Part shown: piece by piece, positions 1-64,000 of the stretch
How positions within the stretch are numbered: position 1 is the first letter of the stretch
How the letters are laid out: every line of letters starts with the position of its first letter
Source of the DNA: Chloroflexota bacterium
GTDB lineage: Bacteria > Chloroflexota > Dehalococcoidia > UBA2979
Reading direction: 5' to 3'
Assembly: GCA_002716405.1 (NCBI GenBank)
Contig: PBBA01000006.1
Location: 70,142 to 134,141, forward strand
DNA: 64,000 nucleotides
Notes under the pieces: model-generated
The model's database searches: none
What the model was told of the DNA's origin: nothing
Seen by the model: the letters and a program-made list of their open reading frames with translations, nothing else
Made by a program: the position numbers and the translations under genes

Positions 1-653
1 TGACTAGGATCGATTAATAGACGAACAATCTCGATAGTTCGAGGTTTACCGCGTGGTTCTTGCAATTTGTAATTACGATCAATTAATTTCTTACGTAAGA
101 GAGCACGTATATCAGAATTAAATTGGCTTGCAGGAATGGTTTTACGTACTTTTCTTCTTAAACTATCATTTTCTAACATTTCAGAATCAATTAATCTTAA
201 GAGTACTTTTTGTGAATCACTAAGCTTTTCTAGATCTTGTTGAACAATATTTTTATTACTTTTAAAAAATGTAATCGGCTTCTCATTGGAGCCTGGGGGA
301 AGAAATACACTATAGGCATCCCACAATGGAGTGAGATAAGTTCTCTGTAACCATTTAGCAAGGTCCATTCTAAGCTTAGGGATACTCGGTACATTCGATA
401 CGGTTGTTTCTAAAAATCGAACTTCGGAAGGATTATATCCTGGAGTATCAAAAGGACCATCGATTACAATACCTTGAAGTACTAAACGACCAAAAGGAAC
501 ATGGACCACTTCACCAATCGCAATATCTTGATGGAATGGAACTGCATAAGAGAAAGACATGTATGTAGGATGTGTAGTATTAACTGCTACACTGACATAT
601 TTCTTTCGAAAAATTCTCGATTCTATTTCGTGTGAATTCTCTAACAAAGACAT
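1..653 (-). CDS. priA: Primosomal protein N' (PriA), N-terminal part; gene continues beyond the window start
   Basis: The - strand reading frame from ATG at 653 gives MSLLENSHEIE...FSYAVPFHQDIAIGEVVHVPFGRLVLQGIVI...LPPG, which matches the PriA N-terminal 3'-DNA-binding domain pattern (FDYxIP...G.RV.VPFG.R...G.V). It is absent from the ORF track because it is truncated by the window edge. Confidence 0.65.
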   Translation of the reverse strand, partial: MSLLENSHEIESRIFRKKYVSVAVNTTHPTYMSFSYAVPFHQDIAIGEVVHVPFGRLVLQGIVIDGPFDTPGYNPSEVRFLETTVSNVPSIPKLRMDLAKWLQRTYLTPLWDAYSVFLPPGSNEKPITFFKSNKNIVQQDLEKLSDSQKVLLRLIDSEMLENDSLRRKVRKTIPASQFNSDIRALLRKKLIDRNYKLQEPRGKPRTIEIVRLLIDPS

Positions 654-702
654 CTTCTATATAATAAGAAAAAAATACAAGAATGCATCGAGATATTAAA
701 GA

Positions 703-1047
703 TTAACGCCTAGCTTCCTTAATTCGAGCAGCGCGACCAGTCCTACCTCTTAAGTAGTACAATCGAGAACGCCGTACACGTCCTTTTCGAGTAATTTCAA
801 TTGCTTCTAATCGAGGACTGTTAAACGGAATCGTACGTTCGACTCCTATCCCAGAAGATAATCTTCGAATGGTAAAATTTCCTGCAGGTCCATTTTTAAT
901 ACGAATTACAACACCTTCAAAAGGCTGTAATCTTTCACGATTACCTTCTACAACACGTAATTGTACGCGGACATTATCCCCTACATTGAAAGATGGGAAT
1001 TCAGGATTAGGTTGCTGAACAAATTCCCGAAGATCAACAGACATCAT
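703..1047 (-). CDS. rplS: 50S ribosomal protein L19
   Basis: 114 aa with a typical L19 sequence ([28 protein letters not shown]...). It sits in the conserved position downstream of trmD. Confidence 0.95.
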
Positions 1048-1136
1048 TATCTCGCCGTTCTAAAATAATTAACCGAAGAAGCTATGTTAGTTTCGACTTT
1101 GCGTTACGTCGAGCTTTTATTCTAAATTAAACTGCA

Positions 1137-1877
1137 TTATCCATCTATTTGATTACCTTCAAGCCATATTTTCTCTGATTCAGAAAGTTGAGCACTATCT
1201 AATAAATCTGGTCGCCTAACTTTTGTCCGATAAATTTGTTGAAACCTTCTCCATCTCTCAATCTCAGCATGATGACCAGATCGGAGAATTTCTGGAACCA
1301 GATGACCTTGAAATTCAGCTGGACGTGTATATTGAGGATATTCTAGAAGACCTGCTTCGAACGATTCTTCTTCTAAAGCATCTTCTGCACCAAGAACCCC
1401 CGGTATACGTCTTGATAAAGCATCAATAAGCATTAATGCTGGGAATTCTCCACCTGAAACAACTACATCACCAACACATACCTCCTGATCGACGATCACT
1501 TCTCTCACACGCTCATCAACTCCCTCGTAGCGACCGCAAATAATTAATAAACGCTCGAATTCTAAGAGTTTTGTAAGTAAGGAGTTATTTAATCTATCTC
1601 CTTGAGGACTCATTAAGACTACATGAGCGTTAGCTGAATCTAATTTCTGAATTTCTTCAACAGCATCAAATATTGGTTCAGGCTTCATCACCATGCCAGG
1701 ACCTCCACCGAATGGATAGTCATCTACGGTTTTGTGTTTGTCTTTAGCCCAATCCCTAAGCTGATAAACAAAAACATTAATCAATCCCGATAATTGTGCA
1801 TTTTTTAAGATTGATTGATTCAGCGAAGATTCAATTATTTCTGGAAAAAGAGTAACAACATCGAACCTCATAAACAC
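1137..1877 (-). CDS. trmD: tRNA (guanine37-N1)-methyltransferase
   Basis: 246 aa with TrmD motifs (FDVVTLFPE, GRYEGVDERV). Part of the trmD-rplS operon. Confidence 0.93.
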   Translation of the reverse strand: MFMRFDVVTLFPEIIESSLNQSILKNAQLSGLINVFVYQLRDWAKDKHKTVDDYPFGGGPGMVMKPEPIFDAVEEIQKLDSANAHVVLMSPQGDRLNNSLLTKLLEFERLLIICGRYEGVDERVREVIVDQEVCVGDVVVSGGEFPALMLIDALSRRIPGVLGAEDALEEESFEAGLLEYPQYTRPAEFQGHLVPEILRSGHHAEIERWRRFQQIYRTKVRRPDLLDSAQLSESEKIWLEGNQIDG

Positions 1878-1992
1878 CTCTTATATCCATATGATCATAC
1901 ACACCTAAGACTAGATACACGATATAAGTTAAGTTTTTTTTGCCATTATACAAAAAAGCTCTTGTAGGATTATCCCAAATATGGTAATGTTT

Positions 1993-2017
1993 TGGGGTGT
2001 TATGGGGAGAAATGGGG
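1993..2017 (+). promoter_or_regulatory. Putative MraZ operator: three direct TGGGG repeats with a 10-bp period (1993-1997, 2003-2007, 2013-2017), ~50 bp upstream of mraZ
   Basis: The sequence ttTGGGGtgttaTGGGGagaaaTGGGGtag is seen directly. E. coli MraZ is known to bind phased TGGGN direct repeats at Pmra. Confidence 0.55.
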
Positions 2018-2068
2018 TAGCAACCCTGCCCGCGCCCCTGTAGTTCCCAACACAGTGAAGGCACCGAT

Positions 2069-2473
2069 GTGTACTTTTTCGGCACCTTCGAACACTCCAT
2101 CGATGAGCGCGGACGATTAGCAATCCCCGCCCGCTATCGTCGCGCGTTCGTCGACGGTGGAGTTCTTCGCCCAAGTCCAGATGGAGCTTTAGAGTTATAC
2201 ACTCAACAATCTTTTGATTCTGAAGCAACAAGACGACTTGAATCAGGTAATGGAAATCGTGAACGTTCATCGCGTAGAACACGACGTAGTTTTTTGCATG
2301 ATGCATATTCAGTTGAATTAGATAAGCAAGGACGCATACTTATTCCTCAAATACTCCGTGAAAATGGCTCTCTTGAAAATCGATGTACATTAGTAGGTTG
2401 TGGTGATTATGTAGAAATCTGGGACCCAAATCTTTGGGAAAACGAGCTGACATCTATACCACAAGATGAATAG
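2069..2473 (+). CDS. mraZ: Transcriptional regulator MraZ
   Basis: 134 aa with two DXXXR-type repeats (ERGRLAIPARYRR / DKQGRILIPQILRE). It is the first gene of the dcw cluster. Confidence 0.9.
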   Translation: MYFFGTFEHSIDERGRLAIPARYRRAFVDGGVLRPSPDGALELYTQQSFDSEATRRLESGNGNRERSSRRTRRSFLHDAYSVELDKQGRILIPQILRENGSLENRCTLVGCGDYVEIWDPNLWENELTSIPQDE

Positions 2474-2481
2474 AGGCATAA

Positions 2482-3459
2482 ATGCTCGCCACAAACCAGT
2501 CCCAGTTAGATTGGCAACCAAATCATACCCCAGTCATGTCAAATCAAGTGCTAGAAGCCTTAAGCGTGAAACCTTGCGGAAATTATATTGATGGAACTAT
2601 CGGACTAGGAGGGCATACAAAGGCAATACTAGAAGCAACTAACAACAAATGTACGGTTCTTGGAATAGATAGAGATCCACAAGTACTTGAAATTGCAAAA
2701 AAAAGACTCCGCCAATTTGGCGATTCCGTGATTTTGGCACAAGGTAATTACACAGACATACAAAGTATTTGTAATGAACATAATTTCTTGCAACCTGATG
2801 GTCTTTTACTTGATCTTGGAATTTCATCTTTTCAGCTAGAAAAAGATGGAAGAGGATTTTCATTTTTACGAGATGAATATCTAGACATGCGTATGAATCA
2901 ATCAGATTCAATTTCAGCATATGAAATTATAAATCAAACTCCAGAAAAAGAATTAGCCGATATTATCTGGAAATATGGTGAGGAACGCCAAAGTAGAAAA
3001 ATTGCTAAGGCAATTATTAATCATCGTCCAATTAGCACCACTAGAGAATTGGCGACACTTGTAGAGAATACCACACACTATAAAAAGTCATCGAAGCAAA
3101 AAATACACCCTGCGACATTAACCTTCCAAGCCATAAGGATCGCCGTAAATGATGAATTAGAACAACTGAAAAAAGTGCTTAACCTTGTGCACAGTTTACT
3201 TGAAGCAAGATCTGGGAAATTGGCAGTTATTTCTTTTCATTCACTTGAAGACAGAATTGTAAAAAATCACATCAGAGATAATAGTTCACTAAAACCTAGA
3301 GAACGATGGTCACTCGAAGAAGATACTCACCCACTCTGGTTGCAAATTAACAAAAAGGTAATCAGGCCTTCTCCGCAGGAAATTAGTATTAATCCTCGAT
3401 CCAGATCTGCACGTCTCAGAGTTGCGCAAGCAATCGCGATTGAGGAGGACATGAAATGA
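2482..3459 (+). CDS. rsmH: 16S rRNA (cytosine1402-N4)-methyltransferase RsmH (MraW)
   Basis: 325 aa with the GYIDGT and GGHT SAM-binding motifs. Conserved position after mraZ. Confidence 0.93.
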   Translation: MLATNQSQLDWQPNHTPVMSNQVLEALSVKPCGNYIDGTIGLGGHTKAILEATNNKCTVLGIDRDPQVLEIAKKRLRQFGDSVILAQGNYTDIQSICNEHNFLQPDGLLLDLGISSFQLEKDGRGFSFLRDEYLDMRMNQSDSISAYEIINQTPEKELADIIWKYGEERQSRKIAKAIINHRPISTTRELATLVENTTHYKKSSKQKIHPATLTFQAIRIAVNDELEQLKKVLNLVHSLLEARSGKLAVISFHSLEDRIVKNHIRDNSSLKPRERWSLEEDTHPLWLQINKKVIRPSPQEISINPRSRSARLRVAQAIAIEEDMK

Positions 3460-3971
3460 TAAGGATAGATCATAAAAATTCAAATACAGCGCAGAATTCT
3501 ACCTTTTGGAAACATTCGCAAGAAAATGAAAAAACTTACTTTGTAAAAGAGTCCGCTAATCTTTCAATGTTGATGAAAAAAATTTTTATCACAATGATGT
3601 TATTTGCATTGCCATTAATCGGCATGGCCCAAGTTTTACAAACAAACCAATTAGCACAAAATGGCTTAGCATTAAACAGGCTAGTCCAAGAACACAATGT
3701 ACTTAAGGCAGACGTTCGAATACTCGAAGCATCCATTGCAAGCAATGTAAAACTACGTGAGATACACCAAGAAGCTACTACGCGCTTAGGCATGATACCG
3801 GCAGAAAAAACCATGCACATATCTATTGATCAGAAGCAAGCAGCACCTATCCAAGTTCCTTTGAGATTCACAAGTGAGTCAAATGATAAACTTTTACCGC
3901 AAAAAAAATGGTGGGATTCTGTATTAGATTTCACGTTCAATTTTTTTGTGAAAGACGAAGAAAGTAATTAG
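3456..3971 (+). CDS. FtsL-like cell-division protein (single TM helix plus coiled coil)
   Basis: Bitopic topology, with a TM helix at IFITMMLFALPLIGMA followed by a heptad-like region. It sits in the ftsL position between rsmH and ftsI, and its start is ATGA-coupled to the rsmH stop. Confidence 0.5.
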   Translation: MIRIDHKNSNTAQNSTFWKHSQENEKTYFVKESANLSMLMKKIFITMMLFALPLIGMAQVLQTNQLAQNGLALNRLVQEHNVLKADVRILEASIASNVKLREIHQEATTRLGMIPAEKTMHISIDQKQAAPIQVPLRFTSESNDKLLPQKKWWDSVLDFTFNFFVKDEESN

Positions 3972-3973
3972 TA

Positions 3974-5713
3974 ATGGCGGAACAACAAACAAAACATTTA
4001 AGTTGGCGCCATTGGGCAGTTGCAATTCTGGTAATCGCTGGCTTACTTACGATTATCGGAAGACTATACCAATTACAAATTTTAGAAAATGAAAGGTATT
4101 TAGGTGAAGCCTTCAATAATCGACTTACGAGTAGCAAGGTAATTGCACCAAGAGGTCTTATCACCGATGCTACGGGTTACCCTTTGGCTATTTCAAAAGA
4201 CACGTGGGATGTCTATATAGATAGACTGCAATGGTCAGATAGAGAAAAAGCTACTGAATCAGCTCATAAAATTGGAGATTTTCTAGGCTTAGACCACAAT
4301 GAACTTTTTCAAAATGGAACAATGTCAACTTTTGGTGACTATTTGATTTATCGAGATCTAGATTACAAAACAGGACAATCGATCATTAAAGAAAATCTTT
4401 GGGGGATCAGATTAATACCTTCAACAGTTCGACAATATCCTGAAGATAATTTAGGCAAGCAAATTATTGGAGAAATTGGGACCGATAAGCATGGCTTATG
4501 GGGTATCGAATCAGATTTCGATCATATCCTACGAGGACAACCCGGATTAATAACTTTTGAAAATGACGCACTAGGGCGTCCAATTGCTTTTACATCAACT
4601 TCGTTAGACATTAATCCTGTATCTGGTAGTGAAGTACAACTAACTATTGATCGTTTTATTCAATCAATTGCTGAAAGAGAATTAGAAGTAGCCCTTGAAC
4701 GTTATAAGGCTTCTGGAGGATCTATATTAGTAATGGATCCACGAACGGGTGCTATTTTAGCGATGGCTTCTGCAAGTACCAATGAAATGAGTACTTCAGA
4801 TATTCAAAAAAACCTACCTAATTATATAAAAAACCGAACAATCACAGATTTATATGAACCGGGGTCAGTTCTAAAAACATTGACGACAGCCACAGCTATA
4901 GATCTCAATTTAGTCGATATCAATACAACCTATGATGATACCGGATCGGTCAATGTTGATGGAACTATCATACGGAATTGGGATTTTCAATCCCATGGAA
5001 AAGTTACAGTACGAGAATATCTTCAAAAATCTTTGAATACTGGAGCTGTTTGGTTAGCAACAGAAATTGGAAAAAATTCTTTTTATACATATTTCAAAAA
5101 TTTTGGTTTAGGGAATTCAACTCATTTAGGCCTTAGTGGAGAAGCTTCAGGATTAATGCGGACACCTTCTGAAAATGATTGGTATTACGTAGATTTGGCT
5201 GCAAATTCTTATGGTCAAGGATTATCAGCAACACCACTCCAAGTACTAACTGCCATAAATTCTTTTGCTAACGGTGGAAAATTAATGCGTCCATACATTG
5301 TTTCAAGAATTATTTCAGAAAATGAAATTCGAGAACATCAACCGGTGTTAGTAAAGCAAGTCGTGACAGAAAAAACTGCAAAGACAATGGCACAATTAAT
5401 GCGTGATGTAGTTCACGGAACCATTTACCATGGAGCAAGGTTAAAAGAACATACCGTAGCCGGCAAAACTGGAACTACTATAGTTTCTTCCGAATCAGGT
5501 TATGATTTTAATACAACCATCGCATCTTTCGCTGGTTTCGTACCTTATGAATCACCTGCTGTATCAATTTTGGTAAAAATCGATACCCCCGAAGGAGATC
5601 TTCGCTTGGGTGGTCAAGTAGCAGCTCCTGTATTCGCAAAAATTGCAAAAGAGATAATGGCTTATAAACAAATCCCATCTTCATACGACTTGGTAGCAAT
5701 CAATGAAAACTGA
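3974..5713 (+). CDS. ftsI: Peptidoglycan D,D-transpeptidase FtsI (class B PBP)
   Basis: 579 aa with an N-terminal TM helix and the SxxK (SVLK), SxN (SLN) and KTG (KTGT) motifs. Located in the dcw cluster. Confidence 0.9.
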   Translation: MAEQQTKHLSWRHWAVAILVIAGLLTIIGRLYQLQILENERYLGEAFNNRLTSSKVIAPRGLITDATGYPLAISKDTWDVYIDRLQWSDREKATESAHKIGDFLGLDHNELFQNGTMSTFGDYLIYRDLDYKTGQSIIKENLWGIRLIPSTVRQYPEDNLGKQIIGEIGTDKHGLWGIESDFDHILRGQPGLITFENDALGRPIAFTSTSLDINPVSGSEVQLTIDRFIQSIAERELEVALERYKASGGSILVMDPRTGAILAMASASTNEMSTSDIQKNLPNYIKNRTITDLYEPGSVLKTLTTATAIDLNLVDINTTYDDTGSVNVDGTIIRNWDFQSHGKVTVREYLQKSLNTGAVWLATEIGKNSFYTYFKNFGLGNSTHLGLSGEASGLMRTPSENDWYYVDLAANSYGQGLSATPLQVLTAINSFANGGKLMRPYIVSRIISENEIREHQPVLVKQVVTEKTAKTMAQLMRDVVHGTIYHGARLKEHTVAGKTGTTIVSSESGYDFNTTIASFAGFVPYESPAVSILVKIDTPEGDLRLGGQVAAPVFAKIAKEIMAYKQIPSSYDLVAINEN

Positions 5714-7136
5714 TAAAAAACCTTTATTCGATTCCGATTTAATTAATGAAGCTTTAGGTAAAGACCTTCAATCACGGCTTGGAGCCAAACAAACATTCAA
5801 AAGAGCTGTTATTGACTCACGCGAAGTTAAATCTGGTGATCTTTTTGTAGCACTACCTGGAACTATTACTAATGGACACCTGCATGCTGCGGCTGCCATT
5901 AAGGCAGGGGCTAATGGATGCTTATTAGAAAGGCATGTTGAAGGAACAGAAACAGGGGAAATCTTCTTTGTAAACGATACTCTCAATGCTTTACAAAAAA
6001 TTGCAGCCTATTGGAGAAGATCTCTTAGAGACCTAACCGTTATTGGAGTTACTGGCAACGTAGGCAAAACAACTACCAAAATACTCACCGCCGAGCTAAT
6101 TGCATCAAAATATGAGGTTCAATTTAGCAAAGCAAATTATAACAATGAAATTGGCGTCCCTCTTTGTCTACTTGAACTACAGCCCACGACTGATTTTTCA
6201 GTAATCGAAATGGGTATGTATACGACAAATGAAATATCTTTACTATGCAAATGGAGTAAACCCACAATAGGCATAGTCCTAAATGTTGGTCCCGTTCATT
6301 TAGAACGCGCAGGATCGATGGAAAATATTATCAAAGCAAAGCAAGAATTAGTTGAAGCTTTGCCAGAGAATGGTGTAGCTATCCTTAATTCAGATGATCC
6401 TGCTGTGCGCAAGATGGCAGAGCATACTTCAGCAAATGTAATTTTTATAGGTCAAGATCCATCTGCAATGATTCGTGGAACGCAGATTACAAGTAACGGT
6501 CAAAATGGATTTAGTTTTAACTTAGAAATTAAAAATCAGAAAAGGAAAATTCAAGTTCCTTTCCCAGGAAAACACTTGATAACTAATTTATTAGCTGCAA
6601 TAGCTGTAGCTAACACTCTAGGAATGGACATCGATGAGATAGCTGAAAAAATACCAAATTTGGACAGTACTCTCCGAACTAAAATTTCTACACTCCCCGG
6701 AAACATACTACTTCTGGATGATACATATAACGCCAGCCCTGTATCTATGCATGCAGCAATTACTTTGTTATCTGAATTACCAGGAAGACATTTTGCATTA
6801 CTGGGAGACATGCTTGAACTAGGAAATGAAAGCCAAAAAGCACATCAGGAGATTGGAAAATTTGCAGCAAAAAATATTGATGTCTTATTTACTATCGGCG
6901 ACTTAGGATTAACCATTAGCGAAGCTGCACACAAATTTGGAAATCTTGAGGCAAGCCATATAAATGAACGAAATACAGCTGCACAGATTATCGCTAATCA
7001 ATTAAGGCCGGGTGATGCAATTTTAATCAAAGGATCTCGAGGTTTGCGGCTGGAAACTGTCGTCATGGAACTATCTAAAATATTAAGCGAAATATATACA
7101 AGTCAGTCATTTAGCAATAATGAGGTTGAACCATAA
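5703..7136 (+). CDS. murF: UDP-N-acetylmuramoyl-tripeptide--D-alanyl-D-alanine ligase (MurF-like Mur ligase)
   Basis: Contains a GVTGNVGKTTTK P-loop and a NYNNEIGVPL motif typical of MurF. It is the only Mur ligase present between ftsI and mraY. Confidence 0.75.
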   Translation: MKTDKKPLFDSDLINEALGKDLQSRLGAKQTFKRAVIDSREVKSGDLFVALPGTITNGHLHAAAAIKAGANGCLLERHVEGTETGEIFFVNDTLNALQKIAAYWRRSLRDLTVIGVTGNVGKTTTKILTAELIASKYEVQFSKANYNNEIGVPLCLLELQPTTDFSVIEMGMYTTNEISLLCKWSKPTIGIVLNVGPVHLERAGSMENIIKAKQELVEALPENGVAILNSDDPAVRKMAEHTSANVIFIGQDPSAMIRGTQITSNGQNGFSFNLEIKNQKRKIQVPFPGKHLITNLLAAIAVANTLGMDIDEIAEKIPNLDSTLRTKISTLPGNILLLDDTYNASPVSMHAAITLLSELPGRHFALLGDMLELGNESQKAHQEIGKFAAKNIDVLFTIGDLGLTISEAAHKFGNLEASHINERNTAAQIIANQLRPGDAILIKGSRGLRLETVVMELSKILSEIYTSQSFSNNEVEP

Positions 7137-8125
7137 TGATATACCCTTTATTGGTTGGTGGACTTTCGTTCTTAATAGCCTTAATTGGAGGTCGTTACGT
7201 AGTAAATGTTTTAAAGGCCTTCAAAATTGGTAAGGAGATATCACAGCACGGGCCAACCTCACATCATGCCAAGGAAGGTACACCAACAATGGGAGGTCTT
7301 ATCATCTTTGGGACTGTCGTTATAATTACAATCTGTACAAATATTTTTGCAATCCAAGAAGGAAAATTCTCTATCGAAAGAGCTTCAATTCTTCTCCCAT
7401 TAATCGTAATAATCATTACGATGTGCATCGGTTTCTGGGATGATTTAGGTACACTAGTAAATATAAAAGGCAGGAAAGCTTTAAGTTGGAAAATTAAGTT
7501 TTTCTTAATTTCTATTCTCTCTATTGCCGTGTCATTAATATTATATTTTCAACTCGAAGCGAAAAGTGCCAACTTCCCCATTTTTGGTCAATTCGAATTA
7601 GGTTACTTATATATTTTTGTAGCAGTATTAATATTATTCTCTACAACAAGTGCCGTCTCTATAACTGATGGACTTGATGGTTTATTGAGTGGAACAGCAG
7701 CTATAGCTTTTGCAGCTTATGCAGTAATAGCACTCGCTCAAGGACAAGATTATTTAGCCGTTTTTTCTTTCACTGTAGTCGGTGCTTTACTTGGTTTTTT
7801 GTGGCACAATGCCCACCCTGCTCAGGTATTTATGGGAGATACAGGGGCACTTCCATTAGGTGCATCATTAGCTACTGTCGCATTAATGACCGGCCACTGG
7901 CTCATTCTCCCCATTATAGGAATTGTATTTGTTATCGAGGCAGTTTCAACAATCCTTCAAATTATTTACTTTCAAACCACTGGAGGTAGTCGTTTATTTC
8001 GAATGACGCCACTACATCATCATTTTGAATTAATTGGTTGGAGTGAACCACAAGTTGTCCTTCGATTATGGTTACTGGGAATTATCGGAGCATTGATTGG
8101 AATTACACTGGCATTATCAATATGA
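7136..8125 (+). CDS. mraY: Phospho-N-acetylmuramoyl-pentapeptide transferase
   Basis: 329-aa polytopic membrane protein with MraY motifs (GLDGL, HHHFE). Its start overlaps the murF stop as ATGA. Confidence 0.95.
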   Translation: MIYPLLVGGLSFLIALIGGRYVVNVLKAFKIGKEISQHGPTSHHAKEGTPTMGGLIIFGTVVIITICTNIFAIQEGKFSIERASILLPLIVIIITMCIGFWDDLGTLVNIKGRKALSWKIKFFLISILSIAVSLILYFQLEAKSANFPIFGQFELGYLYIFVAVLILFSTTSAVSITDGLDGLLSGTAAIAFAAYAVIALAQGQDYLAVFSFTVVGALLGFLWHNAHPAQVFMGDTGALPLGASLATVALMTGHWLILPIIGIVFVIEAVSTILQIIYFQTTGGSRLFRMTPLHHHFELIGWSEPQVVLRLWLLGIIGALIGITLALSI

Positions 8126-8141
8126 AAAATAGAAGTTAAGA

Positions 8142-9524
8142 ATGCAAACAAAATCTAAGTTCTCCGGGAAAAATGTAACTGTTGTTGGTCTAGGAATAGA
8201 AGGGATCGATCTTGTACGTTATTTAACCAAGCAAGGAGCAAAGGTAATAGTTTCTGATTCACGAAAAGAAGCAGAATTGACAGAACAAATCCACTCAATT
8301 GCTGACTGTTCTCCTACTTTGTCGCTTGGCAAAAATCGCATTAAACAGATGCTCTCTTCAGAAATGATCTTCGTATCACAAGGAGTTAATCAAAACGCTA
8401 CATTTATAAATACTGCCCGAAAAAATGGAATAGAAATATCTTCCATGTCAAAATTATTTCTACAGATATGTCCCGTTAATATTACTGCAGTAACAGGTTC
8501 ATCAGGTAAAACCACAACGACATTTTTACTAGATAGTATTCTTACAAATTCAAAAATACCCCATTTAATTGGGGGGAATATCGGTATTGGTTTACTTGGT
8601 TTACTCGAAAATATAACTCCTGAATCCAGGGTATTAATTGAATTATCACATACACAATTAGAGACTATTGATAACAGCCCACAATTATCTTGTGTGACCA
8701 ACGTCACTCCCAATCACCTAGACAAATTCTCTTGGGATTCTTATGTAAACCTTAAACGCCGTATTTTTGAATTCCAAAATAAAGAAGATACTGTCATCCT
8801 TAATTTTGATAATAATATATGCAGAGAATTCTCTACTGAATCTGTTGGAAACGTGATCTATACATCTAGAAAACAAAATTTAAATACCGATGGTGTTTAT
8901 CTAGAAAATGAAAAAATATATGCACAATTTCAACAAGAAATATTACCAATTATGAACGTTGGTGATATATCTATACCAGGAATACACAATATCGAAAATG
9001 TATTGTCCGCTTCTGCTTTGGCTCTTCAAATGGGTGTTCCGGTTAAAGAAATCAGTGATGCAGTATCAAGTTTCCAAGGAGTTCCTCATAGGCTAGAATC
9101 AGTGGCTATTAAATCTGGAGTTTTATACGTAAATGATTCAATCGCCACCACTCCAGAACGTACCATTGCAGGAATTAATTCATTCAAACAACCTATCGTC
9201 ATAATCTTAGGTGGCAGAGACAAAAATCTTCCACTGAGTGAAATGGCTGATCTAATCAATCAACGCTGCCGCGCAGTAATCACTTTTGGAGAAGCATCAG
9301 AGCTTTATGCAAAGTCTATAGCCGATATACTTCAAGGTAACTCACCAACAATAGACCAAGTCGAAAATGTATCTGACGCAGTTATGATCGCTCAACGACG
9401 AGCTCAATCAGGGGATGTAGTTTTATTTTCTCCAGCAGGAACATCTTTCGATGCTTTTCATACTTTCGAAGAAAGAGGGGCTTCCTTCATAGAGGCAGTA
9501 TCACAGATAGGCGAAAAATTTTGA
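8142..9524 (+). CDS. murD: UDP-N-acetylmuramoylalanine--D-glutamate ligase
   Basis: N-terminal Rossmann-like segment (VTVVGLGIEG) and a GSSGKTTTT P-loop. dcw position. Confidence 0.9.
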   Translation: MQTKSKFSGKNVTVVGLGIEGIDLVRYLTKQGAKVIVSDSRKEAELTEQIHSIADCSPTLSLGKNRIKQMLSSEMIFVSQGVNQNATFINTARKNGIEISSMSKLFLQICPVNITAVTGSSGKTTTTFLLDSILTNSKIPHLIGGNIGIGLLGLLENITPESRVLIELSHTQLETIDNSPQLSCVTNVTPNHLDKFSWDSYVNLKRRIFEFQNKEDTVILNFDNNICREFSTESVGNVIYTSRKQNLNTDGVYLENEKIYAQFQQEILPIMNVGDISIPGIHNIENVLSASALALQMGVPVKEISDAVSSFQGVPHRLESVAIKSGVLYVNDSIATTPERTIAGINSFKQPIVIILGGRDKNLPLSEMADLINQRCRAVITFGEASELYAKSIADILQGNSPTIDQVENVSDAVMIAQRRAQSGDVVLFSPAGTSFDAFHTFEERGASFIEAVSQIGEKF

Positions 9525-10648
9525 AACACCAAACAGACATCAAACACGCGCCTGATTACGGACTATTAATCTGCGTTTTGACATTAGTATTTTTGGGGTC
9601 GATTTTCGTTTATTCATCGTCATATGTTTTTGCAGATCTAGAATATGGAGATTCGCTACATTTTATAAAACGACAATTGATTTTTTGTGTAGTAGGCATT
9701 ATTGGAATGCTCTTAGTAATGCGATTAGATTATCGATATCTTCAATCTTGGAGTTTTTTCATCATGCTTTTGACTTTGATTGCCTTGATAGCAATTCTAA
9801 TTCCAAATTTTGGTGTCGAATCGAATGGAGCATTAAGATGGTTAAAATTAGGACCTTTACCACCAATTCAACCTAGTGAATTTGCAAAATTATCAGTCCT
9901 AATTTACATGGCAGCGTGGTTACCTTCGAGAGGTGAATCTATTCGAGATTTTGTTTTAGCAGTAATTCCTTTATGTATAACTGTTGGACTGTTTGCTGCA
10001 TTAATAATGCTCCAGCCTGACTTAGGCACAACAATGCTCATAGCAATAATTACGGGAGTTCTTTTCTTTATAGCAGGTGCAAAATTACTGCATGTAATAG
10101 CTTTAGCGGGAAGCGGGATAGTTACTGCAAGTATCTTAGTGTTAGCAGGTGGTGGTTATAGAATTAATCGAATTTTGTCATTTACATCTGCAGAATCTGA
10201 TCCAACAGGAATGGGTTTTCAAACTTTGCAACTTTTGATCGCTTTTGGATCTGGCGGTCTCTCCGGATTAGGTCTGGGAGTATCCAGACAAAAGTTTTTC
10301 TATATTCCCGGTTCACATACTGATGGGGTTCTCGCAATAATTGGTGAGGAAATGGGTCTCATCGGTGTATTAGCTATTTTAATTCTTTTTATCATCCTAT
10401 TCTGGCGTGGCTGGATAATAATGGCGCAAGCAAAAGATCCTTTTGGATCATTGTTGGTAGCAGGAATTCTAACATGGTTTAGTTTTCAACTACTCATTAA
10501 TATAGGAGGTGTTACGAGGTTGATACCACTTACCGGCATTCCATTACCTTTTTTATCAGCAGGTGGATCTTCGTTAATAGTTTCTTTACTTGCCATAGGG
10601 ATCATGCTTTCTGTAAGCAGACAAACTGTAAGTAAGGATAGTTCATGA
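9521..10648 (+). CDS. ftsW: Peptidoglycan glycosyltransferase FtsW (SEDS family)
   Basis: 375-aa, ~10-TM SEDS protein located between murD and murG. Confidence 0.9.
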   Translation: MKHQTDIKHAPDYGLLICVLTLVFLGSIFVYSSSYVFADLEYGDSLHFIKRQLIFCVVGIIGMLLVMRLDYRYLQSWSFFIMLLTLIALIAILIPNFGVESNGALRWLKLGPLPPIQPSEFAKLSVLIYMAAWLPSRGESIRDFVLAVIPLCITVGLFAALIMLQPDLGTTMLIAIITGVLFFIAGAKLLHVIALAGSGIVTASILVLAGGGYRINRILSFTSAESDPTGMGFQTLQLLIAFGSGGLSGLGLGVSRQKFFYIPGSHTDGVLAIIGEEMGLIGVLAILILFIILFWRGWIIMAQAKDPFGSLLVAGILTWFSFQLLINIGGVTRLIPLTGIPLPFLSAGGSSLIVSLLAIGIMLSVSRQTVSKDSS

Positions 10649-11721
10649 TAAAAATTGTACTTACTGGAGGTGGGACTGGAGGTCATGTCTACCCGGCATT
10701 AGCTGTAGCAGAACAGATAATGGAAAATTTTGATGCGGAAATATTCTACTATGGTACAAAACATGGCCCTGAACGAACAATCGCTGAACAAAATAACTTT
10801 ACTTACCGTGCTATTTCTGCCTCTCAAGTTAGAGGAAAATCTCCAATACGATTAGCAACAGGATTATTTAACCTTTGGCGAGGCACCAAAGAAGCACAAA
10901 AAAAATTCAGAAAAGATCAACCTAATGTAGTCTTTGCTACCGGTGGTTATGTTGCAGCGCCAATAGGACGTGCTGCTAAAATTTGCGGAATACCTCTCAT
11001 AGTTTTTCAACCAGATATATATCCGGGTTGGGCCGTAAAATTCTTAACACGATACGCAACTTCTATTGCATGTTCATCAGATAAATCTCTGGATTACCTT
11101 CCTCCCTTGAAGACGAAAGTGACAGGATATCCAATTCGAAAACAATTTTTAGAAGCAACTCCGAATAAAGGGAAGATAAATTTCGCGTTGATGGAAAATT
11201 TACCAACATTATTAGTCTTTGGAGGATCATTAGGATCACATTCAATTAATACAACTATTTCGAATTCGCTCCACAAACTTTTACGCAATATGCAAATTAT
11301 CCATATTACGGGAATACATGATTTCGAAAAGATATCCCTACTTAAGGAAAAACTCCTTCCTCTTGAGCAACTTAGATATCACGTGGTCGAATATTCGAAT
11401 GACATCGCCAATGCAATGGCCATATCAAACCTTACTGTCACTAGAGCTGGTGCTTCTATCTTGGGGGAATTGCCAGCATCAGGACTCCCAGCAATTGTCA
11501 TACCAGGTAGTTTCTCTGACCAAATAAATAATGCAAATTTACTAGTTGAGAAAAATGCGGCTGTAATGGTAAGCGAAAATGAATTAGATAATCTACCAAA
11601 TTTAATTACTGAGATCTTATCTGATACAAAACGCCAGCAATATATGGCTAACAATATGAAAAATTTATATAAGCCAGATGCTACATCACAAATAATCAAG
11701 ATGTTGATGGAGGCTATATGA
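10645..11721 (+). CDS. murG: UDP-GlcNAc:lipid I GlcNAc transferase MurG
   Basis: GGGTGGHVYPALAVAE N-terminal motif. dcw position. Confidence 0.93.
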   Translation: MIKIVLTGGGTGGHVYPALAVAEQIMENFDAEIFYYGTKHGPERTIAEQNNFTYRAISASQVRGKSPIRLATGLFNLWRGTKEAQKKFRKDQPNVVFATGGYVAAPIGRAAKICGIPLIVFQPDIYPGWAVKFLTRYATSIACSSDKSLDYLPPLKTKVTGYPIRKQFLEATPNKGKINFALMENLPTLLVFGGSLGSHSINTTISNSLHKLLRNMQIIHITGIHDFEKISLLKEKLLPLEQLRYHVVEYSNDIANAMAISNLTVTRAGASILGELPASGLPAIVIPGSFSDQINNANLLVEKNAAVMVSENELDNLPNLITEILSDTKRQQYMANNMKNLYKPDATSQIIKMLMEAI

Positions 11722-13151
11722 GAGGATTAAAGAAAGAATTTCAACCAAAAGAAGATTTATCCCTACCCCAGCATATCCATCTCGTTGGGGCGGGTGGAGT
11801 ACACATGTCTGCAATTGGTCAAATCTTAATTGCAAAAGGCCATATATTATCTGGATCTGATTTGTCTATTTCTGATTACACCAAAAAACTTTCAACTCTT
11901 GGGGCAGAAATTTTTTTAGGTCATAATCGAAATAATATTGGTCAAGCAGAATTACTGGTTACCACAGCGGCAGTAAAAAATGACAATCCAGAATTAATTG
12001 CTGCCAAAGAAAAATCTATACCCATTATGTTACGTGCAGAAATGGTACAAATACTCACCAGTGAATATGAGCTTATTGCTATCGCAGGGAGCCATGGAAA
12101 AACGACAACAACGGGATTAATAGCCTTAATATTAGAAAAAGGGAAATTGGATCCGCTGGTTTTACTTGGAGGAAATTCACCGGACCTTGGAGGAAATTTA
12201 AGAATTGGATCTGGTAAATATGCAGTTGTTGAAGCTGACGAATACGCGAAAGCTTTCCTACAATATAGAGCAAAAATTGCATTAATCACTAACATAGAAA
12301 TTGACCATCTCGACTATTATAAATCAGAGAAAAATTTATATAATGCATTTGATCAATTCGCAGAACAAGTCATATCAAGTGGCCTTCTGGTCATCTCAAT
12401 TGATTCTCCATTAGCATCTAAATTGAAAAAAAACTATGAATCTTCAGGTAGAGCTGTTGAAACTTATAGTATCGAAAAAAATGATGCTATTTGGTCAGCT
12501 CGTAATCTTCGTCCTAATGAATTTGGAGGTCTAACGAGCAATATATTCCTAGAAGGACGTTATCTAGGAGAAATTTCACTCCCAATTCCAGGGCGCCATA
12601 ATATGTCGAATGCAGTTGGAGCTCTTGCAGTAGCAATGCGAGCAGGTGTTGATTTCAATAGAGCAGCGTCTGCAATACAAAATTTCTCAGGAATTACAAG
12701 GCATTTTGAAATTATCGGAGAGCCATTAGTTCATAAAAAAACAATAACAATTATTGATGATTATGCCCATCATCCAACCGAAGTCCGAGCGACAGTATCT
12801 GCTGTAAAACAAAAATATGGAAAAAGAAGACTAGTCGCATGTTTCCAACCACATACTTTCTCCAGATCTGAATACCTATTAGAACAATGGAGACATTGCT
12901 TTGAAACAATAGATGAATTATTCATCCTTAGCACTTATCCAGCTAGAGAAACTCCTGATGCAGGTATTGATGCAAAACAATTATCTTCAGAAATCAGTTC
13001 ACCTCAACCAATTAATTTGGAATCACTTGATATTGCTGCAAAAAAAATTGCTGCCAAACTTGAACCAGGTGATATTTTCCTAACTTTAGGTGCTGGCGAT
13101 ATCACTAACTTAGGACCAGCAGTGATGGAACTCTTGGAGGCTACAAAATGA
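11718..13151 (+). CDS. murC: UDP-N-acetylmuramate--L-alanine ligase
   Basis: HLVGAGGVHMSAIGQIL N-terminus and a GSHGKTTTTG P-loop. Confidence 0.92.
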   Translation: MRGLKKEFQPKEDLSLPQHIHLVGAGGVHMSAIGQILIAKGHILSGSDLSISDYTKKLSTLGAEIFLGHNRNNIGQAELLVTTAAVKNDNPELIAAKEKSIPIMLRAEMVQILTSEYELIAIAGSHGKTTTTGLIALILEKGKLDPLVLLGGNSPDLGGNLRIGSGKYAVVEADEYAKAFLQYRAKIALITNIEIDHLDYYKSEKNLYNAFDQFAEQVISSGLLVISIDSPLASKLKKNYESSGRAVETYSIEKNDAIWSARNLRPNEFGGLTSNIFLEGRYLGEISLPIPGRHNMSNAVGALAVAMRAGVDFNRAASAIQNFSGITRHFEIIGEPLVHKKTITIIDDYAHHPTEVRATVSAVKQKYGKRRLVACFQPHTFSRSEYLLEQWRHCFETIDELFILSTYPARETPDAGIDAKQLSSEISSPQPINLESLDIAAKKIAAKLEPGDIFLTLGAGDITNLGPAVMELLEATK

Positions 13152-14221
13152 AACAAACCCCTATGAAAATTGGAATTATTATCGGTGGTCAATCAAGTGA
13201 ACATTCTGTTTCTTTAACTTCGGGTAATTGCATTATTGATGCCATTGATGACAATTTATATGAGATCACACCGTTTGGTATTAACTTGGAGGGATTATGG
13301 TTGAATATAGAAGAAACGCAGAATCGCCTCAAAGAATTCATGCATGACGAACGTGATTCTCTAGGTACAGATTCAGGAAAACATTTATTAAATAGTCCTG
13401 AAATTCTATCAGCGTTAGGAGAAATGGATGCAATCTTTCCCATCATTCATGGTACAAACGGTGAAGATGGAAAGCTTCAAGGGTTTTTAGATTTGGTTGG
13501 TATCCCCTATGTAGGCGCAGGAGTTGCAGCAAGTGCTTTAGGTATGGATAAAGCACTAATGCGGAATAACTTTGAAAGTGCAGGGATACCTCAGCCAAAA
13601 TACCTAATTTTTAGTAATAATGATCAAGAACATTTAGACGACAATATAACTAAGCAAATTGAAAAAAATATTGGATATCCTTGTTTCATAAAACCATGTA
13701 ATGGCGGTTCTTCAATAGGTGTAAGTAAAGTACTTTCTCGTGAAGACTTAGGTTCTGCGTGGGGATTAGCAAAACAATATGATCAGAAGGTAATTATAGA
13801 AGAAATTATGCGGGGAAGGGAGTTGGAATGTGCTGTAATAGGCAACAATTCTCTTTTAGTTTCTGGGGTAGCAGAAATCAGAACTTCAGAAGAATTTTAT
13901 ACTTACAGTGCTAAATATTCTGATTCAAGCACTGAGTTGATACTCCCAGCTGACATTAAGTCGGAAACACTACAAAAAATTCAAAATTATGCAATCAATG
14001 CTTTTCAAGCGATTGATTGCAGTGGTTTAGCAAGGGTAGATTTCATCGCGGATGAAATTTCAGAACCAAAAATAATTGAGATTAATACTCTTCCAGGGTT
14101 CACACCACAATCTATGTTCCCACGATTATGGGAAGCAGAAGGAATTACTTACTCAGAATTAATCACAAAATTAATCGATCTTGCTTTTGAAAAACATTCT
14201 TCTGAAAGATTGGAGAATTAA
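13148..14221 (+). CDS. ddl: D-alanine--D-alanine ligase
   Basis: KIGIIIGGQSSEHSVSLTSG N-terminus and an ATP-grasp fold. Confidence 0.92.
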   Translation: MKQTPMKIGIIIGGQSSEHSVSLTSGNCIIDAIDDNLYEITPFGINLEGLWLNIEETQNRLKEFMHDERDSLGTDSGKHLLNSPEILSALGEMDAIFPIIHGTNGEDGKLQGFLDLVGIPYVGAGVAASALGMDKALMRNNFESAGIPQPKYLIFSNNDQEHLDDNITKQIEKNIGYPCFIKPCNGGSSIGVSKVLSREDLGSAWGLAKQYDQKVIIEEIMRGRELECAVIGNNSLLVSGVAEIRTSEEFYTYSAKYSDSSTELILPADIKSETLQKIQNYAINAFQAIDCSGLARVDFIADEISEPKIIEINTLPGFTPQSMFPRLWEAEGITYSELITKLIDLAFEKHSSERLEN

Positions 14222-15071
14222 GTTGTTTCGTCGCAAAAAAATAACACCCTCGAAAAATAAAATAAATAGATCATTTAATCCATTAAGCAGAGAGCTACAA
14301 AAAAAGAGAAGCCCTAATTTTTTTCCTAAACAACAAATATTCTTAATTAGAAGTATTTTGTTAAATCAAAAAACTTTCCTACTCTTATTTTCACTTACAT
14401 CTGTGATTCTAATATTAATTGGAATTGTAAAAATAGCTGAAAGTGATATTACGCGTGTTCAAAATATTGAAGTTCTCGGAACTGAGATAATTAACCCACA
14501 GGATATTGTTGATATAAGTAATCTTACCGGACAACATATTTTCTCAGTCAACATGAGCAAAGTAGAACAAAAAATCACAAACATAAATGGTATTGAGGAA
14601 GTCTCAATACGTAGAAAATGGATCAATGGGATTGAAATTACGATTTCCGAATCTCAAGGTTGGGGTTACTGGCAACATGATGCGCATAGAGTTCTTGTAG
14701 ATGAATCTGGAAAAATTCTAACTTTTGCGCGTCCAGCTCCTGTAAATGCACCTACTATTATTGATTTCAGTCTTCAAGAAAATAGTCAAAAAATGATTAA
14801 AGTTGACCAAGATTCAGTCAAATTGGTCGCACGACTGGAATCAGAAAAACGCTTTGCAAAATTGGGTTTGAAACCCATTTCGTATGTATTTGAGGATAAA
14901 CGTGGACTAACAATCCTTTTAGAAAATGCCCCAAACATTGTAATGGGCGATGCGTCCAATTATTTTTATAAGATAGCAACTTTACAAGAATTACTTTCAC
15001 GACTAAAGAAATCCACTTCAGAAATAAATGAGATTGATTTACGTTTTGGCTCAAACGTAGTCATACGGTGA
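14181..15071 (+). CDS. ftsQ: Cell division protein FtsQ/DivIB (POTRA domain). The true start may be the TTG at ~14226, which avoids overlap with ddl.
   Basis: Basic N-terminus, one TM helix and a POTRA-like periplasmic domain. It occupies the position between ddl and ftsA. Confidence 0.75.
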   Translation: MLLKNILLKDWRIKLFRRKKITPSKNKINRSFNPLSRELQKKRSPNFFPKQQIFLIRSILLNQKTFLLLFSLTSVILILIGIVKIAESDITRVQNIEVLGTEIINPQDIVDISNLTGQHIFSVNMSKVEQKITNINGIEEVSIRRKWINGIEITISESQGWGYWQHDAHRVLVDESGKILTFARPAPVNAPTIIDFSLQENSQKMIKVDQDSVKLVARLESEKRFAKLGLKPISYVFEDKRGLTILLENAPNIVMGDASNYFYKIATLQELLSRLKKSTSEINEIDLRFGSNVVIR

Positions 15072-15103
15072 TAATTAAGAGTACAATTAATTAGGAGTTA
15101 CAA

Positions 15104-16336
15104 ATGGCTACTACGAAAATAACTGCTATTGACGTAGGTACAACAAAAATTTGCACTGTTGTTGCTGAAGTGACTCCAGAAAATGAACTTCGTATCCTCG
15201 GCGTAGGGATTGGCCCTTCTGCAGGTCTAAATAAAGGTATGGTAGACGGAGTACAAATTGCAACTGAGGCTATTTATTCTTCCGTCGAGCGAGCTGAGCG
15301 TGCGTCAGGAGAAAAAATTATCTCAGCACATATTGGTATTTCAGGTCCTCATATCTCTGGTAACAATTCACAGGGAATCATTGCAATTACTGATCAACAA
15401 CAAGCTATTTCAAATAGTGACGTTGAAAGAGCTTTAGAAAGTGCTCGAATATTTAATGTACCTAACAATCGCCAGGTAATACATGTAGTTCCTCGCCACT
15501 ATATTGTCGACGGAAGCGACAATATTTCTGATCCAGTTGGGATGTTTGGTTCACGCCTAGATGTGGAAACGCATGTAGTAACTTGTTCCTTATCTGCAAT
15601 GCAAAATCTCATGACATGTGTCGAAGGGACTGGTGTACAAGTTGAATCTTTAGTCTTACAACCATTTGCATCTGCTGAAGCAGTCACTACTCCTGAAGAA
15701 AGACTCCATGGTTGTGTGTTGGTGGACATTGGTGGAGGTACTACAGATGTTTGCATATATCGTGATGGAGCAGTAGCACATACAGCAGTACTACCGGTAG
15801 GCGGAGCACATATGACAAGGGATCTCGTTGTTGCATTACGAGTTCCACAACCTTCAGCAGAAGAAGCTAAAAGAGCTTATGGCCATGCAATTCCTTCTTT
15901 AGTTGATGAGACTGAAGAAATTGAAATACCTTCATTTGGATCAGATGAAAATAAAATTGTTAAAAGAAGACAACTTGCAGAAGTTTTACAAGCAAGGACT
16001 GAGGAACTAATGGAAATGGTCGCAGCTGAAATTTCAAGAAATGGAGAATCTGCCTTACTTTCTGCGGGAGTGATTTTAACTGGCGGAGCTGCTTCATTAA
16101 AAGGAATCGAACTGCTCACTGAAGAAGTACTTGAACTACCAGCAAGAGTAGGTAGACCTCATCATTTGGCAGGCCTCTCAGATATTCTTCATGACCCCGC
16201 ATATGCAACTTCGGTAGGTTTATTACAATGGGCTTTAAAAGAGCAATCTATCAATATAAACCCAAAACCAAGTACTCCCATCGGTGGATGGATATCAAAA
16301 CTAGCAAATTTGATGAGAATTATATTACCTCAATAA
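15104..16336 (+). CDS. ftsA: Cell division protein FtsA
   Basis: 410 aa with an actin-like ATPase fold ([20 protein letters not shown]). Confidence 0.95.
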
Positions 16337-16367
16337 ATTAACTTTGATGAATAGCAAGGAGCCTTCC

Positions 16368-17720
16368 ATGAATAAATCCAACGATAAAGAAGAGGGAAAT
16401 ATTCCAGAAAATGAGCAGAAATTAACCGCAGGTTCTTTGTTTGACTACTTAGCAGCAGCCCGCGAAGAAAATGCCTCGATCGATGAAATAGATATAGGCA
16501 AATCAACTGAAAAAGATTTAGAATCTAATAAAGAACATAACTCTGATATTCCAGAGACTTTTGAAATGCCTGAAAGAGAGATCACAATGACAAATGAATC
16601 TTCTAAAGAAACCTGGGGGGAAGGTGATCTTGAAGGACTACCTCCAATTAAAGTAGTGGGGGTTGGAGGTGGTGGCTCTAATGCGGTAAGCAGAATGATG
16701 GACTCTTCTTTACCTGGAGTTCAGTACCTAGCTATGAACACTGACTTACAAGCACTTGAATCTGCAAATGCCGATATCAAGGTAAGGATAGGAGATAGGT
16801 TAACTCGAGGGCTTGGCGCAGGTAGCGACCCACTAAGAGGACACCGTGCAGCAGAAGAGTCAAGAGAATTGATCGCTGATGCTCTGCAAGGAGCAGAGAT
16901 GGCTTTTGTAACAGCAACTTTAGGTGGAGGAACTGGTACGGGAGCTGCACCTATAGTTGCCGAAATAGCACGTGAATTAGGAGCTCTAACTATTGGTGTT
17001 GTAACAAAACCTTTTAGTTTCGAAGGGGCAAAAAGGCGGCAACAAGCCGAAGATGGAATTCGAGACCTCCAAGATAAAGTAGACACATTAATTGTAATCC
17101 CCAACGATCGATTAATGCAGATGAATGACGATGACCTACCTGTAGTAGATGCATTCAAAGCGGCAGATGATATCTTGAGACAAGGTATACAAGGTATAAG
17201 TGAACTAATTACTATTCCTGGAACTGTCAATTTAGATTTTGCTGATGTTCGTAAAATCATGACCGATGCTGGTCCAGCACTTATGGCCATTGGCCACGGC
17301 ACAGGACAACAACGAGCTGTTGAGGCTGCACGTCAAGCCATTTCAAGTCCTTTACTTGAAGTAGATATTACCGGAGCAACAGGTGTATTGTTCAACGTTG
17401 CTGGTTCTCAAAATATGACATTACGAGAATTAGGTGAAGCTGCTAGATGTATAGCCGAAGTAGTTGATCCAGATGCTGAAATTATATTTGGTACTACAGT
17501 CGATGAATCGCTTAATGATGAAGTACGTATGACAGTAATTGCTACTGGATTTGTTGGTAGTCGCCCGTCTTCTATTCAAAGAACAATTAATGACATCGAA
17601 TTAAGTGGTGAAGAACCTTCACCGATTAAATTAGGTGAGTTAACTGATGGCCAAGGGTTAGACGCTTTGGATGAGGCCGATCTACCAACTTTCTTAAGAC
17701 GCACATTCCCTGAAAGATAA
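16368..17720 (+). CDS. ftsZ: Cell division GTPase FtsZ with a ~90-aa acidic N-terminal extension. The ORF-track start is 16344; ATG 16368 has a strong AAGGAG Shine-Dalgarno.
   Basis: Tubulin signature GGGTGTG, plus [11 protein letters not shown] and NTDLQAL motifs. Confidence 0.93.
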
Positions 17721-17907
17721 CTTCAGTGAGTAATAATTTCTCTATTACTTTAAATTTTCCACGTTCATCCACGCTAGAAAATAACAAATGGGGATAACTC
17801 ACGGATAGCATGTGGACCATCGTATTGTATTGACTCCATGATCATGTTTTACTTTACTTTATCCCAGTTCAAACGACCTCTCCGATAAATGTAAAGGCTA
17901 TCTAGGA

Positions 17908-18477
17908 ATGAATTGTCCTTCTTGTGGAAAAAATGCAAACATAAATAAAAACATCATCGAAACTCATAATTCTGATTCCACAATCTATCGTCGTCGCTCT
18001 TGCCTTTCTTGTAATAAAACTTTTACTACATTTGAACAAATCAAAAGCACAGTAATTGTTGTAGTTAAGAAGGATGGTAGACGAGAAGACTTCCAATCAG
18101 AAAAATTATTATCCAGTCTTAAAATTGCTGGACGCAAAAGAAATTTACCTACCGGATCCCTTCGTGCCATAGTTGATGATATCGAAAATCGAATTTTGGG
18201 TAATGAACATGAAGAAATCTCCAGTCGCATCATTGGAGAAATGGCAATAACACGTCTAAAAAGGCTTGATCCAATTGCATATATCCGTTTCGCATCGATC
18301 TACCATCAATTCATTTCTGTAGAGCAAATGCTAGAAGAATTGGAAAGAATAACCGCTAACCCTAATACTGCCGTGCCTGAACAACCAAGGTTATTTGATA
18401 TACTCGATGAGATTGCTGAAGAAACCATTACTGCTCCAGTTAAGTTAAGTGATCATAGAAAAGCAAAACCGGCCTGA
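17908..18477 (+). CDS. nrdR: Transcriptional repressor NrdR (zinc ribbon plus ATP-cone) with a ~35-aa C-terminal extension
   Basis: MNCPSCG...RRRSCLSCNKTFTTFE zinc ribbon followed by an ATP-cone domain. Confidence 0.88.
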   Translation: MNCPSCGKNANINKNIIETHNSDSTIYRRRSCLSCNKTFTTFEQIKSTVIVVVKKDGRREDFQSEKLLSSLKIAGRKRNLPTGSLRAIVDDIENRILGNEHEEISSRIIGEMAITRLKRLDPIAYIRFASIYHQFISVEQMLEELERITANPNTAVPEQPRLFDILDEIAEETITAPVKLSDHRKAKPA

Positions 18478-18522
18478 ATCGAGTTAATTCTGAACCAAGC
18501 ACTCGACCAGAACAATGTAAAA

Positions 18523-19188
18523 ATGCGAATCAATTCTATTCGTATGTCCATTGAAAAAGCTTGTGCACAAGCAGGTCGCAGCCCCAAAGATGTACAAATA
18601 GTATGTGTTTCAAAAACCCATGAGGTGTCAGAAATAATACCAATTTACAATATGGGAGTTATCGATTTTGGAGAAAATCGTGTACAAGAAATGATACCAA
18701 AATTTAAATTAGCCATTAACTCACATCTGAATATAAATTGGCACTTTATCGGCCACCTTCAAAGAAACAAGGTTCGCCAAATTCTTCCCTTTATTAACAC
18801 ATTACATTCTCTGGATTCTATTGCACTATTAGATCAACTTACTAAGTCATGGGAAACCGATATCACCAATGAAGATAGAAAACCACTGTCAACATTTGTA
18901 GAAGTAAATCTTTCAGATGAGGAACAAAAATACGGTATAAAAAAACAAGAACTGAAGACTTTTCTTAATTATGCTCGAAATTACTCAGCTGTGGAAATAT
19001 CAGGCTTAATGACAGTACCACCTAAAACAGATAACCCAGAACAGATTCGACCTATATTTAGAGAATTATACGAATTAGCAAATATTCATGGATTAAAACA
19101 TTTATCAATGGGAATGACTGACGATTATAGAGTAGCCATTGAAGAAGGTGCTACGATTATCAGAGTTGGTCGTGCATTTTTTGAGTAA
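18523..19188 (+). CDS. yggS: Pyridoxal-phosphate homeostasis protein (YggS/PLPHP family)
   Basis: 221 aa with an alanine-racemase-N-like fold (VCVSKTH lysine motif). It sits in the conserved yggS-proC-yggT neighbourhood. Confidence 0.85.
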   Translation: MRINSIRMSIEKACAQAGRSPKDVQIVCVSKTHEVSEIIPIYNMGVIDFGENRVQEMIPKFKLAINSHLNINWHFIGHLQRNKVRQILPFINTLHSLDSIALLDQLTKSWETDITNEDRKPLSTFVEVNLSDEEQKYGIKKQELKTFLNYARNYSAVEISGLMTVPPKTDNPEQIRPIFRELYELANIHGLKHLSMGMTDDYRVAIEEGATIIRVGRAFFE

Positions 19189-19209
19189 AAATGCCAAAGG
19201 GGAATAGTA

Positions 19210-20022
19210 ATGGAAATATTAATTATTGGTGGAGGTTTCATGGGAGAAGCTTTCGCAAAAGGATTAATGCAAAAAGGTAACGTACCTAAATCAGACATTA
19301 TTATTGTAGAAGTTAATAAGGAACGCAGAACAGAATTATCTAATCAAGGCTATACTGTCAGAGAAAATGTTTTCGAAGCTTGTGACTCGGCGTCAGTAAT
19401 TCTTGTAGCAATTAAACCTCAAGATATTAATCATTTAACAAATTTAGGAAACTACATTAGTCAAGAAACCTTATTGATATCAATAGCGGCAGGGATCTCT
19501 ATCCCCACGATCCAAAAAATCACAAAACACACAAGTGTCATCAGAGTTATGCCTAATTTGCCAGCAGCAATTGGTGAGGGAGCCATCGTATATCTTGTCA
19601 GCGATAAAATCACTGTAGAACAAAAAAATATTGCAAAAGTAATTTTTGATGCTGTTTCAACAATTGCAATAGAGGTACAAAATGAATCAGAAATTAACTT
19701 AGCTACAGCCGTCCACGGCTCTGGCCCTGCTTATGTATTTTTACTAATGGAATCTATGATTGAAGCTGCAGTTACATTAGGTATGCCACGAGCAGATGCG
19801 CTAGCACTCGTTAGATCGACTGTAAAAGGATCAGCAATTTATGCAAATGAAGGTAATGTTTTGCCACAAGAACTAAGGAATGCTGTAACATCACCAGGTG
19901 GGACAACTGAAGCTGCTATCGCTAAGTTGGAAGCTTTAGGTTTTCAAAATTCATTGAATGAAGCAATAAAAGCAGCATTCACAAAAGCAAACGACTTAGG
20001 GAAAAGCAATAATAGAAATTAA
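19210..20022 (+). CDS. proC: Pyrroline-5-carboxylate reductase
   Basis: 270 aa with an N-terminal Rossmann motif (IGGGFMGEA) and a P5CR C-terminal domain. Confidence 0.9.
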   Translation: MEILIIGGGFMGEAFAKGLMQKGNVPKSDIIIVEVNKERRTELSNQGYTVRENVFEACDSASVILVAIKPQDINHLTNLGNYISQETLLISIAAGISIPTIQKITKHTSVIRVMPNLPAAIGEGAIVYLVSDKITVEQKNIAKVIFDAVSTIAIEVQNESEINLATAVHGSGPAYVFLLMESMIEAAVTLGMPRADALALVRSTVKGSAIYANEGNVLPQELRNAVTSPGGTTEAAIAKLEALGFQNSLNEAIKAAFTKANDLGKSNNRN

Positions 20023-20035
20023 GTAAGGAGCAATA

Positions 20036-20284
20036 GTGGACGGTATAATTCAATTAGTAGGTGTATTTATTCAGTTCCTTGGTTTTGCAATTTTTGCAAG
20101 AGCGATACTAAGTTGGTTTCCAATTGATCAAAATGGAACAATTCCACAAGCGCTCGATTCGATCACTAGCCCAATACTAGATCCATTAAGAAAAATAATT
20201 CCACCACTTGGGATGATTGACCTCACACCTATGATTGCAATGTTTTTACTTTTAGTAATTGGTGGTGCATTAACAGGTGCGTAA
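20036..20284 (+). CDS. YggT-family membrane protein
   Basis: 82 aa with two TM helices. It has a GTG start preceded by an AAGGAG Shine-Dalgarno and lies in the position downstream of proC. Confidence 0.7.
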   Translation: MDGIIQLVGVFIQFLGFAIFARAILSWFPIDQNGTIPQALDSITSPILDPLRKIIPPLGMIDLTPMIAMFLLLVIGGALTGA

Positions 20285-20322
20285 TCTATTTTCTATCCAA
20301 ATTATAAGATTTTTATTGACTT

Positions 20323-20336
20323 AGAACGTCTGTTCT
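20323..20336 (+). promoter_or_regulatory. LexA (Cheo/DinR-type SOS) box AGAACGTCTGTTCT in the recA promoter, immediately downstream of a TTGACT -35-like hexamer (20316-20321)
   Basis: Perfect GAAC-N4-GTTC palindrome 52 bp upstream of the recA ATG. This is the Gram-positive/Chloroflexi LexA consensus CGAACRNRYGTTYC. Confidence 0.7.
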
Positions 20337-20387
20337 ATTACTGTATTTAAGAGCTTCCCTAGCTAATTTGTAATACAGGAGTAAAAT

Positions 20388-21494
20388 ATGGCGAAATCTA
20401 ATAAAAAAGAAAATTCCGAAAATCGACAAGAAAGCCTTGATCGCGCCATCGAACAAATTACAAAAGATTTTGGTAAAGGTGCCGTGATGAGGCTGGGGGA
20501 TCCTGAAGCGGCAATCAGTGTTTCTGCAATACCTACTGGTGCACTATCACTTGATGTTGCACTTGGTGTCGGTGGAATTCCACGTGGACGTATTACAGAA
20601 ATATATGGCCCCGAATCAGCAGGAAAATCAACACTAGCACAGCACATACTGGCAGAATCTCAAAAAATGGGAGGTACTGCTGCATACATAGACGTAGAAC
20701 ATGCACTAGATCCAGAATATGCAGCAGCATGTGGTATCAATATTGAAGATTTGCTGATATCACAGCCAGATACCGGGGAACAAGCGTTAGAAATATGTGA
20801 GGCATTAATTCGTTCTGGAGCTATCGATTTAGTTGTAATTGATTCAGTAGCTGCACTAGTACCATGCGCAGAAATCGAAGGAGATATGGGAGATTCCTTA
20901 CCTGGACTACAAGCAAGACTTATGTCCCAGGCAATGCGAAAATTAACTACTGCTGTTGCACGCAACAACACAGCGTTGATTTTTATTAATCAGTTACGCG
21001 AAAAAATTGGTGTAATGTTTGGAAGTCCTGAAACTACACCAGGTGGACGGGCATTAAAATTTTACTCATCGGTCCGAATTGACATCAGACGTGTTGAATC
21101 ATTAAAAAATGGACAAACTTTTATAGGAAATCGCGTACGATGCAAAATCGTTAAAAACAAAATTGCACCTCCTTTTCGACAAGCAGAATTTGACATCATG
21201 TTTACAGGAGATCAACACGGAATTAATAAACAGGGTGACATTTTAGACTTGGCTGTTGACAACGAAATTATTAAAAAGATGGGATCTTTTTACTCGTATG
21301 GAGATTTACGATTAGGACAGGGTCGTATGAATGCTTCAACTTTTCTACGCGAAAATGAAGTAATCGCCAATGAAATTGAAAATAAAGTACGTTTAACAAC
21401 TGGAATATTAAATACCTCAATAGAAGAAATTCAAAAAGAAGATAATTCATTAGTAGATTCTGAAAATCAATCACTATTAATGGTTGATCAATAG
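20388..21494 (+). CDS. recA: Recombinase RecA
   Basis: 368 aa with a Walker A motif (GPESAGKST) and a canonical RecA core. Confidence 0.97.
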
Positions 21495-22107
21495 TTTTAT
21501 GACAATTATTAATTCCATTGAGAAACTTCGAAACGGTAAAGTCCGAATAGTTTTTAACAGCGACAGTATTGTTGAGCTATTAATGGATTCGATCCTGGAA
21601 TATAACATTATCGAAGGGTTATCTATCACAAACAAAAAATGGGATGAAATTTGCAAAGCAAGCAGAAATAGATTAGCTATTCGAGAAGCACTGAAATTTT
21701 TAGCACAAAAAAGAAGAACAACAGGTGAATTAGAAGAATGCTTACAAAAATCCTTTTCAAATGCTGAAATATTTTATGCCCTCGAAAGAATGCGTGATCT
21801 TAAATATCTTGATGATGAGTCTTGGGCATTTGATTACCAAAAAAGTTATAAAGCACGTGGTAAAAGTAAAAAATATCTAGCAAATGAATTCAAAAAGAAA
21901 AACATACCAACAGATATACAAAAAAAGACTCTAGATATACATGATGATGAAGTAGAAGCATTATGGATAGCACACAGGAAAGTTAAAAGTTTAAACAATC
22001 TTCCAATCAACAAACAAAAGGTAAAGTTACATACCTACCTCCAGAGAAGAGGGTTTAATAATGAACTTGTAACATCTATTGCGCATCAATTAATCAATGA
22101 AAATTAA
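21484..22107 (+). CDS. recX: Regulatory protein RecX
   Basis: 207-aa helical protein that overlaps the 3' end of recA, the typical recA-recX arrangement. Sequence similarity is moderate. Confidence 0.6.
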
Positions 22108-22263
22108 TAAAATAGATATCTATAGCACATGGTTCTTAAACTAGATGCTAGAATAGCATTATTAGGATTAATAATTAATTCTAATCAATAAAAATATATT
22201 ACTAACAATAAATTGCTGGACGCGACACTAATTTGGCGCGATTTTCTCAGCTTGGAGAACAGA

Positions 22264-23793
22264 ATGGAATTACTTCCTTTAGGAATTACTTCCGTGGGTG
22301 CATTTTCCCTCGGGGTAATTCTTGTATACCTAATAATTAAAAACAGCAGTAAAGGTCTTATACAAAAATCAGAAGAAAGAGCTAAAAAACTTTTATTCAA
22401 TACAGAGCATGAAACAAGAGAGTTATTATTGCGTGCAGAAAATTCTGCGTTAGATTATCGAAAAAAAGTAGAATCAGAAATCCGAGAATTAAGACGTGAA
22501 GTTTCAAAAGCAGAAAAAAGAGTAAACCAACGTGAAGAAAATTTACAAAAACGTACCGAGAAAATCGATCGATTAGAACAGTCTGTAAATGATCGTGTGA
22601 AGAATATATCTCTAAAAGAAGAAGAGGTGGAAAATTTATCTTCAGAAATTTATAACAAACTTGAAGAAATCTCATCTCTCACCATCCAACAAGCTCGTAC
22701 ATTTCTACTAAATGAAATTGAAAAAGAACTTGAAGAAGAAATAACACGTCGCGTAAAAATTATGGAGGCATCTGTTCATTCTCAAGCTGAAAAAAAATCG
22801 CAAAAAATTCTAACCACAATAATGCAGAGGATGACAGCAGATATAACATCAGAAAATACAGTCAGTACTATTGTACTTCCTTCAGATGACTTAAAAGGAC
22901 GGATAATTGGAAGAGAAGGTAGAAATATACGTGCATTCGAAGCGGCAACTGGATGTGATTTAATCATTGATGATACACCAGCTTTAGTTACAGTGTCAGG
23001 ATTCGATCCAGTAAGGAGAGAAATAGCGACAAGATCTCTTACACGTCTTGTTAAAGATGGTCGAATACAACCTACGAGAATAGAAAGCATAGTCAACAAA
23101 GAAAAATCAGAAGTAGAAAAAGTAATTTTAGAAGCGGGAGAGCAACTAATTCATGATGCAGGTACCCCGAATATTCATCCAGAACTGATCAAAACATTAG
23201 GAAAATTGAAGTTTCGTTATTCGTATGGTCAAAATCAATTAAGGCATGTTTTAGAGACATCTTGGTTGGCCGCTGCAATTGCTTTCGAAATAGGAGCAGA
23301 TGTTGAAGTGGCAAGAATGGGGGGATTACTACACGACATTGGTAAAGCAATCGATCGAGAAATGGAAGGAACACATGCCTTAATCGGTGCAGATCTTGCA
23401 AAAAGATTTGGGGTTAGCGATGAAATAGTACATTGCATAGCAGCGCATCATGAAGAAATTAGACCTGCAAGTATTGAAGCAATGGTTGTCATCTGTGCTG
23501 ATGCGATTTCTGGTAGTCGCCCAGGAGCAAGACGTGAATCTGCAGAACAATACATCAAGCGATTAGAAGCATTAGAAACAATAGCAAATTCTTATGAAGG
23601 AGTTAATGAAACCTTCGCTATACAAGCAGGTAGAGAGGTACGAGTACTCGTAAATCCTGAGACTATTACAGACATTGAAGCGACACGCTTAGCTCGGGAT
23701 ATCTCCAACAAAATAGAGGAAACCCTTGTCTACCCTGGTGAAATAAAAGTGACGGTGATAAGAGAAACTCGTACATCGACAGTTGCCAGATGA
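22264..23793 (+). CDS. rny: Ribonuclease Y (N-terminal TM, KH and HD domains). The ORF-track start is 22213.
   Basis: TM helix, long coiled coil, KH domain (GRIIGREGRNIRAFE) and HD domain (HDIGK...). Confidence 0.92.
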   Translation: MELLPLGITSVGAFSLGVILVYLIIKNSSKGLIQKSEERAKKLLFNTEHETRELLLRAENSALDYRKKVESEIRELRREVSKAEKRVNQREENLQKRTEKIDRLEQSVNDRVKNISLKEEEVENLSSEIYNKLEEISSLTIQQARTFLLNEIEKELEEEITRRVKIMEASVHSQAEKKSQKILTTIMQRMTADITSENTVSTIVLPSDDLKGRIIGREGRNIRAFEAATGCDLIIDDTPALVTVSGFDPVRREIATRSLTRLVKDGRIQPTRIESIVNKEKSEVEKVILEAGEQLIHDAGTPNIHPELIKTLGKLKFRYSYGQNQLRHVLETSWLAAAIAFEIGADVEVARMGGLLHDIGKAIDREMEGTHALIGADLAKRFGVSDEIVHCIAAHHEEIRPASIEAMVVICADAISGSRPGARRESAEQYIKRLEALETIANSYEGVNETFAIQAGREVRVLVNPETITDIEATRLARDISNKIEETLVYPGEIKVTVIRETRTSTVAR

Positions 23794-23820
23794 ATAACAT
23801 TCAATTAGAAATAGAATGTT

Positions 23821-24336
23821 ATGATCAAAATATTTCAAAAACAATGTAACTCTGAATGGCATCTATCAAGTCAGCTGTCATGTGGACGCTGCGAAAGAAC
23901 AATCTGTCCTGATTGTTTGATTCATACACCAGGTGGAACAAGATGTAGAACATGTGCAGAAATGAGAAAGGCACCGGCATACGAACTAAAATTATTTCAC
24001 TATGTCGTAGCAATTACTTCAAGTACATCCATGGCACCAATCATGGGTTATGCCATGTTTCTTTTCGTCCCAGTATTAGGATTCAATTTCATCAGTATGA
24101 TCATCGCATTTATTCTTGGTCTAACAATAGGTACTTTACACGCAACAATAATTAGCAAGGTCACAAGAGGGAAAAAAGGGAAATCGCTACAATTAATTAC
24201 CGTAGCTTCCATATTATGCACTATATTCATCAGATATCTGTTAGTAGATTTTGATCAAAGAATAATCGAAAGTGACATTATATCTCCATTAGCATGCTTT
24301 ATCGGCTGTATCTACGCTTGGCAACGTCTAGATTAA
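23821..24336 (+). CDS. Hypothetical membrane protein with an N-terminal Cys-rich zinc ribbon (CGRC...CPDC...CRTC) and 3-4 TM helices
   Basis: Sequence features only; no family recognised. Confidence 0.4.
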   Translation: MIKIFQKQCNSEWHLSSQLSCGRCERTICPDCLIHTPGGTRCRTCAEMRKAPAYELKLFHYVVAITSSTSMAPIMGYAMFLFVPVLGFNFISMIIAFILGLTIGTLHATIISKVTRGKKGKSLQLITVASILCTIFIRYLLVDFDQRIIESDIISPLACFIGCIYAWQRLD

Positions 24337-24586
24337 GATCGCTCAACCACTACAAGAAAAGCTAACAAAACAAAACAAACCGAAGAAACAAAGAAAACCC
24401 TTTTGAGCTCTTGCATTAAATAGGGTGATTGTCTTTCAACATATCGAGCAGGGCGACTAGACTTTGATTTTTCTTTCATGCGACCTCTTGAATATTTCTT
24501 ATACATAAATACTAATCAACATTGAAAATATATTCCATTAAGATTGACCGCGAGGGATAAAAGTGTTTAACTTCGTTACTAGCAGT

Positions 24587-24663
24587 GGCCCCGTAGTGTA
24601 GCGGTCTAACACGCAACCCTGTCACGGTTGAGATCGGCGGTTCGAATCCGCTCGGGGTCGCCA
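24587..24663 (+). tRNA. tRNA-Asp (anticodon GUC), with encoded CCA
   Basis: Cloverleaf folded by hand: acceptor GGCCCCG/CGGGGTC, D-stem GTGT/ACAC, anticodon stem CAACC/GGTTG with loop CTGTCAC (GTC at positions 34-36), T-arm GGCGG-TTCGAAT-CCGCT, discriminator G, CCA. A TTGACC -35-like hexamer lies ~40 bp upstream. Confidence 0.9.
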
Positions 24664-24741
24664 CTTTCTATTCTGTTTTTCTCTTAATATCGTAAATTAT
24701 TGCTGCTTGATATAATTTAAGCGGAGGCGATACATCGACAC

Positions 24742-25581
24742 ATGAATAATCTTTTTTCAAAAAAGTTAATTACGATACTAAGCATCTTAATTTTATTTAC
24801 ATTTGTTAAAATATCTCTTCGTAGCCAAATACTTCAAAGTTCAGATCCAATACCTATTCCAACACCTAGTACAATAATCACAAATACATCCTCAGTCGCT
24901 GTTCTGCCAAAACCTACTTCGACTCAAACTCCGATCCCGCTTCCTACAGTAAGTTCAATCCCTAAACGTGTCACTTCAGCTTGTGTTTATGCATTGGTTA
25001 ATGATGAAACAAAAAAATTATTGCTCAGAGCTGACAAAGAAATGGCTTTACCTGATGGCTATGAACCTGAAGTAGTTAAATTGCCTCTAGAATACATACT
25101 CCAGGGATGGACAGAACAATATTTGATACCTGAAGTAGCAAATGCAGCTATGGATTTAATAGATGCAGCAAAAAAGGAGGGGCACGATATAGTAATCCGA
25201 TCATCATATCGATCTTACCAAGAACAAGAATGGACATTTGCTTATTGGGTAAAAGAGCTCGGTTTAGAACAAGCGAAACGGGAAAGTGCAGTGCCGGGTC
25301 ACAGCGAACATCAATTAGGACAGGCAATTGATCTAACGAGCGAATCCGTGAACTGGGAATTAAAGGAAGAATTTGGTAGCACGCCAGAAGGTATTTGGAT
25401 CGATCAAAATTTACATAAATTCGGTTTTGCATTAAGTTACCCTCGTGATAAAGAAGAAATAACAGGATATATTTATGAACCATGGCATTTACGCTATGTG
25501 GGAAGAGCATGTAGTAAAGAATGGTATGAAAGTGGAAAAACATTAATTGAAGTCTTAAAAGGTATCCATTTAGATTATTAA
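24742..25581 (+). CDS. D-alanyl-D-alanine carboxypeptidase (peptidase M15B, VanY-like), with an N-terminal TM/signal and a Pro/Thr-rich linker
   Basis: SYRSYQEQE...GHSEHQLGQAIDL...EPWHLRY motifs of the VanY/M15 family. Confidence 0.8.
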   Translation: MNNLFSKKLITILSILILFTFVKISLRSQILQSSDPIPIPTPSTIITNTSSVAVLPKPTSTQTPIPLPTVSSIPKRVTSACVYALVNDETKKLLLRADKEMALPDGYEPEVVKLPLEYILQGWTEQYLIPEVANAAMDLIDAAKKEGHDIVIRSSYRSYQEQEWTFAYWVKELGLEQAKRESAVPGHSEHQLGQAIDLTSESVNWELKEEFGSTPEGIWIDQNLHKFGFALSYPRDKEEITGYIYEPWHLRYVGRACSKEWYESGKTLIEVLKGIHLDY

Positions 25582-25606
25582 CAATACAAGTAAAAACGAG
25601 GTAACT

Positions 25607-26416
25607 ATGAGTGATCTTGAAATTGAAATAACTGACGGCGTAATGATTGCAACATTTAACAGACCAGAGAAATTAAACGCACTTAATAACAATATTAGGG
25701 TGGGATTAAGAAATGCACTTGCAGAAGCATCCCAAAATGATGAGATTAAAGTATTGGTACTAACAGGAACTGGTAGAGCATTTTGTGCAGGTGCAGAAGT
25801 AACTCGTGAGAAATCTCCAACAAGCAATGGAGTGACTACTGGCGAACTAAATTCTAGATATGATCGAATGAATATAAGAGCAGGTTCTTCGGAAACTGTT
25901 CAAGCTTTTGCTGCATGTGATGTGCCAATAATTGGTGCAATCAATGGTGTAACTGCAGGTGCTGGATTTGGTATTTCACTATGCTGTGATATTCGTTTTT
26001 TCAGCGAACAAACGCGAATTGGCTCCATATTTAGCAAAAGAGGGCTCGCCTCAGACTATGGAGCTGCTTACTGGTTACCACGATTGGTAGGTCCAGCCAA
26101 GGCGTTTGAAATGCTATACAGTGGAGAACTAATTAGCGCTGAAGAAGCTCTACAGATTGGACTTACGAATAAAATTTTTCCTTCTGAATCTCTGTTGTCG
26201 GAAACCTTAAGTTTTGCAAAAAATCTGGCTACAGGTGCACCCATGGCACTCACTGCCATTCGAAGACTCGTATTAGAATCAACTGATACTGTTGAGAGAA
26301 ATCTCTTTCTGGACAGAGAATGGTCTATCCAGGCTCAACTATTGAAATCTAATGACTCAAAAGAAGGTTTTCAAAGCTTCCTCGACAATCGCCCTCCTGA
26401 GTTTACAGGCACATAA
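25607..26416 (+). CDS. Enoyl-CoA hydratase/isomerase (crotonase family)
   Basis: 269 aa with the crotonase fold motifs (VLTGTGRAFCAGAEV, GAINGVTAGAGFGISLCCD). Confidence 0.88.
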   Translation: MSDLEIEITDGVMIATFNRPEKLNALNNNIRVGLRNALAEASQNDEIKVLVLTGTGRAFCAGAEVTREKSPTSNGVTTGELNSRYDRMNIRAGSSETVQAFAACDVPIIGAINGVTAGAGFGISLCCDIRFFSEQTRIGSIFSKRGLASDYGAAYWLPRLVGPAKAFEMLYSGELISAEEALQIGLTNKIFPSESLLSETLSFAKNLATGAPMALTAIRRLVLESTDTVERNLFLDREWSIQAQLLKSNDSKEGFQSFLDNRPPEFTGT

Positions 26417-26417
26417 T

Positions 26418-28769
26418 TTAGACCGAAGGAGAATCGACAATTATCCCCAGTTCAAACAGCTCGGTAATATCTAAAGAAGAGTATCCAAGAATTTCACCCA
26501 AAATTTGACCATAATGCTCTCCAAGACCAGGTGAGCGTACCCAAGAATCATAACCACGTTCATTATAAAATTTTACCGGTGAACCATCGTAGGATTGTTC
26601 ACCGGCATCCAGCTCTTCTACACTAAAAAAATAACCACGTTCTAATAAATGTTCATCATTTAACCATTCAGGAGAGGAATTAACAACCCCAGCGGGGATA
26701 GATATTTTTTGTAATTGCTTCATTAATTCAACTTTGTCCAGATCTTTTGTCCAATTATCTATCAATTCATCCAACAGTATTTTATTAATTTTTCTATTGG
26801 TAATGGAATTAAACTTATCTTCATTTTCCCAGTTTTTTTCTACCAAAGTACATAATCGATACCATTCACTATCCGAGCGAATTGAAATTGCAATCCATTC
26901 ATCATCGCCTAAGCAACGATATACTCCATTAGGAGCAAAATCGTTATGTAGATTAGGTGCTATTTGAGGTTCACTTTGATTTAATTGTGATGCAAGAAAA
27001 TATTCACCAAAATATCCTACCCCACATTCATGTTGAGAAAGCTCTACAAAACTTCCTTCATTTGTTCGGTTACGTCGTTCTAGGGCAGTCATTACAGCAG
27101 CGGTTGCTGCTGTCCCAGACATAGCATCGGTCAAAGCTTGTACAGACATTCGAGGTTCCTCTGAACTATAACCCAAAAGAGCACAAACACCTGTTAAGGG
27201 TTCGATACTGGGACCCAAACCAATATATTCACGATAGGGACCACTTAACCCAAATGCTGGCATAGCCACATAAATAATTTGTGAATTACGTTTCTTTAAC
27301 TCAAAGTAATCAAGGCCAAGTGAGGGCATTGCACGGGCACTAAAATTTTCGATAACAACATCGCTTTTTTCAACTAGTTCAAGAAATACTTCACGTCCAC
27401 GATTTGCTTTAAGGTTTATAGCTAAACTTTTTTTATTTCGATTAAGTTTATTATTGAGCCCTTGACGATTCCAAGGAGTAACACCAGGATCGTTATCGGG
27501 ATAGTAACCAGATTTATCAGCAGAACTAGTTACTTTTCTTGGACCTCGACCATCTTGAGCTTCAATTTTTATAATTTCTGCCCCCATATCACCAAGTATT
27601 CGTGTTGCCAAAGGACCTGACCATATCCGAGTGAGATCAAGTACACGTAATCCTTTTAGTGGTTGCACATTAGTGTATCGGGGATTTTTAAATTCGTTCT
27701 TTTTAGTTTCCCACTTAATATCTTCGGGTAGATATGTTTGAGGTGGATTTTCTTCAGGAACTTCTTCACCAGCAAATTTGAATGGTGACCCTGCCGTCTG
27801 TACTTCAGTATTTCCATAATTAATTGTTTTCCAAAAGTTACGAAATCTAAGGTGTTCATCACCTAAAACCTCTCCTAAACTTTGTTGAATACCTATAGGT
27901 ACTCTCCATGTTTCCTGACCAGTTTTAAATAAAGTTGCCCGATCTAGATCTGAAAATGCATCCTCGATAATAGAGGTTATTTCATCAACCCTTTTCATTC
28001 TTTCTGAATTTTCCGCATACTCGATATCATGTGCTTTTTCTCCCATTCCTAACATAAACGCGAATGGTTCCCAGAACCGTGGAAGTATATTGACTCCTAC
28101 CCACCCATCAGCGCACCTAACCATTGTGGTAGGGCAAAGATTTTGCCATTGATTGCCATGACGACTTCTAATATCTTTATGTTGTGACCACATAACATCG
28201 GTAAATTGATGCAATCCAACTACCGTTTCAAATATAGAAATTTCAATAGTTTCTTTTTCAGAAATCACAACACCTGATAAATACTGAGCAATTGCAGCAA
28301 TATATGCAAAAGTTCCAGCTTGATAGTATGGATACCGACCAGGCAAAGTTAATGGAGTTCGTCCAATATCACCTGACAAAAAAGTATAACCACCTTGAGC
28401 AAGTATTGTTGTTTCTGTAGCTTCGTAGTCACGATAAGGCCCTGAAAGACCGAATGGAGTGATTGAGACTTTTACCGAATTATTACTAGCACATTCAAAT
28501 ATTCTATACTCATCTAAAATTTTGGGAGACAAGTCAGTAAGTACAATGTCCGCTTCACTTAGTATTGAAGAAAACAAGTCACGCTGTGAATCATCAAAAT
28601 AATTAATTTTTATATGACGTTTACCTGCATTCAAATATAAATTATCCGCCTCTGCGACTTGTTGCCGGTAAGGAGTTTCTACCTTTATGACTTCTGCGCC
28701 CCAGCGCGCGAAAAGTTTTCCTGCATAAGCAGCTGCATTTTCACTATCGCTTATTTCAACAACACGCAT
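26418..28769 (-). CDS. Tandem double-domain CoA-transferase family III (CaiB/BaiF) fusion protein, 783 aa
   Basis: The N-terminal half (~1-365) is a divergent CaiB-like domain (AAYAGKLFARWGAEVIKVETP). The C-terminal half (~370-783) is canonical (LKGLRVLDLTRIWSGPLATRILGDMGAEIIKIE). Confidence 0.8.
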   Translation of the reverse strand: MRVVEISDSENAAAYAGKLFARWGAEVIKVETPYRQQVAEADNLYLNAGKRHIKINYFDDSQRDLFSSILSEADIVLTDLSPKILDEYRIFECASNNSVKVSITPFGLSGPYRDYEATETTILAQGGYTFLSGDIGRTPLTLPGRYPYYQAGTFAYIAAIAQYLSGVVISEKETIEISIFETVVGLHQFTDVMWSQHKDIRSRHGNQWQNLCPTTMVRCADGWVGVNILPRFWEPFAFMLGMGEKAHDIEYAENSERMKRVDEITSIIEDAFSDLDRATLFKTGQETWRVPIGIQQSLGEVLGDEHLRFRNFWKTINYGNTEVQTAGSPFKFAGEEVPEENPPQTYLPEDIKWETKKNEFKNPRYTNVQPLKGLRVLDLTRIWSGPLATRILGDMGAEIIKIEAQDGRGPRKVTSSADKSGYYPDNDPGVTPWNRQGLNNKLNRNKKSLAINLKANRGREVFLELVEKSDVVIENFSARAMPSLGLDYFELKKRNSQIIYVAMPAFGLSGPYREYIGLGPSIEPLTGVCALLGYSSEEPRMSVQALTDAMSGTAATAAVMTALERRNRTNEGSFVELSQHECGVGYFGEYFLASQLNQSEPQIAPNLHNDFAPNGVYRCLGDDEWIAISIRSDSEWYRLCTLVEKNWENEDKFNSITNRKINKILLDELIDNWTKDLDKVELMKQLQKISIPAGVVNSSPEWLNDEHLLERGYFFSVEELDAGEQSYDGSPVKFYNERGYDSWVRSPGLGEHYGQILGEILGYSSLDITELFELGIIVDSPSV

Positions 28770-28881
28770 AATCTTCCTATCAATAAAATAAAAAAAACTA
28801 TCTCTTCAGCACGTAATCATAGATGATAACGAACAAGAATGCTCAAATCAGTTATATAACAAATTTGTGTTTTGGAGGCCT

Positions 28882-29532
28882 ATGCCGTTTATTGAACTAC
28901 ATGTACATACGAAAGCAGGCTCTGCAGACTCAAGCATCTCGGTCGATGCATTGGGAAAGCACGCATCAGAACAAGGTACTGGCGCGATATTGGTAGCAGA
29001 ACATTGGCGTGTATGGACCGATTGGGAACAGTCAGGATTTGAAGCGCAATGGGGAGTGAAACTTTTTGCTGCATTAGAGCAAACAACTGATGAGGGCCAT
29101 TTCATAGTTATCGGTCCCAAACCTGGTGAAACTTTACCATCGAATGCATCAAAACTTTTGGAATACACAAAGAATAACCAATACTTTGTAATCTGGGCCC
29201 ATCCCTTCAGGCATTTTTTTGATGCAGTAGGAGCATCACGCCCTCCATTTGCTATGGATGCAAGTTTCGAGGAACTCGCAGCACATCCTACATTTTCACT
29301 TGTTGACGCAATTGAGATTGAAAATGCAGGATGCACAGAACGTGAAAATTCTCTAGCTTTGGAGGTCAGTCAGCTATTAACTAAACCTGTTACTGTTGGT
29401 AGTGATGCGCATGATGTCGAACATATTGGCGCAAGAAGACTACCCATCCCAGAAATCCCTCAGGATAAAGCTGAATTATTAGAATTAATTCAATCTTTAA
29501 GTCTTGAAAAAATTCCTAATTTAGGTCAATAA
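28882..29532 (+). CDS. PHP-domain metal-dependent phosphoesterase. The ORF-track start is GTG 28867; ATG 28882 has a GGAGG Shine-Dalgarno.
   Basis: MPFIELHVHTKAGSADS... HxH motif and later His/Asp ligands typical of the PHP family. Confidence 0.75.
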   Translation: MPFIELHVHTKAGSADSSISVDALGKHASEQGTGAILVAEHWRVWTDWEQSGFEAQWGVKLFAALEQTTDEGHFIVIGPKPGETLPSNASKLLEYTKNNQYFVIWAHPFRHFFDAVGASRPPFAMDASFEELAAHPTFSLVDAIEIENAGCTERENSLALEVSQLLTKPVTVGSDAHDVEHIGARRLPIPEIPQDKAELLELIQSLSLEKIPNLGQ

Positions 29533-29535
29533 AAA

Positions 29536-30840
29536 CTACAAATAACGAAGTTTCTTTGCCTCTGCTGTTAACTGATCTCTAAATTTAGGATGCGCAAGGC
29601 GAATAAGTGCTTCAGCTCTTGCAGCGGTTGTTTTCCCTTTTAGATTTTCTGCTCCAAATTCAGACACAACCCAATGAACATCATTACGTGGGGTGGTCAC
29701 AACTGCACCTGGTGTAAGAGTTGGCACTACACGAGACACGGTCCCACTTTTTGCAGTGGAATAAAATGCAATTATTGATTTACCGCCTTTAGAATCAAAT
29801 GCCCCTCTTGCATAATCATGTTGCCCCCCTGTACCACTAAATTGCTGAATACCTATTGATTCAGAGCAACATTGTCCAGTGAGATCTACTTCAATGGTTG
29901 AATTAACTGAAATCTGATTATCATTTTTTGCAATGTTTGGTGGATAGTTCGTATAAGAGACTGGGTGAGCTTCAATATATGGATTATCATCTAAAAATTC
30001 ATACATTCGTTGAGAGCCTGCTGCAAATGCATATAATGCCTTGCCTGCATGGAATGTCTTCTGAGTCCCATTCGCTACGCCTGATTCAACCAGGTCAACC
30101 ATTGAGTCTACAAACATTTCTGTATGAATGCCTAAATTCTGATGTCCCATTAAACTTTTTGCAACTGCATTAGGTACACCACCAATACCTAATTGAATGC
30201 ATGCGCCGTTTGGTATCATTCCAGCGATAATTTCACCCATCGCACTATCTTCTTCTTTTTCAGGTGGTGTGGGTAATACTGTCAGAGGAACATTATTTTG
30301 TATGACAGCATCCACTTCAGAGATATGAACCCATGAATCTCCATGTACACGAGGCATATTTTCATTAACTTCAGCAATTACCACATCAGCTTTCGCAATA
30401 GCTGCCTTATTAACATCAACACTGGTACCTAAACTCATATATCCATGTCGATCGATTCGCGATACGCACACAATTGCAACATTTACATCCATAAACTCTG
30501 TTATCAATCTTGGGATTTGATGAAAAAATGCTGGACTAAATGACGCAATTCCTTCAGCAATAAGATTTCGATCTGCTCCTGTTGCAAACAATGATTCCCA
30601 ATGAATAATATCCGTAACATCATCTGAAAAAATAGTACGTGCACTTGCGGCCATTGGAAGTAATGCTGTCATACGAAGATCTGTAAAACCACCATTGCGA
30701 GCACGATCAGCAATAGCTTCAAGTAGTCCTGGTGGTTCACCCGTAGCCATTCCTTGAACAATAAATGAATGATCAGGGATCAAACTGGCTGCATCAGTGG
30801 CTGAACAAAGTTTACTTTGAAATAATTGTTCGTAATTCAT
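29536..30840 (-). CDS. Acetyl-CoA hydrolase/transferase family protein (4-hydroxybutyrate/succinyl-CoA:acetate CoA-transferase-like)
   Basis: 434 aa with N- and C-terminal AcetylCoA_hydro domains (…ISVNSTIEVDLTGQCCSESIG…). Confidence 0.8.
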   Translation of the reverse strand: MNYEQLFQSKLCSATDAASLIPDHSFIVQGMATGEPPGLLEAIADRARNGGFTDLRMTALLPMAASARTIFSDDVTDIIHWESLFATGADRNLIAEGIASFSPAFFHQIPRLITEFMDVNVAIVCVSRIDRHGYMSLGTSVDVNKAAIAKADVVIAEVNENMPRVHGDSWVHISEVDAVIQNNVPLTVLPTPPEKEEDSAMGEIIAGMIPNGACIQLGIGGVPNAVAKSLMGHQNLGIHTEMFVDSMVDLVESGVANGTQKTFHAGKALYAFAAGSQRMYEFLDDNPYIEAHPVSYTNYPPNIAKNDNQISVNSTIEVDLTGQCCSESIGIQQFSGTGGQHDYARGAFDSKGGKSIIAFYSTAKSGTVSRVVPTLTPGAVVTTPRNDVHWVVSEFGAENLKGKTTAARAEALIRLAHPKFRDQLTAEAKKLRYL

Positions 30841-30918
30841 GCTCTCTCCTTTTATCTTAGCTAATGTAAGAATACTCTTTAGAGCAACTTTTTTTGATTA
30901 TAATATAAGGAAAAATTT

Positions 30919-31758
30919 ATGAAATTTGGACTCACAATTTTCCCAACTGATTATGCAATCGATCCAATCATTCTAGCGCAAGAAGCAGAAGTTAGAGGAT
31001 TTGAATCGATTTTCCTCCCTGAACATACACACATACCAGTTAATAGAGAAACTCCATTTCCAGGAGGTGGTAAGTTACCTAAAGAATATTCACACACTTT
31101 TGATCCGTTCGTAACACTAGGTGCAATTGCAGCCTCAACCAAAACTATTAAACTAGCAACAGGAATTGCATTAATAGTTGAAAGAGATCCAATCGTTCTA
31201 GCGAAAGAAATTTCTACTTTGGATATCATCTCGAATGGACGAGTCTTATTAGGTGTTGGAGGAGGATGGAACCGTGAAGAAATGAGAAATCATGCGACAC
31301 CTCCTGAAAGAAGATGGAAACTTATGCGTGAACGTATTGAAGCAATGAAAAGTCTTTGGACACGTGATGTTGCAGATTATCATGGGGAATTTGTTGATTT
31401 TGATCCCGTCTGGCAATGGCCCAAACCATTACAAAAACCTCATCCGCCAATTGTTGTAGGTGGTAATGGCGCAAATACACTGAAGAGAGTTATACGATAT
31501 GGTGATGAATGGATGCCGATTGGTAATCGAGGAGAATATTTAAATCGAATACCTGAATTACAAGAACTTGCACAAGAAGCAGGTCGTAATTCAATCCCCG
31601 TCTCGGTCTTTGGTGCAAGCAACGACGAAAAAAGCATTATAGAGTTAGCCAACGCAGGTGTGCATAGAGCGATACTGCGTTTGGAGTCAACGGGCAAAGA
31701 ACAGATACTACCAAAATTAGATCAATATGCTTCTCTAATTGAAAGTTTTTCTAATTAA
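30919..31758 (+). CDS. LLM-class (luciferase-like) flavin/F420-dependent oxidoreductase
   Basis: MKFGLTIFPTDYAIDPIILAQEAEVRGFESIFLPEHTHIP; TIM-barrel LLM family signature. Confidence 0.8.
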   Translation: MKFGLTIFPTDYAIDPIILAQEAEVRGFESIFLPEHTHIPVNRETPFPGGGKLPKEYSHTFDPFVTLGAIAASTKTIKLATGIALIVERDPIVLAKEISTLDIISNGRVLLGVGGGWNREEMRNHATPPERRWKLMRERIEAMKSLWTRDVADYHGEFVDFDPVWQWPKPLQKPHPPIVVGGNGANTLKRVIRYGDEWMPIGNRGEYLNRIPELQELAQEAGRNSIPVSVFGASNDEKSIIELANAGVHRAILRLESTGKEQILPKLDQYASLIESFSN

Positions 31759-31776
31759 ATTATCAAGGATATAATT

Positions 31777-32883
31777 ATGACATCGACATCAGAATCGAGA
31801 AATTCACCGATCAAACTCGACAACTTAAATGACGCTATTGAATTCTGTTATGAATCCGGCTGGACAGATGGGTTACCAGTTGTTCCTCCCACAATTGAAC
31901 TAGTAGAAAAAATGTTAGATCAAGTAAAACTTGATCCTTTTGAAACAATTGCCGAACACATTACAACTCAAAGAAAATGCAGTGCACATGCAGCTGCTAC
32001 TAATGCAGTAATGGCAGGATGTCTACCTGAACATTTCCCTGTTGTAATAGCAGCATTACGCGCTATGTCTAAACCAGACTTTAATTATCATGGTTCAACT
32101 GCTAGCACTGGTGGATCAGCACATATGGTCATAGTCAGTGGTCCAATTGTTAGTCAATTAAACATGAACTCAAGTGGAAATTTATTTGGTTCGGGTAATA
32201 GAGCTAATGCATCAATTGGTCGTGCAATAAGATTGATACATATGAACGTATTCCATATGGAACCAAATATCACAGATCGGTCAACACAAGGAAATCCTGG
32301 AAAATATTCGTTATGTATAGCTGAAAGAGCTGAAAAAAGCCCTTGGCCGAGTTTGAATGAATACTTTGGACATCCAAAAGAATCGATAGTTATAGTTTTT
32401 GCTACAGGTGGTTTTCATAACATTGAAAATCACTTTGCTTCAACACCAGAAGAAGTTTTATTAACTGTTGCCGATTCCATGAGTTGCTTAGATTCACTTA
32501 CGCATGGGCAATCAGTAGTTGTACTATCTCCTGAAACAGCTGAAATTATAGCTGAAGATAAAACTTGGACTAGAGAAAAAGTTCAAGAGTATTTATTTAA
32601 TAATGCTTGGCGTAGTATCAATGATTTAGAACGAATAGGCCGTCCACCAATGGATCAAACAATCCAATCTTCAACACAATCAGAAAACTACTCACCTGGA
32701 GAAACTCAATTCGAAATAGATAGACAAATTATTCGTAAAACCGACCCACAGAGATATCATAGAGGTATAGCACCTGAAGATATATTGTTACTTGTTGGTG
32801 GTGGTGATGCCGGAGCACACTCTTCTTTTTTACCATCATGGAGTAGGGCTCGAAATTCATTAATGCAAATTGAGGTAATCTAA
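31777..32883 (+). CDS. Conserved hypothetical protein (368 aa), immediately upstream of and in the same frame as the UGSC selenoprotein gene
   Basis: ORF with no recognised family. It ends at a TAA 12 nt before the downstream start. Confidence 0.5.
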   Translation: MTSTSESRNSPIKLDNLNDAIEFCYESGWTDGLPVVPPTIELVEKMLDQVKLDPFETIAEHITTQRKCSAHAAATNAVMAGCLPEHFPVVIAALRAMSKPDFNYHGSTASTGGSAHMVIVSGPIVSQLNMNSSGNLFGSGNRANASIGRAIRLIHMNVFHMEPNITDRSTQGNPGKYSLCIAERAEKSPWPSLNEYFGHPKESIVIVFATGGFHNIENHFASTPEEVLLTVADSMSCLDSLTHGQSVVVLSPETAEIIAEDKTWTREKVQEYLFNNAWRSINDLERIGRPPMDQTIQSSTQSENYSPGETQFEIDRQIIRKTDPQRYHRGIAPEDILLLVGGGDAGAHSSFLPSWSRARNSLMQIEVI

Positions 32884-32895
32884 GTAAAGGTAACT

Positions 32896-33432
32896 ATGAC
32901 ATTAAAACTGTATGATCCGAAAATAGATGATCTAACTAAAGTATCTTTAGTTAATCTTGCTCCAAGATTAACTAAACTCAGCAATACAAAAATTGCACTC
33001 CTTTCTAATGGCAAATTTAATGCCGATGTTCTTCTTCGGCTAACTGCAGAAATTTTCGAAAAAAATCATCAAAGTAAGGTTATTTTAGACCTAAATAAAC
33101 ACAGTGCATCACGCCCTTGTCCACAAGATATTATTGATACAATTGTTCGAGCTAATGTTGATTTCATGATTACAGCCGTAGGTGACTGAGGATCATGTTC
33201 GACGTGCAGTGTGCACGACGGAATTACTTTAGAAAAATTAAATGTTCCAGCTTTAACTTTATGCACATACCCTTTTCAACCAACTGCTGAGGCGACAGCA
33301 AAAACTCTCGGTTTACCTAATTTTAGATTTGCACTAATAGATCATCCTATCGGAAGTCGAAGTGAACAAGAACTACGTGAACGAGCTCAAGAAGCCTACG
33401 TACAAGGATCGAAAATACTGCTAGGTAATTAA
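32896..33432 (+). CDS. UGSC-family selenoprotein. The in-frame TGA at 33187-33189 is read as selenocysteine (…ITAVGD-U-GSCSTCSVHDG…), giving a full product of ~178 aa.
   Basis: Two ORF-track pieces (32896-33189 and 33211-33432) are in one frame and separated only by TGA. The UGSC motif is present. A perfect hairpin (CGTGCA-GTG-TGCACG, extended UCG/CGG) starts 10 nt downstream of the UGA, as expected for a bacterial SECIS. Confidence 0.65.
33199..33221 (+). ncRNA. Putative bacterial SECIS element (mRNA stem-loop) downstream of the in-frame UGA
   Basis: tcgaCGTGCAgtgTGCACGacgg: 6-bp perfect stem plus a 3-bp extension across an A·A mismatch; apical loop GUG; 10-nt spacing from the UGA. Confidence 0.5.
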
Positions 33433-33443
33433 TAAAAAAAGTA

Positions 33444-34751
33444 TTATTTCTGCACTAAAGATCTGTTCAATAGTTCAATTACATGTAGGACCTCTGCATC
33501 AAATCCACTCTTCCGTACACCTGATTGTAATTGCAAAGTACACCCAGGATTGGCAGTACAAATAATTGAACTCTCAGTTGTAAGAATATCTTCCATTTTA
33601 GTATCGAGAATATTGTTAGACATCTCAGATTGCACCAAAGAATAAATTCCTGCTGAACCACAGCATCGATCAGGATTACTCATTTCATGAAGATTAATTC
33701 CAGGGATTTGATTAAGAATATCTCTCGGAGCTTTTCGAATTCCTTGTGCATGAGCAAGATGACAAGAATCTTGCAAGGTCACATTAATATCAATCTTTGA
33801 AAGGCTGTTTTGAAAATTTTCTTCCTGCATACGTGGTGCAACAAATTCCAGAATATCTTCAACTTTATCTGAAAAAACTTGTGCTCGTTCTGACCACTTA
33901 ATATCTTCACGCAATAAATGATCATATTCCTTCAAAGTAGAACCACACCCTGCAGCATTCACAATAATTGCATCAACTTGATGTTCTTCAAATGCTCTGA
34001 TATTTTTTCTGGCCAATTCACGGCTTTTTTGCATATCACCTGCATGTAAATGAAGTGCTCCACAACATACTTGAGAAGGAGGGGCTATTACTTCACAACC
34101 TAATTTTTCTAACACATTTATGGTCGCTTCATGCGTTTGAGGGAATATTTCCCCTTGAACACAGCCCATTATCAGCGCAACTCGCATAGAAGCATTATCA
34201 GGTGAAGATAGAATTTCTCGTTGATGAAAGCGTTTTGAATTAATTTCAGGGATCAATGCCTCAAAGTTAACAATACGCTTTGGAAGCCACTTATAAATAT
34301 GTTTTCGAAATAAACTTTGTAATCTTGTTTTTGAATATATACGTAATGGTAATATCGCCAATCTTAAAATTATTGGCCTAACGATGACATTACGTAGCAA
34401 AAAAGTACGTAATCGCCATTGCTTAGGTTGTAATGATCGTGGATTAGACATAATTGATGCTCGAGCATCCTCCATAATTCTTCCATACGGTACACCTGAA
34501 GGACATGCAGTTTCACATGCTCGGCATTGTAAACAAAGATCCAAATGACCAAGCAAGCGATCATTTATATCAATACGACCAGAACGAACTGCATCTATAA
34601 GATGCAGTCGCCCTCGAGGTGATTCTAATTCATGCCCGGTGGAGATATATGTCGGGCATGAAGGCAAACAAAATCCACAATGAATACAATTACGGAGATC
34701 TTCCGCAGACGGAATATCTGTACCGACGAATTTAATTGGCATAAATGACAT
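33444..34751 (-). CDS. glcF: Glycolate oxidase iron-sulfur subunit GlcF ((Fe-S)-binding protein with 2x CCG domains)
   Basis: Two 4Fe-4S ferredoxin-type Cys clusters (CIHCGFCLPSCP, CLQCRACETACP) and two Cys-rich CCG domains. Confidence 0.8.
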   Translation of the reverse strand: MSFMPIKFVGTDIPSAEDLRNCIHCGFCLPSCPTYISTGHELESPRGRLHLIDAVRSGRIDINDRLLGHLDLCLQCRACETACPSGVPYGRIMEDARASIMSNPRSLQPKQWRLRTFLLRNVIVRPIILRLAILPLRIYSKTRLQSLFRKHIYKWLPKRIVNFEALIPEINSKRFHQREILSSPDNASMRVALIMGCVQGEIFPQTHEATINVLEKLGCEVIAPPSQVCCGALHLHAGDMQKSRELARKNIRAFEEHQVDAIIVNAAGCGSTLKEYDHLLREDIKWSERAQVFSDKVEDILEFVAPRMQEENFQNSLSKIDINVTLQDSCHLAHAQGIRKAPRDILNQIPGINLHEMSNPDRCCGSAGIYSLVQSEMSNNILDTKMEDILTTESSIICTANPGCTLQLQSGVRKSGFDAEVLHVIELLNRSLVQK

Positions 34752-36020
34752 CTAGACACCAACCATCCATCGTCCAGGGTTCAGAATCCCAGAGGGGTCA
34801 AATCGATACTTTAATGAACGTACAAGATCTGTTTCAATATCACCAAACGGATCAAATACTTCACGAATATTGCCTGGAGCTGTTTCAACTTGCATAAAAC
34901 CACCTAAGCCTTCAACTTGCGAGCGAAATTTCGATAACGAAACAACATTAATATCTTCAAAAATTACCCGCACAGATCCAGATGTTAAATTGGCCCATGT
35001 ACAAATTGCTGATGTTAATTCTGCAAGTTTAATAACCTCAACAATATTATTAGCTTGGACACCACATCGTAATACAATCTGTTCTTTTTTTTCATTGGCC
35101 AAAGAGCGAATTTCAGCCCAAATTTGAGAATCTTCTAGTTGATTAATTTCACCAAATCTACGCATTATTTCCTCAGTATCCTGTATCGAACGATGAATTG
35201 ATACTTCAATTCCGACATACTCAACTAACACCTTCGGTGCATACGAAAATCCTAACTTAAAAGATGTCTTAGAATCCAAAATTGTCAATCCACGAATAGG
35301 AAGAACACTATTGCGAAGAATAAAAGCCAAATCACCTGCTTCTTTGATGTCAGAACAATGTAAAATCAATGAAACATTTCTTTCAGGAATTGGAAGAACT
35401 TTAAATGATGCGCTCGATATTATACCAAGTGAACCCAAGGCGCCGGTATGCAATCGATGCATATCAAACCCACTCACATTTTTTACCACACGACCCCCAC
35501 TTGTAGCTATAGATCCATCGGCCATAACTACTGTCATTCCTAAAATAAGATCTCGAGTGGAAGGTACATTTCCCCTCCAAGCCCCTGAACGAGCTGTTGC
35601 AAGCAAGCCACCGATCGTAACAACATCACTAGGATTAGGATCAGCTGGCAAATATTGTCTATGCTCTGAAAGAATAGCTTGAAGATCATGCAATGTAGCT
35701 CCAGATTCAATAGTTACCGTAAGATCTTCAGGAGTATATTCGACTAATTTTGATATTCCAGATGTATCGAGTGCAATATCATATCTCTCTAGTTTTCGAC
35801 CGAAAGTCAGTGCAGTACGGCTACCTTGAGGACTGACAGCAAAGTTATACTGATTGGCAAATTGAATAATTTGAGATATTTGATCAATATGTAGCGGGCG
35901 AAACGCTGATAGAGGTACCTTACCATCAATGACATACATTTCGGGCTCACGACAAATTTCAGGAGGTAAAGATTTTATAAAATTTCCTATAGATTCAGGA
36001 AATGCTTGAATATTAGACAT
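34752..36020 (-). CDS. glcE: Glycolate oxidase FAD-binding subunit GlcE. The start is taken at ATG 36020 (MSNIQ…); the ORF track extends to 36158.
   Basis: FAD-binding PCMH-type domain. It has the classic 8-nt ATGTCTAA overlap with the glcD stop. Confidence 0.75.
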   Translation of the reverse strand: MSNIQAFPESIGNFIKSLPPEICREPEMYVIDGKVPLSAFRPLHIDQISQIIQFANQYNFAVSPQGSRTALTFGRKLERYDIALDTSGISKLVEYTPEDLTVTIESGATLHDLQAILSEHRQYLPADPNPSDVVTIGGLLATARSGAWRGNVPSTRDLILGMTVVMADGSIATSGGRVVKNVSGFDMHRLHTGALGSLGIISSASFKVLPIPERNVSLILHCSDIKEAGDLAFILRNSVLPIRGLTILDSKTSFKLGFSYAPKVLVEYVGIEVSIHRSIQDTEEIMRRFGEINQLEDSQIWAEIRSLANEKKEQIVLRCGVQANNIVEVIKLAELTSAICTWANLTSGSVRVIFEDINVVSLSKFRSQVEGLGGFMQVETAPGNIREVFDPFGDIETDLVRSLKYRFDPSGILNPGRWMVGV

Positions 36021-37506
36021 AGACACCTGGTATGGAAAATTGTTGATCTGTAATTTGCATATGACCTTGAGCACAACCATGTCCAGTGGGGAGAATTTTA
36101 CAAGGATTAAAATTCCCCACGGGATCAAAAGAAAAACGTATTTTCTCCATAGCAGCAAGATCAGACTCTGTAAATACCCACTCCATATACGAACGCTTTT
36201 CTAAACCAATACCATGCTCACCTGTAATCGAACCACCTGCATCAACACAAAGCTTCATTATCTCTCCTCCAAGCTCCAACACGCGATCGGTAGCACCAGA
36301 TTCTAGGGGATCAAATAGAACCGTTGGATGAAGATTACCATCGCCAGCATGGAACATGTTTGCACATTTAAATCCAGCTTTATGACTAGCCAAAAGAACT
36401 TTATTTAATATCTCTGGCAATTTTGTACGTGGAACTACACCGTCAAGTAAATATATTGCTGGTGCTGTTTGGCCCAATGCACCAATTGCAGATTTACGAC
36501 CTTCCCAGAGCGATTCTCTTTCTAAGCTACTTTCGGCTATTCTGACCTCACGTGCACCTAGCTCATTGCATGCCTTCACAACAACTGCAGAGTTATGCTC
36601 AACAACTTCTGATAAGCCTTCAACTTCAATTAACAAAACAGCACCAGCATCAATTGGATAGCCAGCTCGTACCCTAGGTTCCACTACCTTAATTGTTTCT
36701 TGATCCATCATTTCCATGGCCATAGGAATTACACCACTTCGAATCACTGCAGATACTGCACTAGAAGCAGCATCAATACTATCGAAAATAGCAAGCATCG
36801 TCCTAACAGTTTCATTAACAGGAATCAGGCTTACACATATCGCAGTAACGATTCCCAATGTTCCTTCTGATCCTACAAATACTCCACGTAAGTCCATACC
36901 AGGAGTATCCAACTGTCTACCTCCTAACCAAACAATTCTCCCTCCAGGTAAAACCACTTCCATTCCTAGGATGTGGTTAACCGTTGAACCATATGCCAAT
37001 GTATGAGGTCCACCTGAATTTGTACCTACATTACCACCAATAGTACATATACGTTGCGATGAAGGATCAGGAGCATAGATCAAGTTATAAGGTTCAAGTG
37101 CCTCATGAAGATGGAGATTAATAACCCCGGGTTCAACAATGGCTAAACGATTTTCAGCATCAATTTCTCTTATTTTATTCATAGCAGTGAGAACAATTAG
37201 GATTCCACCCTTTACAGGAAGTGCACCACCTGCAAATCCAGTCCCAGATCCTCGAGGTATCACAGGAATGTCATATTGCGCAGCCACCGTTACTGCATGA
37301 GATACTTCTTCAACAGTTGTAGGAAGAATTACAATATCAGGCAGTGCACGATCGATTGAAGTATCGTATTCATAAACCAGAAGATCTTCAGGAGCATCTA
37401 AGATTTTTGATCTCTTAATCTTTTTTGTAAGATCAAAAATTAATGCAGTAAGTTGATTATTTTCCATAGAATTGCAGTCTATCACTACTTTAGAGGCTCT
37501 AAGCAA
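36013..37506 (-). CDS. glcD: Glycolate oxidase subunit GlcD (FAD-linked oxidase)
   Basis: 497 aa with FAD_binding_4 and FAD-oxidase_C domains (PRGSGTGFAGGALP). Confidence 0.82.
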   Translation of the reverse strand: MLRASKVVIDCNSMENNQLTALIFDLTKKIKRSKILDAPEDLLVYEYDTSIDRALPDIVILPTTVEEVSHAVTVAAQYDIPVIPRGSGTGFAGGALPVKGGILIVLTAMNKIREIDAENRLAIVEPGVINLHLHEALEPYNLIYAPDPSSQRICTIGGNVGTNSGGPHTLAYGSTVNHILGMEVVLPGGRIVWLGGRQLDTPGMDLRGVFVGSEGTLGIVTAICVSLIPVNETVRTMLAIFDSIDAASSAVSAVIRSGVIPMAMEMMDQETIKVVEPRVRAGYPIDAGAVLLIEVEGLSEVVEHNSAVVVKACNELGAREVRIAESSLERESLWEGRKSAIGALGQTAPAIYLLDGVVPRTKLPEILNKVLLASHKAGFKCANMFHAGDGNLHPTVLFDPLESGATDRVLELGGEIMKLCVDAGGSITGEHGIGLEKRSYMEWVFTESDLAAMEKIRFSFDPVGNFNPCKILPTGHGCAQGHMQITDQQFSIPGVYV

Positions 37507-37655
37507 GTGTTATTAATTTAATAAATATATGAGAAAAAGCTGAGCTTTTTATCATTTTTCCTCGACGTGGAGCTCGTAATCAGCTAAATTAAACGTTATA
37601 AGAACCACATATATGTGGTTATATGGGATTATCCCAAGCATTTGAGGGGTGGTAT

Positions 37656-37928
37656 ATGAATAAAAATGAAATGGCGGAAAAAATTGCCGGGCAAGCAGAT
37701 CTGACTAAAGCTGATGCCGGTCGTGCAATTGATGCAGTCTTCGGTGTAATAGCATCAGAGTTAAGTGCTGGAGGCGATGTTTCGATTGCGGGATTTGGAA
37801 AATTTGAGACACGGACAAGAAATGCTCGTACTGGACGCAATCCTCAAACAGGAGCTGAAATTAACATTCCTGCTAGACGAGTTGCCGCTTTTAAAGCGGC
37901 AAAAGCTCTAAAGGATCAAGTAGGGTAA
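37656..37928 (+). CDS. hup: DNA-binding protein HU. The ORF-track start is 37623; MNKNE… at 37656 is the likely start.
   Basis: MNKNEMAEKIAGQADLTKADAGRAIDAVF…GFGKFETRTRNARTGRNPQTGAEINIPARRVAAFKAAKALK; canonical HU. Confidence 0.93.
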   Translation: MNKNEMAEKIAGQADLTKADAGRAIDAVFGVIASELSAGGDVSIAGFGKFETRTRNARTGRNPQTGAEINIPARRVAAFKAAKALKDQVG

Positions 37929-37935
37929 ATACCTA

Positions 37936-37987
37936 AACAATCTGCATCTATCTTGTAGATAGATGCAGATTGTTGATTTGTTATTTT
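37936..37987 (+). terminator. Intrinsic terminator-like hairpin after hup, probably bidirectional with the convergent ctaG. Perfect 17-bp arms, 5-nt loop, then a T-rich tail.
   Basis: aacaatctgcatctatc-ttgta-gatagatgcagattgtt followed by gatttgttatttt. Confidence 0.6.
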
Positions 37988-38015
37988 AAGTAATGTGGCT
38001 ATAGTTTCAACAAAG

Positions 38016-38855
38016 CTAGTCTATATTTCCTGCTCTCTTAGATTCTGATTCTGACCATGAAAAGAAGGCCATTGCAAGGCGAATTAGCAATATGGGAGTC
38101 ATTCCCATCCACATAATCAGTCCAGCATACATTTGGTCGTCACGAGCTGAAATTCCATCAAACACTCGAGTAGCAAATTCATATGTTGTGTATAGAGGAA
38201 AATCTGAAAATACAAAAAATGCTCCAGGGATAGTTGGAAGCAAAGTAATCCCAATTATGTACAGTAGCTTTTGAGCTCTTGCTAAACTAGTATCACTTTG
38301 ATCGTCAAAAGATCCAATCGCAGCCCAAAATGCTATAGCAACACTAATCCATAATATATCAATTAGCATTTGCCCTAATTGCAACGGCTTTAAGATATCT
38401 GTGAAATAAGGTATATGCGTAATTGCTAATACAATGTTAAAGGTTACAAAGCATATAAATGGTCTTGTGATCAATACTTGAAAAGGAAATACAAACCATC
38501 GATTTCTATAACTCGATAGCATTGAATTCGAAACTCCACCTACTAACAAAGGTGCAATAACTAACGAGTACGTTACATACTGCAACATATGTGCAGACAA
38601 TAAATAACCAGATCCCAAAACTCCAATTGGCCAATCTGTCATAACCCAAAGTAGTAACCATCCCAGAAAAAAGGAAAGTTTCTGTCGATGACTGACTTTT
38701 TCCCCAGACCCAGAAAAATAGTTTTTTGAATTCTTCTTACATAGAAAAAAATAACTGCCAATTATGCATAGCATTACAATCCAAATACCAGGGAAAAATT
38801 GCGGATCCCACGTCCAGGAAATCGGCCTCGCAGAACACCACCAATTAACGTCCAT
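38016..38855 (-). CDS. Cytochrome c oxidase assembly factor CtaG-like (Caa3_CtaG family) membrane protein
   Basis: 279-aa polytopic membrane protein that overlaps and is co-oriented with the SCO1 gene. The family assignment rests on topology and weak motif memory. Confidence 0.4.
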   Translation of the reverse strand: MDVNWWCSARPISWTWDPQFFPGIWIVMLCIIGSYFFLCKKNSKNYFSGSGEKVSHRQKLSFFLGWLLLWVMTDWPIGVLGSGYLLSAHMLQYVTYSLVIAPLLVGGVSNSMLSSYRNRWFVFPFQVLITRPFICFVTFNIVLAITHIPYFTDILKPLQLGQMLIDILWISVAIAFWAAIGSFDDQSDTSLARAQKLLYIIGITLLPTIPGAFFVFSDFPLYTTYEFATRVFDGISARDDQMYAGLIMWMGMTPILLIRLAMAFFSWSESESKRAGNID

Positions 38856-39618
38856 TATTCTTGATTCCTTTAACTCCCGTAATCCAGTTATCCATCACTA
38901 AAATCTCTAAATCATGTGCCCACTCTGATTGCCTCGTACCTGTAGGATATTTTAGGGACAACAAATCGTCTTGTGTATATAAAAAGATCCATGCTGCATG
39001 AGCAATCGAATAGCCATTTTCGTAAACTTCTGAAATAAATGCAGGTGGTGCTCCCACGGCAATTTGGGCAACTTCTAGATCTCTATTCGTACCTGTAAGA
39101 CCTATGAAATCTGTATCAAAGAAATCTAACCATTCTCTTATTTTTTCAGGAGAGTCACGTTCTGGATCAACGGATACAAAAATTACTTCCACCCCATTTC
39201 TAACCTCATAAGGGCTTTGATCTAATGCAGCAGCTATATTTGAAAAGTGCACCGGGCAAATATCTGGGCAATTTGTATAACCAAAGTACAGCAAGGTAGT
39301 CTTACCAGAAGTTTTCTGTTTAAAATCAAAATTATTACCTTCTGTATCCTGCAAAATAAAATCAGGACGTACCACATAATCATCAACTCTAATACCTGAT
39401 AAGCGATTATTATCCAATGTTTCGCTAACAGAAATTTTGCTATCACTAGTACAAGATACGGAAGTACTAAGAAAAAAGAGTGCCCAAAATATAATTGATA
39501 TTTTATAAGCAACTAGAGTAGATTGAGAAAATATGAACTTATGCACATTATTTTGTGCAATTCGAAAATTATTAACTACAAAATTATTAATATCCATAGG
39601 TGGCTTTATGCAATCCAA
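38845..39618 (-). CDS. SCO1/SenC family copper chaperone (thioredoxin-like)
   Basis: TLLYFGYTNCPDICP CxxxC motif and a thioredoxin fold. The N-terminal signal/TM and the true start are uncertain. Confidence 0.8.
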   Translation of the reverse strand: MDCIKPPMDINNFVVNNFRIAQNNVHKFIFSQSTLVAYKISIIFWALFFLSTSVSCTSDSKISVSETLDNNRLSGIRVDDYVVRPDFILQDTEGNNFDFKQKTSGKTTLLYFGYTNCPDICPVHFSNIAAALDQSPYEVRNGVEVIFVSVDPERDSPEKIREWLDFFDTDFIGLTGTNRDLEVAQIAVGAPPAFISEVYENGYSIAHAAWIFLYTQDDLLSLKYPTGTRQSEWAHDLEILVMDNWITGVKGIKNNGR

Positions 39619-40450
39619 TTTACAAAATGATACTGAACCTTATATAGGTAAAATTCTGCCTCAAATTGAATTCATGGTCACTCAAGAAATATTAAATGAT
39701 TACAATGGCGGACTCAACCTTCAGTACAATAAAAACCTACCCATCCCTTCTATGGTAGCTGGAGCAGCCGATAATTTTCATAAGTGGACGGCGTTTAGCC
39801 AAGAACGCGGGCACTTATGGATGAGACAGGAATGGCAGCTGTTCGGATCAATCAATCTTAACCAAGTTTATATTGCTCATGCTGAAATTATTGATATCTA
39901 TAAAAAAAGAGACCGTACTGTAGTGAATACGGAGATGTCCCTTAAGAATAGTGACGATGAAATTATTATTAAATCTAATCATCATCAATCTTTTCTTCTT
40001 GATGAACCTATAGAAACAGTACAGTTTAGAGACCCTAGCAAAAAAGAAGGTAGTAGGAAATTTCTAATCCCTGAAGGCAATCCTATTCCACAATTAGAAT
40101 CAAATATAACTTTAGAAATGTGTGGAGAATTTTTTCATGGAAGTAAAAGCTATCATACTGATTTAAAATCTTCTCAAGATCTTGGCTTTAATAATGTTGT
40201 AGTCGGTGGAAGAATGACTATGTCATACGTGGGACATTTAGTAGAGCAACACTTTGGTAAAGATTGGTGGAATAGTGGGGAACTCGATATAAAATTCACT
40301 AACCCTGTTTGGCCGAATGATAAATTATTTATCAAAGGAATAGACATTGGTATTCTGAAAAACGATAACAACAGAAGAGGTGTTTTTACCTGGATCGAAA
40401 AAGAAGATGGAACCATCGTCTTAATTGGTAATGCAAGCATCACTAATTAA
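39608..40450 (+). CDS. Hypothetical double hot-dog fold (MaoC-dehydratase-like) protein. The start is uncertain (39533, 39608 or 39674).
   Basis: The C-terminal half carries a MaoC-like signature (VVGGRMTMSYVGHLV…). The 5' end overlaps the divergent sco1 start, so one of the two starts is probably later. Confidence 0.35.
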   Translation: MQSNLQNDTEPYIGKILPQIEFMVTQEILNDYNGGLNLQYNKNLPIPSMVAGAADNFHKWTAFSQERGHLWMRQEWQLFGSINLNQVYIAHAEIIDIYKKRDRTVVNTEMSLKNSDDEIIIKSNHHQSFLLDEPIETVQFRDPSKKEGSRKFLIPEGNPIPQLESNITLEMCGEFFHGSKSYHTDLKSSQDLGFNNVVVGGRMTMSYVGHLVEQHFGKDWWNSGELDIKFTNPVWPNDKLFIKGIDIGILKNDNNRRGVFTWIEKEDGTIVLIGNASITN

Positions 40451-40477
40451 TTTTTAGTCTTTTGTGGAGAAAGATAA

Positions 40478-41233
40478 ATGACCTATCAAGTTGTACTCTT
40501 AAGACATGGTGAAAGTGTCTGGAATAAAGAAAATAGATTCGCAGGTTGGGTAGATATCGATTTATCTGATATGGGAAAATTGGAAGCACTTTCTGCTGCA
40601 AAACAACTAAAAGAATCTAATTTTGAATTCGATATTGTATTTACGTCAGTCCTAAAACGGGCAATTCGTACTTCATGGATTATCCTAGATGAGTTAGATC
40701 AATTATGGATACCTTCCATTAAATCATGGCAACTTAATGAACGACATTATGGAGCGCTAGCCGGATTAAATAAAATTGAAACAGCAGAACTACACGGTGA
40801 AGAACAAGTTTTTACTTGGCGAAGAAGTTTTGACACGCGACCTCCACCGTTAGAGAAAAACGACCCAAGCCATCCACGTTTTGAGAAACGATATTCCTCA
40901 ATTGGGCTTTCTGCTGCCGTACCTTCATCAGAATCCCTAAAAGATACAATGGCTAGGGTTATCCCATTCTGGAACGATGAAATCATACCTTATATAAAAA
41001 ATGGCGAACGTATACTTATTTCTGCGCACGGAAATAGTATCCGTGCATTAGTAAAACATTTTGATGGCATATCTGACTCTGCGATAAGTGAAATCAATAT
41101 CCCAACTGGAATGCCTCTTATATATGAATTCGATGAAAATATGATTGCATTGAACCACTATTACCTAGGCGGAGAAGAAGCAGCTGCAGCTGCAGCTGCA
41201 GCTGTTGCTGCACAAGCCATCAAAAAAAGTTAG
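40478..41233 (+). CDS. gpmA: 2,3-bisphosphoglycerate-dependent phosphoglycerate mutase
   Basis: VLLRHGESVWNKENRFAGW…, a catalytic His in RHGES, and an Ala-rich C-terminal tail as in E. coli GpmA. Confidence 0.93.
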   Translation: MTYQVVLLRHGESVWNKENRFAGWVDIDLSDMGKLEALSAAKQLKESNFEFDIVFTSVLKRAIRTSWIILDELDQLWIPSIKSWQLNERHYGALAGLNKIETAELHGEEQVFTWRRSFDTRPPPLEKNDPSHPRFEKRYSSIGLSAAVPSSESLKDTMARVIPFWNDEIIPYIKNGERILISAHGNSIRALVKHFDGISDSAISEINIPTGMPLIYEFDENMIALNHYYLGGEEAAAAAAAAVAAQAIKKS

Positions 41234-41241
41234 CGTCAAAT

Positions 41242-42144
41242 TTATTTTTCTTCAGGAAATTCATCAGCCCATAGAGGAGAGGATTTTTTAAGATGACGCA
41301 TCTGTGTTAATGTTTTTGCAACTAAAGTACCGTCTGGTTTAATGAGTCGTGACTCATGCCAAGAATACTCCGACTTATTTGAGGAGCCTATAGCAACTAA
41401 TTCACTCTCAGAAAGATAATCTTGATCCAAGAATACTGGACCCTCAACATACTTTAATTCTTGCGCACCAAGCATGCTAACTACCCCTTCAGTTCTTAAA
41501 CCCAATCCGCCTGAAGATTCTCCTGCTATATTAGGGACACTCGCTGGGTTAGCAACAGGTGCCCCCCAAGGTGAGACATTGGTATACCAATCATTGGGAG
41601 CAGTAGGCATGTATGCTTCTGATTCTGCCAAACGTACTGGGATCGCATCGGTTACTGTACCAATTTTATGATCAGCGAGAATACGGACATCCTCTGCACC
41701 ATGAGTGTTCAAGACCATTTGATGTGCTAAGGAAGAACTTTTAGGATCTCCAAGTTGCGCAGTGCCATTAACTAAATGAAGTCCATCTTCACGTTCTACC
41801 CAAATTTGTACCTGCTCATCATCTCCATTTAATTCAGGTGCTTGAAGCCCAATGCGTACGATATCACCATGCATTGTAGGTTTGATAAACATCGCAGAAA
41901 AACCACCAACTTCAAACCAACGTTGACCAAAACCTGCCAGTAGGACTCTTGGAAATTGCTGCACATGAGTAGTCCCTCGAACCACTCCACCTTGAAATCC
42001 AACCTTACGTGCAGTTTCATCACTTTGAACTGCACCTTGACGATTAGCTAAAACATTAATTACTTCATAAAAAGGTGTATATATCGCACCATCATCTTCT
42101 ATAATTTCACCTACATCATATTCAGTATGCATAGCTCTCTCCAA
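41242..42144 (-). CDS. Hypothetical protein (300 aa)
   Basis: ORF only; no confident family. Confidence 0.4.
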   Translation of the reverse strand: MERAMHTEYDVGEIIEDDGAIYTPFYEVINVLANRQGAVQSDETARKVGFQGGVVRGTTHVQQFPRVLLAGFGQRWFEVGGFSAMFIKPTMHGDIVRIGLQAPELNGDDEQVQIWVEREDGLHLVNGTAQLGDPKSSSLAHQMVLNTHGAEDVRILADHKIGTVTDAIPVRLAESEAYMPTAPNDWYTNVSPWGAPVANPASVPNIAGESSGGLGLRTEGVVSMLGAQELKYVEGPVFLDQDYLSESELVAIGSSNKSEYSWHESRLIKPDGTLVAKTLTQMRHLKKSSPLWADEFPEEK

Positions 42145-42239
42145 TTTCGACCCACAGGCTTTAGAAAAATTTTAAATAAAATACTACTCAAATAAGTAAA
42201 ATTCTATTGAGCTTTTCACTATATTCAGAAACTAGGAAA

Positions 42240-42545
42240 TTACCAACTAGATTTTCTTACGCCGGGCAAAAAACCTTGATTCGCTAATTCACGAAAAACA
42301 ATTCGCGAAACGCCAAACTTACGCATATATGCACGCGGACGACCAGTGACCCCACATCGATTCACGTATCGGACACGGCTACCATCTCGTGGCATCTTAT
42401 TCAGAGTCGCATATGCTTTCTGTTTTTCTCCAAGATCGATAGTAGGATCATTGATCAAAGAACGTAGCTCTGCACGTCGCTCAGCATCCCGCAATATGAG
42501 ATGTTGCCGCTTGGTATTTCTTGCAATTTTTGACTTTTTAGCTAT
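42240..42545 (-). CDS. rpsN: 30S ribosomal protein S14, long zinc-independent (C-) type. The apparent start is a non-canonical ATA at 42543-42545; the ORF track used an internal TTG at 42494.
   Basis: …[39 protein letters not shown] is canonical S14. Extending upstream in frame gives (M)[15 protein letters not shown]…, which matches the conserved S14 N-terminus. The only in-frame codon before Ala is ATA, preceded by TAA TAA. Confidence 0.75.
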
Positions 42546-42692
42546 ATATCTACCTTATTAACATGGGATCTGAGTATGGACGCCAATTCCTACACAAGCA
42601 AGTACAAATACTACAAATTAGCAAAATTTATTTAAAACTGACATTTTGTACCACTTTGAGTATGCTACACACCTAAAGAGAAAAGAGAATAT

Positions 42693-43946
42693 ATGCCAAA
42701 TCCTGGACCATTAAATGGAGTAAAGGTTCTTGAATTTACGCAAATCATTGCAGGTCCATTATCATGTCAATTACTAGCTGATTTAGGTGCCGATGTGATC
42801 AAGATTGAACCTCTCGAAGGTGAACCATGGCGTTTAGCACAACAATTCATCCCTCAAGAATCAAAAACATATCAAGGACTCAATCGAGGCAAAAGATCTT
42901 TAGCTATTGATTTAGGTCATCCTGACTCAAAAGCGGTTATTTATCGGTTGATAGAGGATATAGATGTGGTCGTAATTAATTATCGCCCTGATGTTCCTTC
43001 TAGATTAGGAATTGATTACGAAGAGTTAAAAAAAATTAAACCCGATATTATTTATGCAGATAATACTGCCTTCGGTAGAGAAGGTCCTTGGGCTGATCGC
43101 CCTGGATACGATATTGTCGTTCAAGCTGCATCAGGTTTAATGGCTCAATCAGAAAAAATTGATGCAAAAGGACATCCATCTGTTGGTGGTGCCATAGCGG
43201 ACTATACGACAGGGTATTCAATAGCACTGGGGGTATGTGCTGCACTTTTTTTTAGACAACAATCAGGCCAGGGACAAAAATTTGAAACATCGTTATTGAT
43301 CAATGCACTCAACATACAAGGGCAATCAATGGAACTGCCTGCAGCAGATTCAATTGAGCGAACGACTTTACTACAAGATTTAGCAGACCGTGAAAAAAAT
43401 AGTACAGATTACGCACAATTTATAAAAAACCATCAAAGAATACGTGAAATCTATTATCGCGCTTATGCGACTAAAGACGGTGCTATAGCAATAGGTGCTT
43501 TATCTGCTTCACTTAGAGGAAAAGTACGGCTTGCACTCAATATAGAACATAATCGCGATAATCCAGAATACGACGCAAAAGATCCCAAACAAATTGAAAT
43601 AGATGAAAATATTACTGAACTAGTAGAATCAATGATTAAAGAAAACACATCAGATCACTGGGAAAAAGTATTTGAAAAAGCAGGAGTACCTGTTAGCAGG
43701 GTTCATTGGGTTCAAGAACTTGCAGATCATCCACAGGTTCAAGCTAATAAATACATGATTAATCTTGAACATGACTTAAGTGGACCTCAACGTATGGCTG
43801 CTCCACCGTGGAAAATGAGTGTTTCTACTTTGGATCCTTCAAATGCATCTCCTCCTCTAGGAAGAGACACTAATGACATTCTAAAAAATAGTGGTTTCTC
43901 TGATGTAGAAATAGAAGATCTAAGGAACGAAAAGGTAATAGGTTAA
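42693..43946 (+). CDS. CoA-transferase family III (CaiB/BaiF) protein
   Basis: LNGVKVLEFTQIIAGPLSCQLLADLGADVIKIEP N-terminal signature. 417 aa. Confidence 0.88.
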   Translation: MPNPGPLNGVKVLEFTQIIAGPLSCQLLADLGADVIKIEPLEGEPWRLAQQFIPQESKTYQGLNRGKRSLAIDLGHPDSKAVIYRLIEDIDVVVINYRPDVPSRLGIDYEELKKIKPDIIYADNTAFGREGPWADRPGYDIVVQAASGLMAQSEKIDAKGHPSVGGAIADYTTGYSIALGVCAALFFRQQSGQGQKFETSLLINALNIQGQSMELPAADSIERTTLLQDLADREKNSTDYAQFIKNHQRIREIYYRAYATKDGAIAIGALSASLRGKVRLALNIEHNRDNPEYDAKDPKQIEIDENITELVESMIKENTSDHWEKVFEKAGVPVSRVHWVQELADHPQVQANKYMINLEHDLSGPQRMAAPPWKMSVSTLDPSNASPPLGRDTNDILKNSGFSDVEIEDLRNEKVIG

Positions 43947-43948
43947 AT

Positions 43949-45286
43949 TCATTCTTCTTGTAATTGTAACTTGAAGTAATATTGATAACCAAAAGCAACT
44001 GCAAGAATTGCTTCGACCGATAAAGTAGTCAATACAGCAACTGCACCAACAATTGCACCATTCCAAAGGGTCAAATAACTAATCAATAATGCAAAAATTA
44101 CAAGACTGACTAAGCGACCAATATTTACAAATACAAGACTTTTTACTTGTTTATACTGCAGTAGCGCCGCTGCGAAAAGTTGTTCGATAACCATGATCAA
44201 AGGTAAAACTGACAAAACTTTCAGAGCAACTAAAGTTAGTTGATATAACCTACCTGAAACTCCTATTAAGTCATTTATTAAGAAATTAGAAAAAGATGGT
44301 ATCCACACAACTAACAGCACAAACAACGAACTTACGAAACCAATACGTAGAGAAAATCTAGTGATTTTTCTCAAATCCTCTCCTTGATTCATTAGTGCCA
44401 GAATTGTAGGAGTTAATCCACCGACCAAGAATGTAAAAAATGTAAAAATTCCCATAGCAAGAGGAAACGCTGCTAAAGATAATTTTGATTCTGGGGCATG
44501 TGAGACAAGAGCTAAAATGAAAGGTTTACTAAATGCTGGAAGAAAAGCAACGAATAGTAATGGAGTGAAAAATTTAGTTAATTCTAACTGTGTTAGCTTA
44601 AGATTTTTATTAGATTGCTCTAAATTAAGAGAAATCAGTACTAGGGAAATTAACATTAGACAAAATTCAATCAAGTTCGCAAATACAACAGATATAGCTG
44701 CAATTTGAGATCCTTGAATGCCTAAAAACGATAATGAAATTGCACACACACAAATACTTAGAACGTTAGTAATTAATCCAATCCATACAATTTTTGGTCT
44801 TTCAATTCTCAGTGCTATTCCGTAGAGATACATTTTTATAATCATTAAAGCAGGAACTGGCATCATCCAAAAAAATGAAGTTTTTGCTTCCTTTTGAAGA
44901 GCAGCATCTGTAGAAAAAATAGCACCAAAGATAAAATTAGATAAAGGTGTAATGCCAATAATTAATGTAATAACTGATGCAATAATTGCAAGCCTTATAA
45001 CAAAAACTCTTAATACCCTTAAGGAATAAACATCTTGTAAAAAGATTAAGGTCAAATGTTGAACACGTAATTGAGGTAATGCGATCAATCCGATCAATCC
45101 AAACGATATTGCAAAACCTCCTATAGCAAGTTCTGGATCGTCTGCACGTGCCATTATTGCATTTAATATTGGTTCCATAATTATAACTAAGGTTAAATTA
45201 AGGGCAGAAGGCAAAAGGAGAACAAAACCACGTTGCGAAAATTGCATTTCGCTAAATATTAATTTTGCACTAAAAGTCTTGTTCAA
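43949..45286 (-). CDS. MOP/MATE-superfamily polytopic membrane exporter (putative flippase or efflux protein)
   Basis: 445 aa with ~12 TM helices. The family is assigned from topology only. Confidence 0.35.
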   Translation of the reverse strand: MNKTFSAKLIFSEMQFSQRGFVLLLPSALNLTLVIIMEPILNAIMARADDPELAIGGFAISFGLIGLIALPQLRVQHLTLIFLQDVYSLRVLRVFVIRLAIIASVITLIIGITPLSNFIFGAIFSTDAALQKEAKTSFFWMMPVPALMIIKMYLYGIALRIERPKIVWIGLITNVLSICVCAISLSFLGIQGSQIAAISVVFANLIEFCLMLISLVLISLNLEQSNKNLKLTQLELTKFFTPLLFVAFLPAFSKPFILALVSHAPESKLSLAAFPLAMGIFTFFTFLVGGLTPTILALMNQGEDLRKITRFSLRIGFVSSLFVLLVVWIPSFSNFLINDLIGVSGRLYQLTLVALKVLSVLPLIMVIEQLFAAALLQYKQVKSLVFVNIGRLVSLVIFALLISYLTLWNGAIVGAVAVLTTLSVEAILAVAFGYQYYFKLQLQEE

Positions 45287-45304
45287 TATTAGAAGATACT
45301 CTAA

Positions 45305-46819
45305 CTAGGAAACCACTGTTTGAGCTGCATTATCACCTGCAGTACGTCCAAAGACAGCCCCAGACATCAATCCTGTTCCTCCAGCATAATTATGAAAAAA
45401 CAGGCCACCTACTAATTCACCAGTAGCATATAAACCCTTAATTGGTAAATCATCAGTATCCAAAACTTGAGCAGTTTTAGGATTAATCTTTAAACCTCCA
45501 AAAGTAAAAGTTAAACCCGTTGTAACCGCAACTCCAAAATAAGGTGGTTGATTTAGTGGTAATGCCCAATTAGATTTTGGAGGCTCTATACCCTCGGTTT
45601 TTACTCCATCAAGGATTGCAGGATTATAATTACCCGATTGACAAGCACTATTAAATTGTTCCACAGTCTGTTTCAATCCACCAATATCTATACCTAATGC
45701 ATCTGCAAGTTCTTCAATGGTATTTGCTTCCGCTTTTGTGATCTCACGAATTCGATATTCATCGCGAAGCATAGATATTGTTTGCTGATCAAATAATTGA
45801 AAGGCAACGCCCAAAGGTTGTTTAAGTATTTCTCGACCATATTTAGCATATGTGTAATTTCGAAAATCAGCTCCTTCATCCACAAATCGTTCTCCATTAA
45901 CATTAACAATCATTCCAAGTGGGTACGAATGCTTTTGATACAAATCACCAATTCGACGGTTACCCGTTGGTGGAGCATTGAGATCCCAAGCCACTGCATG
46001 GCCACTAGACCAATGACCATAAGGTTGTGCACCAATGTCAATTGCAGCACGGATCATATCACCCATGTTATGTCTAGTTCCTCGAACTTTAGCGAATTCC
46101 CATCCTGCACCTAAATATCGAGTTCGCATTTCAACATTAGATTCAAACCCACCTGCTGCAAGAATTATTGCATCTGCAGCAATTACTTCAGTAGATTCAC
46201 GTGTTTTGACTTTGACACCGATTACAGCATTATTTTGTTCATTAACTACTAACCCTAAAGCACGACAGCCATACTGTATTTCAATTCCTGCTTCTTCAGT
46301 GGCAGAAAAAAGCCTGTCCGAAAGTCCTTCACCTCCTCCTACAGCCTCAGTAATCATGCCTCCCCAAAATTTTAATTTCCCATCAACTTCATAAGCTTGA
46401 CGGCCATACATGAGAACCCAGCGTTGATTATGGCGATCTCTCATCCATTTGACAGTATCGTATGCATTACGCACTAAATGCTCGACCATACCATCATCGG
46501 CTTGACCTTCAGTAACTCGAAATAAATCTGAACGCATTGCAGATTCGGGATAACTACCAACTTCAATTTTTGCAAGTTCTTCATCCGAAAGATCAGGCAT
46601 TAATTCAAGAATATCTTCAATACCATTATACGGAAAACGAAATCCACCTCCGGTAAAAAAAGTATTACCTCCACGTTCACCTTGATCGGCTTTTTCTAAT
46701 ACTGTGACTTCAACATTATGTTCACTAGCAGCTAAAGCGGCACACAAAGCTGCATTTCCTGCACCTACTACAACTACTTTTGGCATTGCTACTCCTCCAA
46801 TGTATTTCACAATAGACAA
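45305..46819 (-). CDS. FAD-dependent oxidoreductase (succinate dehydrogenase/fumarate reductase flavoprotein-like, KstD/TcuA-like). The likely start is MPKVVVVGAG at 46786.
   Basis: VVVVGAGNAALCAALAA dinucleotide-binding motif; FAD_binding_2-like length and C-terminus. Confidence 0.75.
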   Translation of the reverse strand: MSIVKYIGGVAMPKVVVVGAGNAALCAALAASEHNVEVTVLEKADQGERGGNTFFTGGGFRFPYNGIEDILELMPDLSDEELAKIEVGSYPESAMRSDLFRVTEGQADDGMVEHLVRNAYDTVKWMRDRHNQRWVLMYGRQAYEVDGKLKFWGGMITEAVGGGEGLSDRLFSATEEAGIEIQYGCRALGLVVNEQNNAVIGVKVKTRESTEVIAADAIILAAGGFESNVEMRTRYLGAGWEFAKVRGTRHNMGDMIRAAIDIGAQPYGHWSSGHAVAWDLNAPPTGNRRIGDLYQKHSYPLGMIVNVNGERFVDEGADFRNYTYAKYGREILKQPLGVAFQLFDQQTISMLRDEYRIREITKAEANTIEELADALGIDIGGLKQTVEQFNSACQSGNYNPAILDGVKTEGIEPPKSNWALPLNQPPYFGVAVTTGLTFTFGGLKINPKTAQVLDTDDLPIKGLYATGELVGGLFFHNYAGGTGLMSGAVFGRTAGDNAAQTVVS

Positions 46820-46847
46820 ACTACTATAACTCTATAATCTAATTTGA

Positions 46848-47627
46848 CTAAATTTCACTACCCAAAATTTGAAAAATTTCACTTTTAATTTGTGTAAATT
46901 CTGTAGAATGAATCACTTTCTTTTTTCGAGGCCTTTCAATACTTACATCAACGCGCTTAATAATTGAACCAGGTCGTTCCGACAAGATGTAGATAGTATC
47001 AGAAAGTAAAATAGCCTCATCGACATCATGAGTAACTAGAATTATTGTTCGACGATCGTGATCCCATATCTGCTGAAGCCATTGTTGCATTTCATAACGT
47101 GTTAATGCATCAAGTGAACCAAATGGTTCGTCGAGTAATATCGTGTCCTTGGGAATTAAAAAAGTTCTAAGCAATGCTAATCTCTGACGCATACCACCAG
47201 ATAATTGATTAGGCCAAACTTTTTCAAACCCTGCAAGACCAAATAGTTCATATAATTCTGATGCTTTTTGAAAAGCTACCTTCCGAGGAACACCTAAAAT
47301 TTCAGCTCCAAGTACAGCATTTTTCTCAACTGTACGCCAAGGAAATAGAGTGTCTCTTTGAGGCATAAATGCCACACGCCCTAAACTACTGAAACTTTTT
47401 TCACCATTAACATAAATTACTCCTTTAGACGGATTGAGTAATCCAGAAATTAAGTGAAGTAGCGTACTTTTGCCAGATCCACTAGGACCAATAAAGCTTA
47501 CAAAATCACCAGTATTAACTTTAAAAGATATATCTCGTAAAGCATCTATTTTTTGTGATTGAGTATATGTATAGTCAACACCTTCAACATCTACAGCAAC
47601 GTCTTCCATAGTTATAGATTCTATCAC
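46848..47627 (-). CDS. ABC transporter ATP-binding protein (NitT/TauT family; ThiZ-like)
   Basis: Walker A GPSGSGKST, signature LSGGMRQR, Walker B ILLDEPFGSLD. Confidence 0.9.
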   Translation of the reverse strand: MIESITMEDVAVDVEGVDYTYTQSQKIDALRDISFKVNTGDFVSFIGPSGSGKSTLLHLISGLLNPSKGVIYVNGEKSFSSLGRVAFMPQRDTLFPWRTVEKNAVLGAEILGVPRKVAFQKASELYELFGLAGFEKVWPNQLSGGMRQRLALLRTFLIPKDTILLDEPFGSLDALTRYEMQQWLQQIWDHDRRTIILVTHDVDEAILLSDTIYILSERPGSIIKRVDVSIERPRKKKVIHSTEFTQIKSEIFQILGSEI

Positions 47628-48641
47628 TTAGGGTAAAAATTCATTGGAATATACATTTTCCACTTCTAAAGAATTCTCTGTAATCCCAGATTGTAGAAGA
47701 AAGCTTTCAAATCCTTCCCAAATATCTAATTCTTGGTAACCCCATTGACTATTTTCATCTTTATATCGAGTAGCTAAATATAGAGTACTTTTTCTAACTA
47801 ATTGTTCATCTAACTCAGGGACAGACTTTAACAAAATAGTAGCTGCTTCATCAGGATTACTCATTGCATATTCATATCCACGATTTGTAGCATCAAGAAA
47901 ACTAGTAATTAAGTCAGGGTTTTCAGAAATCAATTTATCGTTACTTGCGATTAATGGTGTATACCAATCGGGAATACAATTAGTGTAATCGATGAATTTT
48001 AGTGTCTTTATCTCAACACCATCCATACTTTTTGCCCTGATAACATCCCATCCTTCAAAAACCCATACAAAGTCAAATCTACCTTGTTGCATACCTGGAA
48101 CATAATCAATGTTTCCAACTTCAACATACTTAACTTTGTTAGGGTCTCCACCTGCACAGGTGACAAGTGTGTCAATTAAGCTTTTTTCCAACGGACCACC
48201 CCATCCACCATAAGTTTTACCTACAAGATCTTTAGGATTTTCTATTCCGGTAGAAGAAAGACTCATAAGACTTGAATCATTATGAGGTAAAATAGTCGCG
48301 ATCGATGTAATAGGAATTTCAGCTAATCGTGCAGGAATCATATACTCAGCATATGATATGCCAAAATCAACCTTCCCTTGACCTAAAACAGGCTCAACTC
48401 CTGCGGCTGCAGGTTCAATAATTTGAAGATCTATCCCCATTTCTTTATACCAGCCCTGATCTAAAGCAACGTAAATACCTGCGTGATTTGTATTAGGAGT
48501 CCAGTCCAACATCAACGTTGTAGTACGTAATTCATTACTATCATTACCATTCATACAACCAATGCTCACGATAATTAAAGTAACGACAGCAACCAATCTA
48601 ATGGTAATAACCTTAAGATAATTAGTAATCATTTCTTTCAT
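47628..48641 (-). CDS. ABC transporter substrate-binding protein, NMT1/THI5-like (ThiY-like HMP-binding protein candidate)
   Basis: 337 aa with an N-terminal TM/signal and an SsuA/THI5-type periplasmic binding fold. It lies downstream of a TPP riboswitch. Confidence 0.75.
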   Translation of the reverse strand: MKEMITNYLKVITIRLVAVVTLIIVSIGCMNGNDSNELRTTTLMLDWTPNTNHAGIYVALDQGWYKEMGIDLQIIEPAAAGVEPVLGQGKVDFGISYAEYMIPARLAEIPITSIATILPHNDSSLMSLSSTGIENPKDLVGKTYGGWGGPLEKSLIDTLVTCAGGDPNKVKYVEVGNIDYVPGMQQGRFDFVWVFEGWDVIRAKSMDGVEIKTLKFIDYTNCIPDWYTPLIASNDKLISENPDLITSFLDATNRGYEYAMSNPDEAATILLKSVPELDEQLVRKSTLYLATRYKDENSQWGYQELDIWEGFESFLLQSGITENSLEVENVYSNEFLP

Positions 48642-48657
48642 TTCCTCTCTCTCAAAT

Positions 48658-49440
48658 TTACTTATCTCCCATATCGATCAATGCTTTCCTCCAAGGCATA
48701 GCAATATTCGATAGTATTTGTATTGATATAAATAGTGAGATGCTAAGTACTGCAATTACGATGATCGCCATGAATATCTGATCCGTTTGGAAAGATCTTT
48801 GAGATCTGACTAAGAATAACCCCAATCCTGAACTAGCACCCATCCATTCTGCAATCACTGCACCTATGACAGCGTACGTTGAAGCAATTCTTAGTCCAGA
48901 AAAGAAAGCTGGAATAGCTGAAGGAAAAAGTACTAATCGGAAAGTTTGCCATCGATTAGCACCAAGACCACGAACTAAAGAAATCATATCTTTATCTACA
49001 TTCATTAATCCATCTGCAGTATTCACAACAATTGGGAAAAAGCCTATAAGGACAACAATAATTACTTTAGGTGTCAGACCAAATCCAAACCACACAGCAA
49101 GTAGTGGGGCTAAAGCTAAAATCGGAATATTTTGACTAACTACAACAATGGGATATAAAACACGACGGATAAACGGTATACCGGCAATTAAAGCTGCTAT
49201 CAATACACCGATAATTACTGCAAAAAAAAGTCCAACTAGTGCTTCTGACATAGTAGTAAGTATATGTTCAGGTAAAATTGAAAAATGGTTAAGAAAAGAT
49301 TGCCCTACTGCACTAGGAGCAGGAACAAGATAGTCGGAAACATATCCTGACTTAACATACCATTCCCAAAAAAAAATGCTAAAAGCTAGAAATAACATAC
49401 ATGGAAAATATTCTTTATTTTTCTGCCGTAAATTATTCAC
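48658..49440 (-). CDS. ABC transporter permease (NitT/TauT family; ThiX-like)
   Basis: 260 aa, 6 TM helices, with an EAA-like loop. Confidence 0.85.
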   Translation of the reverse strand: MNNLRQKNKEYFPCMLFLAFSIFFWEWYVKSGYVSDYLVPAPSAVGQSFLNHFSILPEHILTTMSEALVGLFFAVIIGVLIAALIAGIPFIRRVLYPIVVVSQNIPILALAPLLAVWFGFGLTPKVIIVVLIGFFPIVVNTADGLMNVDKDMISLVRGLGANRWQTFRLVLFPSAIPAFFSGLRIASTYAVIGAVIAEWMGASSGLGLFLVRSQRSFQTDQIFMAIIVIAVLSISLFISIQILSNIAMPWRKALIDMGDK

Positions 49441-49491
49441 ACTAATTACCTAATTTCTGAAATTGTTCAATTTATAAACAGGTAATTTGCT

Positions 49492-49610
49492 AAAGAAAAG
49501 CGTAGAACTAGATAGAATGCCATTTAGCTACTCCGCTTCCCTACGCTCGAATTACCAAGTTCAGGTTCCTGGGGTTGAATCTATTCTCTCAGCCTCTAGG
49601 CTCCCCCAGC
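49492..49610 (-). ncRNA. TPP (thiamine pyrophosphate, THI-box) riboswitch with a putative terminator expression platform, in the 5' leader of the ABC transporter operon
   Basis: The - strand RNA reads CCGCUGGGGGAGCCUAGAGGCUGAGAGAAUAGAUUCAACCCCAGGAACCUGAACUUGGUAAUUCGAGCGUAGGGAAGCGG. It contains the conserved CUGAGA, ACCUGA, GGUAAU and GCGUAGGGAA elements and a P1 (CCGC/GCGG). Downstream, the hairpin GCGUAG…CUACGC is followed by UUUUCUUU (49492-49505). Confidence 0.75.
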
Positions 49611-49683
49611 GGATTAACCATGTTAAGAAGAAATTACTCTAGAAGTCAAACTACAGATACAATACTAATAACTGAGAAAAAAT

Positions 49684-50865
49684 ATGGAACTCAATAACAA
49701 AATTTTCGAAATACTAAAAGACTTAGTAGCACTGGATACTACTAGCAGAAATTCCAATTTGCCAGTCATAGAATATATTGAAAATTACTTAGATGACTAC
49801 AATATAAAAACACGAAGAATTTGGTATGAAGAAGGTAACAAATCCAACCTTCATGCAATAATTGGTCCTCCCCAAAAACATGGTTTAGCTTTATCAGCAC
49901 ACACTGATGTTGTTCCTGTAGACGGACAAAATTGGACTAGTGATCCGTGGATTCTCACGCAGAGAGAAGACAAATTATTTGGTAGAGGTACTGCTGATAT
50001 GAAAGGGTTTATAGCAGGTACTTTAGCAATGATACCTACTTTTAAGAAAGCAAACCTAGAAAGACCACTACATTTAATTTTCTCACCGGACGAAGAAATA
50101 GGATGCCTGGGAATTATTCCCTTGATAGAAGAGCTAATCGACTCGCCAAATAAACCCGATTATGTCATCGTCGGGGAACCAACTTCCTTACAGATTGTAT
50201 TGTCACACAAGGAACATTTTACTTTTCGCTGTAGTGTAACTGGTATAGAGAATCATTCTTCATTAGCACCTGAAGCAGTTAATGCTGTGGAATATGCATC
50301 ACGCTTAATTACAAAAATTACAGAGATCGCACGAAGAAAAGCAGATACAGGTCCTTATGACAGTGAATTTCATATCCCCTACACCACATTACATACAGGA
50401 CTCGTAAGAGGAGGAACAGCAGTAAATATAGTACCCAAACATGCAAATTTTGAATTCGAAATCAGAGCAATCCCCCTGGAAAATAGTAAGGAAATCGTAG
50501 AGGAAATACGTGATTTTATTAATAATCGATTGGTCCCCGAAATGAAATCAGTCTATAAGAATGCATCCATTGAATTAGATCTCATTTCGAATACACCTGG
50601 CCTAGATACTAGTCCGACTGAGATGATAGTTAATGAAGTTAAAAATTTAACTACAGATATTGGCCCAAATGCGCATGGCAAGGTAAGTTATGCTACTGAG
50701 GCAGGATTGTTTCAAAAAGCAGGATTTCCGACTGTAATCTGTGGTCCGGGTTCTATCGAACAAGCACATGGACCGGATGAATATATTACAATCGCTCAGC
50801 TTAACCTTTTAGAACAATTCCTATCGAGAATCAATATGTATCTACAAGAAAGGTCGATGCAATGA
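49684..50865 (+). CDS. M20-family metallopeptidase (ArgE/DapE-like acetylornithine deacetylase / succinyl-DAP desuccinylase)
   Basis: 393 aa with the LSAHTDVVP…GTADMKG…GEPT motifs of the M20 family. Confidence 0.85.
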   Translation: MELNNKIFEILKDLVALDTTSRNSNLPVIEYIENYLDDYNIKTRRIWYEEGNKSNLHAIIGPPQKHGLALSAHTDVVPVDGQNWTSDPWILTQREDKLFGRGTADMKGFIAGTLAMIPTFKKANLERPLHLIFSPDEEIGCLGIIPLIEELIDSPNKPDYVIVGEPTSLQIVLSHKEHFTFRCSVTGIENHSSLAPEAVNAVEYASRLITKITEIARRKADTGPYDSEFHIPYTTLHTGLVRGGTAVNIVPKHANFEFEIRAIPLENSKEIVEEIRDFINNRLVPEMKSVYKNASIELDLISNTPGLDTSPTEMIVNEVKNLTTDIGPNAHGKVSYATEAGLFQKAGFPTVICGPGSIEQAHGPDEYITIAQLNLLEQFLSRINMYLQERSMQ

Positions 50866-51812
50866 GATTAGTCACTTACAAGTCTTTAGGAACAAGTCGT
50901 ATCGGAGTATTAGATAATGAAGAAGTCATTGATCCGACACGTGCGCTTGCACTCCAGTTTTCAGAAAATAATTTTGCTCAACCCCTTCGCCGTGCAGAGC
51001 GGGAAATACCCTCCAACATGTTAGATTTGTTAGCACAAGGGAAAGAAACTTTAACAAAGGTAAGCGAGCTGACAAATTGGATTAAAAGTAACCCCGTTGC
51101 CAGAGAAAAAATGATTGATGATGGCATAATTATACTGCCTGATAATTTTACCTTTGATGCACCAATCCTTCGACCAGGAAAAGTAATGGCAATAGGCGTG
51201 AATTATAGAGCACATGCTGCAGAAATGGAACGAGAGCTACCTGAACATCCTACTGTATTTACCAAAGTTTCATCATGCATAGTTGGCACTGGCCATCCTA
51301 TCCATCATCCAAAAGTAAGCAATATGTTGGATTGGGAAGGAGAATTGTGCGTCGTAATAGGAGAAAAAGCTAGAAATATTAAAGCAGAAAATGCTATGGA
51401 GTATGTTGCAGGTTTTATGAATGGTGCAGATATAACTGTCCGAGACTGGCAAAGACATACTCCCACATGGATGATGGGTAAAAGTTGGGATACACATGGA
51501 CCCACAGGCCCTTGGATACTTACAACCGATGAAGTCCCATCCTACAAATCTCTTCATCTAAAAACATATATCAATGATATTGAAAAACAATCTGCGCCCG
51601 TTAGTGACTTGCTTTTTGATGTTGAAACACTCATCGAATACCTATCAACTGCTTTTACATTAGAGCCTGGTGATGTAATTTTTACAGGCACTCCAGCAGG
51701 AGTAGGGCAAGCTCGAGATCCTCAAGAATGGTTGTCGCCAGGAGATACCGTTCGTATAGAAATAACTGGCTTAGGAAGTCTAGTGAATCAAGTCATTGAC
51801 TATGGGAATTAG
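50862..51812 (+). CDS. Fumarylacetoacetate hydrolase (FAH) family protein
   Basis: 316 aa with a FAH fold (…GVNYRAHAAE…DWEGELCVVIG…GTPAGVG). Confidence 0.85.
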   Translation: MRLVTYKSLGTSRIGVLDNEEVIDPTRALALQFSENNFAQPLRRAEREIPSNMLDLLAQGKETLTKVSELTNWIKSNPVAREKMIDDGIIILPDNFTFDAPILRPGKVMAIGVNYRAHAAEMERELPEHPTVFTKVSSCIVGTGHPIHHPKVSNMLDWEGELCVVIGEKARNIKAENAMEYVAGFMNGADITVRDWQRHTPTWMMGKSWDTHGPTGPWILTTDEVPSYKSLHLKTYINDIEKQSAPVSDLLFDVETLIEYLSTAFTLEPGDVIFTGTPAGVGQARDPQEWLSPGDTVRIEITGLGSLVNQVIDYGN

Positions 51813-51871
51813 TTGGAAATTTAAATTAATTTGAACACAATAAACACCTTAAATAAAAATTTGGAATTGCA

Positions 51872-52510
51872 ATGTTAAGTGATTTCAATAACGGCCAAAA
51901 CGAAATCATTTTTTTACGTCAATATAGCGATTTAACACTACGGAGCATTGAGGTTTCTTCTGATGCACTACTTGAAAGGCTTTTTCTCGCAGAAACTAGT
52001 CAAAGAAACCTTCTAGGCTTAAGGTTATTGTCCGATCTAAGTGAATCTGCGCAAAGGTTAATGGCAGTATTCAATGCATTATCCACAAGAACCGTTAATG
52101 TAGCCAAAGCTTTGACTTACCCGTTACCTGAATCAGATAAATGGGATGTATTTTGTACAGATGTAATTGAGATTCCCCCAGAAACACTGATCAGAAAAAT
52201 GGGTATCGATGAAAGAGCAATTGAAAGTGCTTCAGAATTATCATCACTTACTGATCTCCCACGACACAAAAAATTAATTCAATTACATAGCAATGGTAAT
52301 CCTAATGTATTGATCGATAATTCTTCACCAACAACTATTCACCTTCTTAATCACACTCAAAACGGCAAGCAAATTACCATGTCAATAAATCTTTCAGAAG
52401 AAATAATAGTGGCAATCGCAGACACTACTGGACAATTTGTCCGTTTAGCACGAGATTTTTTGCTAACAAATGTAGAAATTCGAGAAGAATCTTTCCAAAA
52501 TTCAAAGTAA
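51872..52510 (+). CDS. Hypothetical protein (212 aa) immediately upstream of the MMPL transporter
   Basis: ORF only. Confidence 0.4.
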   Translation: MLSDFNNGQNEIIFLRQYSDLTLRSIEVSSDALLERLFLAETSQRNLLGLRLLSDLSESAQRLMAVFNALSTRTVNVAKALTYPLPESDKWDVFCTDVIEIPPETLIRKMGIDERAIESASELSSLTDLPRHKKLIQLHSNGNPNVLIDNSSPTTIHLLNHTQNGKQITMSINLSEEIIVAIADTTGQFVRLARDFLLTNVEIREESFQNSK

Positions 52511-52519
52511 AATAACTAT

Positions 52520-54742
52520 ATGACAAACATTTTGACAGACTTTGCATCTAGTAAAAAAGGAAAATGGATTACGTTAATTATTTGGTTAATAGGAGCGGCT
52601 ATCCTAATTTCCTCACTCCCAAGATTGGATCAAGTTCAAGAAAATAATCAAGCACTTTTCCTTCCTGCTAATGCTGAATCAACAAATGCCTTTGAATTAG
52701 CACAGAAAAAATTCCCAAGCGATGGAACACCAACAATAATTGTATTTCATAACGATGAAGGACTATCAAATGAAGTATTCTTAGCCGAACGTGATCTAAC
52801 AAAGTGGCTTATGAGTGTTGAAGCACCCGATAATATCAAACAAGTATTATCACCTTCTCTTTCACCTAATTTAGCAACTAGTCTTATTTCTCAAGATAAA
52901 ACAACGATGAACATTGTTGTTGAAATAACTGGTGAGCCAGCAGAAAGTGAATTTTCTGAAAGTATCATAATTATTCGTGAACAATTGATGCAATTTGATT
53001 CACTCGATGTCGATATTGCTGTAGGAGGCCCTGGAGGACTAATCGTTGATCTTGTTAAAGTTTTTACACAAATAGATGGCTTCCTGTTGATTGTAACCAT
53101 TCTCTTAGTTCTCACATTACTCATTGTTATATATAGATCACCTATTGTTGCAGTTATTCCTTTAATTGGTGTAGCCCTAGTTTTCCAAGTGGCTGGTGGA
53201 ATAGGTGCATGGGTAGTAGAACAATTTAGCTTCCCGATTAGTGGTCAAACAACTGGGATTATGACAGTTGTACTCTTTGGAACTGGTACTGATTATATTT
53301 TGTTTATTACAGCACGCTTTCGTGAAGAGCTATCAAAAAGTGAAGATAAGCATATCGCTATGCAACGTACAATGAGGGAGGTAGGAGGAGCCGTAGCTTC
53401 AGCTGGGGCAACGATATTAATAGCGACTGGAGCATTACTATTAGCAACTCTAAGATCCTATCAATCTTTAGGACCAATTATTGCAATTGCGATTATCTTA
53501 ATGATTTTAGCATCACTAACTCTTATTCCTGCAGCATTAACAATTTTTGGTAGAAAAGTCTTCTGGCCATTGCAACCTAAACTCTTAACCTTAGAGAGTT
53601 CTAAGCAGACCACTAACAATATTTACTGGCACGTAGGAAGATATGTTTTAAAACGACCAAGAACAATATTAGGGATCTGTACAATTACACTTTGCATAAT
53701 GATTGGTGGAATGACATTTTATCAACCGAATTATGATCCTTTGGCCAGTTTACCTAGTAATACTGAATCGGTACGAAGTTTTGAACTATTGCGTAAAGGT
53801 TTTCCTGCTGGCGATTTATCGCCGACTCGAATCTACATACAACTTAATAATGAAAATACAATTAGCGATGAAAAAACCCTCCAAAAGATAGATTCAATAA
53901 CTTTAGATTTATCTGATCAAACATCAATTGCTAACATCAAGGGACCAACCAGACCGTTTGGCGTTCAAAATACAGAAGACAAGATGATATGGAATACTAA
54001 TCAAAGTAGTAGATTTGTCTCGATGGATAAAAGTGTTGTCAGACTAGATGTAATACTCAATACAAACCCATACTCCCAACAAGCAATTGATACCATCCCT
54101 ATCTTACGTAATCAGGCAAAAATTGCTGCAACAAAGGCTGGAATAGCAAAAGAAAAAGTATTAATAGGTGGTGAAACAGCTGAAATACATGATACACGCC
54201 ATGCAAACAATCGTGATTCAATAGTAGTTCTACCTTTGATATTACTTGCTATAGGCTTAATTTTATCAATACTTCTTCGATCTCTTGTAGCACCAATCTA
54301 CCTAATCATTACAATTGCAATTACCTATTTTGCGACTCTAGGTCTATCAATGACAATCTTTAGATTGATATTAGGTCATGAAGGAATTGGCACTGGAGTA
54401 GCGTTTTATTTGTTTGTTTTTCTTAATGCGTTAAGTGTAGATTACAATATTTATCTGATGTCAAGAGTCAAAGAAGAAGCTAAGAAATCGCCACTTAACA
54501 TTGCTACACGTGAAGCACTTAGTCGAACAGGAGGAGTAATTACTTCAGCTGGATTAATTCTTGCAGGAACATTTTCAGCATTAATGTTATTGCCTCTTCA
54601 AGATTTGTTTCAATTAGGATTCGCAGTAGCAATTGGAGTACTAATGGATACTTTTATTACACGTACATTGATTGTACCAGCTTTAATTTCACAATTCGGA
54701 AAATGGAATTGGTGGCCAACAAAATTGACCAGCCACAACTGA
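52520..54742 (+). CDS. MMPL-family RND-type transporter
   Basis: 740 aa with two 6-TM bundles each followed by large extracytoplasmic domains, the typical MMPL architecture. Confidence 0.8.
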   Translation: MTNILTDFASSKKGKWITLIIWLIGAAILISSLPRLDQVQENNQALFLPANAESTNAFELAQKKFPSDGTPTIIVFHNDEGLSNEVFLAERDLTKWLMSVEAPDNIKQVLSPSLSPNLATSLISQDKTTMNIVVEITGEPAESEFSESIIIIREQLMQFDSLDVDIAVGGPGGLIVDLVKVFTQIDGFLLIVTILLVLTLLIVIYRSPIVAVIPLIGVALVFQVAGGIGAWVVEQFSFPISGQTTGIMTVVLFGTGTDYILFITARFREELSKSEDKHIAMQRTMREVGGAVASAGATILIATGALLLATLRSYQSLGPIIAIAIILMILASLTLIPAALTIFGRKVFWPLQPKLLTLESSKQTTNNIYWHVGRYVLKRPRTILGICTITLCIMIGGMTFYQPNYDPLASLPSNTESVRSFELLRKGFPAGDLSPTRIYIQLNNENTISDEKTLQKIDSITLDLSDQTSIANIKGPTRPFGVQNTEDKMIWNTNQSSRFVSMDKSVVRLDVILNTNPYSQQAIDTIPILRNQAKIAATKAGIAKEKVLIGGETAEIHDTRHANNRDSIVVLPLILLAIGLILSILLRSLVAPIYLIITIAITYFATLGLSMTIFRLILGHEGIGTGVAFYLFVFLNALSVDYNIYLMSRVKEEAKKSPLNIATREALSRTGGVITSAGLILAGTFSALMLLPLQDLFQLGFAVAIGVLMDTFITRTLIVPALISQFGKWNWWPTKLTSHN

Positions 54743-54763
54743 ACAGTTACGACTGGTCAAGAA

Positions 54764-56122
54764 TTAATCAAGAAAATCAGCTAAAGAATTAAATCGAGCA
54801 GAATGTTTTAACTTTTTTAATGCAGCAATCTCTATTTGACGGACTCTCTCCTTCGTTAGATCAAATAAATCACCAAGCTCTTGTAACCCTCTGGCACGAC
54901 CATCAGTCAAACCAAAGCGTAATTCAAGCAATTGTCTTTCACGAACAGTCAAGATAGAAAGGGCATCCCTAACGTAATCACGCAAAAGAGACCAACTTAC
55001 TCGTGCTAATGGTTCTTCTTCAACTTCATCTGGCACTATATCACTAAGTTCAAAATCATCTTCAGAAGATGATAAAGGCTGTTCAAGTGAAAGAGGTTCA
55101 GAAGGAACTGAAAGAGCACGAGAAATTAATTTCGCTGAAATATGGGTATTTTCAGCTATTTCATCTACTGAAGGTGCATGTTGAATTTTTTCACTCAATT
55201 GGTTTTGTGCACGGATGATCTTACTTCGACGCGTTATCATGTGACCTGGCAATCTAATCATCCTGGCTTGCTCATCTAAAGCACGTCTTACTGCCTGACG
55301 TATCCACCATGTAGCATAAGTAGAAAATTTAAAACCACGACGGTATTCAAATTTTTCAACCGCTTTTATAAGTCCAATATTTCCTTCTTGAATTAAGTCC
55401 AACAAGGTCATAGACGGTGCATCATATCGTTTAGCAATCGAAACAACTAAACGCAAATTAGATTCAACCATTCGAGAAAATGCTTTTTCAGATATCGAAA
55501 TTAATTGTTGAAGATGACTATCAAAGTCAGTCATCAGAGAATCATCCAAATTATGAAAGAACAATTCTGGCAAATACAAACCTGATTTTTCTGAACCAGA
55601 TATATCATTAAGACAACTATAATGATTTGGTAAAAGAATATTAATCAGTAATGAAATTTCGACAATTTTTTGCTGGGCGTCTGCTTCAGAAAAATCGTGG
55701 CCAACCATTAATTCGTTTATTAGTTCATCATTAAATTTACCGTCAACATTATCCTTGAGCTTTGTGTCCAAGACTAAAGTTGATATAGGCTGTATTGATA
55801 TCCCAAGTTTATGTGCGATAGCATTAATTAAGACCCTATTAGAAGCAAGATCAGAAAATAATTTCATCAAGATATTTACTAAGGTTTTTTCTTTATTAGC
55901 GTCATCAAATTCGCTATACAATTTTTTTGCATAGCGACCTATTTCAATTTGTAAACCTAAAACTTGTTCGTCAGCACGTTTTAATAATGGATGTTTAGAA
56001 ATATCCTTAACATATTTTTTAAGAGCATTTTCATTAATTCCACGATGAGTAAAAGGACCATTTATAGTATTAAGTGACTCATCTACAAAAGAATATTCTT
56101 GAGGTTGAGCTTGAGAAGACAT
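54764..56122 (-). CDS. rpoD: RNA polymerase sigma-70 family factor (RpoD-like, group 1/2)
   Basis: Regions 2-4 are present ([37 protein letters not shown]; C-terminal region 4 HTH). Confidence 0.88.
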
Positions 56123-56424
56123 TTCGCCTCCTAATATATTGAATAATTAATGAACAATATTTTTTTATTATTGCCTAAGTTTTGAACAACTATAGCATAT
56201 TGTTATTTTCTTGCAAGTGATTGTTAATTTTCTCAAATCGAAATATAGCGTCATTTTTCCCCTATTTGATACTAAGTATCAAATAGGGAAATTGCAAACA
56301 TTCGATTTGTATTTTAAGGAAATATGATGATCCAATAACTTCAAAAATAGAAAATTACGATAAGGGATAATGAATATTCATATTTATGTGAATTTTTTAA
56401 TCCATACCTAGCATCTAATATGCA

Positions 56425-57054
56425 TTAGCAAACACTCCCCAGCCACTCTTCTTCCCATTCCTTAAGTACTTTAAGCGCTTTTGGAATATCTAAAGTATAT
56501 GTACCATCTTCAGATATACTTGGTGTTTCAATAAATAGATTTGCAATGAGCCTAATTTTCTCCAATATATCATCCCGTAGTATCCATTCTTGAGCTAGTT
56601 CGAATTGCCTATTGGAAATTACATTTGCAAACTGTATTTCAGCTTTGATGCTATCAAATTCTATATCAGCGCCTATACGAACCATCTCTTCAGACATCAC
56701 AGCTACATCTTGAGCATCTTCCTCCAATTGATCGCCATCCCATACATCGCAAATAGTGCTTACACTTAATGATCGTAGAAAAAAACAAAAAATATATTCT
56801 TCCATCAATTGAATAGATTCATCGGTACTTAAGCCTCCATCTTTAAACCAAGTACGATGTCTATCCATACGCGTAGTAAGTGTCCCACCAATCCACTCAC
56901 CAACTATATCTTTAGTTTTTAACATTTCTGCTTCATCTAGTTGTCTCATCCATGAAACAGCGACTTCGTGTCCAAATGATACATGCGCAACAAAGATCGC
57001 TGATTGCTGAAAGGCAATTATTTCTTTTGAATAAATCACTTCAGTAGTACCCAC
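56425..57054 (-). CDS. Hypothetical acidic protein (209 aa)
   Basis: ORF only. Confidence 0.4.
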   Translation of the reverse strand: MGTTEVIYSKEIIAFQQSAIFVAHVSFGHEVAVSWMRQLDEAEMLKTKDIVGEWIGGTLTTRMDRHRTWFKDGGLSTDESIQLMEEYIFCFFLRSLSVSTICDVWDGDQLEEDAQDVAVMSEEMVRIGADIEFDSIKAEIQFANVISNRQFELAQEWILRDDILEKIRLIANLFIETPSISEDGTYTLDIPKALKVLKEWEEEWLGSVC

Positions 57055-57136
57055 TTTTTAGTATACAAATCCAAGGATTTTGTTGTGGTGCCATAAAGAT
57101 ACTGTATCAAGAAAATTAGCCCTTATATAAACCTGA

Positions 57137-57178
57137 TTGCTTAAGAATCAAATACCTAGGTATTTGATTCTTAAGCAA
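57137..57178. repeat. 42-bp perfect palindrome TTGCTTAAGAATCAAATACCTAGGTATTTGATTCTTAAGCAA in the divergent intergenic region upstream of panE
   Basis: Read directly from the sequence: 21-nt arms with no mismatch, centred on CCTAGG. Confidence 0.9.
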
Positions 57179-57238
57179 CTTCAATTATTTGTTGTTCCAA
57201 TTGGTATGTAATAATGTAAAAGAGTTAGTGAGGTTATA

Positions 57239-58237
57239 GTGCGTTACATCATTTATGGAGCTGGTGCAATAGGTAGTGGAATTGGTGCACTTTTGCATCA
57301 ACATGGGCATGAAGTAGTTTTGATTGCACGTGGTGAACATGAAAGGCAAATAAATACAAATGGACTCACTATTCATACCCCTGACTCAACATTCAATGTA
57401 AAACCAGATACTGTTTCACACCCAAAAGCAATCGATTGGAAAGATGAAGATATAGTATTTCTGACCATGAAACTACAAGATACAGAATTTGCTCTTGAAG
57501 AATTATTAAAATACACGAATACAAATACACCTATTGTCTCAGCACAAAATGGTGTCGAAGCAGAAAGAATGATTGCGCGAAAATTTTTAAACGTCTATGG
57601 GATGGTAGTCATGATGTCAGCAACATTCCTTGATCCCGGTGAAGTAATTTTACACAGTACACCAATACGAGGATGGCTTAATGTTGGGCGATACCCGTAT
57701 GGGCTTGATTCAACTACAGAAAAGGTATCCTCCGTCTTAAGTAATAGTCAGATGAGTTCAAATGAAGATTCTCAGATTATGCGCCTGAAATATACAAAAT
57801 TAAAACATAATTTAAACAACGCCCTGGATGCCCTAGTCGGTAAATCAGGAAGGGGAGGTAAAGTACATAAAGAACTTAATTCAGAAGCTGATGCATGCTT
57901 TACAGCGGCATCAATAGATATAGCTACCGAAGAAGAATTCGATAAGATCCGACCAGAAAACTTTAAAATTGGAAAAGTCCCTAATCATCCAAGAAGAGGA
58001 ACTTCTGCTTGGCAAAGTCTAGCAAGAGGCAAAGGTATTGAAGTAGATTATCTGAACGGCGAAATTGTATTACTTGGTACTATGCATAATATACCAACAC
58101 CGTATAATAAAGCTGTGCAAGAACTTGCATTAAAAGCTGTGAGAAATGGTCTCCCGCCAGAAAATTCTTCTGAAGAAGAAATACATCAGCTTGCTACTGA
58201 ATATTCTCTTGCATTTGATAAAATAATAAAAAAATAA
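57239..58237 (+). CDS. panE: 2-dehydropantoate 2-reductase (ketopantoate reductase, PanE/ApbA family)
   Basis: MRYIIYGAGAIGSGIGALL Rossmann N-terminus and an ApbA C-terminal domain. Confidence 0.8.
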   Translation: MRYIIYGAGAIGSGIGALLHQHGHEVVLIARGEHERQINTNGLTIHTPDSTFNVKPDTVSHPKAIDWKDEDIVFLTMKLQDTEFALEELLKYTNTNTPIVSAQNGVEAERMIARKFLNVYGMVVMMSATFLDPGEVILHSTPIRGWLNVGRYPYGLDSTTEKVSSVLSNSQMSSNEDSQIMRLKYTKLKHNLNNALDALVGKSGRGGKVHKELNSEADACFTAASIDIATEEEFDKIRPENFKIGKVPNHPRRGTSAWQSLARGKGIEVDYLNGEIVLLGTMHNIPTPYNKAVQELALKAVRNGLPPENSSEEEIHQLATEYSLAFDKIIKK

Positions 58238-58246
58238 GGAGCAAAG

Positions 58247-58426
58247 ATGGGTTGCCCGGTTCACATATGGATTCCCCTAATTGCCGCAGTTGCTCCTGGG
58301 GTCAGATTTGTACGTGACAGATTTCGTAACTCAGTAATTAAACAAACCGCTTATAAACATCCAGTTGACAAAATGGCTGATATGAAACGTTGGACCCCCA
58401 TTGAAGAAAAAAAATCAGACAGTTAA
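58247..58426 (+). CDS. Candidate small protein (59 aa, hydrophobic N-terminus), not in the ORF track
   Basis: ATG 58247 is preceded by TAAGGAG 6 nt upstream. Translation: MGCPVHIWIPLIAAVAPGVRFVRDRFRNSVIKQTAYKHPVDKMADMKRWTPIEEKKSDS. It fills the panE-yyaL gap. Confidence 0.3.
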   Translation: MGCPVHIWIPLIAAVAPGVRFVRDRFRNSVIKQTAYKHPVDKMADMKRWTPIEEKKSDS

Positions 58427-58479
58427 AAAATTAAATAATTGCGTGGTCAATTCACCATTAGAATGGAACTTTAAAAAAT

Positions 58480-60579
58480 TTGGACACCACAGATCGAATA
58501 ACTAAAAATCGTTTGTCACGTGAAACAAGCCCCTATCTCCTTCAACACCAGTTTAACCCTGTTGATTGGTTTCCCTGGGGGCAAGAAGCATTCGAAAAAT
58601 CACAAAAAGATAATAAACCCATCCTACTTTCAATAGGATATTCTTCGTGCCATTGGTGTCATGTAATGGCGCATGAATCTTTTGAAAACACTCAAATTGC
58701 TAATTTAATGAATGATCATTTTATTAACATAAAAGTTGATCGGGAAGAAAGACCAGATGTTGATTCAGTATATATGACATTCACTCAAGCACTTACTGGT
58801 CAAGGTGGATGGCCTATGACCGTTTTCCTCACACCAGAATTAAAGCCATTTTATGCAGGAACCTATTACCCACCTAATGACTCACATGGAAGACCGGGAT
58901 TCCCCAAACTCTTAAGTGCGATTAGTAAGGCTTGGAATAATGATCAAGAAAATATCTTAAATTCTGCAAACAACATAACTTTACAAATGCAAAAAAATGT
59001 TCAAAAAAAACTACCAGCATCATCCATACCTCTGACGTCTAATTCGCTTTCGGACAGAGTTGAAATATTCAGAAATTCTTACGATGAAACCAATGGTGGG
59101 TTTGGAAATTCGCCAAAATTTCCTAGCCCCACAAATTTAGAATTTCTCCTAACACATGGTAGCTCTCAAAATAATCAACATGATTTTAAGTCAGCAACTT
59201 CGATGGTACTTACCACGCTTAAAAAAATGTGGGAGGGCGGTATTTACGATCATTTAGCAGGAGGATTTTCACGATATAGTGTTGATGAAAAATGGCTAAT
59301 TCCACATTTTGAAAAAATGCTTTATGACAATGCACAATTGGCTAAACTTTATACACACGCATATCAAATTACAGAAGATATGTTCTATAAAGAGATTGCT
59401 ACAGAAACTATCGAATATATATTGACAGATTTATACGATGAAAATGGTACTTTTTTTGCATCTCAAGATGCAGATAGCGAAGGTGTAGAGGGCAAATTTT
59501 TTGTTTGGACAAGTGAAGAGTTTGATAAAATTTTTGATTCAAACGAAAGTCAAATTGCAAAAATTCTATATAACGTTCAAAAAGAGGGGAATTTTTTTGA
59601 CCCTCATCACCCTGAGCTTACCGGTCGAAGTGTCCTTAGTAGAAAGTATGAATCAGAAAATCTTGCGTCGAAACTTGAGCTGACTGTCCAAGAATTACAG
59701 ACTAAACTAAATAAAATTAAAAAAACATTATTAGAAGAGCGCAAAAAGCGCATCGCACCAAAAATTGATGACAAAATCCTAACTTCATGGAATGGTCTCA
59801 TGTTAGCGGCATTAGCAGAGGCAGGGAGAGTATTTGGCAATCAATACTACATTGAAGTGGCAGAAAAAAATGTGACTTTTTTTCGAGAAAACATGTGGAA
59901 GAACAATCGTTTTTTTCACACGTATAAAGACAATAGAGCTTCAGTCGATGGATTACTTGAGGATTATACTTTCTTCACTATCGGACTTATTGAACTGTAT
60001 AAAGCAACTGGAAATAATAAACATCTACAATGGGCAAAAAAGATTTTTGAACAAACAATAAATCTATTTCATGATGACGAAAATGGGGCTTTTTTTGACA
60101 CGCCTAAGGATGGAGAAAATTTTGTTCTACGGCAAAAATCAATTACAGATTCTCCCACACCTAGCGGTAACGGTGCTGCTGCCATCGTCGCTATTCATCT
60201 ATCACGTTACTTCAATAAAAATGAATGGCAAACACTAGCCGAGGAAGTTATAAATATCACATTTCATGATACACAGCAGGTGAATTATGGGGTGAGTACT
60301 GTACTTCAGTCTGCTGAATTTTTACTCGCACCGAGGAAAGAAATATCAATTACAGGAAGAAAAAATTTACGTGGTAACTTCGAACGTAAATTAGCAGAAT
60401 ATTTTTTACCGAACGTTACAATTGCTGTAGGTGACGACAATATATATTTACCTATTGAAAATATTTTAGAATCTACAGACACAACTACAGCATATGTTTG
60501 TAGTAATTTTATCTGTCAGTTACCTGCTACATCAATTTCTGAATTTACCCGCCAGTTAGACAATTTAGTGAATACCTAA
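58480..60579 (+). CDS. Thioredoxin-domain protein, YyaL/DUF255 family (thioredoxin plus six-hairpin glycosidase-like domain)
   Basis: N-terminal [13 protein letters not shown] thioredoxin-like CxxC and a long alpha/alpha-toroid C-terminus. 699 aa. Confidence 0.8.
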
Positions 60580-60591
60580 AATGGAAAACTT

Positions 60592-61791
60592 ATGGATGAT
60601 TTAAAACGATTATCAAATGCATTTGATAATCAAACATTACTAAAGCCAGATTTTTCTAGACCAAATTTCATGAATTTAATAGATGCAATCTCCGTCGTTA
60701 CAGGTGCAAGCAACAAAAAACTACCAACTAATAGCATGAAAATTAGAATGGAAATTGGCGACCCACAACATTTGATATTTGTCCTTGCTGATGGTGTGGG
60801 GAATTCATCTTTAGAAAGTGCCCTTGATCCAAGCAATTGGTTACTTAAGTATCATGCGCAAACATTAGAAAGTATCTATCCTTCAACCACTAGTGTAGCG
60901 CTCACTTCATTAGCTACAGGGTTATGGCCTAGTGAACATTCGATCACTGGTTGGTGGAATTTTATACCAATTTTAAGAAATCCCATAACTATTCTTCCTT
61001 TTAGAACTTTCGATAACAAAAGATCATTGCAAAAAGATTTAAAATTTTCTGACGTAATCTCGCATGAAAGCCTTATGAGTAAAATGTCTCGTCAAACTTT
61101 TGTTATCCAACCTCGTTCAATACATAACTCAATGTATTCAAATTTCATCGGCAAGGGAGCTCATCATCAGCCTTATAATAATTTAAATGAAGCCATTGAA
61201 CTAATAATCGCTAACATATTAAATACGCACAGTAAAAGTTATACTTACTGGTACATCAGCGATGCTGATCACCAAGCTCATAAGACGGGTGCAACTAGCA
61301 TACAAACACAAATGACCATTCGTGACATTGATAACGCTATCACTGAATTAAGATCAAAATTGAATGCTGATACTACAAAAATTATTTTTTCATCAGATCA
61401 TGGCCATCGCAATGCAAAAACGAAATACACGATCAATAGAAAAGATTCCATAAATTGGTATCTATCCAGCCCACCTTCAGGAGATCTACGCATATCGTTC
61501 TACCATGTTCGTAAAGAATTTGAAGATGATTTTAAAAAAGAATTCATAGCACGTTTTGGAAAAGATTTTGTGCTAATTCCCTCTATTCAACTAAATAATT
61601 TAAGATTATTTGGTCCAGATAAATTGACAAAAGAAACTCTAAGCAGAGTGGGTACTTTTACAGCAATCTCTTTAGGAGAAGCTGTACTGAGATATATAGA
61701 CAGTGATACTAATGATTATTTCATGAAGCAAGAGTCACACCATTCGGGCTTGTCAGTCGATGAAATGACAATACCTTTGTCAATAGGATAG
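60592..61791 (+). CDS. Alkaline-phosphatase-superfamily protein (type I phosphodiesterase/nucleotide pyrophosphatase family)
   Basis: FVLADGVGNSSLE…YPSTTSVALTSLATGLWPSEHSITGW metal-ligand motifs. 399 aa. Confidence 0.6.
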   Translation: MDDLKRLSNAFDNQTLLKPDFSRPNFMNLIDAISVVTGASNKKLPTNSMKIRMEIGDPQHLIFVLADGVGNSSLESALDPSNWLLKYHAQTLESIYPSTTSVALTSLATGLWPSEHSITGWWNFIPILRNPITILPFRTFDNKRSLQKDLKFSDVISHESLMSKMSRQTFVIQPRSIHNSMYSNFIGKGAHHQPYNNLNEAIELIIANILNTHSKSYTYWYISDADHQAHKTGATSIQTQMTIRDIDNAITELRSKLNADTTKIIFSSDHGHRNAKTKYTINRKDSINWYLSSPPSGDLRISFYHVRKEFEDDFKKEFIARFGKDFVLIPSIQLNNLRLFGPDKLTKETLSRVGTFTAISLGEAVLRYIDSDTNDYFMKQESHHSGLSVDEMTIPLSIG

Positions 61792-61792
61792 A

Positions 61793-61834
61793 AAATATAT
61801 TTGGTTGGGCTAATTAGCCCAACCAAATATATTT
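61793..61834. terminator. 42-bp perfect palindrome between the convergent phosphodiesterase and glnII genes; a likely bidirectional intrinsic terminator
   Basis: AAATATATTTGGTTGGGCTAAT|TAGCCCAACCAAATATATTT, flanked by A-rich sequence on the left and T-rich sequence on the right. Confidence 0.65.
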
Positions 61835-61836
61835 GT

Positions 61837-62838
61837 TTATGCAGAACAAACAGTATTAGTGATCAAGCGAGTTACAACATAAGGATCCATATTCGATGCA
61901 GGACGTCGATCTTCAAGGTATCCTTTTTGATCAACTTCAACTTGCCAAGGAATACGTATAGAGGCACCTCGATCTGAGACACCATAGCTAAATTGGTCTA
62001 TACGTTGTGTTTCATGTAAACCAGTCAACCTTTTGTCGTTATCGGCACCATAGTTTGAAATATGTTCTTGAATATTTTTACCAAGTGCTTCACAAGCATC
62101 AATAATCGGTTGATAAGACTCGCGCATTGCCTTTGTGGAAAAATTTGTGTGACAGCCTGCCCCATTCCAATCTCCCTGGACCGGTTTAGGCTCTATTGAA
62201 ACCACAACTTCAAAATCTTCTGCCACGCGGTGTAATAACCAACGTGCCATCCACAAGTGATCTGCAACTTCTACTGGCCCTAACGGTCCAATTTGAAATT
62301 CCCATTGTCCAGGCATCACTTCAGCGTTCGTTCCAGCAATTTCTAACCCAGCTTCCATACATGCACTTGCATGGATTTCTGAAATTTCTCTTCCGAAAAT
62401 TAAATTTGCTCCGACACCACAGTAGTAAGGTCCCTGTGGTTCTGGGAATCCACCTTCAGGAAAACCTAGAGGTTGTCGAGAATCTGCTTCAAATAACGTA
62501 TATTCTTGTTCTATTCCATACCAAGATTCCTGATCGGCGTATTTATCAGCCACTTCTTTACATGCCGCTCTAGTATTGGTGGGGTGTGGAGTCATATCAG
62601 GTAATAAAACTTCACAAAGAACAAGTATATCGTCACCACCACGAATAGGATCAGGGCAACTAAAAACTGGTCTAAGTACACAATCTGAATTTGCTCCTGG
62701 AGCTTGATTAGTACTCGATCCATCAAAACCCCAGATCGGCAAATCAGTAGTTCCATCAGCAATTATCTTAGTTTTAGAACGTAACAACGGACTTGGTTCT
62801 GTACCATCTATCCAAATATATTCAGCCTTGTAGGACAT
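61837..62838 (-). CDS. glnII: Glutamine synthetase type II (GSII, eukaryote-like). The start is taken at MSYKAEYIWIDG; the ORF track extends to 62880.
   Basis: KAEYIWIDG N-terminal beta-grasp signature of GSII, ~335 aa, and catalytic-domain motifs. Confidence 0.75.
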   Translation of the reverse strand: MSYKAEYIWIDGTEPSPLLRSKTKIIADGTTDLPIWGFDGSSTNQAPGANSDCVLRPVFSCPDPIRGGDDILVLCEVLLPDMTPHPTNTRAACKEVADKYADQESWYGIEQEYTLFEADSRQPLGFPEGGFPEPQGPYYCGVGANLIFGREISEIHASACMEAGLEIAGTNAEVMPGQWEFQIGPLGPVEVADHLWMARWLLHRVAEDFEVVVSIEPKPVQGDWNGAGCHTNFSTKAMRESYQPIIDACEALGKNIQEHISNYGADNDKRLTGLHETQRIDQFSYGVSDRGASIRIPWQVEVDQKGYLEDRRPASNMDPYVVTRLITNTVCSA

Positions 62839-62974
62839 AAAGCACCTCTTTTCTACTTCTAATCCAGACAATATCAACAAACAGTTACATAATGATCTAG
62901 GATTGAAAGATAAGACTAGAAGGTTTCAAATGTGTTTCAATCTAAAAAAGTCTAAGAGAAATGTCAGATAAAAT

Positions 62975-63682
62975 ATGAATTTCCAAGTACCCAATTATAT
63001 TCTTTTTAGTTTAATAACTTTAGTTATTATTCTTCTGGCCAGCTTGGGTTTCTGGCAAATTGAACGGAATGAGTGGAAGCAAAATCTAATTGATAAAAAA
63101 AATGCCAATGTATACCTTGAACCTCTTAACATTTCAACGATTGACAGCATAGACACTAATTTATTGGACTATCGACAAATTAGTGTGGAAGGTGAATGGG
63201 ATTTTTCACATTCATTTTTTTTGGGCAATAAAGTCAGAAAAAACAATCTTGGTGAAGAAATTGTTGTCCCTTTTCTCTTGGCTGATAATAGTGGAGCGAT
63301 ACTCACTAATCGAGGATGGTATCCAGTTTCTGACAGAGAAAAAATCATCAAAAAATTACAGAAAAATCAATCAGCAACACTTGAAGGTTTGATTCGAGTT
63401 ACTGAATATACAGGCAAGAAAACTTCGAATGGAGTTTGGACTGCATTCGACCATAAATCTATGGGAAAAGAACTACCTTACGATATAAAAGAGTGGATAG
63501 TTGTTGAAGGAAAAGAAGAAACTACTAATAAAAACAACTCCTCATACCCTATTCAAGGGTGGATGGTCTACACAAGTACAACGCCACACATAGAATATGC
63601 ATTGACTTGGTTTGGCTTAGCCTTAGTTCTATTAATTGTCACAATTACAAGATTTATAAAAAAACAACGCCCTAGGAATTAG
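62975..63682 (+). CDS. SURF1-family protein (cytochrome oxidase biogenesis)
   Basis: 235 aa with N- and C-terminal TM helices and an LGFWQIERNEWKQNLI motif. Confidence 0.5.
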   Translation: MNFQVPNYILFSLITLVIILLASLGFWQIERNEWKQNLIDKKNANVYLEPLNISTIDSIDTNLLDYRQISVEGEWDFSHSFFLGNKVRKNNLGEEIVVPFLLADNSGAILTNRGWYPVSDREKIIKKLQKNQSATLEGLIRVTEYTGKKTSNGVWTAFDHKSMGKELPYDIKEWIVVEGKEETTNKNNSSYPIQGWMVYTSTTPHIEYALTWFGLALVLLIVTITRFIKKQRPRN

Positions 63683-64000
63683 ACACAGTATCAGCAATCT
63701 GATTAGCGTGTTCTTCACTATGTGAAGCTATTCTTTCCATATTATCTTTAATTGTTTTTAATGGTGAAGATTCTGGAACATCGACTGTTTTATGAAGATC
63801 TCTTTCTTCTACGTAACGAATCACTTTGTCACATGCTTCAACAGCTAAATTAAAGGCTTCTAGTGCATCTTGCGAATTAGCAAGTGATAATTCAACTTTT
63901 TCAGGCCCACTACCAGACATTGCATTAGCAATTCGAATAGCAAAACTACGCTCTGCATCAACTGTATGTTCAGCAATCTGTTTAGGAGACCATTCTTCAG
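63672..64000 (-). CDS. PhoU-like helical protein, C-terminal part. The frame stays open in frame upstream to the window end.
   Basis: Alpha-helical acidic repeats (…SQDALEAFNLAVEACDKVIRYVEERD…) weakly reminiscent of the PhoU family. Confidence 0.3.
   Translation of the reverse strand, partial: EEWSPKQIAEHTVDAERSFAIRIANAMSGSGPEKVELSLANSQDALEAFNLAVEACDKVIRYVEERDLHKTVDVPESSPLKTIKDNMERIASHSEEHANQIADTVSNS

Follow-up and report, generated by a model that had tools for sequence, protein, structure and literature searches.

A UGSC-family gene with a predicted selenocysteine codon, annotated as two hypothetical proteins in a Chloroflexota bacterium

Introduction

Two short open reading frames (ORFs) lie side by side in the window, the 64-kb stretch of Chloroflexota DNA analyzed here, and a TGA codon ends the first of them. 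In GenBank they are entered as MBG92857.1 (CL792_02635, 97 aa) and MBG92858.1 (CL792_02640, 73 aa), both as 'hypothetical protein', and the same split is found in the ENA, JGI and Tara gene calls. Is the TGA a stop codon that separates two genes, or is it read as selenocysteine (Sec) within a single one? The initial annotation favored the second answer. It proposed a selenoprotein of the UGSC family that is mis-annotated as two small hypothetical proteins, and the two GenBank entries are exactly of this kind.

The UGSC-containing protein has been a recognized selenoprotein family since about 2005-2007 (PMC1976440), and the family is accepted as such in later studies (PMC2398784, PMC13188914). 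The initial annotation stated that it was first found in marine metagenomes. It was indeed seen there, but it was also seen early in cultured Hyphomonas neptunium (PMC1976440). In the GOS survey UGSC was among the most abundant families, with 255 Sec forms versus 21 Cys forms (PMC2398784). As late as 2026 the function of the family was given as uncharacterized (PMC13188914).

Results

Both ORFs lie in one frame interrupted by a single TGA

The ATG-initiated ORF (32896-33189, 97 aa) and the GTG-initiated ORF (33211-33432, 73 aa) share a common frame, their starts being separated by a multiple of three nucleotides (33211-32896 = 315 = 3x105). The TGA at the end of the first is the sole stop between them, and the read-through ORF terminates with TAA at 33430-33432. 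Its translation is MTLKLY...DFMITAVGD*GSCSTCSVHDGITLEK...ILLGN*, which amounts to 178 aa if the TGA is decoded. The frame arithmetic and the translation thus agree with the initial annotation, which had described two same-frame ORFs split only by this codon. The product would consist of Met1-Asp97, Sec98 and Gly99-Asn178, with a predicted redox motif U98-G-S-C101. The features of the locus are collected in Table 1.

Table 1. Features of the UGSC locus, in window coordinates.
Feature	Position	Strand	Basis or remark
Partner gene, 368 aa, uncharacterized family	31777..32883	+	Ends 12 nt before the UGSC start
Possible weak Shine-Dalgarno, AAGGT	32887..32891	+	Suggested by reading of the sequence; 4 nt before ATG 32896
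UGSC-family selenoprotein CDS (predicted)	32896..33432	+	Frame, translation, Pfam and NCBIfam matches, orthologue L207
In-frame UGA, predicted to be read as Sec98	33187..33189	+	Falls in the column of the first, invariant Cys of CGSC; TGA kept in homologues
Bacterial SECIS hairpin (predicted), within the CDS	33199..33221	+	Fold, bSECIS criteria, covariation, covariance model

TGA is an ordinary terminator elsewhere in the window, where it ends 13 of the 54 long ORFs. This indicates site-specific recoding rather than a changed genetic code. A six-frame scan of the 64 kb, covering junctions outside other long ORFs, returned no plausible second gene with an in-frame TGA. The TGA junctions at 18475 and 48680 were considered as recoding candidates and rejected, as both are ordinary gene boundaries.

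The read-through product belongs to the UGSC family

The read-through product matches the Pfam family PF24696 'UGSC' with 153.2 bits (E 9.9e-45). The match runs as one stretch across the TGA, from residue 6 to 174, and covers positions 3-169 of the 172 in the profile. A second model, 'UGSC family (seleno)protein' of NCBIfam (NF041046), also matches in a single stretch across the TGA (residues 31-170, 129.2 bits). The cutoffs are 25 bits for PF24696 and 125 bits for NF041046. Both scores were obtained with U written as C, and with this replacement the NF041046 score is only 4 bits over its cutoff. These matches confirm the proposal that reading through ...ITAVGD-U-GSCSTCSVHD... yields a UGSC-family protein. 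The locus is a new, mis-annotated member of this known family.

Homologues with cysteine in place of Sec align across the whole product. A protein database search returned full-length homologues of 177-182 aa that have Cys at the TGA column, among them P0006-P0009. Across 62 aligned sequences, G96, D97, C98, G99, C101 and S102 do not vary, and the TGA falls in the C98 column. A scan of genome contigs gave 365 Cys-form relatives, mostly Actinomycetota, that carry GDCGSCS; the search pattern was a Cys-containing peptide, so only Cys forms were returned. The Cys-form proteins are single chains. The initial annotation had suggested looking for Cys-containing homologues aligned at the U position, and P0006-P0009 and the 365 GDCGSCS relatives are such homologues. 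It had also named homologues that end or start at the TGA as evidence to the contrary. No homologue gave support for such an end or start. The protein database does contain 97-aa entries, 100% and 80-82% identical to the first piece, and these represent the same truncation artefact in the same and closely related organisms.

Searches for more distant relationships gave little. One weak NCBIfam match (E 0.008) links the region of the motif in the window protein with betaine reductase selenoprotein B. Homology between UGSC and GrdB/PrdB was considered and rejected, since the Pfam family Gly_reductase matched only 1 of 62 members (0.26). A sequence search of the PDB with the UGSC and partner proteins returned noise only.

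The TGA is conserved and the sequence beyond it is under purifying selection

We next consider TGA-bearing relatives. A metagenome scan with GGNGAYTGAGGNTCNTGYTC matched at least 120 contigs. In 102 of the 120 metagenomic matches listed, this codon is likewise TGA and the sequence flanking it on either side is homologous. The identical 97-aa piece is present on 36 contigs from independent samples. An orthologue at the locus L207 is ~81% identical, has the same neighbors and has kept the TGA.

Comparison of L207 with the window gave a dN/dS of 0.165 for the first 97 codons and 0.154 for the 80 codons beyond the TGA, with a pS of about 0.45. The likeness of the two values indicates that the downstream part is translated in frame and is equally constrained. 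Between the TGA and the GTG lie the codons for GSCSTCS, and every homologue among the matches listed conserves them at the protein level.

A conserved, covarying hairpin follows the TGA

The RNA just downstream of the UGA is predicted to fold into a hairpin. Its perfect core consists of 6 bp, formed by CGUGCA (33203-33208) and UGCACG (33212-33217), and is closed by an apical triloop, G33209 U33210 G33211. Beneath the core is an A.A mismatch (33202/33218), followed by G-C, C-G and U.G pairs (33199-33201 with 33219-33221). The initial annotation had called the whole element a perfect stem-loop; the span it gave is right, but the mismatch interrupts the stem. Its statement that the GTG 'start' of the second ORF lies in the loop holds, with G33211 being the last loop base. 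The stem begins after a gap of nine bases from the UGA, and the gap between the UGA and the loop is 19 nt (33190-33208).

The bSECIS consensus has a loop of 3-9 nt, an upper stem of 4-16 bp, a spacing of 16-37 nt (PMC13188914, Fig. 2) and a minimum free energy (MFE) of -7.5 kcal/mol or lower, with a G at loop position 1 or 2 that is usually followed by G or U (PMC13188914). The window hairpin agrees with all four of these criteria, having a 3-nt loop on a 6-bp stem, the loop sequence G-U-G, a spacing of 19 nt and an MFE of -11.0 kcal/mol (for 33187-33225). As a single sequence, its fold is unexceptional: 20-35 of 200 shuffled sequences fold equally well, and z is between -0.9 and -1.2. The significance of the hairpin therefore rests on the comparison with other genes.

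For this comparison, 93 distinct 54-nt Sec-form sequences among the matches listed were aligned without gaps. Every one of these listed sequences (93/93) pairs at all six core positions in a common register, and compensatory changes are found at five of the six pairs. One core pair is U-A in 42, G-U in 36, A-U in 10 and G-C in 3 of the listed sequences, and another is C-G in 78 and G-C in 15. Loop positions 1 and 2 are G and U in every one of the 93 sequences listed. None of 500 shuffles attained the observed pairing values, and sliding the 3' arm by 1-3 columns lowered pairing from 90% to 25-43%. Cys-form genes served as a control. All six core pairs can form in only 3 of 83 of them and a G-U-N loop in none, even though their GC content is higher. 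The form and spacing of a bacterial SECIS, which the initial annotation had recognized in this hairpin, are thus joined by covariation throughout the Sec forms listed.

We also built a covariance model from 62 other Sec-form sequences, with the window left out. It matches the window only at 33187-33224 (56.7 bits, E ~1e-22), the next best match being 7.5 bits. The model also captures conserved coding sequence and is thus a family-specific detector and not a pure test of structure. Rfam contributed no model for the SECIS hairpin, either in the whole window at gathering thresholds or in 33100-33300 at E <= 10.

As the hairpin lies within the coding sequence, its compensatory changes are also amino-acid changes, and the RNA constrains the protein. 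Codon pairs covary as UGC..CAC, GGC..CUC, UGG..UUC-CAC and GCC..GCC (alignment columns 22-38; window 33202-33218). In the protein, positions +6 and +8/+9 from Sec vary in concert, giving the combinations C..V-H, G..V-L and W..F-H. Cys104 of the window protein is in the hairpin-encoded segment and is variable across the family. Two Cys-form genes (among L007-L086) encode SSGSVLD, a peptide typical of Sec forms. These two, and the three Cys-form genes that can form the hairpin, may be recent conversions from Sec to Cys.

No Sec machinery is encoded within the window

The genes selA, selB and selD and a tRNA-Sec were looked for, and none was found within the 64-kb window. ARAGORN returned only a tRNA-Asp in the window, and the Pfam context of all genes called in it contains no SelA, SelB or SelD. 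A tblastn search with approximate E. coli SelD and SelA queries gave no match in the window or in the 200+ other loci examined. The window comes from a marine MAG with close relatives named Dehalococcoidia. Some Dehalococcoidia are among the selenoprotein-rich bacteria (PMC13326102), which makes the Sec trait plausible in the lineage of the window.

Other readings of the TGA

Could the TGA be a genuine stop, in a gene that is truncated or decaying or that carries an assembly or sequencing error, with the downstream 73-80 codons left out of the protein? In GenBank, as in standard gene calls, the protein stops after residue 97, and the window contains no recognizable Sec machinery, both of which would fit. 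However, the same TGA recurs on the 36 contigs from independent samples, in the orthologue L207 (81% identical) and, among the matches listed, in about 100 distant relatives, and a single Pfam domain spans it. The downstream dN/dS, as low as the upstream one at a pS of about 0.45, also argues against a stop. The comparison with L207 largely refutes this reading, and we regard it as extremely improbable. The gene might instead be truly split, its 97-aa and 73-aa products being made separately, the second from GTG 33211, and then assembling. Both pieces are called as ORFs, and in precomputed annotation each alone matches PF24696. Yet the break would fall on the invariant, presumably catalytic Cys column, so that this residue of the motif would be lost. 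The GTG is inside the conserved hairpin and lacks a comparably spaced Shine-Dalgarno sequence, the nearest GAGGA being 18-22 nt upstream. The conservation of GSCSTCS between the TGA and the GTG in all homologues among the matches listed, and the single-chain Cys forms, likewise speak against separate polypeptides, which we find scarcely credible.

Read-through by a near-cognate or suppressor tRNA or under a reassigned code, with Cys, Trp or Gly inserted at the UGA, would by itself account for the downstream conservation seen with L207, and it would require none of the Sec machinery that is missing from the 64-kb window. However, the 13 of 54 long ORFs that end in TGA speak against reassignment, and the UGSC gene is the only one with an internal TGA. 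Moreover, the hairpin has the G-U loop of a SelB-type element at SECIS spacing and covaries only in the TGA-bearing members among the matches listed, and UGSC is already an accepted selenoprotein family (PMC2398784, PMC13188914). Insertion of an amino acid other than Sec is therefore very unlikely. Weighing these readings together, we consider it very likely that 32896-33432 is one gene for a 178-aa UGSC selenoprotein, in which the UGA is read as Sec through the SECIS hairpin.

The UGSC gene is paired with a gene of uncharacterized family

The UGSC gene directly follows a 368-aa partner gene (Table 1). The partner protein has no Pfam or NCBIfam match, and the weak Pfam matches found among 57 members of its family do not recur. 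The family is very large, and Cys24 and Cys180 of the partner are invariant. A partner homologue adjoins the UGSC gene on the same strand at 77 of 80 Cys-form loci and, among the matches listed, at 82 of the 83 Sec-form loci with enough flanking sequence. A luciferase-like monooxygenase gene lies 18 nt upstream of the partner gene and occupies the same position in the orthologue L207; its homologues are present at 19 of the 80 Cys-form loci. No third gene consistently linked to the pair was found. The partner and UGSC genes probably share a transcript and are functionally linked.

The order of the pair varies. Among the listed Sec-form loci (L087-L206), the partner precedes UGSC in 64 and follows it in 18. 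The actinobacterial Cys-form loci (L007-L086) have UGSC first in 73 versus 4 with the reverse order. In L028, an Actinophytocola MAG, UGSC and partner are fused in one 565-aa ORF (5974-7671), and in L118 the pair is duplicated in tandem (about 3598-6531). Fusion of UGSC to a domain labeled 'Unknown_1' was also reported from GOS (PMC2398784).

The surroundings of the pair (26418-37506) are catabolic. They include genes for an acetyl-CoA hydrolase/transferase, the luciferase-like monooxygenase and a 783-aa protein matching family III CoA-transferase, as well as a convergent operon for a GlcD/E/F-like FAD/Fe-S oxidase. Further away, a TPP riboswitch is located at 49521-49617 on the minus strand (Rfam RF00059, 69.9 bits). 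Downstream of it is a minus-strand ABC transporter operon (46848-49440) for a permease, an NMT1/THI5-like binding protein and an ATPase, which is probably an uptake system for a thiamine precursor. The window also contains a complete dcw cluster of ordinary composition on the plus strand (about 2069-17720), with mraZ, a 16S methyltransferase gene, a PBP gene, murE, mraY, murD, ftsW, murG, murC, ddl, ftsQ, ftsA and ftsZ, followed by nrdR, a YggS-like gene, proC and recA.

Discussion

How the UGSC protein would be made can be outlined from the features of the gene. In the established bacterial mechanism, a SECIS recruits SelB.GTP.Sec-tRNASec. A ribosome that arrives at UGA 33187-33189 would encounter the hairpin in the mRNA (33199-33221), which would display the G-U apical loop 19 nt downstream. 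The hairpin would recruit SelB.GTP.Sec-tRNASec, and Sec would be inserted in place of termination, giving a product that bears U98-G-S-C101. We infer the actual insertion of Sec and the binding of SelB at this UGA from the gene and its relatives.

A structure model of P0006, the closest Cys homologue, suggests where the motif would be located. The modeled fold is a five-stranded parallel alpha/beta, flavodoxin/Rossmann-like domain, in which a beta-strand leads into a helix and the motif caps the N-terminus of that helix. In the model, this geometry is that of a redox-active CxxC/UxxC pair. UGSC would then form a two-protein module with the 31777-32883 product and serve as its selenol/thiol redox subunit, which, given the motif, the model and the gene order, we regard as its most likely role. 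The same lines of evidence suggest a possible physical complex with the partner. That the two form a two-subunit enzyme is a tentative proposal, to which we give slightly short of an even chance.

The practical consequence for annotation is direct: merging MBG92857.1 and MBG92858.1 restores the presumed catalytic residue. This is a sound correction that introduces no new principle, given that the family was already known, as were the recoding mechanism and the SECIS model. Beyond the single gene, an abundant marine Chloroflexota lineage is a likely user of selenium, which bears on the demand for trace elements in the ocean. The near-obligate pairing with the partner offers a concrete handle on the function of the UGSC family. 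A by-product is a family-specific SECIS alignment with clear covariation, which should be useful to specialists.

The fdhF SECIS of E. coli has a conserved bulged U, for which the UGSC hairpin has no evident equivalent. In its placement the UGSC hairpin resembles both the bSECISearch model and the fdhF prototype, lying within the coding sequence immediately after the UGA. It differs in that its loop is a minimal triloop. In its context, A-G-U-G-U, the loop conforms to the pattern N1-G-[G|U]-N-N2 (PMC13188914). At the protein level, the UxxC redox motif is shared with PrdB, GrdB/GrdH and the Trx-fold UxxC selenoproteins, a likeness that is an analogy and not a demonstrated relationship. The closest resemblance is to the UGSC family defined by NF041046 and PF24696. 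The predicted product has the same length of ~178 aa and the same U-G-S-C motif, and it scores above both curated thresholds. As in other members of the family, Cys-form homologues align at the Sec column and the predicted SECIS lies directly downstream.

Follow-up and report, generated by a model that had tools for sequence, protein, structure and literature searches.

A TPP riboswitch in the leader of a ThiXYZ-type importer operon of Chloroflexota, with a candidate translational switch

The regulation of thiXYZ by THI elements has already been described (PMC2211319), and in Chloroflexi the TPP-regulated genes are mostly transporters of thiamine and its precursors (PMC3766115). ThiXYZ, as found in Bacillus halodurans and others, combines an NMT1-family substrate-binding protein (SBP) with a nitrate/sulfonate-type permease and an ATPase behind a TPP riboswitch, and the operon discussed here has the same make-up. 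It differs in that its SBP is 30% identical to ThiY and in that relatives of the locus place a Thiamine_BP gene first. From the same phylum and transporter family comes RibXY of Chloroflexi, a ThiXYZ homologue whose specificity was assigned from the upstream riboswitch (PMC3766115). RibXY stands behind an FMN riboswitch and has no ATPase gene, whereas our operon carries a TPP aptamer and includes the ATPase.

The E. coli thiM TPP riboswitch is a translational OFF switch with an anti-Shine-Dalgarno (anti-SD) and an anti-anti-SD segment. In our folding calculations a linker segment likewise has two alternative partners, part of the aptamer and the SD, and once folded the aptamer would leave this segment free for the SD. 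The sequence and geometry of the platform, in contrast, are unrelated to those of thiM: the aptamer partner, as predicted from folding alone, consists of L5/P5 together with the P4 3' strand, J4/1, and the P1 3' strand, all taken up in a 77-nt rod.

All coordinates given below refer to the window, i.e., the whole 64-kb stretch of DNA that was analysed, whose sequence is that of metagenome contig MDTE01042152.1 (locus L001). The source is an AT-rich MAG of a marine Chloroflexota bacterium. The best explanation for the leader element of the window, to which we assign a probability of roughly 0.6, would be a canonical TPP riboswitch in a ThiXYZ-type leader that turns translation off through a three-part switch. 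The element itself is an ordinary member of a known family in a known context and involves no new principle; the mildly unusual points are limited to a parallel loss of the Thiamine_BP gene and an apparent re-fitting of the SD-sequestering helix after it.

The aptamer and its conservation

The element and the operon behind it comprise the following features, listed in the direction of transcription.

49620-49649, minus strand: promoter-like site, TTGACT-18 nt-TAACAT, from a consensus scan; the block is invariant in the leaders of three relatives (L002, L041, and L003)
49521-49617, minus strand: TPP riboswitch aptamer, Rfam RF00059 match; helical core from 49612-49608 (P1 5' strand) to 49537-49533 (P1 3' strand)
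48658-49440, minus strand: ABC permease, ThiX-like (BPD_transp_1, PF00528, 115 bits), with a GTG start
47628-48641, minus strand: SBP of the NMT1/THI5 family, ThiY-like (PF09084, 222.7 bits), with a probable lipoprotein signal ending in Cys
46848-47627, minus strand: ABC ATPase, ThiZ-like (PF00005, 98 bits)

When the whole window was compared with Rfam 15 by cmscan, the TPP family RF00059 scored 69.9 bits at 49617-49521 on the minus strand (E 1.1e-11; gathering score 54.3), and the alignment covers model positions 1-105 of 105. This score is far above chance expectation, and the minus-strand TPP riboswitch called in a first-pass annotation, which had named this very covariance model as its check, is thus upheld. 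Elsewhere in the 64 kb, Rfam matches at a single place, a tRNA with anticodon GUC (Asp) at 24587-24660 on the plus strand (63.5 bits).

The motifs on which that call was founded are all present on the minus strand. CUGAGA (49592-49587) lies in the J3/2 core, ACCUGA belongs to the pyrophosphate arm alongside the CG bulge and UAGGGA, GGUAAU(U) at 49556-49550 makes up L5 and the last P5 pair, and GCGUAGGGAA begins at 49546. P1 is formed by CCGCU (49612-49608) and AGCGG (49537-49533). Alignment to the model and direct reading agree that P1-P5 are all in place with the CUGAGA, ACCUGA, and GCGUAGGGA cores, and every pair that we assigned by hand is canonical. The limits proposed earlier, 49492-49610, need a small correction at the 5' end, where P1 starts at 49612; their 3' end coincides with the end of the U-rich tract. 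The element also stands out in composition as had been remarked, with 51% G+C in the aptamer versus roughly 30-40% in the surrounding region. Compared with the RF00059 family, we see no categorical difference; a P3 as short as the one here (GAA-UAGA-UUC) also occurs in other AT-rich members. The aptamer lies on the sense strand, about 80 nt 5' of the permease GTG and behind the promoter-like site, from which transcription would likely start at about the first base of P1.

For comparison, we collected 119 related loci from metagenomes and GTDB genomes, mainly from Dehalococcoidia and Tepidiformaceae and including some MAGs labelled Acidimicrobiales or Alphaproteobacteria. Among the first 19 loci, Rfam at its gathering score found TPP aptamers in 13. 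A clade model (R1) placed a sense-strand aptamer upstream of the transporter in 81 of 99 loci and in 19 of 20 further ones, 100 of 119 altogether; the 19 loci without an aptamer all end at a contig edge before the leader. The aptamer is thus present, at the same place, in 100 of the 100 related loci that have enough upstream sequence. With R1 the window aptamer itself scores 100.3 bits, on par with those of its relatives. Across 82 homologues (75 distinct), 97.5% of the cells in the alignment are paired, a figure that is favoured somewhat by the alignment having been fitted to the model, and double changes occur in 10 of 20 pairs. None of 500 shuffles was as good and slid controls gave 36-52% paired; the covariation supports P1, P2, and P5. 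We regard it as almost certain that the element is a TPP riboswitch controlling a ThiXYZ-type importer.

The importer, its cargo, and its neighbours

The three operon genes adjoin one another or are separated by gaps of at most 16 nt, and they follow the order permease-SBP-ATPase (X-Y-Z) behind one riboswitch. This order is kept, across 120 loci, wherever the contig covers the genes. The placement of the riboswitch in the leader of an NMT1/THI5-type ABC operon, with genes at 46848-49440, is borne out. The Cys that ends the probable lipoprotein signal of the SBP is found in the N-terminal consensus of the clade as well.

The closest solved homologue of the SBP is PDB 4NMY (E 1.2e-83, 43% identity over 295 aligned residues), which is listed in PMC10586155 as a Clostridioides difficile ABC substrate-binding protein deposited 'with thiamin-bound'. 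It comes from another phylum than the window SBP, and a crystal ligand need not be what the protein carries in the cell. ThiY of B. halodurans (PDB 3IX1; E 2.7e-35), the binding protein for N-formyl-4-amino-5-aminomethyl-2-methylpyrimidine (FAMP), is more distant, and the THI5/THI13 pyrimidine synthases rank next after it among the PDB matches. The link of the cargo genes to thiamine follows from the NMT1 Pfam match, the homology to 4NMY and ThiY, and the Thiamine_BP gene that shares the operon in relatives. From this we infer a cargo of thiamine, of its pyrimidine moiety, or of both. The ThiXYZ-like relabelling of what had been a generic transporter is supported by these homologies, although the narrower label of an HMP/thiamine-precursor importer, also proposed in the first-pass annotation, is reasonable yet too restrictive given the thiamin-bound 4NMY: the substrate could be thiamine itself. 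An identical SBP from a marine Chloroflexota MAG was deposited under the name 'myristoyl transferase', and the protein is otherwise annotated as part of a generic nitrate/sulfonate transporter. The former name is evidently wrong: the protein is an ABC substrate-binding lipoprotein of the NMT1/THI5 family. No other thiamine genes were found among the 38 window ORFs scanned, which run from 17908 on with a gap at 26418-28769.

Directly downstream of the ATPase lies a TcuA-like FAD-dependent dehydrogenase (46819-45305, minus strand; NF006130, 532 bits versus a cut-off of 369), which is 74-96% identical in marine relatives, far above the 52-88% of the transporter. Its real start is probably an ATG behind GGAGGAG near 46786, about 60 nt past the ATPase stop. 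It is followed by a polytopic membrane protein of 445 amino acids (43949-45286, minus strand), kept at 46-82% after the TcuA-like gene in L002, L003, L005, and L041. This membrane protein has no Pfam or NCBIfam match, and a PDB sequence search gave no hit at E<=1. We considered whether both belong to the regulated unit and rejected this. The flavoprotein has its own SD (GGAGGAG) and a promoter-like site. In L004, it follows the transporter at a distance of about 300 nt and has a TATAAT and an SD of its own; the gaps in L010 and L042 extend to about 500-600 nt, with an opposite-strand ORF inside that of L010. Moreover, the gene is absent from more than 100 other loci, and only in the closest marine clade is it a neighbour of the transporter.

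On the other side, a divergent cluster (49684-52510, plus strand) encodes an M20 peptidase, an FAA-hydrolase family protein, and a 212-aa protein without family hits. YlmB, the formylaminopyrimidine deformylase, is also an M20 enzyme, and a salvage role of the window peptidase is conceivable by analogy. We nevertheless set aside a YlmB-like function, since the synteny between this cluster and the transporter is limited to the closest marine clade and the peptidase matches the NCBIfam acetylornithine-deacetylase subfamily above its cut-off (488 bits).

In the freshwater Chloroflexi locus L014, an AdoCbl (B12) riboswitch (RF01482, 57.5 bits) is found at 8676-8812 on the plus strand, about 4 kb downstream of the operon for the thiamine transporter. 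In the window, three adjacent genes at 33444-37506 (minus strand) encode FAD_binding_4 plus FAD-oxidase_C, FAD_binding_4, and Fer4 plus CCG domains, a set that we take to resemble a glycolate oxidase GlcDEF-type cluster. As called, the ORFs of the two FAD proteins share about 145 nt, which probably means that one start codon is wrong.

Competing foldings of the leader

Downstream of the aptamer, four parts of the leader matter for its regulation.

49504-49532, minus strand: weak A/U-rich hairpin directly after P1, -5.0 kcal/mol; the sole stem before the U-rich tract when the aptamer is folded
49491-49502, minus strand: pyrimidine tract CGCUUUUCUUUA, of which CGCUUUUCU (49502-49494) pairs with AGGGAAGCG (49542-49534) in an aptamer-disrupting apo rod
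49480-49488, minus strand: candidate switching segment (anti-SD) AAAUUACCU, complementary both to GGUAAUU (49556-49550) and to the SD region AGGUAAUU (49451-49444)
49438-49451, minus strand: ribosome-binding region, with an SD-like AGGU in AGGUAAUU seven bases before the permease GTG (49440-49438)

Left free to fold, the segment 49556-49480 (77 nt) forms a rod that is both the minimum free energy (MFE) and the centroid structure (-26.8 kcal/mol, z -4.6; none of 200 shuffles equalled it). Its closing helix pairs GGUAAUU (49556-49550) with AAUUACC (49487-49481), and AGGGAAGCG, which comprises the last two bases of the P4 3' strand, J4/1, and most of the P1 3' strand, is drawn into it. The rod recurs in the two other lineages. 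In L002 it has the same architecture, with a C/U-variant tract that is still complementary to AGGGAAG (z -3.8). In L003 the same GGUAAUU:AAUUACC helix is formed, and GUAGGGA pairs with UUCCUAC in a shifted register (z -2.7). Between lineages the pyrimidine tract varies between C and U opposite G's and keeps U opposite A's, and AAAUUACC is invariant in the window, L002, L041, and L003 amid a variable linker. The closing helix shows no covariation because GGUAAUU is already conserved for aptamer reasons.

In the window, the partner of the anti-SD is L5/P5 when the leader folds freely and the SD when the aptamer is locked. On locking, the mean unpaired probability of the SD region drops from 0.40-0.45 to 0.17-0.18, versus 0.42 for shuffled linkers. 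The SD hairpin (49490-49438) has an energy of -9.3 kcal/mol (z -2.1). The aptamer-locked fold lies about 11 kcal/mol above the free MFE (-39.3 versus -50.3 kcal/mol), a gap comparable to the energy that tight, nanomolar TPP binding provides. Two mutually exclusive foldings thus exist, and both are stable and conserved.

These foldings suggest how the switch could work. When TPP is scarce, the 3' half of the aptamer (L5/P5, P4 3' strand, J4/1, and P1 3' strand; 49556-49533) would pair with the downstream linker; AGGGAAGCG:CGCUUUUCU and GGUAAUU:AAUUACC would then form the long rod, the SD would stay free, and the permease and the genes behind it would be translated. With TPP bound, the aptamer would fold and free AAUUACCU (49487-49480), which would pair with AGGUAAUU and occlude the ribosome-binding site, so that translation would be turned off as in E. 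coli thiM. That the cell makes use of the rod and the SD hairpin, and that control is translational, we infer from thermodynamic folding and, for this AT-rich expression platform, from only three distinct lineages.

Taken by itself, sequestration of the SD is a prediction that we slightly favour. The permease GTG and its N-terminus MNN(L/F)(R/S)Q are kept in L002 and L003. In L002, the anti-SD and the SD are paired in the free fold as well. Tested singly, the anti-SD:RBS duplex does not reach significance in the window (p ~0.10-0.13) or in L002 (p ~0.38). In L003, where the original SD has been deleted, four linker substitutions create CCUACUAAA, complementary to UUUGGUAGG in a new RBS, and this duplex reaches -15.0 kcal/mol (p ~0.04 versus shuffles). 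When linkers were paired with their RBS by RNAduplex against dinucleotide shuffles for 74 non-redundant leaders, the outcome was weakly positive (mean z -0.5; p<0.05 in 6 of 74), and no more than weakly so because GC-rich leaders pair well by chance. Across 78 leaders, SD accessibility goes from 0.35 in the free fold to 0.31 in the locked fold, and the locked value falls below that for shuffled linkers in 53 of them, a shift too small to settle how the family as a whole is regulated.

The leader has also been read in terms of transcription termination. The first-pass annotation pointed to a hairpin with a U-tract as the basis of an OFF switch, and the elements it quoted are indeed there: GCGUAG (49546-49541) can pair with CUACGC (49505-49500), followed by UUUUCUUU (49499-49492), and on its own this helix extends to GCGUAGGG:UUCUACGC with -15.3 kcal/mol. 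The 5' arm lies inside the aptamer, as was said, where it takes in the final base of P5, then the CG bulge and three bases from the 3' strand of P4. For this reason the stem excludes the folded aptamer and could form only without it, so that termination would occur in the absence of TPP and be relieved by its binding. This is ON logic, the opposite of the OFF switch claimed, and it would make no physiological sense for an importer of thiamine or its precursors. Enforcing the stem costs 5.4 kcal/mol relative to the best fold of the segment in the window, 8.9 in L002, and 6.9 in L003. The two nearest lineages, reading CUACAC (L002) and CUAU (L003), no longer have its closing pairs. We find a terminator of this kind hardly credible. 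The proposal of an OFF switch by termination is thus not supported in the form in which it was made, and the only hairpin compatible with the aptamer is the one of -5.0 kcal/mol at 49532-49504.

That hairpin could still support termination in the right direction. With TPP bound, it and the GC-UUUUCUUU stretch behind it (49501-49492) would act as an intrinsic terminator, alone or together with SD sequestration; without TPP, the rod would absorb the U-rich tract through pairing with AGGGAAGCG and so block termination. The aptamer-locked fold does contain a stem followed by the U-rich tract, whose unpaired probability rises from 0.20 to 0.54 on locking, the apo rod does sequester the tract, and a pyrimidine/U-rich tract after the CUAC/CUAU stem end is kept in L002 and L003. 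The stem itself, however, is very weak, with homologous hairpins of -2.5 (L002) and -3.1 kcal/mol (L003) whose inner pairs are not maintained, and in L002 the tract right after it is ACUUCUCUUU, a poor U-run. A terminator scan gave no hit at the hairpin and U-rich tract, and the stem, being weak and without covariation support, does not qualify as an intrinsic terminator. Since a U-rich tract (at least 6 U in 8 bases) is missing from 61 of 78 homologous leaders, the family at large cannot rely on intrinsic terminators. We therefore consider an OFF switch of this type unlikely, and equally doubt that the weak hairpin and U-tract contribute through termination or pausing. A U-tract after an aptamer is thus insufficient for calling a terminator, and when one arm of the stem is part of the aptamer, the direction of regulation is reversed.

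Loss of the first gene and its meaning

In 100 of 120 related loci, a Thiamine_BP gene (PF01910, YkoF/MTH1187 family) of about 97 codons separates the riboswitch from the permease; nowhere in its 64 kb does the window contain this gene. We compared the junction regions of the window (49441-49520), L002 (4840-5216), L003 (4415-4507), and L006 (4878-5072). In L002, an 88%-identical relative, and in L041, the gene is found behind exactly the leader and SD of the window (…AGAAAUUAGGUAAUUAUG). In L002 it is flanked by an imperfect direct repeat, TAGGTAATTAT … TAGGTGATTAT. The window junction reads TAGGTAATTA-GT-GTGAATAAT, which means that the SD of the small gene has been fused to the permease GTG. 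L003 (79% SBP identity) has no Thiamine_BP gene either, keeps the last ~40 nt of it, and has lost the original SD. As the two deletion junctions differ, the losses are independent. A third state is seen in L006, which holds an internally truncated copy.

A regulatory relic would be one way to understand such a leader. As the window is without the first gene that 100 of 120 relatives have, its leader is a deletion product, and the deletion may have uncoupled the aptamer from its platform, so that TPP would still be bound and the transporter no longer controlled. The deletion, however, kept the original SD AGGUAAUU, the anti-SD, and the whole linker, fused in register to the permease GTG, the aptamer scores equal those of the relatives, and the promoter block is conserved. 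We hold a relic to be very improbable.

The reading we prefer remains a working switch, and its history may be told, tentatively, as one of rewiring after parallel gene loss; we deem this possible rather than probable. The ancestor would have had the riboswitch, the Thiamine_BP gene, and thiX-thiY-thiZ. In the window, a deletion between TAGGTAATTAT/TAGGTGATTAT repeats such as those in L002 would have removed the small gene, and the old SD and anti-SD would have been reused for the permease. L003, left without the old SD, would have acquired a new anti-SD, CCUACUAAA, directed at the permease's own RBS. Should this be true, nature would have run a small experiment indicating that selection maintains the sequestration of the SD by the TPP riboswitch.

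For the organism, the annotation is corrected: a protein deposited under a misleading name belongs to a TPP-controlled importer of thiamine or a thiamine precursor. This reassignment bears on vitamin B1 auxotrophy and vitamer exchange in marine Chloroflexota.
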